A stretch of DNA of 55,117 nucleotides, counting the filler, from Jimgerdemannia flammicorona (lineage: Eukaryota): the NCBI GenBank assembly GCA_003990765.1. It is 3 parts of 3 records of this genome, joined end to end, with 100 filler letters (N's around TTAATTAATTAA, not from the genome) between each part and the next. Parts side by side here need not be neighbours in the genome. Positions count along the whole stretch, not along the records: positions 36,814 to 55,117 come from RBNJ01002244.1; 2 more parts are not named here. One strand, written 5' to 3'. Below the pieces are notes generated by a model. It was not told the DNA's origin. It did not search any database and saw only the letters and a program-made list of their open reading frames with translations. Shown one piece after another: positions 1-55,117 of the stretch. The translations under genes were made by a program, and so were the position numbers. Numbering within the stretch: the stretch's first letter is position 1; every line of letters begins with the position of its first letter.

Positions 1-3000
1 CCCCCCCCCACTAGCCAAGATTTCAAATTCTCCCAGTGGCCTTGCTCATCATCCATCCTCTGCTCTACACCCAGCTGATTCCCTACTTCTATCCAAAAGT
101 CCCCCAGCATCTCACACTCTCCCAGCCAATGTTCCAGTATCTGTACAAATCTTCCAACTTGTCCCACATTATAATACTCCTCACAATCTAATTGGTCACC
201 TTCCACCAGATGCCCTGTACAGAAATTCAACATGATATTCCTCTGCAGCATCTACCACCATACCACTCAGAACTTGAGAGAAAGTCATATCTATACCTCA
301 GTACTCTATGACCAGATACCTGCCCAGTCCCACTCCTTGCCAATTCTTGCTGCCTGCCATCTACTTGGCCAAAGATCCTGGCCAAGACCCTGCTGACACT
401 CTACTCTATCCTTAATGTCAAACTCAGTAAGCAGAGCACTCTCCAGAAGCAATATTGCCCCACCAGTACAGGTCTATTCAGTGTACTCCATCCACCACCC
501 TCCACCAGAAGCCCTTAAACTACAGCCATCAACTTTCATTCAGCCCCACCAGAGTGAGCAAATCTCCTGAGGACCCTTGAGGAGAGAATCTCATCTCCTA
601 CACCCTCTGCAGCAGTGGCACCCAACCCCCTCCCTGTAATTCAACAGCTCTCTTCAACCACTAGGCTTGTAGGCAGTACAACTTCTTAGGGAAATCCACA
701 AGGCCTAGTTCTCTCCTAACCACCAGAGTTGCAAGGGTATCCCAGCTGATCTGGGACCTCCTCTTAGCCCAAATCCAATCTCTAGTCATCTTTGTCAGCC
801 TCTTCACTACCCAAGCTGGGAAGTCTAGGTGATATACCATATACTATAGCTTGGGGAATCAGTAGGTATTCAGAATCGACATCTGCTCTGCCAGAGAGAT
901 GTGGCAACCCCCCCAACCTCAAAGGGCCTCCCCCCAAATGGCTACTCTCCTCTCCCACCACACTCATGGTAAGACAGACCCATATACCAAAAGGAAGATA
1001 CCCAGATACCACACTACCTCTCCTGTAGAGATAATTGTTCCAATGATGTTCCCTCCCACCAGTCCATTTCCCAACACCATCATCTCACACTTATACTAGT
1101 TGAGTTTCACCCCAGAGTGTGCCTCATACCAATCTACTGTCTCCTTGAGTATCTCCACATTAGCCACCAATCTAAGTTCAACTACTATATCATCCACAAA
1201 GGCCCCCATCTTCTACACTACACCATACATAGAAAGCCCTTCCACCTTCCAATGGATCCTATCCATCAAAGGTTCTAAAGAAAGAGTATAGAGGATAGGA
1301 GACAGTGGGTCTCCTTGAGGAACTCCTCTTCCTAAGAGAAATGCCAAACCTCTGTGATCATTACACAATAGCATCACTCTGCTACCTTCCAACAACTTCA
1401 ACATAGAAGCCCAAAACTGTGAGGGCACACCAATTCTATCAAGTACCTTGCCCAGCCACTCCTGCTGAACACAGTCATAGGTCTTCTCCTGGTCCAAGAA
1501 GACCAGTCTACTATCCAGTCCACAAGCCCAGGCCCTTTCAATGATGCCATACACCCAGACAGTCCTGTCCCTGATAAGCCTGCCTCCTATAAAGCCCTAC
1601 TGCTTCTCACCCAGCACCTGCTGGATAACCCTCTGTAGCCTTGCAACAATCACCTTAGTCACCATCTTCCTGTCCATATTCAGGAGCATGATCAGCCTCC
1701 AGTTCTTCCAGTCCTCCCACCTCCCCTTGTCTTTATATAATAAGGCCACCAGTCCTAAGTCTTGCTCACCAACCCACTCGCTATTTAGGAGAATTTGGTT
1801 ACAGAGGGTGGCCATTTCACCTAATACTCCAGGGACTTTCACCATCCTCCTCCAGAAGTCTCAAGGTAACCCATCCTCCCCTGGCACTGTTCCAAGCTTA
1901 GTCACCACAAAGACTCTCTAGATCTCCTCCTCTTGGATCAGTAAGATTAAGTCACCCAGCCCCACTACCTGCAGTGGCTCCCACTCCTCCAGTATATCTC
2001 CAATCACCTCCTCATCAGCACCCCCTTCCTCCTCACTCCACAGACCCCACTATCTCTCCTTCAAAACCCCCAAGATCTGGTGCATACCATGTACCATATC
2101 TCCCTCAGCATCCAAGACCCTATCCCACTGATGTCATATTCTCCTAGCTTTGAGGAGCCTAGACAAGTATCTAGTAGGCTGCTCTCTCTCCTCAAGCCCC
2201 TGCCACTATAGCCTGGCAGCTATTCCTTTCAAATGAATCTCCTCCTCCTCTCTCAAAACCTGTTGCAGCTCCACTACCTTCAATTTTGCCTGCTCTAACC
2301 TCCAATCCTCTACCTCTTCAGAAGAAAGCAAATCAACTCATTCCATCTGCAATCTCATCAGCCTATTAGAAGCATATCTTATGTACTTCCTTCTCTATCT
2401 CCCAGCCTCCCTACCAGCCCCTCTCCAATAGACTCTCATCACCTCCTTCAACCACATCCAAAGGACACCCACAGCCAAACTCTCTTGCCTCCAGATATGC
2501 ATCCTTATCTGGATGTCCTCTACCCATGAGTCCCACAACACCTTCTCAGTCAGCAGAGAGGAGTTAAGGTGCCAATGTTCAGGTCCATCTCCACTTCCCC
2601 CAAACTGTTTCTGCCCCAATAGCCCCCAGTGAGATATCACTCTATCTCCAAAGTCTTCCAAACATCAGCACCCCAGCATTTGGCTGTTAGAATCCAGTCA
2701 ATCCTCATACCCAAGCCATTCACCCAGTGTGTGTAGACCCTCTTGTTGCCCCAGCATGTTCAGTCCATATCCCCCAAGGAGCTAAGATTCTCCACCTCCT
2801 CTCATGCATCCAGACCACTACTCCTCCCACCTGCATTACTCTCTCTATCTGTTCTATCCAATTGTGGATTCTGAATCATATTAAAATCACCACCCAGAAT
2901 ATCTACTCCTTCCTCCAAGAGAATATCCTTCTCCAGCAGATCTCAAATCCATGCAATCCTCTCACCCCTAACTGCAGGGCAGTAGCAGGAGCCAACTCTC

Positions 3001-5446
3001 ACCAGCTCTCACCCTGGCTGATGCCAATCTCCCCAGACCAAACAGTTGCCCCAGCTCTTGACTCTGCCTAAGTCTCCTCTATCCTTCTTCATCAGAATCA
3101 CCACTTTGCTAAACCAAGCAGTATCCTCTCTCTATTCTCTAGTCCACTCCACTTGATTATTCTCATCCTTATACTATATATCCTGCAGTAAAAAGAGATC
3201 AGCCTCCAATCCTTTAAGCCAAGTAAAAATGTTCCTATATTGCCCAGATTCCCTTAACCCATTCATATTTAGAGAGAAAATGTTAGTTGTACTATTCATA
3301 AGGAATAATATTGTTGATCAATTACATCCTCTACAAATCTGCATACAATACCTCCTGTACTAAGTCCAAATTATATTCTGCAGCCAGCACTTTCTCTTCA
3401 ATTGCCTGGGCCTCCAAACCTACCAGAAGTTTAGCCAATACCCCATTCTCTTTTTCCTCAAAGTCCTTATGATACTCCAGGCCAGCCTCCTGCCAGAGTT
3501 GCAATCTATGCTGCTCAGCCCAATAGTAGGCAGCATACTCATCAGCAATAACTGCCAGCTCAGCCTCTCTTATCTTATCAATCTCATATCTCTCCTCCTC
3601 TAGGAAAATTGTAAGAATCTCTGCCTTCAGTACCTCCACTACCCCATCTCCACATAGGATCCATGCCCAATGCTCCTTCAGCATTATATACAGGTCTACT
3701 TCCTCCAACTCCTCAGCTGTAAAGTTATCTATCATCTTGCTCATCTACAGCAGGTTTCCCATCTCCTTCCCTCTCAGCATCCCTGGCTTCCCTATATTGA
3801 GCATCATGGTATCTGCCCCTATACTGGCAGTCTTATCTCATCTCTCCTCTAGGACATCCACCAACTCATCCTTGTCAGCTACCTTATCAACTGCCACCAC
3901 CCAACTGCCTTCTGCCACATTAGGAATCCCAAAATGAACCCTCTGAGCACCCTTCATCAATACATCCTCTTCTACCTGACCCCTTGTCACCAGACCCTGC
4001 CTAATCAGAGGGGAAGTGTCTTCCATAATCAGGTCCCATACTTCATCAGCAAATGAGTTCTTGTGCAGCACCTTCTCAGCCCCTCCCAGACTTTCCTCCC
4101 CAATACTTCTGCTCTCTCCAGCCCAGACACTCACCTCCACACCCTCAGGCTTTGCAGAGCCCCCAGCCACTATCTTTGTCTCTCCTTTTATACTCACTAG
4201 CAGCTCCTGCTACCTCTTGCACCCTTGAGCTCTCTCCCACTGTCTCTTTTCAGTACGAATATGCTTCTCATCAATAATCTCCAGGTGTGTTGACTCCACA
4301 TAGAGCTTCCAGACCTTTGTCTATCATTTGACCACACCACTCAACTCCTCCAGTGCTTCTAATAAGTCCTTCTCCTCCTCTTCACTCCTCTTCACCCTTG
4401 ACACCTTATAGATAAATACCCCACATCAATACTGAGGGCCAGTCACTCACCTTTCCTGTAGCCTCTCTCTCTGCCAGTCTGATCCTGACATCAATATCAC
4501 CTGTCCTAATTGCAGTCCCCTCCCACACCTAGAAGCCAATATCCACCATGTCACCATACTCTACCATCACCTCCTCCACTCTCCTCCTAGTCTCAACTTT
4601 CATCACTATAGGCACCCCCTTTACTAGCAACTACACCACCCTGGGGTCCCACCTAAGACATTGTACCATAGGGACCACCACTTCTCCAACCACCACTCTA
4701 GTCTTCAGCACCTCATCCAGTGGGCCCACCTCTTCAAAGTCCACCTCAATCCCCTCTTCAGGAACTTCACTGAGGCTGCCCTAGCTATCTGCTGCAAGAT
4801 AAACCCCAGGATCATTCTTGCAGTTACTGTTAAGCCCTGGAAGCACAAGGTAGCCACAAACTCTGAAATCAACTTCTTGAGTAATGGTGCCACTGCTAGC
4901 CCCATCACACCATCAGCCAGGTCCCCCTTCTGCTTTGGGCCCATCTACTCAGCCCCTCCATCAATAGTCATATCTGGATTTTTTTCCAGATTTCCAGTCA
5001 TGCCCCTATCAGTAGTCCTGCCACTACTCTCAGCAGCCATTCTACCAGCCCTACCACCCACCAGCAGAGGTCCAGCACCTCTAGCTCCTCCAGCTTCTCC
5101 CATCTTCTACTTCTCCTTCCCTCCTGCCTGCCCATTCTGAGTCTCCACTGATTAACCACCATCTCTTAGTATATCTGTAAAGCTCCTCCCTGCCTGCCCT
5201 CCAGCCCTACCACTAGTGCCACTACTATTATCTGAGCTGCCCTGTCCACTTGGACTACCGAAAGACCCTATTCCAAGCCCATACTCTTGTCCAACATACT
5301 GCCAGTTGAAGGCCCCAGGTCTATCTGACCCAATATATACATTGGCTTGCTTGCTGATTAACATTGCCTTAATATCTTTCTCCAATAAATAACTTGAAAG
5401 TGTGTTGTAAAAGTGTGTGTAACATGAATTGTAGTGGAGAAAGGTG
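1..5446 (-). mobile_element. Decayed near-full-length L1/Tx1-like LINE (ORF1 + APE-RT ORF2); 3' end runs off the window
   Basis: ORF2 starts ~3299 (MNSTTNIFSLNMNGLR, APE motif I-like). RT motifs: WRLIMLLNMDRK, DQEKTYDCV, GVPQGDPLSPILY, GAFVDDIV (~1185-1205). ORF1 runs ~5364-3331 with an RRM-like segment. Many stops, almost no CpG. Confidence 0.9.
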
Positions 5447-5459
5447 CTATTAGTCATCT

Positions 5460-6150
5460 AATTCATCACCTAATTCTCTCTTATTAACACTATACTAACT
5501 CTCTCTAGTCTCTACAGTATTAGTAGTTTTCTTTTTTTCTTTTTCTATAGTATACTATCTATCTATATTTTCTTATTATCTCTGTATTCTCTCTACCTCT
5601 CTATATTCCCCTAAGACTATAGTTATATACTATATAGCTTTTAGAGAATCTTAGATCTAATTTTCTTCTCTTTTACCACTCTAATCCCAAGATTTCTTAA
5701 GTTACTATTTGCTAAAAACTATATCAAATTATACCAAACTAGTTTAAACTAATAGCTAGACTTCTTTATTATTAATAGATAAAGTAAAAACTTGTTAATA
5801 TATTGCTATTTACTAAAAAGTATTATGTGGCTTAGCTGTCTTCAAATAGTTTGAGTAAAAGAGTAATCTCTTAATACTTTATTATCTATATTCTGACTAT
5901 AAGAGAATATGAAGATTTATTCAATAACTATAATAAAAAGTAGCAAATAATAAATACTAGTAACTTAAAATATCTCTGCTTAGGAGAAAGACTATAGTTC
6001 AGAGATTTTAAGAGTAGTAGAAAATATATCTAGTTAAAGAGATAGTACTTATAGAGAAATAGTAACAATTCAAGTCCTAAACTTAAATATTCTTTATAAA
6101 GGAGGATAAATATATAAGATATTTACAGTATTAGTACTTTAAGTATCTAG
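5460..6150. repeat. AT-rich hypermutated transposon remnant
   Basis: Very AT- and TpA-rich, no CpG, no intact ORF; lies between two recognisable elements. Confidence 0.5.
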
Positions 6151-9100
6151 TGTGACAAACTAAAACATACCACCTGAATTATAACTTAGCTAAATAATAT
6201 GAACACATAATATAGTAACCAGTAACCATTGCTGCAGAAAGCTATATAAATAGCCAGACTACCAGATAAGATATACCTGTATAAGACCTATATACCTGTG
6301 CAAGACCTGTATACCTGTGTAAGACCTGTACACCTGTACAAGACCTGTACACCTATGCAAGATCTGCACACTTATGCAAGACCTACATACTTACCATAGA
6401 TAGTAATCTATAGTTAGCAATGTAGTAACCCATAGTAATCACAACTGTATAAATTACTCCAAAGATAAGAGTGAATAAACCTTAGTCTAAAATTGAATCC
6501 AAAGTAGAAGACAAGTCTGCCTACTATACTTTGAGGGATACATCTGCCAAAAGCCACTTAATCCTAAAGGAATTAGATTGTAATACTTAGGAGAAACACC
6601 TGCTCTAAAGCCACTACTAGGAGATTGTGAGCTTTGCTATTTCCACTCCAGTCCACTATCTGATACAAAGAAGAGTCTGAAATACAAATACCAAAGAAGC
6701 CTCTAAAGATTGAGCATTGGTTTCCTTTCTACTCTAGTCTATTTTCTGATACAAAGCTGATTTTACCACTAAGTTTGAGTGAAGAACTTCACTGCTTTTA
6801 GAATTATTGGTATGCTTACCAGACTAAGTCTGAAGAGAAATCCACTGCTTAAGGAATAAGCTGTATTATTGGTTCACTTGCCAGATAAGTCTGAAGATTT
6901 CCACTTAAGAGAAAGCCACCTTGCTCAAGCTAGTTTCTGATGCAACTTCACAGTGATCTGTTATATAAACAAAGCCAGTCTTTATGTAACTTTGCCAAGA
7001 GACCCTTTCCAAGCTGCTAGTTAATTTCCCAGTTGAAGCTGTTATTTTCAAGAAGTCTGCTAATTTAGAAGAATCTGTGTCATTTACTATTTTCAAGTTA
7101 TCTATATTCCCAGAGAATCTGTGCCATCTGAGTTATTATTTCTAGAAGCCTGCTGATTCAGGAAGAATCTGTAACCTCTGAATTATTCATTGTTCCCAGT
7201 GAGCCTGATACAAAAGAAACTACCACCAGTATTATTCCTAGTAAGAAGAATCTATGCTATATAATTCCCAGTAAGCCAAATTGAGTTATCTGCCAAATCT
7301 ATATAAGGAATATCATCAAGATCATCTTGCACAAGAAATCCACTGTACTATACAGAAGATTGTCATGCAGAAATCACATACTTTTGGAAATCACTGCCAC
7401 TTAAGAAAGAAACTGCTAAATTACTATATTATCACATATAAGGAGACCATTATACTATACATGAAATTCTACCAATTCCCAGTTGACCCAAGAAGGAAAA
7501 GACATACAAATTGCTACTACACCCAGAGAACCATCCAAATATGGAAACTGCTTATAGATATCCAGTTTTGACTATTATACCACTAAACACCAAGGACCTC
7601 AGAAATCTTAGAATATTTGTTACTTTTTGACAAAGTAACTGGAAGCTCAAGCCAAACTACATCAACTCCCAACCTTGTAATTTGCTTCCATTGAGCTAGG
7701 CACATTATATTTGGGAGCTCAACTGGGAAGATTTCAAAATTGATGTGACTTTTCAGCTCACAAGAACCCACAGTCAAACTGGATACATTTGATACAATAC
7801 CAATCTCTGCTACTACAGGAGAACTAGTTATCACCAGCATCTGGACAGGAAGAGAAGTAATCACATCAAGACTTGTCAACTACCCAGCATCAGAAGGATC
7901 CCAACCAGAATCAGAAGACAGTATAGTCCAAAATCTCCAACTAGATCAATCAGAAAACACCAGTGGTCCTGTTGGAGATTTTGAAGAACTTATATAAGAA
8001 CTAGAAGATCTTATTACATAAGTCCAAGATCTTACAGCCAGATACTCCATATCAGTCCTATCAATCTCACTAATAGAATCTTTACCACAAGCCCTTACAG
8101 AGTTGGAAGTGGCTCCTACAAGGATATCTAGGCTCATTCCACTTCATCCAAGATCCAGAACACTATCCTCAGGATACCCAAGCACCCTCATCTCTAGTAA
8201 CAGCTCAGAAAGTAAATCAGAATCAGAATCTGGACCAGAACCAGAATCAGAAGAAAGTGATAATGAAATGACCACCTCATTGCCAACCTTTACAAAATAC
8301 CCAGAAGAAGACCCCAGAGAATTCCTTGATAGAATTGAAGGAATTGCAGCCCTGAGGAATCTCTCAGATGAAAGAAAAATCACCATCTACAAGACTCAGC
8401 TCAGAGAACTAGCCAGAGGAATTTTCCACTAAATAGCAAATAACCCAGATTCAGAACTGGTGAGACAGATATAGGCAGCAATGTCTTTTGAGCTAGAATA
8501 TGTAGCCATGGTCTACTGGCTCATTGAAAAGTATGTAGAAAATGAAATCTACCACAAGGCTCAAGAATCTATCATAGGGATCTTAGAGAATCATCCAGAG
8601 CCTTCTTCATAAGAATCCAGAAGAGAATATATGCTGTCAGGTTCAATGCTACCAACCAGGACATCATAGGTCCAATGACCTTCATGAATGGAATTCCCCT
8701 AAACATTGCCCAGTATGTTCATATTCTAGGCATTAGAAGGTCTGAAGAGCAAGTAGATGCAGCCCAAAAATTCTTTGATATCAGATAAGGAACTATCTGA
8801 AGTGATTATGATAAGAAAGAAGATAAAGAAGACATCCTGGTCAAAGCCCTACAAGAACTCCTTCAAGGATAAGAAAGATCCAAAGAAAGAAGGCCAGCTA
8901 AAGAAGCAAAGAAGAACAGAAGTGAAATCCAAGACCTTAGCTCCAAGTTGGACTAATTGGTTGAACAGATTGAAAAACTCACCATATGTGAAAATTGGAG
9001 CTACCAAGACAACAGAGGATATTCATCACAGAGGAGCCAAAGTTATCTACCAAGAGATAATAGAAATTTCCAGTAAGAAGAAAGAAGATACTCTATCCAA

Positions 9101-10985
9101 GATAGAGCCCAAGTCCAATACTTCTACTGTGGATAATTTGGACACTATGTCACTGAATGTGACAACAAAAGAAGTGACTGAAGGAACTCAGAACCACCAA
9201 ACCAAAGGAATTACACTCAGTATAAGAAGACTAAAGCCCATTCTGTTGAAGATTTTGAGGAAGCAAGCAACAGTGAAGACTACAGTGACCTAGACTTGTA
9301 CCTTACTAAGGTTATCACTTGGAAAACAGTTTATCCAGCAGAGAAAAGAAAGAGACCTATAGGAAGGCCATCCAGGAACATCAGCAGAAGAATCATCTAA
9401 GAGAAAGATGAAGAACATGAAGAAGAGTAGATAGAAACACCTCCCTGAACCCCCTCACCTTTTGTCTCTAAGATAAATGAGTTACCACTAGAAGATGAAT
9501 AAATAGAATAAGAAGAATGGGAATCTGCTACCCCAAAGCCCAAGAAGAAGTATACCCTAAAGACCATACCTAGAGATATCTATAATGAAGCTTGGCAGAA
9601 GATTTAAGAGGCCAAGATAGAAGTCTCTCTCCTGCAGTTTCTGCAACTGACACCAGCTGGAGTCTAAAACAAACTACTGAGAACCATGAGGTCTAGCACT
9701 GGCTGAGTTCCAATCCTACAGTATGAACTAGTTTCCATCTCTGTCCAAGTAGCTGAAAGATATGTCAGCACCTACCTATATGGAGATATCAGAGGACAAA
9801 AGGCAAAAATTCTCATAGACATAGGAGCAGCTGTCTGTGTTATTGCCAAATGATTCCTAGACACCCTCCAATGGCCCATTGATGGACTATCCAACCTTAG
9901 CATCATAGTAGCAGATAGAGCCCGAACTCAACCCCTTGGAGAAGTATGAAACATCACCATTTCTCTGGGACACATTTAGTTCTCCATCCCCAAAGCTATT
10001 ATCACTGAAGCTATCATCTATGACATGATCCTTGGCACCAACTGGATGAAGGAAATGAATGCAGTTGTTGCCATCAGTCAATAGATACTCAAATTTGACT
10101 ACTGAGATAAGAAGTATAGAGTTAAGATGACCAGTTATGAGCAATTGAAGAAGAAGAAGAAGATCACTATTCAGGAAGAATATGCTAGCAGTGAAGAGTC
10201 TACCATAGAGGAGGAAGAAGAATCTGAAGATGGAAATGATCCCAGACTCAATCCCTGGATTAACCTGGTGGATGATAGACCAGAAGACAATGTGTGGGCC
10301 AAGAACACTATCCCTATTACCATTGGAGCCATTACAGGAGAAATAAAAGGATGTCTTATCTACTTCAAGAGATATAAGTATCTCAAGCATTCCTCCAAGA
10401 TCATAGAAATAAGGAAATCACCTGGCACAGCCTGCCCAGAGTGCAGAAAGAAGAAGAAGAAATGCAGACATACCCCAGAAACACCTGCAGCCGAAGCTGC
10501 AGAAGTGTAAGCAATTTCGGGATAAGAATCATCTGAGAAAGAAGAACTTCCTAATTAAGAAGTCTCTGATCAGAAAGTCTCTGAACAAGAAGTATCTGAA
10601 GAAGAAGAAGTCCCCAAACTCATTCTCTGAGATAATTCTCATTGGACACTACCTGAAGATAATGACCCTTAGAATATGGAAGAAGGCCCCACCACAGGCA
10701 CCGAGAACCTACAGGTAACCTATACTGAGCACTTAACACCCAAGGTCGGCCAACTCTCTACATAGTCTAAGACACACCGAGATAACTCCTTGTTGGTGAT
10801 GGCAAAAGGAAGAAGGCACCACACCAAAATGGGTACACCCCAGATGCAGCTGAAGGCACCAGAATCTACAAAAAAGTAGAGGAAGCACTGATCTGACACT
10901 GATAAAGGAGCAACTCATCACTATTGCCCTCCTCTCACCATACCCCTGCAGGCACAGCAAACCAACCTAAGGTAGAGGGGGTAAT
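6151..10985 (+). mobile_element. Decayed Ty3/Gypsy-like LTR element with gag and protease; RT/integrase not seen
   Basis: TGTGAC start at 6151, followed by TATATAAA and AATAAA. Capsid-like PTFTKYPEEDPREFLDRIE (~8268). Decayed CCHC knuckle VQYFYCG*FGHYVTEC (~9113-9160). Protease AKILIDIGAAVCVI (~9803-9845, DTG decayed). Purine tract AGGTAGAGGGGG at ~10970-10981. Confidence 0.75.
6269..6393 (+). repeat. 19-bp tandem repeat (~6.5 copies, consensus AGACCTGTACACCTGTGCA) in the putative LTR
   Basis: Directly visible; units differ mainly by CA/TA and TG/TA changes. Confidence 0.9.
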
Positions 10986-11059
10986 ATTAGGAGAAAGAGG
11001 ACTTGGAAGGTTGCCTACCAAACCTTGTGACTGGTAAGATAGTGGAGAAAGGGGTGTGC

Positions 11060-11390
11060 TACATGATATTTCTCCTCAACATCTGCCACCAAACCACCCA
11101 GAACTTAGGAGAAAGCCACTATCACACTACAGCACTCCATGATCAAACTCCTGCCCAGTCCCACTCCTCTCCAATCCCCATGGCCTGCCAGCTACTTGGC
11201 CACAGATCTTGGCCAAGACCCTGCTGATACTCTACTTCATCCCCAATATCAAACTCAGCAAGTAGAATACCCCCCAGAAGGAGTCTGTCCCATCACTACA
11301 TAGCTGAACCCCACAACACCTCCCCCTCATTGCCTCACCAGCGCAGTCCAATCCGGTGTGCTCCATCTACCACCCCCCAACTCCCGTTGT
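11060..11390 (-). mobile_element. LINE ORF2 C-terminal fragment, same family as 1-5446
   Basis: 11161-11280 (gcctgccagctacttggccacagatcttggccaagaccctgctga) matches 330-450 (gcctgccatctacttggccaaagatcctggccaagaccctgctga). Confidence 0.85.
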
Positions 11391-11557
11391 TGTATGTGCT
11401 TCCTCCATCAGCGAATTCGAAGTTGCTGCTGTTTGCAGATGCTAACAGGTGACGTCACTAGGCTACTATGTGCCGCTACTATGGAAATTGGAACGAATAT
11501 CACGTGATCTCGGGACTAGATGTAACATGCTCTCCCTTTTTCTGTCTTGCCAAAAAA

Positions 11558-12961
11558 ATGGAGCTCCCCCGAAAGAAAATTCTTACAAAGGATGACCTCG
11601 CCCACTTCCACAGCTCTCCCGCCTATGCAGAATACGTCGCGTTTGTCGAGCAACTCAACCTCTCTGTTCAAGGCCTCACAATCCAGGCTGACCTTGTCCA
11701 GTCACACGTCGTCACCTCCATCTTGTCCATCCTCGATACTCTGACACAATGGTCTGCGGATATCCCTCCCGTTGAAAATAAACTTTCGCGCTTCGGTAAC
11801 CCGGCTTTCCGCGACTTTTACGATAAGGTGGCCGAGGTAAATCGGTTTCCAAGTCTGCAGGTCCCTTGCACTTCAACCTGTCCTCATCTCTTTCGATTCG
11901 ACCACCTGTGTAGAACGCCCAAGACTTAATGCGCCCATTTGTGCCAGAAAATTTTATTCCCGAGGTTTCGCGTTACTTTATTGAGAGCTGGGGGAACCGC
12001 AAACGCATCGATTACGGGACAGGCCATGAAGCCAACTTCTTGGTGTGGCTGTAAAGTATTTTCCAACCCACCTGCTCTGCTGGGATATCCATGAACTCTC
12101 GAATAGCTAGCTCACATACTTCTCACACCTTTAACTCCACAGGCTATGCCTTCAAAAGCTTGAGCTAATCAGCTCAGACGATCACGCAACTGTGGGACTC
12201 CGGGTCTTCGTCAAGTAAGTACATCTGACGACATTTTTTTTTTTTTTTTTTTTTTTTTCCTAACTGTATATGTCATCTATATATACATATTACTGTGCAT
12301 TTCCTGTTTCAGATACATTGCGCTTATGCGTCAGCTCCAGTTTTCTTACTGGCTGGAACCCGCGGGCTCTCACGGTGTTTGGGGCCTCGACGATTATCAT
12401 TTTCTCCCCTTCATGTTCGGTTCCTCTCAGCTCATTGGACACAAACACATTCGCCCGAAATCCATACACGACCCTGACACTGTTGCCGAGTTCTCGCGTT
12501 CGTACCTCTATCTCGCCTGCATCCAGTTCATTAACACTGTCAAAACTGCCAGTTTGCGATGGCACTCTCCCATGCTTGACGATATTTCGGGCGTCAAGAC
12601 GTGGTCAAAGGTTAATGAAGGCATGCGCAAAATGTACAAAGCGGAGGTCCTCGGCAAGTTGCCCATTATGCAACATTTTATGTTCGGCAGCCTTATCGCC
12701 TTCGAGGGCGGAACCGAAGGGATGGAAGAAATGGAGGAGGATGATCATGGACACCTTGACCATACACATGAAATTACGCAAGGTCAAAATGGAGAGGCGA
12801 AGGAGAGGTATGCGATGGGTCAAGAGTATCCGGATTGTTGTGGTATTCCTATACCAAGCGCAATTGCGGCGGCAGCAGCGGCGAGAGGTGGGGTTAATGG
12901 GATCGGTGCTAGCGGGTCTATGGCGTTGGGCGGGGTTAAAAGAGCCATTCCGTTCGATTGA
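11558..12961 (+). CDS. RRD2: PP2A phosphatase activator PTPA (Rrd2/Ypa2-like), 4 exons
   Basis: SRFGNPAFRDF, SWGNRKRIDYGTGHE, YWLEPAGSHGVWGLDDYHFLPF, EVLGKLPIMQHF. GT-AG introns ~11837-11913, 12051-12142, ~12215-12312. RRD2 rather than RRD1 is inferred from the WGN/YWLEPAG variant. Confidence 0.93.
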
Positions 12962-13274
12962 TTTGTCGTGGCGGATATGTAAACCCCATTTCTTGTAAAT
13001 ACACAATTGCTCGAATTTTGTCATATATATCATAGAGCCAGAGGGTTTATTTCCAAAGCATCTCTGTCTTAAAGCTGTCTATGGTCATGCATTACAGATC
13101 GGTGAACAGCGTTCTTGAAGAGAATTAGATGTTTGACGGAAAGCCTCTTATGGTGTGGTGTTTTCACACGCTGTAAGCGGGGAATCGTATATCGACACAT
13201 TTTGGGAGAATCCAGACAACCATCACGACAGCAAAATGTGCACTAAGTGTGGCATACGGTCTCTGATTTAGCCA

Positions 13275-15673
13275 TTACCAATTTTTCACAATCAGTTTTT
13301 TAGCCATGGATTCACCATAATCCAACGATGGGCTTGCATATCTATAGGAAGCATAAAGGCAACCGGAGATGAGGTATGTAAGTAGGTGTCATCTCACACA
13401 TGAGGCCACAGGAACGATAGACCGACCTCCTTTTTCTTGGGCTTTCAAAATCTGAAGGCACCGTGTAGGCGATGTTTGGCGTCAAGTTAAGGGCGTAAGG
13501 ACTGGCGGGTACGCGGCCGTATTGTGAAAAAGATTTTATGAGCTTGCGAAATGAAGTTTGGATCGCCTTGACCTTTGCATTCACCAAAGAGAATAGAAAA
13601 TCCGAATGAGTCATGAGACGAGATAAAATAACCACAGAATGATACAAGAAATAATGAAGCCAACCTTCTTCATGTCACGTGAAAAAACACGTACAACTGT
13701 CTCTTCGAATTGCTCAGGAACTAAGTAGGAGACTTGTTCCTTGGCAATATGGAATGATTCTGGAAATAAACGTTAAACACAATCGCTCTTCGTATTAACG
13801 AGATCGGCCCAGGTAATAGGTTTTTGACTGCCTAAGGGATAACTAAACAAGCGTGCCATAACCAACCATTTTCATTAAACTTAGAATAAAACCGAATCAT
13901 GTCCACTGGATTCCGATCTTTCATCGCGTAATTAATGCGCAACCATTCGATGATCACGTCGTGTTCTCCGAGCTGATCATTATCATCTTGATAGGCGATG
14001 ATCTCGCGCGGGTTAATGTTATCCTTGGTAAAGTGCAATTTCATTTCTTGCGGAATCAAAACTTCATCCACGAATTTGTACAATTGTCGTGTACGGATAC
14101 GCTTGATTATGGCCCGAGCAGGCGCCAACTCGTCGCCTCTGCTACACTCGATCACTCGCAATATATCGTCGGTCAAATTAACGTATTCATCCCCTCGCAA
14201 TACCGCATCGCTAATGTCGAGGTGAGGATCAGCAGCCAGTAGGGCATCCGTAATCATGTATTCTATGGCTTTCCCTATTTCGTGCGTGTGCATATGTGAA
14301 AGCGGGTGGAGAATAGCATGTTCAGAGGACAGAATACTAGATCCTTAACATGTGAGAGCGAAAAATCAAAAGCACCATGAATTTGGTTCATGTTGCTAAA
14401 CGAGGTCCGTCAGCAATCAAAATTCGGCACATGTGTAATATCACAATTTAGTGATAAAGTATACGTACCAACTTTATGCGTATAGATCCTTTTGAACAAC
14501 GAGTACCTTGTGTGGAACATATCGTATATGTTGTACACTTCCTTATGGTGAAAACAGATTTGATTGTCTACGACGCGCGACATTGACATCAACCTTGAAG
14601 TGTCGTAAGATGACTTTATGCCCAGATTGTAGCAATCCCGCTCAATGTAATCAAATTTATCAACATCCACACTATTACGTTTATTGGCGACGATATCGAA
14701 GAGGAAGCTGCGCTGTGAATGTCGGCTGTCTCGTCATAGATCAAAAAGTATTTGTAAACATTGTGACGATGTTGATTTGAGAGAACGAAATGGAAAACAG
14801 TGCATGCTGGTTAACTGCTGCATAAGATTAAATGCATATCCCCGTACCATTCCGAAGAAGGCTTTCCGTCGATCAGGCTCTTTATCAATTCCACTTCATC
14901 GCGTTCTAAGTCAATGTTGTTGTCATCCACTAAGTATTCAAGCATCATTTCTGATGCTTTCTCGTGTGTCCATGCTAATTCGGGTCTAACATCATTGATG
15001 CCAAGAGACAAGTCAACAGCCAAAATGGAGGCTCCATTCAACGGAGATAAACCAATGACAAGCAGTGCACGACGTACTTCGCTTGCGGCATGAACTCATT
15101 GTCAAAGATATGGCTATACGGGCCGTGACCTGTTGACATTGATCTCTATGTTATTCCCAGGTGGATCCATGCGTGGGAATGCTATAGCCACAGATAATGT
15201 TTTTGAACAAACGTACCGAGGTCATGGCAAAGACCCGCCAGCTTTACGCACTTGACCTCGCTCTCCGTGATTTCGAGGTCTGGTTGTTCGCGCTGAAAGC
15301 GTTCAATAAGCGTACCAGCTAGGTAGGAGACACCTGTTTGTGAAGGTGGAAATGACCAAATAGAATCATGTAGTTATCTGTCAATTTAAACTGTGTTACT
15401 CTATCCTGTCCTTGAGAACTAACCTATAGAATGTTCAAATCTATTGTGGCTTGCGCCGGGAAACACAAAGTACGCGCTTCCGTTTTGCTTTAGATCACGC
15501 AGACGCTGGAATTGAGCGGTGTCAATTACTTCTATGCAGAAGTCGTCCAGACGTATATGCCCCTACAAGGAATGCGATAACGAATGCTAAATGCAAGTTG
15601 GTGAGACTGCGGGTCATCATTGAGTTCAGGAATTTACATGGATTGGATCGTTGATGAGTTTGTATCCAGACAT
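13275..15673 (-). CDS. SAMHD1-like HD-domain dNTP triphosphohydrolase (no SAM domain), multi-exon
   Basis: [87 protein letters not shown]. The last exon (…[21 protein letters not shown]) is inferred from splice sites. Confidence 0.9.
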
Positions 15674-15916
15674 TGGAACCCTGAATGCAATGTAGTGGAG
15701 TAGTCAAATATACGACACGATTTCGTGACGTCGAGTTATTGTAACCTCAAAAGCAGCCGCAGAATCACAGGGCCGCTGACATCAACGAAATTGACCCTTT
15801 AACTTTTCATTTTGTTTCTTTAAGCTGCCGCGTTGTTTAATAGCAAGCGAAGCAAAAAAAAAAAAAAAAAGGGGGCGTGCTTTAGATGTACATGGGGTGC
15901 GCAGAGGCAGAAAATT

Positions 15917-15951
15917 CTACAAGTGGCTAGGATAGAGCATCTGGGGATTCC

Positions 15952-15982
<31 letters not shown>

Positions 15983-16874
15983 CGCTTCCATTCAAGGACG
16001 GAGATTCTCAATGGGACATAGCATATCAGCATCATATCATCCACAACCACACAATTTCAAAGCAAAAATTTGGTTCTTTCTGCCAACCCGCCAACATGTA
16101 CCCCAACGCAGCTGCTAACACCTGAGACAAGACCGCCCCACAGTACTTCTGTTTCAATCTCTTGAAATAACCGAATGCCAATTCTTGTAATCTCCGCCCA
16201 AACCAAACAAGACGCAAAAGGAACAATCAACAAAATTAATTGAAACGATAAAAATAGGAGGGATACATACAATGCGAACACTAGCACCAAAACTCTTGGC
16301 AGGCAAGTTGGAACGGAACTTCGCCTTCACGACGCCCGACGTGCCATGCGTGCGGGACACACGACCCCAGATCACGCGAATTTTGGAACCGTTTACTTCG
16401 CGCTTGGCACGGTATACATAGGCGATGCGCTTGCCAAGGTAGAACTGAGCGTCCTGAGGGGTCTTCACACCTTCAACCTGGATAAGCGAGACGTTGGGAT
16501 TCTGGTTGCGCTTAGCGCGCTCGAAACCGAGGACACGGCCTTTGGAGTAGAGGCTTTAAAAGGGAGTCCGTAGAACAGAGAGGGCAAGGAAAATGGTGAA
16601 TTCTGTTAGAACATTGAATAATGGTCGCGTTCCTGGAGGTTGTAATAGAGAGTGAATGCCGGTATTTTTTTCCCACCACGCAACCACCAAAGCCCATGAG
16701 TGCCAATAATTCTACCAGTAAACTTTCGCAACCAATATTGGTTCCGTATAGTGTGTCACATCAAATCTGATAACCAGCAGTAGTATAGGAGTCTGCCGTT
16801 TCCGTAAAATGTCTCCATGGAATCAAAACAACATGAACAGGTATGGATGCGTACCGAATTGGCTGGCTACCCAT
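15917..16874 (-). CDS. RPL33: 60S ribosomal protein eL33 (L35a), 3 exons
   Basis: [36 protein letters not shown]…[13 protein letters not shown]…[18 protein letters not shown]…GASVRI|MLYPSHL*, with canonical splice sites. Confidence 0.96.
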
Positions 16875-17089
16875 ATGAAAAGCCTTCGGTCGTTTTGTAA
16901 AAGAGAAAGAGTCTTGCAATGGATGCATTTCCATTATCTTAAACCACTGTATCCATTCCGTCGGTGATGGCGTCACATAATTCAGCATGGAATTAACTCG
17001 CGGTCCCGAGTCAAAAATTTATGTGGGTCAGACACACAAAATCTGCCAACGAGGTTTTCTCATGGAGAAATTTCCTGGATATAAATCGA

Positions 17090-18058
17090 AAAATCACAGT
17101 TAATGTTAAAATTGCAAAAATTTGTAAACTTTAAAACCCACTTTTGCATTCTATACTTTTAATCTCAATTATATTTTATAATAATTTAAAATAAATTCAT
17201 TTTTAATAACTATCTACTAATTTATATTAAAAACAAGTTAAAGATTCTATTTCTCATTTGATTTAATCTTTTTAGACTTTGGAATAGTTAGTGTCAGACA
17301 TACTTTATTTTAAATATAAGGTCAAATTTTTTTATAAAAATACTATACTCTTTCTAATAAATATTCTTTAGTTTTAAATTCTTTGAGTTTTGATTCTTGA
17401 GAGAAAATGTCAGAAATACTAATTAAAGAGTCTGATATTATTATTATTATTATTTACTTTATTATCTATATTCCATATATAAAAATATTCTCTTATTATA
17501 AGATAGCTTGTTACTAAGAAAGAGTCTAGTTTTAGTAAATCTTAGACTTCTTCTCTATCTTATCTTATCTTATCTTACTAGAGACTTTATTTTTTAACTT
17601 ATTCTTATAACTATTAATCTTATACTATCTCTCTTATTATCGATTTTTTATTTTTTATTTTTTTTTTATAATTACTCAGACTTACTTTATTAACTAGTCT
17701 ATAATAAATACATAGTCCTCATACTATATCAGTAGTCTTACTTAACTCACTTTACTCTACTTTATCTTAATATACTCTCTCTTTTTAACTTTCACTCTCT
17801 TAAATATATTAAGTACTAATAATAATCTCTCTGAGAGCTCTATCTTCTCTACTAACTGGACAGAATTTCTACTATTAGTTTCTCTCATCTTACTATTTTT
17901 TTCTCTAAAGTCAACTACTTTCTATTCTTAAATATATAGTCAATATCTAGTTAACCTTATCTATATTACTAATATCTATTTAATAATAAGTTACTTATTA
18001 CTAATATATACTATCAATCTCTTCTTTAAATCTTTTTATTTACTCCTATCCTATCAAT
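17090..18058. repeat. AT-rich hypermutated repeat block
   Basis: Abrupt loss of CpG and GC upstream of RPL33; TpA-rich; no ORF. Confidence 0.55.
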
Positions 18059-18308
18059 TAGTGCTCCGAACGAGTCAATCCGGATGGGATTCGGATGGAT
18101 TCGAATCAGATTCGAATCGGATTCGAATCAACCATTGTTTTGATTTCCAAATTAGACAATTAAATGTTTACATCAATAACTTGATGAATAATAATCCAAA
18201 TTTGATGATCTTGGTGTCATTTGAAAGCCCTTAATAAGGCCTTTCTAATGATACCAAGAATATTAAAATCGGATTACATGTTGCCGAGATATTAAGGAAA
18301 ACGTTCCA
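18059..18308 (+). mobile_element. Putative DNA-transposon end (hAT/MITE-like) with subterminal GATTCGAATC repeats and a hairpin
   Basis: Starts TAGTGCTCCG; three tandem palindromic GATTCGAATC; inverted repeat TCTTGGTGTCATTTGAAAG…CTTTCTAATGATACCAAGA; CpG intact; cut by the gap. Confidence 0.5.
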
Positions 18309-18407
18309 NNNNNNNNNNNNNNNNNNNNNNNNNNNNNNNNNNNNNNNNNNNNTTAATTAATTAANNNNNNNNNNNNNNNNNNNNNNNNNNNNNNNNNNNN
18401 NNNNNNN
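18309..18407. other. Assembly gap with artificial TTAATTAATTAA six-frame-stop linker
   Basis: N-run, TTAATTAATTAA, N-run; same design at 36714-36813. Confidence 0.95.
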
Positions 18408-18528
18408 NTTTTTTTTGACAAAAGCACAACTTAGATTCTCTCCACCAATCAATCCATTCGAACCCTTACGCAAACACCTGACCTTGTCTTTCAATCCCAC
18501 TGATACACTCAAGACCCATCCTCCCTGC

Positions 18529-21500
18529 TCAGGCCTCCTTACCAGGCATCACTTGCTCTTCCTGCTGATGTGCCAGGTGCTGCTGCATCAGCAACAATTC
18601 GTCAAAATCGTCGTCGGTCACCGCGTTCCTCATGTACTCGTCATCGTCCATCAAATACCAGGCCCTGAGTTGGCCGTGAGGGGACGACGACAGGGGGTCT
18701 GCAACTTTGCCGGAGGATCGCAAACGAATCCGTTTAGGGGGGGGGGATGCCGAGGAATCACCGACGGGCTCATCGGGGTCATATTGGTTTCTTTTCGTCG
18801 TCGTCCCACCGTCAGCGAAGTTGCTGATGGGTGGTTTGATGGTCGAGTCGCTTTTCTTAATGATCGAATTGACAATGGCGAGTTTAAGAAGGGAGTTGTG
18901 CTTTTTGGTGAACAAAAAATGAGTAGCACTCTTAATGACTGTGGATATGCAATAACAAAATGCGCCACGACACGTAGGTAAAACAAGATGATGACAAACC
19001 TGTGGATACCAAATGGTTTCAGAACCTCCATCCCAATATCCCGCAAACTCTTCGAGATCCATGGCTTTTCCCTTCCCCTTTCCATCGCCCACATCCCCAG
19101 AATCATACTGCTTCTTATCGATATTTTTCACTTCCCGAATGTCGTATTCCCTATCTTCGGGCTTGACTGGACCGTCGCCACTCTGCCACTGCTTGCCATC
19201 TTGCGACTTACACACATTAAATGGCTCGCTTTCGACCACCTCACGATCACCAAAATTTCCTTGGCGAACACATGTGCGTTCCAGAACGGCATGATTGAGA
19301 ACATTCGCGTCCATATCGATGTAACCGTCATCAATGGGTATGGAATTATTAGCGAGGTCTTGCGTTATATCTTGTGCGCGATGCGGTATTTTGCATTAGA
19401 GAGTGTGATAAGAGAACAATTTATAGAATGTAAAAGTCAGTACAATGTCGTATTACACCGTTTCTCACAATGCCGACAAATGTTTGGCGTTGGTAGAATC
19501 ATATCTCACCTTGCGGATTCTTCTGCTGCCCAGTAGCCGAACGAAGTTGACGTAGCTCGTCCTCGAGCTTGCGAATGTATCTTCGAACGAAATAGACCCG
19601 CCACATTAATTTTACTTCGAATATGCGATTAAAATATCTTTGGTAGAGCTAGAGCGAAAAAGAAGTTCGTCGCAAATAGGCGTTACCTACCGATGCTGTA
19701 ATTTACCCATTTGAAGGTAGTTCGCGGGTCTTACAGAGTATGAAAATGATAGTGAGTCATTTTGCGTGTCAAGAAAACTCTCGCTGGTCTGGAGCAAGAT
19801 TATGCATAGAACGGCCAATAAATTAGCAAGGCCAAAGATAGAAAATTTCGTCAACACATATGCAGATACGGATCCGTCTCCTCAAAATTGCACGATACAC
19901 CGAAATGACTCATCGACCTACCAGCAAGTCCAACGAACAAAATTCGTTGTATCCCCACAACATATACTGGCCCCCAAACTTGCTTATGTACTCCTTCACC
20001 ACAGAGGCGTGGCCCTTGCGGACGACGCTCGATCCGTTATTGATCATGGTGACGCGGGGGTATCCCGTGGGGTGTAGCTGGCATGCATTGTGTTCAAGGA
20101 GATTATAAGCATGCATTGTGTGACAACGATCACCCAATTTTTGCTGGGTGCACCTCATTTGTTCTATACGAATGGTTAACCTAGACGGAACCCACGAAAA
20201 AGAAACTTTCGACACTCACCATTTCAATCTCGTAATGATATTCCTCCTCTTCGTTCGCATCTGAGCCTTCGACTAGCTCAATAAAAACCGAGAGGTATCC
20301 TTCGTCAACGTGAGTCCTCCCTACATATTCATGTTACCGGCGTGTTTGGGTGTGAAATTTGTTAGAATTCAATTTTCCAAAGGGCCATAAGTCCAATGCA
20401 TTCAGCTGGGAACATTTCCGCCGCTATATGTATACCCCTAGCGTCAGTCCCGATGGTCAAATCCACCAAATTCTAAAAGGTCATTATCTTCTTACCTGTA
20501 CAGTATATTTTGAGTCTCCATTTCAACCCGTACATTGACATTTCGGGGCTATAAAATATCCGTTCAGTGTCTCTCAACGAACTGAGTGTGCATTGTATAG
20601 AAAACAAAACGGGAATGGTTGATGAGTTGTTGTATCGCGTTATGGCAAAAATTATTCACTGCAGTCCTACAAAACATTAGACATCCGGTTGGTGCCGTAA
20701 CCACGTACTGTTTACTTACCTAAAATCGCGAACTAACACCCACCGCTCCTGGGGTGCCGGTACGAGATGCGTCATGTCCAGCTTGTGGTCACCCAGTTCG
20801 GCATCGAAATTATCTGGGTTCAGCTTCTGGGCCTATATTGCATGGTACGTAGAACGATACGGTGAGCCTAACTTAAAATCCTGCAGAATATCCGATTGGA
20901 TAGGAAATGAGACCCGTCATCGCAATTCTCTTTCCTATGTGACACGTACATCCTCTAGAGAGACGATGAAATCGTTGTAGTTTTTAAGTAGAACGGCGGG
21001 CGGGTCCTGGTCGGATGAAGTCTCCACACTTGCGATCACAGAGCGAAGGAGCGTAACAGCATCATGTAGCGGTCGGATCTGGGCTGAAATGACGATGGCG
21101 GCAAAATAATTAATACCAGAATCAGAGTAATATACTACGGATCACTCATGTAAATATGTAGTAAAGGCTTTAGCAAAAAAATAGCTTCATCCTTACCGTT
21201 TAGGGCACTATCTTTGGTCCCCCATTGTCTGTCTAAATCTTGCAACATAAGGTCACGGGCTTTCCGGATATCATCATGTGCCTGAGGAGATCGATAGCAT
21301 CCAAATATGTTAATACCGCAGTTACGAATTATTCGAAAAAATACTAATGTGTTGTCTGAGAAATGCTATGTTTGGTTACATACCTTTTTTCTCGCTTTGG
21401 CCAGCTGCGACTTGTTGCTCTCCAGCTGCGCGAGGGCGTCTTTGAAGCTCTGGAGGACCTTGCGAGCGTTGAGGATATGGTTGGATTTCAGATGGCTCAC

Positions 21501-22075
21501 GCGTGAGGTGTAGGCGGACTGCACAGACTCGATCGATGTAGCGTGCTCCTACATATTCAGAGATGAAACTGCTTAAAATGTGATGGTCACGGGACAGTCA
21601 AAGTCAAACGAGGAAATCGAACGAGCAACTCACCCTGTGGGCCCCGAGGATGCCGCAGTCGCCACAGACAGGGGTGTGGCATCGGCTACAATAGTAAGTG
21701 AGGGTCTTGTGGGGGTGGGTCGGGCAGGCTTCCTTGGCTTGCTTTGCCTTATTTGCGGCGATTTGCTAGCAGGGGTCAAAAATTGCACGCAAACTCAATA
21801 TAAATTTTCGAGAGGCGGAAATTTGGACCCCACCACTCACACCATGTTCTTCATACCTGCTGAAACTCCTCGACAAATCGAGCCCGTATTAACTTGTCGA
21901 TCGTCAGGGCCGTGCGGCAATGAGGACACTTCTTGTCCTTGAGTATCCAGCGACGCATGCACGCATCACAAGCCAGCTTTGAGCAAGACGGACAAAGAAC
22001 GGGAACTCTCAGTGGATCATAGCACACAAAGCATTGTAACAGGTCATCCTGGTTGAACGAGGCACTGGTGGTCAT
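18529..22075 (-). CDS. TRIM37-like E3 ubiquitin ligase (RING, B-box, coiled coil, MATH, acidic tail), many exons
   Basis: RING CFVCYDPLRVPVLCPSCSKLACDACMRRWILKDKKCPHCR; B-box CPTHPHKTLTYYCSRCHTPVCGDCGILGAH; coiled-coil exons; MATH segments YSPEMSMYGLKWRLKIY, GYLSVFIELVEG, WGYNEF; then YIRKLEDELRQL. The 3' exon structure is approximate. Confidence 0.85.
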
Positions 22076-22737
22076 TGTGGACCTTCTCGGGTGGTTTCCT
22101 TGGAAAGAACGGACTGGGAGGAAGAGCAGTCCTATAAATGATTTGAACCATGATGTCATCTCTCGACACTGTGTGGCTGGTATATAATTATGCGTGTATA
22201 TATATATTATAGGCCAGGCGTACACCGCAACACTACTCCACAGAAACGAAGAAGCCACCTTGTTCTCCAACCTCTTATCCTCTACTCCTTTCTACCTATT
22301 ATACTCCAGCCCTTGCCAATTTCGTCTTATGGAACATGTCATACTTCAAAGCAAACTAACTATAGGAAACATGCCTGGCCCCCTTGGATCGGATATCGAA
22401 AGAATTTTAGATAATGAATATATAAGCACTATCATCATACTTTTAATTAATTGACCCTGTTCGCATGGTCTACATATGGTCTACATTATTTTTCTAAATA
22501 TGCTGCCATTGCGACCCAATAAAAACGAAGCGCAAACCGTCATTATCCGGCTCCCGGCTCTGATCCACTCATACAACCATTCTGATTACCTTCCGCTCCC
22601 GTGCTTTTTCGTAATTAGCGGGATTCAACCTGCCCATCACCTTTCACTGCCGCCCATTAAAAGCCTACCCTGCGCACTTCGATGCCGTCAGGCAAAACGA
22701 AATTAACACGGCGACCAGATCATAATGCACGGTGATT

Positions 22738-23173
22738 TCAACCCTTCCGCGACTTCTCCTTCTTCTTCTCGTCCTTCGCGTCCTTCCTCTCCTTCGCCCG
22801 TTGTGCCTGGCGATTGCTCGGTGTCGTATCTTCTTCCTCGGCCAGCATCGAGAAATCGGGCATGAGCGACGGGAAGAGGTAAGTAGTGAGAAGAAGGGTC
22901 GTCAGAAGGCCCAGGTTGAGGGCGATGATAAAGGGTGTGTACTGGTTCGAGATGCCGAGAAACTGAGAAAAACCGAGCCGGGGAGTTGTAAACATGGAAA
23001 TAAAGAGCATGCATGCCCGTTACTACAAGAGGATCGAATGTGTAGCAGAAACTCTATATCGAAATCACTCTAACCAAGTTTTTGTATTGTTTCGGTCTCG
23101 GTCTTACCTGTCCAACAAGAAGGCCAATGGTGACGAAGCCGACGTAGCGGACGTAGGAAGGAATGACGGTCAT
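22738..23173 (-). CDS. Small (~96 aa) two-TM membrane protein with charged Lys-rich C-tail, unknown family
   Basis: MTVIPSYVRYVGFVTIGLLVGQ, intron 23107-22963 (GTAAGA…TTTCTCAG), then FLGISNQYTPFIIALNLGLLTTLLLTTYLFP…EKKKEKSRKG*. In-frame phase-0 join and gene-like codon usage. Confidence 0.6.
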
Positions 23174-23190
23174 TGTGGTGTGCAGGTGAA

Positions 23191-23416
23191 GGCGATAGGA
23201 AGTAATGGGAGAGCGGCGATGGGGAGTAATGGAGGAGCGACGATGGGGAGTAATGGAGGAGCGGCAATGGGGAGTAATGGAGGAGCGGCAATGGGGAGTA
23301 ATGGAGGAGCGGCAATGGGGAGTAATGGAGGAGCGGCAATGGGGAGTAATGGAGGAGCGGCGATGGGGAGTAATGGAAGAGCGGCGATGGGGAGTAATGG
23401 AGGAGCAGCGGCGATG
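23191..23416. repeat. 24-bp minisatellite, ~9 copies (GGGGAGTAATGGAGGAGCGGCRAT)
   Basis: Directly visible head-to-tail units with no unique spacers. Confidence 0.97.
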
Positions 23417-23579
23417 CCCTTTGTAATGTCACGTGACTTCGGAAGTGTGTGTGTGTAAAAAAATATCGTAGCCGCCGGTCAACCAGATACTCAAGTGAAG
23501 CGGTCCGTACTGTGAGGAGTTTGTTTACAAGATTGTACCTTTAGTGCTTGGTATCACAGCAATAGCAAGGAAGGGGCTG

Positions 23580-25050
23580 ACAGTCAGCAGTTAGAATAAC
23601 TGATACTTCAGACAGAGTAATGTTTGTTGCTGCATTTATATCTCTTGTATTGTGTATACTTGATCATCCTTACTGTGCACTGGAGATAGATATATTTGAT
23701 TATACTTTGCAGGCAAATAACCTGCTCCTTTCCACTAACAATCCTGTAAACTTGATGGAGAATAATTTTGAAAAAACAATATAGGTAAGTTTTTGAAGAA
23801 TTATACATATTTTAATTATAATTTTTCTATTATATCTGAATCTTTTTTTATTTCTCTTCTAGAATATTTTTTGATATAGTATTTGATTTTTTACTAATAT
23901 CTAATATAGTAGATCAGTATAGATTTTAATATATTAGGAAGAAGTCGAGTATAGATATAAATATATCTTAATTTCTATATAGTAATTTTATTATAAGCTC
24001 TTTTAGTCTAAATCTCTTGCTTCTGATTTTTTTTTTTTTACTTATTTCTTCTATTGAATCTTCTTATCTATACTATAATTTTATTACTACTGTTACTTTT
24101 TTTTTTATATTTCTCTGAAAAAATAATCTTATTAATAAAACTTATAGTAATTTTATAGAGTTTAGAAAGAGAATTAATATTAAATATATAGTATATTTTG
24201 ATTAGAGCTTTTTTTTTTTTTTTTTAATAAATTGAAATTAATAATAATAAAAATCATAATAGTATATAAATTTGTTTTAGAAAAAATAATCTTTTTATAT
24301 AAAAAGATATATTTTATAATTATTAAAAATAAATTTATTTATTTTAAAGATAGAAAAAAGAAAAAAAAAAAAATAATATCTGAAAGATTTTGATAGATCT
24401 AAAATAGCTTAAAGAGATACTTAAAGATTTAAGTATTTTCAAAGAATTTTTAAGAGAAAATATTTTGAGTTTTATTTAAATAAATAGAGAGAATATTTAT
24501 ATAATCTTTAAAAATAAAGAACTAAGTCAAAAAAGTGATTTTGATAAAAAATAATTAATATCAAAAAAGATAAGAATATTTTAGTTAGTACTTTTAAATA
24601 AATTAAATTTAGATCAAATTGAGATCTAATTTATATAATTTAACTTAAAGTCAAACTTTGAAATATAATAACTTAATTAAAATATATATCTAGATTTGAT
24701 GATTTTTATTATATTAGATTCTTCTAAATGAGATAAATCTAGTAAGTCAAATTTATCAAATTTAGATATATTTTTTATCAAATTATTGAATTTTGAAAAT
24801 TAAGATTCAAATTAAAACTTAAATTAAATTAGATCTTAATTTGATTTATTTCAAATCTAGTTCTAATAAAGTCTTAGTATTAAAAAGATATTTCTAAGTA
24901 TTTAAAAGATACTGAAATATTATAAAATATATAAGAAAAGATAAGAAAAATAATACAAAAATAAACTATAATTAAAGAAATTATTATATCTCTCTCTTTT
25001 TAAAAATTAATATTTTTATTAAATTCTTAAATTATATAAAAATAACTATA
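23580..25050. repeat. Extremely AT-rich decayed transposon block with a ~260-bp imperfect inverted repeat (~24600-24860)
   Basis: GATCAAATTGAGATCTAATTT pairs with AAATTAGATCTTAATTTGATT; ATATATCTAGATTTGATGATTTT pairs with AAATTTATCAAATTTAGATATAT. Confidence 0.6.
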
Positions 25051-25254
25051 CTTAACTAAGGTTTCTCAAACTTATATTATGTTACTATGAAGAGTTTATT
25101 ACTTTATTAAAATATAAGCTAAAAGTTTAATAACTAAAAGTTTAAATCTTATAGAGAGTGATTCTTATTATCTAGTTATATTATATCTATTAGTAATATA
25201 TTTATATATTTATATATCAAGTTACTGAGCTGAGACCATAGATAAATATTATTT

Positions 25255-26560
<1,306 letters not shown>

Positions 26561-27727
26561 GGATAGGCTGGAGAAGGTGATGGCTGAGAGGAGATTAGCG
26601 GTGAACCCTTTGGATGGGTTGACATATCTTTGGAGTCATTGTGTTTTCGGTGTGATAGCACGCCGCCGTTGCAGCGAGGGGGTTTAACGTAGATCGAACG
26701 TTGACTCTGGTTTTGCTACGCGACCCGGTCGGAGCTGCACGATGTACGTTCCGAACTCCCATTCGTTCATCCGACGTTCGCTCACTCGCGCGTCATTCCT
26801 CCGTCTGAGGCGGCACGACGAGGAGCTCGCGGAAAGGGCCGCGACCAAAAGCTGCCACGGGATAGGTCCTACCGCAAGCACCAAAGCCGTGTCACGTCCA
26901 TGTAGCAAAGGGAATGCTATAATAGAGGAGTTGATGGTAAGTCAGTACCATCTACTCGGTATGAAGAATCTGTTGCCGCATTTGTCTATCGGTAACTTCG
27001 AAGTTTTTCGCTCTGACGGTACTCTTTGGCGCTCGAATCCGTTGTCGAGGGTTAGTCGAGATTTTTGCCAAATATTCCTCATTTCTCTCCCAGTTACCCT
27101 TTGGCATTACCTCGGTACAACCAAAAAAAAAAAAAAAAAAAAAACGCTCCTATGATGCCGCTTTGCACGAAGACATTTGTAACGCCTGATGACGCGTGGG
27201 TGATTTTCGAGCGGGTAGTCATCCTTTCCATTACTAGTGAATGAGAGTCGCAATATTCTTGGACAGATTAAGTGGGGTTTTGATCAGCACATTGGGTTGC
27301 AGAAACTCCAGCGCGCTAGTGTGGCATGTAAAACATTTTGAGGTTCGGTAAATACACTTTCAGTTCCTCGGCGCTACCCAGTGCTAAGGCGAATTTCGAA
27401 GAGTGGGTGTAACTCAGCCGCTCTAGGATCCACCCTTCTCACCTTTTGGCTACTCTTGTCAGCCAGGTCGACCATCGAATAGCTGATGCTGTTGAGTATC
27501 ACAAAGATGTTTTTCTGGCAGAATTTGGTTGAAAGCCGATGATGAGCATGCAAGGGTAAGTGTCCGAGGCAATCGAAACCGCTCAGCCCTGTCGTTTGAC
27601 CAGAACTTGCTTTCCCATTACTCTAGGAACTCAACCTACTAGCAACCGTCTTTAGGCCTATGCAGCAAAGACACAGGAACGCTTCAAAAAATAAGCGTTA
27701 TAAACCTAGGCAGCAGTTCTTTCCTTA

Positions 27728-27846
27728 AGCTACGGCCATACACACGGCAATGCACCGGATCCCGTCCGATCTCCGAAGTTAAGCCCGTGATGGCCCAGTC
27801 AGTACTATGGTGGGGGACCACATGGGAATACTGGGTGCTGTAGTTT
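27728..27846 (+). rRNA. 5S ribosomal RNA gene, dispersed single copy
   Basis: AGCTACGGCCATAC…GATCCCGTCCGATCTCCGAAGTTAAGC…AGTACTATGGTGGGGGACCACATGGGAATACTGGGTGCTGTAGTT; complementary ends, T-run terminator, TATAAA ~29 nt upstream. Confidence 0.97.
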
Positions 27847-28493
27847 TGCTATTTTTTTATTATGATTATTGATTTCCCTTCCCCATCACCTTTTGCTAAT
27901 TTTCGAATGATTTTACGGCTTGATTCTTCGAAGTGTCACTTATTATATCCACTTTGTAGTAATCAGCAACAACCCTTTAACCGATCGTGAGGTGTACTTG
28001 CTGGAGTCAGATAACCACGACTCAGGCGAGTGCAGAAATCGAACATCGCAGATGTCCTGTAGTTAGGTATGTTGAACGGCGATCACCCCAAATAATGGCC
28101 ATCAGCCAAACTTAAGGCAAGGGGGTCAATGCGTGACCATGAGGAGTGAATGCATCAACCCCTTCGAAAGAATGGCCCTACCAACCCACACTAATCCGTG
28201 TCAAGATGCCGGCGATAGAAATCAAGGTACATAGAATGTCTGGACCAAATCAGAAATTCGGAAACACAAGAGGTGCATTTGAAAAGTGCGACCCTAAACG
28301 GCACAATGGCGTTTCCAAACCTCTTTAAACATACGTCTCTCGTTCCCTCCAGGGCTAATCCCCAGCACCCAACCTATTCCCGATAGCCCGCGAGAAACCA
28401 ACTTTGCTGTTTAAGTTTCTTTTTATTTCCACACAACAATCGCTTCACTCCACACTGGACATGATCCTATGCTGCCATGGCAAACGCAATAAT

Positions 28494-29857
28494 TCATGCC
28501 GATTTCAAGTCCTTCTTGAGAGTACCGAGGAAAGTCTTCTTCTCCGCGACAGTCTGGAAGCGACCGTGACCGAACTTGGACGAAGTATCCACAAACTTAA
28601 GGGTGACCTTCTCAAGGGCAGATCTCTTAGTATGCGTGATAAGGGACTTGCGGAGGGTGAGGACGCGCTTCTTTGCACCGACGCAAGCACCCTTGATCAT
28701 GACGAAGTCCTCGTTGACATAACCGTAGTGGGGGAACCCGCCCAGGGGCGTGATGGATTTCTCGGTGACATCGAACTCGGTGGAGCCGTTGAACTTGTCT
28801 GCGGCCTTGCCGATGCGGTAGATTTTCTTGTTGAGCTCCACACGGTGATGATAACCACGCTGACCGGCACGGGGGACGGAGTACATGACGCGGGACGGAT
28901 GCCAAGCGCCGATACAAGCGACCTTGCGAAGGCCCTTGTGGGTTTTGCGGGGAAGCTTCTTGGTACCGTAACGGTGGGTGACACCCTCGAAACCGTGACC
29001 CTTGGTGACGCCGATGACGTCGATCATCTCGTCCTGCTCGAGGACGGAGTGGATGTCGACCGGCTTCTCGAAGTGCTCACGGGCCCAGTCAACCTTCTGG
29101 GGAATGGAACCACCATTCAGCTGGATCTCCATGATGTGGGCTTTTTTCTGGCCGATCTTGAGCTTGCGAATCTGGGTGTGGGCCAGGACGCGTACAACGG
29201 TGCAGTACTTCTTGATGCGCTCGAGCTCGCGGTTGATCTCCTTGGCGCCCTCGGCGTACTTCTTGGCGTATTTGGTGAAGGCCTTCTTTTTGGAGCGGTA
29301 CCAGTTCTTGTAGAAGCGACGCTTAAGCTCCTCAGACAGGTGCTCGGCCCAGATAGTGGTGAGGGAGCGGAGGCCGCGGGGAGTCTCGACGTAGCCGACG
29401 ACACCGACGATGACAAGCGGGGGGGTCTCGATGATGGTAACGGCCTCGACGATCTCCTTCTTGTGCATCTCTATTCACTCCGCAATAATTTAAATTTCAT
29501 GAGCAATCGCTTTTTACAATTGACACCCACGTGTAATTCATTCCCCCACTCGTTATAGGAATCTCGACTTACTGGATCCAGGACGTTCCAATTCGCGGAC
29601 AACGTGAGTCATACCGGCCTTGTAGCCCAAGAAGGCAGTCAGGTGGACGGGCCTGGTCTTGTCGTCCTTAGGGAAGGACTTGACCTTTCCGCGGTGGCGG
29701 GCAGCGCGCTTCCGAGGCAAGAAACCCAGCGAACCGTGGCGGGGCGCCTCGAACTTACGATGAGACTGTATGAGAGCAAGGATAAGGCATCAGTTTGGGG
29801 GGGTTTTCGAATGGATGATGAATGGACGGATGGATGGATGGATGGGCAACACACCAT
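28494..29857 (-). CDS. RPL3: 60S ribosomal protein uL3, 3 exons (first exon is the ATG only)
   Basis: [22 protein letters not shown]…GYKAGMTH…[21 protein letters not shown]…[12 protein letters not shown]. Confidence 0.99.
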
Positions 29858-29956
29858 TGTGAATCGAGGATGGGGAAAGAGGGAGAGCTCATCCGCGGGT
29901 TCACCACACATACCAAAAAACTTTGGACTTTGCTGACATCACCACATGTGGCGTGG

Positions 29957-29964
29957 TGTGACTG
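29957..29964. promoter_or_regulatory. Homol D-like box (CAGTCACA/TGTGACTG) in the RPL3-PUS7 divergent promoter
   Basis: Exact match to the fission-yeast ribosomal-protein promoter element, ~100 bp upstream of the RPL3 ATG. Confidence 0.55.
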
Positions 29965-29998
29965 TCCATTTTTCTCCGTTTCTCTTTTGGTTTCAACC

Positions 29999-30986
29999 AT
30001 GGAAGATACACCTACAGAACCACCCGCTAAGAAGCAGCGCATCAATGTCCCAGACCCGGAATCTGCTACCATTGCCCCATCTACCTCGGAGACACCGGTA
30101 CCATTTGCACCGCAACCAGCGGGTGAGACACAGCTCCGCGAAGCCGATGTTGGCATCACAGAGTTCGTGGACACGTCATTACCAGGGTGGTCAGGCGTTA
30201 TCAAGCAACGGTGCGCAGAAAACCGTCATCAAAGCTGCTCCCATTTAGCCTAAATACTCAAGGCCACCTTGGTGCTCATATTGACGCCCCTGCATCGCTT
30301 CTCGATATGTAACGATAGCTTTACCGACTTCATGGTCAGCGAGGTCGACATGGACGGCAACATCATTCACCTCCGAGACACGAACCCACCAAAGGCACCT
30401 GCCACTGAAGCGCTCGAAGAGGAGGTGAAGCAGGTATGTCTATGTTCAATGCGGCACGAACCAGGTAATCGAAACGCTAACAAGGGTCGTAACGATTAAT
30501 TTCGGTTATTCACCCACACTTATATACAATACTGTTCTTTATTTTTACCATAGCCTGTCTCCGAGGATGTCATCTACACAGAGATGACCGAACTCCTCGG
30601 CTCCGAATGCGTTGAGCTGGTGAAGAAAATGGCCAACAGCGGCGGCGCGGACGTCTCTTCTGTCACGGCTCCGGTATGAGTTCGCATGTTGGTCATTCCT
30701 AAACCCATGTCTTTCTCATTATCTCGGAGGATGATAATCGACGCATACCAAATTATCGCTCCATCAGGTCGAGTCCGACAAGCAGAAGCGCACAGCTATA
30801 CACCAGTTCTTCAAGAAGTATTTCCCTGGCCGCGTCACGACCGAGACGCACGAAGGCGCCATACGTATCCGCATGTTCATGATGAAGGACGCACGGGGTA
30901 TATTATCGTGTCTTTTTCCCACAAATTTACGCCAAGCGAAGGTGGTATTTAAATCACAATCGCAATCCGTCACGAATTGACGCCCC

Positions 30987-31026
<40 letters not shown>

Positions 31027-33478
31027 CTTCTTCTACAACCCCACAAACACCAGACAAGCGCAACCGCCGCCCTGACGCCTTCGAGGCCCTGGGGGGGCTT
31101 TACTGCGAGTTCTGCCTGTTCAAGGAGAACCGCGACACAATGGAGGTGATCAACCTGATCTCCAACTGCATTAAGTGGGGGTCCCCCTTTTTTTCTCGTC
31201 CCTCTGGCTTTAGCTTCGATCACGCCTTTTCTGATTCCCTCTACGCGGAAACAGAGTCAAACCCTACGCGTTCGGTTATGCGGGTACTAAGGACCGTCGC
31301 GCCATCACGACACAGCGCGTCACCGTGTTCAAGGTCAAGGCGGAACGGTTAGCGGGGCTGAATAAAGTCGCGGCGTTCAGGGGGGTCACTTTGGGAAATT
31401 TCAGGTGGGACAGGAGGTTGAGGAGGGAAGGGGCGTGTGTAGGTTGTGCCAAGGCACGCGTCCTTATACGTTGTTTTCTCATCTCACCCGTACATCATTC
31501 GGCCCGGGTGCCAGATACGTCCAGAAACCCCTCAAGCTTGGTGAGCTCAAGGGCAATCATTTTGTCATAACCCTCCGGTAATGTTTCCCTCCAAAAGAAT
31601 CATTTCTCCAGCGTATACGTCGTCCTCGCTAACCACCCGCCCATCTCGCCCATCCAGCAACGTAACGGCCCCCTCGAATGCCGTCATCGACGCCTCGCTG
31701 ACTTCGCTCCGTGAGCGCGGCTTCATCAACTACTTTGGCATGCAGCGCTTCGGTACCAGCACCGTGTCCACCCACGCCGTCGGCCGCGCTCTGCTGAAGG
31801 GGGAATGGGAGGAAGCTGTAGAGTTGATTCTGATGCCGAGAGAGGGTGGTGAGTTCTTTTCTCTGTCGGTCGTTCGGCTGTTTTGGTTTTGATCAGCGCG
31901 TAGGTCGAGTCGTCTTGCTGTGCGAAAATCTTACCTTAACCCACGTTCATTAGAGCGCGAAGAGTTCCAGACGGCCCGCTTGCATTGGCAACAGCATCGC
32001 GACCCCGCCGCGGCTCTAAAGCTGTTCCCTCGGCGTTGTGTCGCCGAGTCGCAGATCCTGAGGCATTTTGTCAAGGCCGGTGGGACGCGCGACTTTGCGG
32101 GGGCATTAGCGGGGGTAGGCTAGTTTTTGTGTGGTGTTAGCCATCATTTTGTGTTCCCGCACTTGGGGGTTGTGGTGTATCGTCTTTCTAACGCACCACG
32201 GTTTTTTTTTGTTCCCAGATCCCGCGCAATCTCCGACTGATGTACGTGCACGCCTACCAGTCGTACGTGTGGAACCACGTGGCGTCGGAGCGGATACGGT
32301 TGTATGGGTGCGAGACACCCGTCGTCGGGGACATTGTGATGCTCGGCGGCGAGGCTGACGAGGGGGTGGAGGGGGAGGAAGAGGTGACGGAGGTGGATGC
32401 GGAAGATGACGCAAGAACGAAGGGAAAGGGCAAGGGGAAGGAGAGCGAGGATACGAGGAAGGTGGGCTTGAGAGTCGGGATGGGTTCCTTGAGCTTGGAT
32501 GCCATGTTTGATTTCAGCCACTGACATTCGAAATCATCGCCGTCCAGAAACCCACCCAAATTCCGGCGACCGTCAAGGTCCTCGCGTCCGTCGAAGACCT
32601 CGTGACCTATACGATTCACGACGTCATCCTGCCGCAGCCGGGGTTTGACGTCGTGTACCCGACCAACGCCATCGGCGAGAAGTACAAAGAAATTATGGGG
32701 CGGGACGGGCTGGATCCGGGGAAGATGCGGGGTAACGTCAAGTGAGCATGGTTCGAAAGGGAGGAGTTGGAGAATGGTGTTGTGGTGCTGGAGATTGTGT
32801 CTTGTTCCGCAATGGTTCTAGGTGATCAATTTTTCTCACATGATTCTCGTCGCCCTCAGGGACTACTCGCTCCCGGGCGCGTATCGCAAGGTCATAGCTA
32901 AGCCACGTGATGTGTCATGGTGCGTAAACGATAATACCATCTCGTGTTGACGTCGACGTCTTTCCAATCAATGTTGAATATGAAAAAGATTTCCGGCCCT
33001 CATGTCTGGATTCTCGTTTGTCTCTCCTCCTCCCTCTGGGCTTACTACGCAGGACCCTGCTCCGCTACAACGACCCGCGCGTTGCCCTCGCGCTGACGGA
33101 TTTGGAAGTGATAGAGGGGAAGCCCGAACCTCAGAGCGAGCCTGGTATACCCGTTTCCCTTTAACGCCACCGTGAAGCGTTTTCTCATGGTGCCCATGGA
33201 CGATTACGTTTTGCCAAAACTCACCCCAGTCCTCTTTCTATTCAGACGGCGCCCACCTCGCCGTCCGCCTGCACCTCACGCTGCAGTCGAGCCAGTATGC
33301 GACCATGGCCCTGCGCGAGGTCTGCAAGCAGGATACGTCTGCCGCATTCCAGGCCACGCTCAACCAGCCGGCTAGCGGAGGGGAGGGGGGAGGGGAGGCG
33401 AAGGCCGAGGGAGAGATGGAGGTGGAGGGAGAGGTTGCGGCGATGGAGGATGCTGGTGTGGTAGAGGAGGGGGCGTGA
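29999..33478 (+). CDS. PUS7: TruD-family pseudouridine synthase Pus7, many exons
   Basis: [44 protein letters not shown] (catalytic Asp), [46 protein letters not shown]. Confidence 0.95.
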
Positions 33479-34453
33479 GGTGGATGAGGAGGGATCTGTG
33501 TAGATTGTGGCAGGGAATATGCTAAGCGGATTTTCCGTGATGCGCTTGGGTTGATTGCGTTGCTCGCTATGCTTTTCCGTAAAGGCCGATGCATGTGGTG
33601 AGGAGCCATGTGTATTATGTTGACCTGTCGACGAACACTTCCTGAATGCTGACCGAAACAAATGCTGGCGGATTTGGTATGCGAGGAAATTAAATGGGCG
33701 AGCGTGCGCGGTTCGGTTGATGTCTGAGTGGTTGTCTAGGTTTCGTCCTTGCCTAAGGGACTTGTCAGTTGACTTTCTCAAGAGAGGGGACTACCAATAC
33801 CTATTGGGGCTAATCCTCTCGACAATTAAACCACGATGAATTTTGGTTATCGGATCCAGCGCAACCCCATTTGTGGCATATAAGTAAGTAGTAGATGGCG
33901 GGGGCTCTGTGCTTCATGAGTAGCTATGCTTGCTCGGAACTCCACGAAAACGGTGTTGTGCAAGCAATGTGGCGTAGCGAAGTTATCACTACAGGCGAAG
34001 CACTCTGGCGGTCTGTTCTTGGCATCCGCAGCAACGCTGTGGCATGCGCAGTGGGAGCCAGACTTGCTTGGAATTCCACCCAAGAGGAGGGTAATATGTA
34101 GGGCGAGGCGCTGACCAAAGCCCATATAAAGTTATCACCCAAAGGCGCTGTTATCCCGTGGACTCGTTGGCAGTCTGTTCTTGGCAGTCTGTTCTTGGCA
34201 ACTGTTACGCCCCGCGCTTCAGAATACCAATACATGTAACACCGATGACGTCACACTTGTACTCTCTACCAGACGCACCTGTATATTTAGTTTAGCAAAA
34301 TATATTAAACTGGTCAGAAAAACTGACCTGCAGACAATAATAAATCATCAAGAGTTAAGCGTGATTAATCTATGATGAATGTCTCCGTCCTACAAATGAT
34401 AGCGACAATTTCCATCCAACCCTCCGAGTCCGCCACCACCAACCATCCACCCC

Positions 34454-35531
34454 CTACCTCGGCGGCATAGCCGTAGGCGTAGGAGTGGGTGGCCTAGCTC
34501 CCAAGCCGACAGGGAACGGCGTATTGACGATGGGTATTCTCCTTGTCTGCATGCCTTGGGGGTGATGCTTTTGTCTCGACCAAGCCCTGGCGAGGCTCCC
34601 ATCACCGGCGACAGGCGCTGCGTCGTGCGCGGCGTTTCCGTCCCAGTCGTGAACCATGATGGTCGGAAGATCGTCTGCGGTGGAAAAGGGGTCATCCGGG
34701 TCGGAGACGTGCGGGATGATCATGACCGGCGGTGCCGGGGGGGTTTCTGGGATTGCGGACTCACCGAGGGCAAAGTCCTCGCTGTCGAGCTCAAAGTCAA
34801 GGTCGAGGTCAGTGCCATCGAGGTCAGAGCCGTTTGGATGGAAAGGGGAAGAGGAAGCGGAAGCATCGAGGCGGGCGAGCGCGTGCATGAGGTCCAAGGG
34901 AAGGACGGTCGAGTTTGGGGGATGTTCGCGGACCTGCGACCAGCCGATCGGAGGAGAGCCTGGTGGGGAGATGAGCCAATTCTTTTCGAGATCAGGGACC
35001 GCGAGTTGGAGGGTTGCGGGGTCAGGGTTGATGGGGGTATGCTGCGGGTTGAAAATAAAAATGAAAGATATCGGTGGTGAACGTTGCGGCGAGGAGTGAC
35101 CATACGGGGACATAAATTTGTATCCAACGTTTTAAACGATAGGTCCAACTTTTCCCTTGCAAGCTGTATAAGTTTTATCGGCTCCACGTAACACCTACCT
35201 GACCAAAGTACACCCTTATCACGACCTCAATCTCCTCCGAATGGCCGTCATGCCACCGCATAACCGTCCTGTCCATCAGGCTCTTTGCGGTCATGGCGTG
35301 CAGGGTCTCTTCGAAAACGACGAGTACGCGGGTGAAGGTCTTGAGGGGGATCCAGCGGTAGATAGGGCCGAACGTTTCGAACTGGTCGCGCAGCTGTAGT
35401 AGGGTGTCGGGAAGGTCGAAGAGCGAGCGCGGGATGTTTGTGAGGGCGAGGGTGTTTGTGGCCCGCAGGTCAGGGGGCGGGAGCATGGGGGGGGGGCCAG
35501 GATGGATAAAGGTATCGAAGTCGGGGGTCAT
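34454..35531 (-). CDS. RCN1: Calcipressin / RCAN calcineurin regulator, 2 exons
   Basis: N-terminal RRM-like TNTLALTN…LKTFTRVLVVF; signature WLISPPGSPP; PxIxIT-like PTIMVH; terminal TAMPP. Intron 35198-35042. Confidence 0.92.
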
Positions 35532-35876
35532 TTTGAGTAGAGTTGCAAAGGAAGCAGGTCAAAGGGTTTGGGGCTGGGGTGGGGGTAGAATAATTTGGTT
35601 ATAAAGGGGAGTCACGTGAGAACGTTTAGGCGATAAGAAGTTAATAGGCGTGTGAAGATGGAAAAGCACTGGTCGGAGGCGATGGCATTGTCCAGAAACT
35701 GGACAAAAGGAACAAAAGGAACCAAGGAAGACCCAAGAAAAGAGTAAAAAAGAAACTCATCATTTTCTGTATCGCCACGTGACCTTGCTGTTTACGTTTG
35801 TTATTTTTTGTGGCAACTCTTAAAACCCACATCCATTCCACCCGCACCCCACTTTACCCTCCCACACCTCTCCTTC

Positions 35877-36684
<808 letters not shown>

Positions 36685-36713
36685 TAATTTATTATTATTA
36701 TTATTTGGGAGGG

Positions 36714-36813
36714 NNNNNNNNNNNNNNNNNNNNNNNNNNNNNNNNNNNNNNNNNNNNTTAATTAATTAANNNNNNNNNNNNNNNNNNNNNNNNNNNNNNN
36801 NNNNNNNNNNNNN
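36714..36813. other. Assembly gap with artificial TTAATTAATTAA linker
   Basis: 44 N + TTAATTAATTAA + 44 N. Confidence 0.95.
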
Positions 36814-37115
36814 GCCATCCACTCCCCTTCACCTTGTCAGCAAAGCTGGAGGGGCCAGCCCTTCCCCTGTTACCACCTGACACCGGTCCTCCTCCAGAGC
36901 CCTCCCCGCCCTTCGATCCTCCAAAGGCCCCCATCCCCAGGCCAAAACCCCTCCCCACCTCCTGCCAGCCGAAAGCCCCAGCTCCCCCCGACCCAGTACG
37001 CCCGTCGGAACTCTTGTTCGAAGACATGTTGATAGTACCTTTTCTCCTAGTAGTGTCGAAAACTGTTGCTTGAGTCTTGTGTAACGTGAATTGTACCGGA
37101 GAAAGGTGTTTTGCT
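36814..37115 (-). mobile_element. 5' end of a young, CpG-intact LINE related to the element at 1-5446
   Basis: ORF1 start MSSNKSSDGRTGSGGAGAFGWQEVGRGFGLGMGAFG resembles GSDRPGAFNWQYVGQEYGLGIGSFG of the first copy; shared 5' motif at 37079-37108 vs 5417-5446. Confidence 0.8.
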
Positions 37116-37529
37116 CATATTGCAATAGATATAATTAACCTTTTAATAATGATATTATTGTAACTTAGTTGGAAAATGGAGTGGAGAGAAGAGCAGTATT
37201 GTTTTTATTAATTCTTATATATTTATATATCAAGTAATATAACTTAAAAGATGATGTAGTTATATATAAGCTATATTATCAAGATATATAATAATGAAAA
37301 TTTTAATATTTTTATTCAATGAGATAATGAATATAATATAAGTGAGAATATAATATAACAAAGCAATAACTGCAAATTGACTACAAATATACTCAAAGAA
37401 TACTATAGTGAAAATAAAGAATATAGATATATCTTTATAGTAGAAAAACTCAAATATAGAAGAAGAAGAAGAAGAAGAACTATTAAATAACTATAATATA
37501 ATATAATACTAGAAGAGAGAGATATATAG

Positions 37530-40500
37530 ATATGGTCTTTTTCTCTAGTACTAATTATATTATATAAACTTCTAACAATATTTTCAATATAGCTTTTGGA
37601 GAAATATTAATAGCAAAATATTAACTAGCAACAGTTCTGATGGACATGCTGGGTCAGATGGATCTGAGGCCTTTGGGTAATATTATATTAGGAGAGAACA
37701 TAGCCTGGGAATGAATTTCTTTGGTAGAATGAATGGTCAGGAGAGGGCTGGAGAATGGCTGATATCTGGAGAGAGTAGAGGCAAGCTGGAGTCTATGAGC
37801 TTCACTGATAAGATAAAGGAGAGAGAATGGCCAGTAGACTCTAGGGCTAGTAGAGCTGATAGTAGGGGTAGACCAAGTTAGGGGAGGGCTAGAGGTCCTC
37901 TGCCTGGAAGAGTGAGTGTAGGGAGGCTAGAGGGCTGTGGCTGAGAGAGAGAGAATAACTGCTGATAGTGGTATAACTGGAGATCTGGAAAAAAATCCAG
38001 ATATGCAGCTAATAGCAAAGCTGGGCAGATAGGCTGGAAAAGATAAGAGAACTTAGTGGACAGTGTGATGGACCAGACAGTAATACTATTACTCAAGAAG
38101 TTGATCTTAGAATTTACTATTATATTGTACTTCTGGGAACTAATAATAACTGCAAAGATAGTTCTGGAACTGATCTTGAAGCAAATGGCTGAGGTGGCTT
38201 TAGTGAAGTTTCTGTTTGGGCTAGAGGAGATTGAGGTGAGCTTTGAGGAGATAGGGCCACTGGAGGAGATATTGAAGACTTAGTTAGTACAAAGAGAGGT
38301 AGTGGTACTAATAGTATACTATTTAAGATAGGACCCCAAAGTGGTTCAGCTCCTGATAAAAAGAGTGCCTATAGTGATAGCTGCAGGATGAGGCAGAGAG
38401 TAGAGGAGATAATGACAGAGTATAGTGATGTGGTAGATATTGAATTCTGGGTCTGGGAGGGGACCTCTTTCTGAACTAGAGATATCAATATCAGCTGGAA
38501 GAGAGGCTACTGAAAAGGCCCAGGACTGGCCATCAGTAATAATGTAGAGTGCTTTTATTTGTAAGGTAACAAGAGTAAAGTGGAGTGAGGAGAAGGAGGA
38601 GAATCTGCTGGAGATACTGGAGAACTTGAGTGAGACAGTAGAGTATTGAGCAGAGATATAGAGAAAGTGTGTGGCTTTGATCCACTTGGAGGTGGTAGAT
38701 GGGAAGTGTATTTAGATAGATAAGATACTGTGAGAGAAGGTATTGGAATTATAAGTCAATATGTATCTATATGACTTTATGCTAATTTATTTTACATTAT
38801 TTGTATATCATTATTTATAGCACCTAAAAGTGTACAATTTGTATAATGAATAAATTGCTTCTTCTGTTTATCACAACAGGTTATTAGCCCCAGTTAGCAG
38901 CTAGAATACCTCTAGTTTATATACTATATTAATGAATATAGGTATGAGCCAGAGTACTAAGATGGACATCTTTACAATGGCCCCATGGTAATGAAAAATG
39001 CAGTCCTGTTGTAAAAGAAGCCTGCTAATAGTGATAATGAAGTCCTCCCTGATAGCAGAAGGCAATTATAACAAAGACACTTGCCTAGGTATTAGAGGCA
39101 TAAAGTCCTCTCAGGTTGCAGAGGTAAATGCAGCTGAAAAGGCCAAGTGACTGAGATAATTACAAAGTCCTCCCAAGTGGTTTAGGCAATTGTGACAACA
39201 AGGACACCAGCTGATGAGGCATACAAAACTAGTATATATGAAACTAGCAATAATATCAATGGAGACAAACCCAAACCAAAAGATCCAAAGTACAAATAAG
39301 GCAAGAAATACTGCCAAAAGGTCCAAAGTATGGATGAGGCTACAGAAAAGATCAATAAGACTAATGAGGTCAGGAAGAGACCAATAAGCCAAAATGAGGC
39401 AAATAGTAAATAAGGCTAATACAGACAAATCTAAGCCCAGTACAGAATATACAACCAACCATTTGAAGGTAACTATAATTATTGTAGAATACATGGACAT
39501 TATGAGTGAGAATACTGCAAAAAGAATAACAATGATGTGGAAAGGAAACTACAGTGGCAGCCATATAAATCATGTTAATAATGGTCAATTTATATATAAG
39601 CAATATTTGTACAAACAACTAGCACCTGTTCTACTATCAGTTCTATGAGCAGTTCTATTACTAATTTAGCTAACTTGACAACTATGCTAAGTAACATCTA
39701 TATCTGATATCAATGACTTAGATGTATCTAGCAACAACTAGCAATTATGTAAACAATACAGCCAATACTGATTAAATAGAGCAATAATCAGAGTAATATC
39801 TAGTATAAACAGCAATAATAACTATCAATGTCTCTAATGGTAATATCTTTAGAATAACAACATCCAGTATAACTTGAAAAAATGGACAAATGCAATAGTC
39901 AACAGAAATATATTAGCAATCACTAGCATATTCTGAGTCTGGAATAATTGAAATTCAGGATGACAAAACTTCTGATGATGAGGAATCCTCTACAAAAGAG
40001 CAATTGTAAAAAGAGTAACAACATCTAGTATAAGTAGTACAAGCAGTACAATAACCACTTTTAATATCAGTTAAACAACCTGCAATAAATCTAAATAATA
40101 GTAATATTCAATCACTGAAAAGGCAACTGTCAAAAGAGCTGAAAAAGCAATTATCAAAACAACAATCATCAACCACAGCACTGCATACAGTACTGTACAA
40201 AGCCATGAATTCCTACAATAGCAAAGAGTGGAAAAGACTATGGATGAATATGGCTCTCTCATTGAGAATGACACTTCTTGAGAATGAGAATAGATATATT
40301 AAGGAAATGGTGAACTATACAGTTACTCTGTATGGAAATAGAAATGATAACACATTAAGTGAGAGCATATAATTATCTAATTCCTATGATGCTGACTGGC
40401 AACCTCAATGAATGACTGCCTGAAATATATCTCTTATAAGTAGGTAATCATAAGACATTTTAGGCTCTTAAATGCCTTTCATACTATATATATATTTTAT

Positions 40501-40664
40501 ATATAATTATATGTATATATTATATTTCTATAGGTATTATAGTATATATCATATAGGCATTATAGAACACTTTTCAATCTGTGAAAATTCCTAGATAGTT
40601 GTAATTCTGGATTATATGTAGTTCTAGTTTTTTATATGTATTGTATAACTTTTTATTCTAATTT

Positions 40665-40755
<91 letters not shown>

Positions 40756-41420
40756 AATATAGTTGATATTTATTTTTTTCATTTTGATATATATATCTCC
40801 TTAAGCAGGAGTATTGAGATTACAAGTCAATATATATCTACATGACTTTATACTAATTTGTTTTATATTATTTATATGTTATCATTTACAATATCTAAAA
40901 GTGTATAATTTGTATAATGAACAAATTACTTCTTCTGTTCATCACAACAGAAGGCTTAGAAGAGAAAAAGATAGAAGGACTTGCTGACTAGAATGAAGAT
41001 ATTGCTGGTAACTAGAGTGGAGGAGAGTTCAGGGAGAGCACTGGAGAGTGTCTGGACTGCTGGCAGTATTGAGAGACAGGTAGAGAGTAAGGGAGTGAGT
41101 AGAGAAAGGAGGGATCAGTAGCTTTATATTAATGGTGTACTTGAAGTATAGGAGGAGAAAGAGGTGGGTGAGGTGTAGGCCACAGTCCCTAGGCAGAGAA
41201 CTGGTGAAGACATCAAGATAAAGAATACTTAAGAGTTTAGTTTGGAGTATCTGATATAGCAAAAGGGGGACAGATGGTTGGTATTAAGGTAAATAAGTTA
41301 ATTGATATTCCAGAGAAGGTATGGAATAAGTCTATAAGTATTAGAACTGATATTTCAATATTGAGTAAGGGGTGGCCTGATACTCTTAGAGAGAAGAATA
41401 TTGGAGACTTACAGTAACAG
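37530..41420 (+). mobile_element. Decayed LINE ORF1 (third copy), interrupted by a Copia insertion at 38741-40949
   Basis: SSDGHAGSDGSEAFG at ~37633; FEEIGPLEEILKT…LR*DPKVVQLLIKRVPIV matches ORF1 of the first copy; similar purine-rich sequence resumes after 40954. Confidence 0.8.
38741..40949 (+). mobile_element. Internally deleted Ty1/Copia element with 138-bp LTRs (38741-38878, 40812-40949) and 5-bp TSD GAAGG
   Basis: LTRs T(G>A)TTG…CAACA; GGTTATTAGCCC after the 5' LTR (fungal Copia GGTTATGRGCCC-type PBS); PPT AAGCAGGAG; RT remnant MDEYGSLIENDT and RNase H-like DADW; GAAGG at 38736-38740 and 40950-40954. Confidence 0.9.
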
Positions 41421-41769
41421 CAAAACTGTAACAATATTTAGTTATTTTTAATATATAATTATATTATAGCTTCAATATAAATATAATAAAATCCAAATTT
41501 TTACTATTAATAATATAGTATCTCAGCTTTTGAATAATATATTTTTTATTTTATTTAGATAAATATAGATATTAATATAACTATTTTAAGTTATATTACC
41601 ATTGTTATAGTTTTGAGCTTCTTGGTCATCCAAATCTGTTTAGGTTTACTACATATCATTGAGTTGAGCTATAATTATCCACTTTTACTATAGTATTGTT
41701 TCAGATATTCTTTATCACTCTATAGTGTTTTGTCATCATTTTCAAGCAATAAAAAAGCTTTCTATTGAT

Positions 41770-44566
41770 ATTTGTAACCACATTATTCACTTATTGCAAT
41801 CTGATTATCTTCACTTAGCAATGACCTCAGTTAATCAATACAGGACAACAAAGTGGAGAAACCTACTATATCTCTAGTCTTCTTAGGTATTGAACTTGAT
41901 TTGGCCACTATGGAAGCTTATCTACTCACTAGAAAGATCAATATAATTATGGAATACCTATGTCAATAATCATCATGCTCAATTTATATAAGATTATAAC
42001 TTCAATCTCTAATCAGTCTATTGGTATTTATCACCAAGATTGTCCCTCCCAGCTACCCATTTCTTTGCTGATTCATTGATCTAATCACTAGCAACTCTGC
42101 CTTCCATATCTTACTCATGGCCAACTTTTATGCTGATGTATTATAATGGCTTAAGTTTCTCCTACAATGGAATAGTATCTCTATCATCTATATAGTCAAC
42201 TGGTCTCACTCTCCCAATTCCCAGCTCTGGACTAATGCCAGTAATAATTTTGACTTTGGAGTATATTATGAGGACTCTTGGTTTTTCACCCCCTAGTCTC
42301 CTAATCTTCTCTCATATAATATTCAATTTAAGGAGTTATATGTAGTTATTACTACCACCCTAACTTAGGGCCCTTACTGGTCATTCCATTGAATCTTACT
42401 TCATATAGATAACTAAACTATCATTACTATTATCAATTCTGAAATCTTTCAGAATTCTCTTCTTCTCAAGCTACTATATCAGCTTTACTTTCTCATAGCA
42501 TTTTATATATTTCAACTTTTCACCATATATATCTCTATAGCTAACAATAGTATTGCCAATATTCTATCTCACTCTGATCTACTTTATTTTCACCATCTTG
42601 TCCCTTATAAATATATGCTCCTGATATAGATTGGTACCATTTATATGCCACACTCTTATCTATCATTGCCTTCTTTCTGTGGTTCAGTCTGGAAAAATCA
42701 ATATGTCACTTATATTTATGAGGACAATGCAGTTTTCTTCAGTTCTTTTCTCTTCACAGTAGCCATCATAGATTTGGCCATACCAGTCCCCACAATACTC
42801 TCTCTATATCTGAGCTGGTATTAATACACTAGTATGCTCTCTTGCTCAACATTATTTGTAACCACTTACTATCAAAAAGTATCTCTCAGTCATTCAATCT
42901 CTTCATATCAACTCTAGCTTCAGCAACCTATTCATTGGCCTTTAACAGATCTCTCACATAATATGTAACATAAAACACTAGCTCAGGCTACACCTGTCCT
43001 ACTCTTGGTTACTGATTACAATCAACATTCTATACTGCCTCCTTACTTTCCTATACTTGTCTAATTTTGATGATCTCAACCTTGCTATAACAATGTCTCT
43101 TATATATGTTAGCTTTTTATAGTCTGACAAATTCATATGAGACCTCTCTTTTGATACATTCTACCATATGTCTCAATGCTACATCATCTTCTACCCTCAT
43201 ATTACAGACTCTATATATATTATCTTTACTCTACCAGTATCCAAAATAGACTCCTTTTAATAGGGGTTGATCTCTGTTTATTGGCCAAATAGCCCCCAAT
43301 ATTTCATGCATTGTCTCACTCTTAAGCTTATTATTTCTTATATTTTCTACACTACTCAGCATATCTCTATTTATATACTCAATATGCTATTCTTTCTTTT
43401 GATCCTATCTTGTCCAGTATCTTTGATTTCTACTTTTTCAAATCAGCCTTACCTCAACCCTCTTTGCTGGTTATAGCTTTTAAATTAGTACTATGTCTGA
43501 TGCTACTATAGTGGGTCTCTTGGACTATAAATATAAATACTCAGATGATGGTCTAGTGGGGCTTTCAAAGAATATATATACATATCTATCTCTTAAATTA
43601 TTGAACTTCACATATCTCTCTTGATTATTAATAATCTCTGTCAATATTTTAGCCACTTGTCTATGATATTGACTAGTTGGTAATAGTCTCTCTATACTGC
43701 ATAGGCTACTATACTGACCCTATGGCTCTATGCTATATATAGTAGTCTGTTCTATCCTCTTATATTGCTTGTACCACAACTTACCTTCTCCCCTCTCTTC
43801 TGCTTTTGACATTTCTGTTCTCTTCAGCTTCTCTCTTCTCTTTTTCTCTATTAATATTTATTCATTATCTTCTTTACATTATATAACATTTTATTTGGGT
43901 CAGTTTTCTTTTCACTGTATATCTCTTTCAAATATATTTACTGAAAAAAACAATTACATTCATGGGTTTTCTTTTATATCAGAGGGTTATATCTTTTATA
44001 CAAAGGCTTTTTTCTTTTGCATCAGAGGGTTATAACTTTCATATACTGGTCAGACATTATAGCTAGATATTGAATGAGTGGGCTTAGTTAAGACAACAGA
44101 TCAATGATTGCAGGAATATCTTTGGTGCTGATGTCTTTAGTATATACATCTTATCTATATTTCTGTTTTAGGGCAGTGGTGAGATAATGTAATGTTTTAA
44201 TATACATTGTAGATATATATATCCTATTTTAGTAATCTATAGCATTAGGTGCTTTATGCTCATTCTATTCATCATTCTTAGCTCAATATGCTACCCCTTA
44301 CACTCTATATACATTCACTGTATGTACATTTGCTCTTGCTTTCATCTATCACCCCTCCTCCCTGCTCATTTATATACATAGTTATGGGGCTGGTTTTCAT
44401 TTTACCGTGTGTTTCTCCCAAATACATTTACTGGAAACAACAATTACATTCATGGGTTTTCTTCTTTCACATCAGAGGGTTATATCTTTTGCATGCGGGT
44501 TTTCTTCTTTTGCATTGGAGGGTTATAACTTTCGCATGCTGGTCGGACATTGTAGCTAGACATTGA
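41770..44566 (+). mobile_element. Decayed tyrosine-recombinase retrotransposon (Ngaro/DIRS group): RT-RNase H end, YR ORF, split direct repeats
   Basis: FLGIELD (41880); RNase H LWTNAS…NIQFKELY…NSIANILS; YR motifs PVSKIDSF, FAGYSF*I (= GHSFRIG), ILR*WSSGAFKEYI (= LGRWxS…Y); direct repeats ~43900-44073 and ~44400-44566. Confidence 0.85.
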
Positions 44567-44696
44567 CTTATATTTTTACTATATTTCCTATACTATAAGC
44601 AGGGATAGACAGTTTATTTTTAGCTTACATGCTGTTTTCTTGGGTTATTATTCTTTGCTTACATTCTTGCTGGTTACATTCTTGCCTCGTTTGGGT

Positions 44697-44891
44697 TGAG
44701 CGGGAGTGTTGAGATACACAACTTGAGTAACGAGGAATTCTTGATGTGGCTATGTTGATAAGTATACGTTATCAAAGGTGACGTCGTTATTCTTGTGTCA
44801 TCAGGGATCTTTGGAACGCATAAAATCGCGTAACTAGAGATCCATAAAAACAACCCCCGTTTCTCCATTAATACTTTAGTAATCCCCAACA
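44697..44891 (+). mobile_element. Copia-type PPT plus 3' LTR (CpG intact)
   Basis: TGAGCGGGAG followed by TGTTGAG at 44707, ending …CAACA at 44891; same PPT/LTR junction as 40802-40818 in undecayed form. Right boundary tentative. Confidence 0.55.
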
Positions 44892-47039
44892 AGATAAGAT
44901 AAAATGGGAGAAGGTGAGCTGAAATTGGCCGAGGCATGACAGAATCAGACAAGGTGAAACTGATAACGTGCGGCGGAACGGACAAGGCGAGAAGGAATGG
45001 ATGAGGTGGGATGCGATTAGCCGATGCGAGATAGGTGCCCAAATATCTGGGGGAGGGCCCGATCTGTAACAACTTGCATTTAATTGAACGTGTATTTCAC
45101 TTGGACGTGTACTATGTGTGAAGCAGGAGTTTGTGTTCGAGCATCCAAAGGTAAGGCCGGAAAAGGTTACATCGATGCATGTGTTGCTAACGTGACTTTT
45201 CTGCAAGCTTTACGACATTATTGGGTAGTTCAGGTTTCCAGAAATCGGTGAGACCACGGCCAAGCTTACTGTTAATACATGTCGAGACAGTTACACAGTA
45301 AGGCGATACCACCCGTTTTAAATAGGAGTTCATGCTCTTGAAATATGACATTTAATCTTCCTTCATCATCGTTGGCCCGCTTAGGCAATATTTCAAATTT
45401 CGCACCTCGAATTACCCTAATGTCTTAATCGCAACCCCAGCAAGGCTCCCCGTCGAATCCCTCTAACGCGCGTTAATCTGCCCACTAATCTCGCTCCCGA
45501 AACTCCCGACCAATCTTGCTACTCCTTCGTCAGGCCCATTAACCCGGCCTCCCTCCCGGAATCCCAGTCACGTCTGCTGCTGCTTGGGTCCCAAACCCTG
45601 CCCTGAACCCGATCCTGAACCTGCCGTCCACACCCATACTGAATATCCTCGCTCCCGAGTTGGGGTTCTCACCGCTTACGCGCTTGACCAGCACAACAGC
45701 TGACACCTCCTTGCAGCACAATATAGGCGTTAACAGTCGCTAGCTTCGTGAATGGGTTCGTGAACATCACGGGAATCGTTACATTCGTAGGGAGCTGTTC
45801 GACGCGCTAGCGGGGATCACTTTGAAGTTTGTGATCTGCGTCAGTGACTGCGCAGATGACAGACGACAGACGACGGATCACGGAGGAGGCGTGCGATTGC
45901 GATACCCCTGCCGGAATCGCCGGCGAAGCGGGTGTAATGCTCGTGTGTGGGTATGAGAGTGCGAAAGCGAATTTCAGGTATAGGATACTGACGGCGCCGA
46001 AGCTACCGAAGGGGCAGGCGCCTACTCCGCTGCCACCGTTCATGCTGCGACGGTGAGACTCTTTTCGAAGTTGGAGACTTGCTTTCACGATTTTAGGCGT
46101 CCAGTGTAATCTTTCCGGAAGGTGCAGCGGGTGAGTCTTTGATTCCGTGTGGCAAGAATGTCCCCGTGAATGCTTCGATACACAGTCATCAGAACACCTA
46201 TCCTCTGAACAAGCACCTCCGATAAGCTTTCAGCCCACTTGCTATCCCTCACGTTCTCCTCCTCTTCCAATCGAACAACACAGATTCGATCTTGTGATCT
46301 AACACGCTTGCAATTTTTCTCGACATGCCCATCAACTCTCCAGCTGATAAAACACTATCCCTGCCCCATTCGCGGGAGCGGGTGCTTCGAAATCAGCGCA
46401 AACTGGCGCCTCTGGGAAATAATCGTCGTAGTTACTCACTCCCCGCCACCGTTGGTGTCGCCGCCCGGTTGGCCTTCTGCGGGTCCGTAGCTGTCGTGGC
46501 GACTGAGAGGGTTTCTTGTGTCTTCGTCTTTGAGAATCTGTGTGACAAGAATAACGTAGTGCGGTAAAATAAATTGGCAAAACCAACAAGAGTGTACATA
46601 ATCGTCCTTCTCATGCGATTCCCGCCAATAACAAAATCCCACCTAACCCCCCTCACTTTTCCACAAGTCCCCTGATATTCTTCGCCTTTTCCTCTTGCCC
46701 CTGCCGCCACGACAGCATTCCCTCGAGCATCTCATCGCCATATCAAGCAATGCCAGTGCCGATCAACCTCGCAAAAAAAATAAAAATAACAATTTCCATG
46801 GCTTGAATAGCAATGCAAATACGACATGTGCGAGAGGATTCTTAGCTTTTATTCATCGTTGGGATTCTAATTTGTGGGTTAATATAGCTACACACTGTTC
46901 AACGTCTGATATTCGAATTGCATTCTATGAAATCAGCGATTTACTTATCAGTCGAATCGGCACCTTAACCTATTTCAAAAAAAAACCCCCCTTTATTCAT
47001 ATCTTGAGCGTCTTCTTCTCGGCCTTTTAATATACGTAC

Positions 47040-47712
47040 TGGATGGCAGCATCCTCGCCCCACGGCGCGGTGTGTGCCCTCTTGGACCTCTTCGCACAGG
47101 ACAGTAGCGATCAATGCTGAGGGCTGCCATCCTGAACTTGAGGTCAATATCGCTGATCTGCTTCTGATGGCCACCTTGCGGAAGCCAGCTTGATGAAGGT
47201 ATTTGAGAAAGAGAGAAAGATCGATATAATGCCCGCTCGCAACCTTCCGATGCCAAAGGTAAACAAATAAACAAATAAATAAATAAAAAAAAGGAAGAAA
47301 AAAATGCGGGGAAGGCTCATCCTGACCAACGTTTTGTACACGTAGTAGGCGTTGCGCCAGGCCTGTGTAAACCGCTGGACCCCATGAGCCTTTTCAAGAG
47401 TTTGGCAAGACGGAAGTTTACGAAATGGTAAGGCTTTAGGAAATCGACGGGTGTCTTGCGCAAGTGAATTGACGATCAAGGTGAAAATTAACATGCGACA
47501 AATTGACACTATGGCATTAGTTTCTCTCCAGAAGAACCAATACTCACGATTTCTCCCGATTGCCCAAGCTCTTCTTCGAGTTGTCCAACTTTGAATGCTG
47601 TCCGTGGCGCCATGCCTGACAAAGTACTGCACGCCACGGGATAGATCTTTTCGCGGCCCTGAGTGGTGACGAGGAACTTGAGCAGGTAGTCGAGCGGGAT
47701 GGTGGTGGTCAA
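47040..47712 (-). pseudogene. PEX11: PEX11-like peroxin, apparently pseudogenised
   Basis: LDYLLKFLVTTQGREKIY followed, after a frameshift, by RGVQYFVR (Pex11 N-terminal GR[ED]K..R..QY motif); TTG where ATG is expected; downstream exons degenerate; 3' boundary uncertain. Confidence 0.65.
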
Positions 47713-49359
47713 GGCGAACTTTGTGCGTGGAGATAGAGGCGGATAGAGAGGGGTGGCGGCGGGGAGAGCTGGGGTTGTTATTACATAAGCTCACATTGTT
47801 TCGTTGAAATGAGAAACACCAATTGCGAGACATATTGCTGGAGAAAAAGTCATGCGAGTGGAAAAAGACAGGAAGAGAATGGGAACATGGGTGTTAGGTG
47901 CGGAAATAAGGAGAATTCGCACAGCTCAAAATCTTGATTCTTGATTTAGTTGTAAATGTACATTACATAACACATGCGAATTAGACGTAATATAACACGA
48001 CATTTCGGGTGTTACGTTATGTTGCATAATATCTCTAGAACCTTCGTCTGGACATATTTTCCGTGTATTCCCCTGAAGACATTTTTGCTAAGAATCAGTT
48101 TCTTCGAAATTCAAAGTTACGAAATAAAGAGACAAACTATATGGTCGATCATTGACAGCCGTTAATAAAATTTAATTCGTTTTTTAACATTTGCAATAAG
48201 GAGATATGAATTTAGTCTCAAGTCGTTGAGGTCGGTGAACGATATTGTGATTACATCACAAAAGCCTGGTACCGTACATTGGGTACCACTGAGTACCTGC
48301 ACCTTACATTAAAGTACATATGTACACCATGTATGACATGTATATATACGACTTGGTTTTATGACTCGGCTGCCTGCGAATTAATTATACGGAAGGGTGT
48401 GAGACAGGTTTCCAGTACAATATTACAAATTGTTTCTTATCAACAAATAAGAGCAAAGGATTCTTATTTTACAAACTCTGACAATATACTGTAAAGTTAA
48501 TTTCCCTCTGTATTTAATTATACAATACCCCTTCAACACTGTAATCTAACAATTGTCCATTATCACGTTGCTGTCATTCCGGAGAAACAATTCATATGAA
48601 AACTCCGAATGGTGCAAACTGAAATTAGAGGGAGGCGATTATATTGGTTACATGTAGAATGACTATGATTGTCGCATTATCTGCAGAGCCACAACTATAA
48701 CAATTATTTGCAGGACGGTCCCGTGCGGCCGAATAAATTCGGAGCACATGTATGACATCGTATTCAGTAAGGTAATGTAAATTTAGGGTACACGACAACC
48801 CCAACAAGGTACCGTCCCCTGACGGCCAAACCTTAACCAAGGAGTAGAACCCATCACACTCCAACAAGAAAACGCCCGTCTATAAGCACAAAACGAAGTA
48901 GTTGTAGCACATATTGAAGAACTTCGAGCGCGAAACGAAGAACTTGTATCCAAGTTGAGACCAAGCAAAGCACGCCTCGCAGGTGTAATTGAAAATTTCA
49001 ACGTTGTTCTTTGCGATATTTGTCTTTCCAACCTCAAGTAACAAAAACACGTACGATTCTGTTGACAAATTCTTTTCCAAAAACCACTTTTATTGAGGGG
49101 CACTGTTCGAGTTGTCATTCGGCATGCAATAAAACTTTACTAGTATTCTTGAATAAAAATATTTTCTTATCATACAAGTTTGAGCTTGTACACCATGTCT
49201 CCGAAAATGCCACGAGGAAAGACGTCTCCACCTGGGTATTCTCCTCACGGTTTCGGTTGCACGGCATGAAGGCTTAGGCCGTAGTAAAATTTGAATAAGG
49301 TGGATGACTATTTTAAGATGGATGAACCGAAAATCTGTGTCGGAATGACCACAAATGTG

Positions 49360-49690
49360 GCTGCAGGATCTAAGAGTCCACTGCAGAAAATGTAGTACAA
49401 TAGAGTATCGAAGGCAATTGCTGCAGGGTCTAAGAATTGGCTGCGGAAAATATACTACAATAGTGTATCATCTTATCCCTGAAAACGCTCCAACAATCTG
49501 CTGCAGAAAATGTAGTACAATAGTGTATCGTCTCATCACTAGAGACGATGGCGGCAGGATCTAAGAATCCGCTGCAGAAAATGTAGTACAATAGCGTATC
49601 GTCTCATCCCTGAATATGATGAGGGCAGGTTCTGGGGACCCGCTGCAGATAATGTAGTACAATAGTATATCGTCTCATCCCTGAAGACTA
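49360..49690. repeat. Five imperfect tandem repeats (period 59-71 bp), core CTGCAGAAAATGTAGTACAATAGTGTATCGTCTCATCCCTGAA
   Basis: Cores start at ~49382, 49442, 49501, 49572, 49643. Confidence 0.9.
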
Positions 49691-49806
49691 ATCGGCGGAA
49701 TCCGCAGTATATTCATAAAGTGTATCCCTTCTGCCGGTCTGTCATTTTACATCCATCTAACATGACATCCCAGCTCTCTATCCCATCGACCGATACGTTG
49801 GTTAAC

Positions 49807-52800
49807 ATGGATTCAAGGCGTTATACCATCCCAAATAAGAACAATACTGTCATTTCGCTGCCGCTCCAAATTTCCGATGGTATGTCAAAGTAGACACCAC
49901 AAGGCACGACTTCCTTTTCGCTTATGTCGCAGAAGCAAGCCAACCTCTTACTTGTTCGTTTTCTCTTTCAAATACGAAAAGGCGAAATACATTACTTTTG
50001 GGGAAATACTAGCGTAACTGAAGACTTTTATTTTGAGATCACTCTCATGCCAGAACATTTGCCAAGGTGTGTTCTCGTAGAGTGTCCAACATCGTTTTAT
50101 TTCTCAATAACGCCCAGCTGACCGTTTTCACTAATTCCCCAATTTCCCACCCATTGAAGTGCTCTTTGGCTAGGATTTGTATACGACGAATGGTTCACGC
50201 TGAGAGAACATGAAAAATTTAGTCGAGGTGAGAAACAGGGATTGTTCTTATTTATCACGAGAAATTATTACTGATTGACAACTCCATGTAATTTAATTCA
50301 GGTCGCGGGCACGACATCACCACGTGGAACTTCGAGCCGCTGACAGGGTCCCTGAAGTTTGGAAACATGTTATATATGCATGATCCAAGCACAGTGGATG
50401 TTGAAACCACAATTGGATTTGGCGTGACGCGCTATACAGACAAAGATGAGGACTTTTGGTCTGTTCTTTACATAAGGAGTGATGGGCAAGGAAACGGTAG
50501 GATACCTCTACAATGAATTCCATTCAATGATGTATTCCAGAAATTGTCTTATTTTTCTCAACTCCACAGAGATCGTGAGAAAGGAAAGCCTTCCGGAAGG
50601 GCTTTATCCTGTTATCCGCCTCGAACAGTCTAGTCCAGACATCGTGATCAACTCCATGGTGTCCTTCAAGCATCAAGGCCACCAACCTTTTCACATTCCG
50701 CACCAAGCTCCTGTTGGACTCTTTCAGTGTTCACCGGATCGCCGCTACGCAGCCTGCTTCAGTGGGGATGATGGTATCCTCACGGTTTGGCGTCTTTACC
50801 TTGGTCAGGACCCCGAGTTCGTTAAACATATATCTGTTCCGGATTTCACACTCAGAGAGTTCGACAACGTTGGTTGGTTGTCTCACAAGTAGTTCAGTCT
50901 TGCCGTTTCGAACACTGTCGATGAGGAATTGCCCGACCTCGTTTTAGGTCGTTATCACATCAAACTTCCTCCGGAAGACTGTCAAATTCTTTTCCTGAGC
51001 TACAACGGCGCAGATCACCTTCCCATCCGCCAGAATAACGTCGTCAGCCATCCGATGAATATCGTCGGCATATTCTACATTCTGGATGATGGCAACACCC
51101 TGCTGATAATGGATTTAAACCGCCTCTTTGTGGTGAACATTAAATTGCGATCGTTGATCCACACGTTTAATAGAAACCATTTAGACGTCATTCCCTCGGA
51201 GCCAGACTTCAAACCCCCATTGAAACCGCTAGGGCTGGATCATTTTCTATGGTACAATTCCCCCAATTACACGACAATGTGGCATGTCCCTACCGGTCGA
51301 TTAGTGCAAACATTTCGTTACAAATTTGAGGTGAACGATGAATGTGACTACGACACATATCATAATCTCATCGCGTTCTACGGCGTCGAAGGGTTGAAGA
51401 TTTTCACCGTCCAGACTGGCATCTCCATTTGCGAAACTAAACGCTTGGACATGGGTGAGATGACGGTTATCGGCGTGAAATTCGTTACGATCAACCGTGT
51501 TCCTCTCCTCGTGACAATAGATTGCAGCGACACGGTCTGCATTTTAGGCGAGTGGAATCCTTTGACGGGCTTGAGAGCTAAGAAAAATGGCCTGATTCAG
51601 CATAAGCACACGCTTTCGAGTGAATTCAAACATTCCGACGTCGTCATCAATAACACGGAATTATTGTCGATCTCTTTCGTGACACCGCTCAAGGCCACTG
51701 TCGCCCGCTTTTTTATGAAGAGCCTAAACGACAAACAACCACCACCCGTCAAAAAAATTCCGATCGGACTGGAATACAAAGAGATATATCCGCACCCTAA
51801 AAAGTCGGACGTAAACCTCCAAGTGGTGCAGCTCACGGGCCCACCGAAGGAATATATCGTGATTATACGTGGTTTCCAGCAAAAATACTCAGGTAAAACT
51901 TTTATCGATGGTGACTTCTGTGTGATATTGGCATGGTGAAATAAATGTAATAATGACCTGACTTGCCTGCTGACTATATATCTCATTAATCCAGTCATAC
52001 TTCGCCCTGAACCGTGGAATAACCATGCATTGACCTGTCATTGGATATCTGACGATTGTTTCGTGGTTGCCGGCCGACATACCGTGCAGATAATTAACGC
52101 TAGCAAATCGACCTACAGAAAGCACGTGATAGAGTTCGGGTGGTGCCTTCCGTCCTCGGACGCAACCATCAGTCGAATTCAATTCATCAAATCTCCGGAT
52201 AGCGAGACCGTCCAGCAGATGGAGTTAAAATATCAGCATGAGGGGGAAACGCATACAGAAACTATCGACATCGGAAGGAATTCAATTTCGCTCAAACACG
52301 CGGCACGGTATCTTCAATTCACTGGGGAGGACCACAGCAACAGGATTACCGCGGCGTATGAGAGAGTTTTGGAGCAGGGGTTGAAGCCAGCCAAGATGTT
52401 ACCAGTCAACGGAGACGAACTCGAAACTAAGCCTTCGATCTTACTTGTCAACGAGGTCGAATTCGAAACTAAGACTTCCACCTTTGGTCACATAGTTAGA
52501 GATCCGTCCACCTCAGCTGCCACACGAGTGAAAACGGTATTAGAATGCAACGCCTACCGGCCCATTTTTTACGATAATACGTTATGGGATCGGAGTGCTC
52601 TGACGGAAGCTTTGGACGTTGAAAATTTCGTCGGAGACATTGTGAGGTACTGCTTGAAGAGAGTATCGAAGGAAGGCGGTGTGTTGTTGGACCCTGGTTA
52701 CGCTGCAATCGTCGTCGGAGCTTTGCCAATCATTTCTCGGAAAAGCCCCGAACTAGCTGCTCTCATTGCACAGTACTTATCACACATTCGGTTTGATTCC

Positions 52801-54323
52801 GGATTTCCTATAGCCGGAGAGTCTCACCATGGCATATTCATAGGCGTCGAGCAACTTCCCATCAACAATCAGTCCCATCAAGATCGGAGGTCGAAACAAC
52901 AAAAATCATTCGACTTTAGGTGGAAAGGTGAAGGAGACCTTCTCCCAAGACAATGCATATCCCCTCTTTACGGCCTTAATCGCTATCCAGCAGTCCGCAG
53001 TCGCTATATAGGAGGCGCCAATATTCCGCTTAGCGTGTTCGCACAGCTCGCTTTCTGCAAAAGCGAGGTGTTTGATGAACCGGCATTCGAAGCGGTGGTT
53101 CAATACAAATGGATCAAGTTTGCACGGTGGTATCACTGTGGTCTGCTAGCTCTCCACATCGTGTATGCCCTCATTTACTTGATCGCCGTCAGTATTTCCC
53201 CGTACGCGATCATGAAACCTGGTGTCAAAATCGCACTAATAGTGCTCACAGGAATCTTTCTGATCAACTTCCACATTCGCCCGATGTTGAAACAATGGAA
53301 TAATCTAACCTACTGGTTATCTATCCACCATTGGATTGACCGCGCTGCTTTAGTACTGGTACTAGTTAGCACGTCTCTCACCTCACCAGAATATGCCCAA
53401 TCAATTGACCTTCAAGGCTGGACAGTCCTGGCGCTCTGGTTGTTCTTTGTATTCAACTTCAGAGTTTTTCAACGGTGGGTTAAAAATTTGTATTTACATC
53501 GCTTAACTTATGGCTTTTATATTTTATTGCCTATTTGCTTTAATACTAATTATTGACTTCCGCTCTCTTTGTACCCCAGTTTAGGCCTTTTTTTCACTTT
53601 GCTGATGCAAATTATGAGGAATCTTGGCTTGCTGGCTATTCTCATGATGGTGATCATTTTCGCCTTCTCTCATTCAATGTGGATTCTCCTCCGCTATACG
53701 AAGAATCCACCTGATTCAGGAAATCCATTTAGTAATATTGATGGTTCGTTGAAGATACTATGGCAATTTTTTGGGGGTGACTTCAATGCAATTGACAACT
53801 GGAATCCTGGACGATCGACAGATATAATGAGGGTATTATTCACCTTCATCAGCACAATTGTAGTTCTAAACATGTTAAGTAAGTACAATGGTTACAAATA
53901 CTTCCTGCTGCATAACTTTCCACCATCCAATTTTTCGCTCTACTCTCCCGTTACCCACTCTATGTCTCTCAAAACCATTACTAACAATTTTCCTTACTTT
54001 TTCCTCTATTTTTGTATGGTACCCTGAATAATATCTATCCAACCACTCCAGAAAATGCCAAAAAAATGTGGATTCGGAATAGGGCTGAGTTCATCGCCAC
54101 AATAGAAGTGTTTATGATGACAGCAAAACAAAGACAGAACAAGTAAGGTTTCCAATATTCCCTATGCCTTTCAGAGTTTTTGATATTGTAACTCATCACT
54201 AGAATGTCGAATTTGCAGGAACTGGTTCCCGGATACAGTGTTTTATGAGGTGTCTCCCGACAAGTTCCAAATTGTCATCCTTGGATCAAACCGCCTGTTC
54301 CTAAAGACCCTGGTGCAGGATTA
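49807..54323 (+). pseudogene. Large WD40-like + TRP-type cation channel gene with an in-frame TAG and an apparently lost splice acceptor
   Basis: β-propeller-like N-terminus (CSPDRRYAACFS), RPEPW, FDEPAFEAVVQYKW, six hydrophobic helices, pore NPFSN…WQFFGGDF, S6 TIVVLNML, TRP-helix-like WIRNRAEFIATIE, WFPDTVFYE. TAG at 50890-50892. Start exon tentative. Confidence 0.75.
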
Positions 54324-54499
54324 ACTTTAGCAACTGCCATCGACTTAACCAATATTTAATCTGTAACGGAATTAGTATAAACATACTGTGAGAGCTACTA
54401 CAATCTAATAAATTATTATTATACATACTATATTCTTTAAATTTAAACAAATATATATTGTGACATCTACAATTGACCCTATCCAAATTCGGAGTACCC

Positions 54500-55117
54500 T
54501 GTGACCACAAGATCAGATGACATTATGGTGCGATAATTGGTGACCAGCCCAATCCGTCAAGTGATTTCACCAAAAGAAGACAAGATGACCCAAGCCAAAA
54601 TGAAGACCACGTTATTTAAGGAACCCTACTCTGCCTCAAGGATCAGCACCAAAGAACCAAGTACCCACCACACAATGCCTCCTATTCGCCGAACCAACCA
54701 GACCTCCCGCCGCTCTACCCCTTTGCCTGGCCCAAAGACCCTGATCTTTGAAGCTATCAAGAAGGCCATCTGGCGCCCAGATACTTCCAAACACTTGAAC
54801 TTCTACACTGAAGACCTTGGACACTTCATCAACTACCGGTATATAATGACCCAACAGCTCAAAGACACTACCGAATGAATGACCCTCTGGCATGACTACG
54901 AAATTGGACACCGCCTTCGCAATGAGACTCAAGAAGGTGACCAGGAAGACCTCATTGCCGAAATGTTAACCACCAGCCGGCTAATCAAGAGAGCCCTCCG
55001 TGTCCATCAAATCTTCCACCATATTCCCTGGGCTATAGCACACTTGCAAGGAGTAACAGCTGGTAGCCTCTCTCGCCTATCAACCGAAGATGCTGACTGG
55101 ATAGAATCCGAAGTAGC
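54500..55117 (+). mobile_element. Fragment of a probable retroelement (gag-like ORF plus DIRS-type RNase H tail)
   Basis: IAHLQGVTAGSLSRLSTEDADW resembles the H.PG…AD.LSR…DW end of DIRS RNase H; reading frames broken. Confidence 0.35.

Follow-up and report, generated by a model that had tools for sequence, protein, structure and literature searches.

Decay of a CpG-free transposon block, as probably recorded by an LTR pair, in a Mucoromycotina fungus

The question raised by this locus is how the two LTRs of one element in a fungal repeat block came to differ by transitions alone. The original prediction was an undescribed process, RIP-like or driven by non-CpG methylation, in an early-diverging, non-Dikarya host. 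RIP-like mutagenesis is regarded as confined to ascomycetes (PMC12543289), and little is known about how early-diverging mycorrhizal fungi, whose genomes are large and rich in repeats, keep transposons in check; genome sizes in Endogonales are 96-240 Mb (PMC7928374). The window, that is, the whole stretch of DNA analysed (55,117 nucleotides, filler included), carries a PTPA exon with 99% identity to Jimgerdemannia flammicorona (Endogonales), which points to Jimgerdemannia or a close relative in Mucoromycota, and the best PDB matches of its RPL3 are fungal; this bears out the proposed host. PRP43, which had also been named, was absent among the 234 ORFs of at least 70 aa scanned with Pfam.

The element and the LINE sequences that define its insertion site are as follows (RY, purine/pyrimidine alphabet; rc, reverse complement).

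1..5450, minus strand: LINE copy A, with Exo_endo_phos at ~2667-3275 and RVT_1 at ~1075-1710
37524..38740, plus strand: 5' part of the older LINE copy C, broken by the LTR element; RY match to rc 4216-5450
38736..38740, plus strand: left target-site duplication, 5 bp, GAAGG
38741..38878, plus strand: 5' LTR, 138 bp, termini TA...CA, GC 0.22
38879..40811, plus strand: interior of the LTR element; six frames without a Pfam family
40812..40949, plus strand: 3' LTR, 138 bp, GC 0.20
40950..40954, plus strand: right target-site duplication, 5 bp, GAAGG
40950..41417, plus strand: host LINE resumed after the LTR element; RY match to rc 4234-3745

The LTR element is 2.2 kb long, probably non-autonomous, and sits within the 5' part of a LINE. 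It has the direct LTRs, target duplication (of a size within the 4-6 bp expected) and empty site of an LTR retrotransposon, and a purine tract immediately before the 3' LTR, with termini TA...CA and not TG...CA. LINE copy C matches rc 4216-5450 at 85.6% over 1252 columns in the RY alphabet, and the two flanks of the element abut at ~4230-4235 of LINE copy A, which represents a paralogous empty site because the resumed LINE at 40950-41417 matches its rc 4234-3745. The interior has 66 stops in its first frame and a T87 run at 40668-40754; reading six frames through stops gave 0 Pfam families, and hence no gag/pol coding capacity, and the same search of 40950-44401 also gave 0 families. The element is either non-autonomous (TRIM/LARD-like) or fully decayed.

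Repeat search and direct comparison of the LTRs reproduced the differences originally described: 20 of the 138 columns differ, by 20 transitions, 0 transversions and 0 indels. On recounting, 16 of the 20 have CpA or TpG in one copy and TpA in the other, and both LTRs do begin with TA and end with CA; with two copies only, neither the direction of the 20 changes nor a TG start at insertion is deducible. YpA sites on either strand differ in 16/56 cases vs 4/82 elsewhere (Fisher p=1.5e-4). Among C-bearing sites, 16/26 CpA, 2/11 CpT and 2/2 CpC differ, a modest per-C contrast (CpA vs CpT p=0.029; CpA vs all other C p=0.096). The lack of transversions has P=0.0025 at the transversion share (82/316) of the window's three older pairs of repeats, and candidate C>T and G>A changes are interspersed within each LTR. 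That the CA/TA differences are CpG leftovers was ruled out, there being 0 TG-versus-CA doublets in the 138 columns, and for the same reason the LTR would have had few or no CpG at insertion. Self-BLAST of the window returned only these two LTRs, and transition-tolerant IUPAC patterns matched 0 stretches in the metagenome contigs.

The element and its host LINE lie in a block that is free of CpG, and two sets of repeats straddle the edges of this block.

36814..37120, minus strand: LINE copy B, inverted 5' fragment just outside the block, 12 CpG, GC 0.56
37098..44405, no strand: CpG-free block, 7308 bp, GC 0.32, with the LTR element and host LINE
43903..44073, plus strand: copy y of repeat pair c, within the block, all 4 CpG of its partner lost
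44393..44566, plus strand: copy x of repeat pair c, on the block edge or just beyond it, 4 CpG kept

The block contains 0 CpG vs 191 expected, and a second block, 1-10490, has 5 vs 432 expected; CpG depletion is restricted to transposons, the genes in the window having CpG O/E near 1 (0.98-1.03). At both edges mutation is confined to the inner copy. The 12 CpG of LINE copy B compare with 0 in its inverted partner, copy C, 400 bp off and inside the block, and copy x of pair c has its 4 CpG where copy y, 490 bp away, has 0. Since copies just outside the block retain their CpGs, the limit of the process seems to be set by a domain and not by homology, as far as repeats of 170-320 bp can tell. LINE copy B adjoins the N run at 36714-36813.

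The direction and context of change could be read from a polarised set of 196 C sites, made up of lineage C of a three-copy LINE alignment (only about 60-70% identical, and from a single 55-kb window) and pair c. In the block, C>T affected 7/14 CpG, 26/63 CpA, 12/53 CpC and 3/55 CpT, so that CpA exceeds CpT by about 8-fold (p=3.8e-6 pooled). The rate depends on the 3' neighbour (p=3e-5), as for DNA methyltransferases. CAG is also mutated less than CAH (13/58 vs 66/142, p=0.0015). GC>AT changes exceeded AT>GC changes in the polarised repeat sets (27 vs 6, and 21 vs 5 in pair c). Three-taxon parsimony placed 24 apparent T>C/A>G changes on copy B; these were taken for C>T that had arisen in parallel in copies A and C, and they were excluded. 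In the LINE pair a', which is not strictly polarised, the rates into the AT-richer copy were CpA 0.39, CpC 0.30 and CpT 0.22, and in the reverse direction 0.23, 0.18 and 0.18, respectively.

Within the block, then, C on either strand has become T at CpA (mostly CAH) and at CpC, and hardly at CpT, whereas the neighbouring genes, and repeat copies that lie some hundreds of bases beyond its edges, are untouched. The CpA bias first noted in the LTR pair is seen again, in the direction GC>AT, in further repeats of this block, and gene positions under weak constraint lack it, as the original prediction required. We consider it very improbable that chance, or an artefact of base composition in an AT-rich repeat, produced the pattern: CpA is indeed the most frequent context of C in the element (fraction 0.43), but the LTR pair departs from expectation in the Fisher test above and the bias returns in lineage C with pair c and in pair a'. 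The specificity of AID/APOBEC enzymes is set by the 5' neighbour (TC, CC, WRC). Editing of that type was ruled out, the 5' neighbour being without effect here (rates 0.15-0.35, p=0.14).

The block at 1-10490 is different. LINE copy A (GC 0.48, 3 CpG in 1-5200) has lineage-specific changes without CpA bias (CpA 5/37, CpC 5/38, CpT 8/41), and repeat pair b in the same block is flat over contexts, at 0.14-0.21. The GC skew of the LINE was considered as sense-strand C>T and this was rejected, the sense strand having no T excess (A 0.27, T 0.25). The difference between the two blocks could reflect age or an episodic process.

GC>AT bias is common in eukaryotes, and transposon relics are unconstrained. 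An ordinary neighbour-dependent bias on such, perhaps non-recombining, DNA, with neither methylation nor a targeted mutator, would also accommodate the weak per-C test in the LTRs. It does not readily account for the loss of all expected CpG within sharp edges, for 20 LTR differences without a transversion, or for the size of the CpA-to-CpT ratio; moreover, weakly constrained gene positions (GC3 0.51-0.79) have no CpG or CpA deficit, O/E across codon positions 3-1 being 1.07 for CpG, 1.07 for CpA and 0.78 for TpA. We therefore regard this explanation as quite improbable.

The comparison with RIP is more involved. Features shared with RIP in Neurospora crassa and other Pezizomycotina are the predominance of C:G>T:A transitions in the repeats, the preference for CpA over CpT, and AT-rich relics with high TpA/ApT. 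The Neurospora order of targets is CpA >> CpT > CpG > CpC, and Neurospora RIP needs repeats longer than 170-320 bp. Here, in contrast, CpG is the prime target, CpC is mutated above CpT, which is spared, CpA and TpG are undepleted in the block, and copies outside the block escape, so RIP proper is not supported. Stricter RIP thresholds (product >1.15, substrate <=0.75, composite >0) are reached by 4 of 109 1-kb windows, and 11 satisfy the classic indices (TpA/ApT >0.89 and (CpA+TpG)/(ApC+GpT) <1.03). In the block around the LTR element the substrate index is 1.03-1.42 and the composite index <=0.06, and the element itself has TpA/ApT 0.98 but fails the second classic index at 1.35. The substrate index stays high because CpG decay keeps replenishing CpA and TpG, and index-based RIP screens would miss blocks of this kind.

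A true RIP-like defence in Endogonales, with a homology-triggered, probably premeiotic, DNMT-like mutator acting in bursts and ordinary methylation-driven CpG loss superimposed, would fit the 20:0 ratio of transitions to transversions, the preference for CpA, the windows that do pass the thresholds, and episodes that left a bias at 37-44 kb but not at 1-10.5 kb. A RIP-index signal outside Dikarya has also been described, with caveats, for Zoophthora radicans (PMC11105155). We nevertheless think such a defence unlikely, given the order of targets, the indices of the LTR-element block, the mixture of C>T and G>A candidates in each LTR, and the mutation of the inner copy only at block edges, although this last test is soft because the repeats fall below the Neurospora length. 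A kingdom-wide screen is reported to find RIP-like signatures in Ascomycota only (PMC12543289), and RID is given as confined to Ascomycota (PMC13297926).

Deamination of 5mC in CG and CHH contexts probably explains both the block and the LTR pair. On the sequence evidence, the pair is best explained as the trace of a silenced transposon block that decays in place in a Mucoromycotina fungus; of the two processes originally offered, the methylation-driven one appears to fit better than the RIP-like one. The block would be cytosine-methylated heterochromatin in which CpG methylation, kept near complete by DNMT1- or DNMT5-type maintenance, led to the loss of CpG first, and weaker CHH methylation to a slower second wave. 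A DIM-2-like enzyme of the DNMT1 family, with a preference of CA > CC >> CT, is the candidate for the CHH methylation, and the context rule of the footprint agrees with non-CG methylation by that family. The deamination may be either spontaneous or enzyme-assisted. As the block at 1-10490 shows no CpA bias, the second wave would not always accompany CpG loss. If decay of methylated DNA is the true reading, the blocks should carry methylation at CG and CA/CC (not CT), and the genome should contain a DIM-2-like gene. Dim-2 has been reported from early-diverging fungi (PMC7862722).

Several described systems are comparable. Phycomyces blakesleeanus, of the same subphylum, Mucoromycotina, has 5mC restricted to transposons, with LTR elements most methylated (PMC11258239, PMC7862722), and in its transposons, with DIM2 and DNMT1 present, this methylation is reported as CG and CHH, not CHG (PMC11258239), which fits the order seen here (CG > CAH > CAG). 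Methylation is described there, whereas a mutational footprint alone is described here. Because of this Phycomyces precedent (PMC11258239), the process can be called undescribed for Endogonales only, as far as the literature search reached, and not for Mucoromycotina. In Zymoseptoria tritici with Dim2, CHH methylation is at CA, then CC, with CT almost devoid of it, and C>T at CA arises during mitosis (PMC8016269); as here, C>T in transposon regions is set by the 3' neighbour and need not affect both copies of a duplicated sequence. Unlike here, where CpG is entirely lost, the Dim2-linked mutations are reported to spare CpG (PMC8016269). The host there is an ascomycete with RID, whereas the present one is a Mucoromycotina fungus and the evidence is a mutational footprint.

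The CpG-directed hypermutation of transposons in Basidiomycota acts in TpCpG context. It resembles the present case in a near-total, transposon-confined loss of CpG in a CpG-methylating fungus (PMC3318451), whereas here a second wave at CpA and CpC follows and may lower GC to 0.16. The signal in Zoophthora radicans, Entomophthorales, is likewise compositional, RIP-like and from a non-Dikarya fungus, but it is index-based and from another phylum (PMC11105155), whereas the present footprint of non-CpG C>T decay in Mucoromycotina, though from a single window, is polarised and read from alignments.

More speculatively, Endogonales may run an enzyme-driven C-to-T mutator on silenced transposons. 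It would do outside Dikarya what RIP does in ascomycetes, would have the signature CG > CAH > CC >> CT, and would convert transposon blocks stepwise into isochores of 15-20% GC; we hold this to be a doubtful, if conceivable, extension. Such a mutator may act in bursts, because one CpG-free block shows the bias and another does not. Under the decay of methylated blocks that we favour, the second wave would over time likewise turn transposon relics into islands of 15-20% GC with C left almost only as CpT. One region of the window may represent what this decay finally leaves.

23780..26400, no strand: AT island, GC 0.16, within the range of the RIP indices

The AT islands have TpA/ApT of 1.17-1.25 and (CpA+TpG)/(ApC+GpT) of 0.60-0.62, and so pass both classic indices. 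In the island at 23780-26400, 76% of the remaining C is in CpT, with O/E of 0.49 for CpA and 0.39 for CpC, and over the AT islands CpT holds 65-76% of surviving C.

Two matching segments of the window (38740–38879 and 40811–40950, 86% identity in a repeat search) were trimmed to the LTRs of a small retrotransposon, which lies inside a 7.3-kb CpG-free block:

38741–38878 and 40812–40949: LTRs, 138 bp each, GAAGG flanking on both sides

Direct comparison confirmed the original prediction of 20 differing columns, with 20 transitions, 0 transversions and 0 indels, and 16 of the 20 are CpA or TpG in one copy and TpA in the other. Of the 56 sites that read YpA on one strand or the other, 16 differ between the copies, compared with 4 of the 82 remaining sites (Fisher p=1.5e-4). 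The LTR pair alone thus has a strong transition-only, YpA-centred pattern; when only C-bearing sites are counted (differences at CpA 16/26, CpT 2/11, CpC 2/2), its per-cytosine preference is only modest (CpA versus CpT p=0.029; CpA versus all other C p=0.096). The direction of mutation is not readable from this pair alone. No columns with TG in one LTR and CA in the other were found in the comparison, and the LTRs therefore held few or no CpG at insertion.

The element is inserted in the 5' part of a LINE. Its left flank (37524–38740) matches the reverse complement of 4216–5450, in a plain BLAST alignment with 68% identity over 770 columns and, once recoded as purines and pyrimidines, with 85.6% over 1252 columns, and the right flank (40950–41417) resumes the LINE match at 4234–3745; both flanks therefore abut in the other LINE copy, with an overlap of about the target duplication length. 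That copy serves as a paralogous empty site:

1–5450, minus strand: LINE copy A, Exo_endo_phos and RVT_1 still detectable

Coding capacity is not recognisable in the LTR element (38741–40949): a Pfam search in six frames, read through stops, returned 0 families, and 66 stops are present in the first frame. The sense strands of the LINE are G-rich and C-poor (1–5450, minus, G 0.34, C 0.13; 37524–38740, plus, G 0.30, C 0.12) with no T excess. The TE blocks thus owe their strong GC skew to the element itself, and simple sense-strand C>T change does not explain it. A T87 run lies within the LTR element at 40668–40754, and (AAT)n followed by ~83 A at 25829–25942 in an AT island; these very long homopolymer runs may have arisen by slippage or as the poly-A tails of nested retroposons.

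Two comparisons inside the 37–44 kb block could be polarised. One is a direct-repeat pair (pair c), in which 4 CpG are kept in 44393–44566 and 0 in 43903–44073; from the former to the latter, changes affect 13/27 CpA, 4/8 CpG, 3/15 CpC and 1/14 CpT, with 21 GC>AT versus 5 AT>GC. The other is a three-copy alignment of LINE 5' ends (A, 5140–5470; B, 36814–37135; C, the host of the LTR element, reverse complement of 37510–37840), where B has 12 CpG and GC 0.56, and C has 0 CpG and GC 0.37. Lineage C gained 27 GC>AT versus 6 AT>GC changes, by context CpA 13, CpC 9, CpT 2 and CpG 3, with 36–40 sites at risk per non-CpG context and 6 CpG. Pooling lineage C and pair c (196 C sites) gave C>T at 7/14 CpG, 26/63 CpA, 12/53 CpC and 3/55 CpT; CpA differs from CpT at p=3.8e-6, the 3' neighbour has an effect (p=3e-5; 5' neighbour p=0.14), and chance is a very improbable source of this pattern. 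A longer LINE pair (pair a'), polarised loosely by GC content, gave CpA 0.39, CpC 0.30 and CpT 0.22 toward the AT-richer copy and 0.23, 0.18 and 0.18 in the opposite direction. Within CpA, CAG changed in 13/58 cases and CAH in 66/142 (p=0.0015).

Lineage A, in the other CpG-free block, is flat (CpA 5/37, CpC 5/38, CpT 8/41), as is pair b (11061–11300 versus 230–470; 0.14–0.21), and both count against the generality of the context bias; the evidence base is one window, with small counts and some divergent alignments. A CpG-free block lacking the second wave, that is, C>T at non-CpG sites presumed to follow CpG loss, is the main support for a homology-triggered mutator acting in bursts, an explanation we regard as possible and rather doubtful. 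Bearing on it, LINE copies B and C are inverted repeats with ~400 bp between them and the pair c copies are direct repeats with 490 bp between them, and in each case heavy mutation is confined to the copy within the CpG-free span, its partner just beyond the edge being spared. Such inside-only mutation is the prediction of a chromatin or methylation domain and not of a process striking both duplicates, the test being soft because the repeats are short (170–320 bp). The edge of the mutated domain sits inside TE-derived sequence, within ~400 bp. The inverted LINE 5' fragment (36814–37120, 12 CpG) adjoins the CpG-free block and masked N (36714–36813); four masked 44-N runs occur in 18309–18408 and 36714–36813, the second pair adjoining the left side of this CpG-retaining fragment.

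Along the window the distribution of CpG is bimodal, with O/E of 0.98–1.03 in gene regions and the following depleted spans:

1–10490: CpG observed 5, expected 432
17088–18066: CpG observed 1, expected 9
23507–26598: CpG observed 1, expected 28
37098–44405: CpG observed 0, expected 191

The CpG-poor spans make up a series, from the LINE at 1–5200 (GC 0.48, almost no CpG) through the block with the LTR element (GC 0.29–0.39) to the islands at 17–18 kb and 23.8–26.4 kb (GC 0.23 and 0.16). CpA and CpC are depleted in these two islands (CpA O/E 0.49–0.63, CpC O/E 0.39–0.41), and 65–76% of their remaining C precede T. AT islands lie between genes or TEs at 23780–26400, 17088–18066 and 5501–6500 (GC 0.15–0.28, CpG nearly absent, substrate index 0.42–0.64, TpA/ApT 1.25–1.5). 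No TE homology was detected in these three islands, which may be the end state of decay. In the first CpG-free block, weak matches to a retroviral-type aspartyl protease (9782–10084, plus strand; E 2e-5 to 5e-4, read-through translation) mark a second, LTR-type TE remnant.

Single-copy DNA under weak constraint was free of the spectrum. In ten exons or long ORFs, seven with a Pfam match (GC3 0.51–0.79), codon positions 3-1 (2283 dinucleotides) have O/E of 1.07 for CpG, 1.07 for CpA, 0.97 for TG and 0.78 for TpA, and thus neither CpG nor CpA loss; a generic mutation bias is unlikely to lie behind the footprint in the repeats.

Index-based tools would miss the second wave, CpA/TpG being replenished by CpG decay. 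In the LTR-element block, 1-kb windows give TpA/ApT of 0.93–1.15, (CpA+TpG)/(ApC+GpT) of 1.03–1.42 and a composite index of at most 0.06. Stringent RIP thresholds are passed by 4 of 109 1-kb windows, all AT islands, and the classic pair of RIP indices is satisfied by 11 of 109.

RIP-like signatures are described as confined to Ascomycota in a kingdom-wide k-mer screen (PMC12543289), and an index-based RIP claim for Zoophthora radicans is caveated by its authors (PMC11105155). Phycomyces TEs are reported to have 5mC at CG and CHH, not CHG, with DIM2 and DNMT1 encoded in the genome (PMC11258239), and early-diverging fungi are said to possess Dim-2 (PMC7862722; PMC13297926). In Z. tritici, Dim2 is described as producing non-CG methylation at CA, followed by CC, and leaving CT nearly free of it; Dim2 also causes mitotic C>T at CA (PMC8016269). 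The Jimgerdemannia literature searched yielded nothing on RIP or DNA methylation in Endogonales, RIP being named only generically in one paper.

The original prediction had offered a RIP-like or a non-CpG-methylation-driven process. The latter part holds up better: deamination of 5mC placed at CG and CHH sites probably accounts for the footprint better than classical RIP does, because decay would have run through CG first and then CAH and CC, with CT spared, the 3' neighbour is decisive, the domain edges are sharp and the genes are untouched.

A non-Dikarya fungal host, also predicted originally, was borne out by a PTPA gene exon (12164–12958) with 99% identity to a Jimgerdemannia flammicorona protein, the named hits that follow at 62–75% being mostly other Mucoromycota and some chytrids, and by RPL3, for which fungal proteins are best among solved structures. 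A helicase (PRP43) domain was not found among the 234 ORFs scanned in the window. Besides PTPA and RPL3, the window carries RPL35a, a TruD/Pus7 gene, calcipressin and one 5S rRNA gene (27728–27846, plus strand, 106 bits), which is dispersed amid protein-coding genes ~650 bp from RPL3. At 50893–53553 on the plus strand lie two long ORFs of 348 and 538 aa, neither with a Pfam family, and tandem repeats within GC-normal and possibly coding DNA have periods of ~72 bp at 23191–23414 and ~60 bp at 49357–49704.
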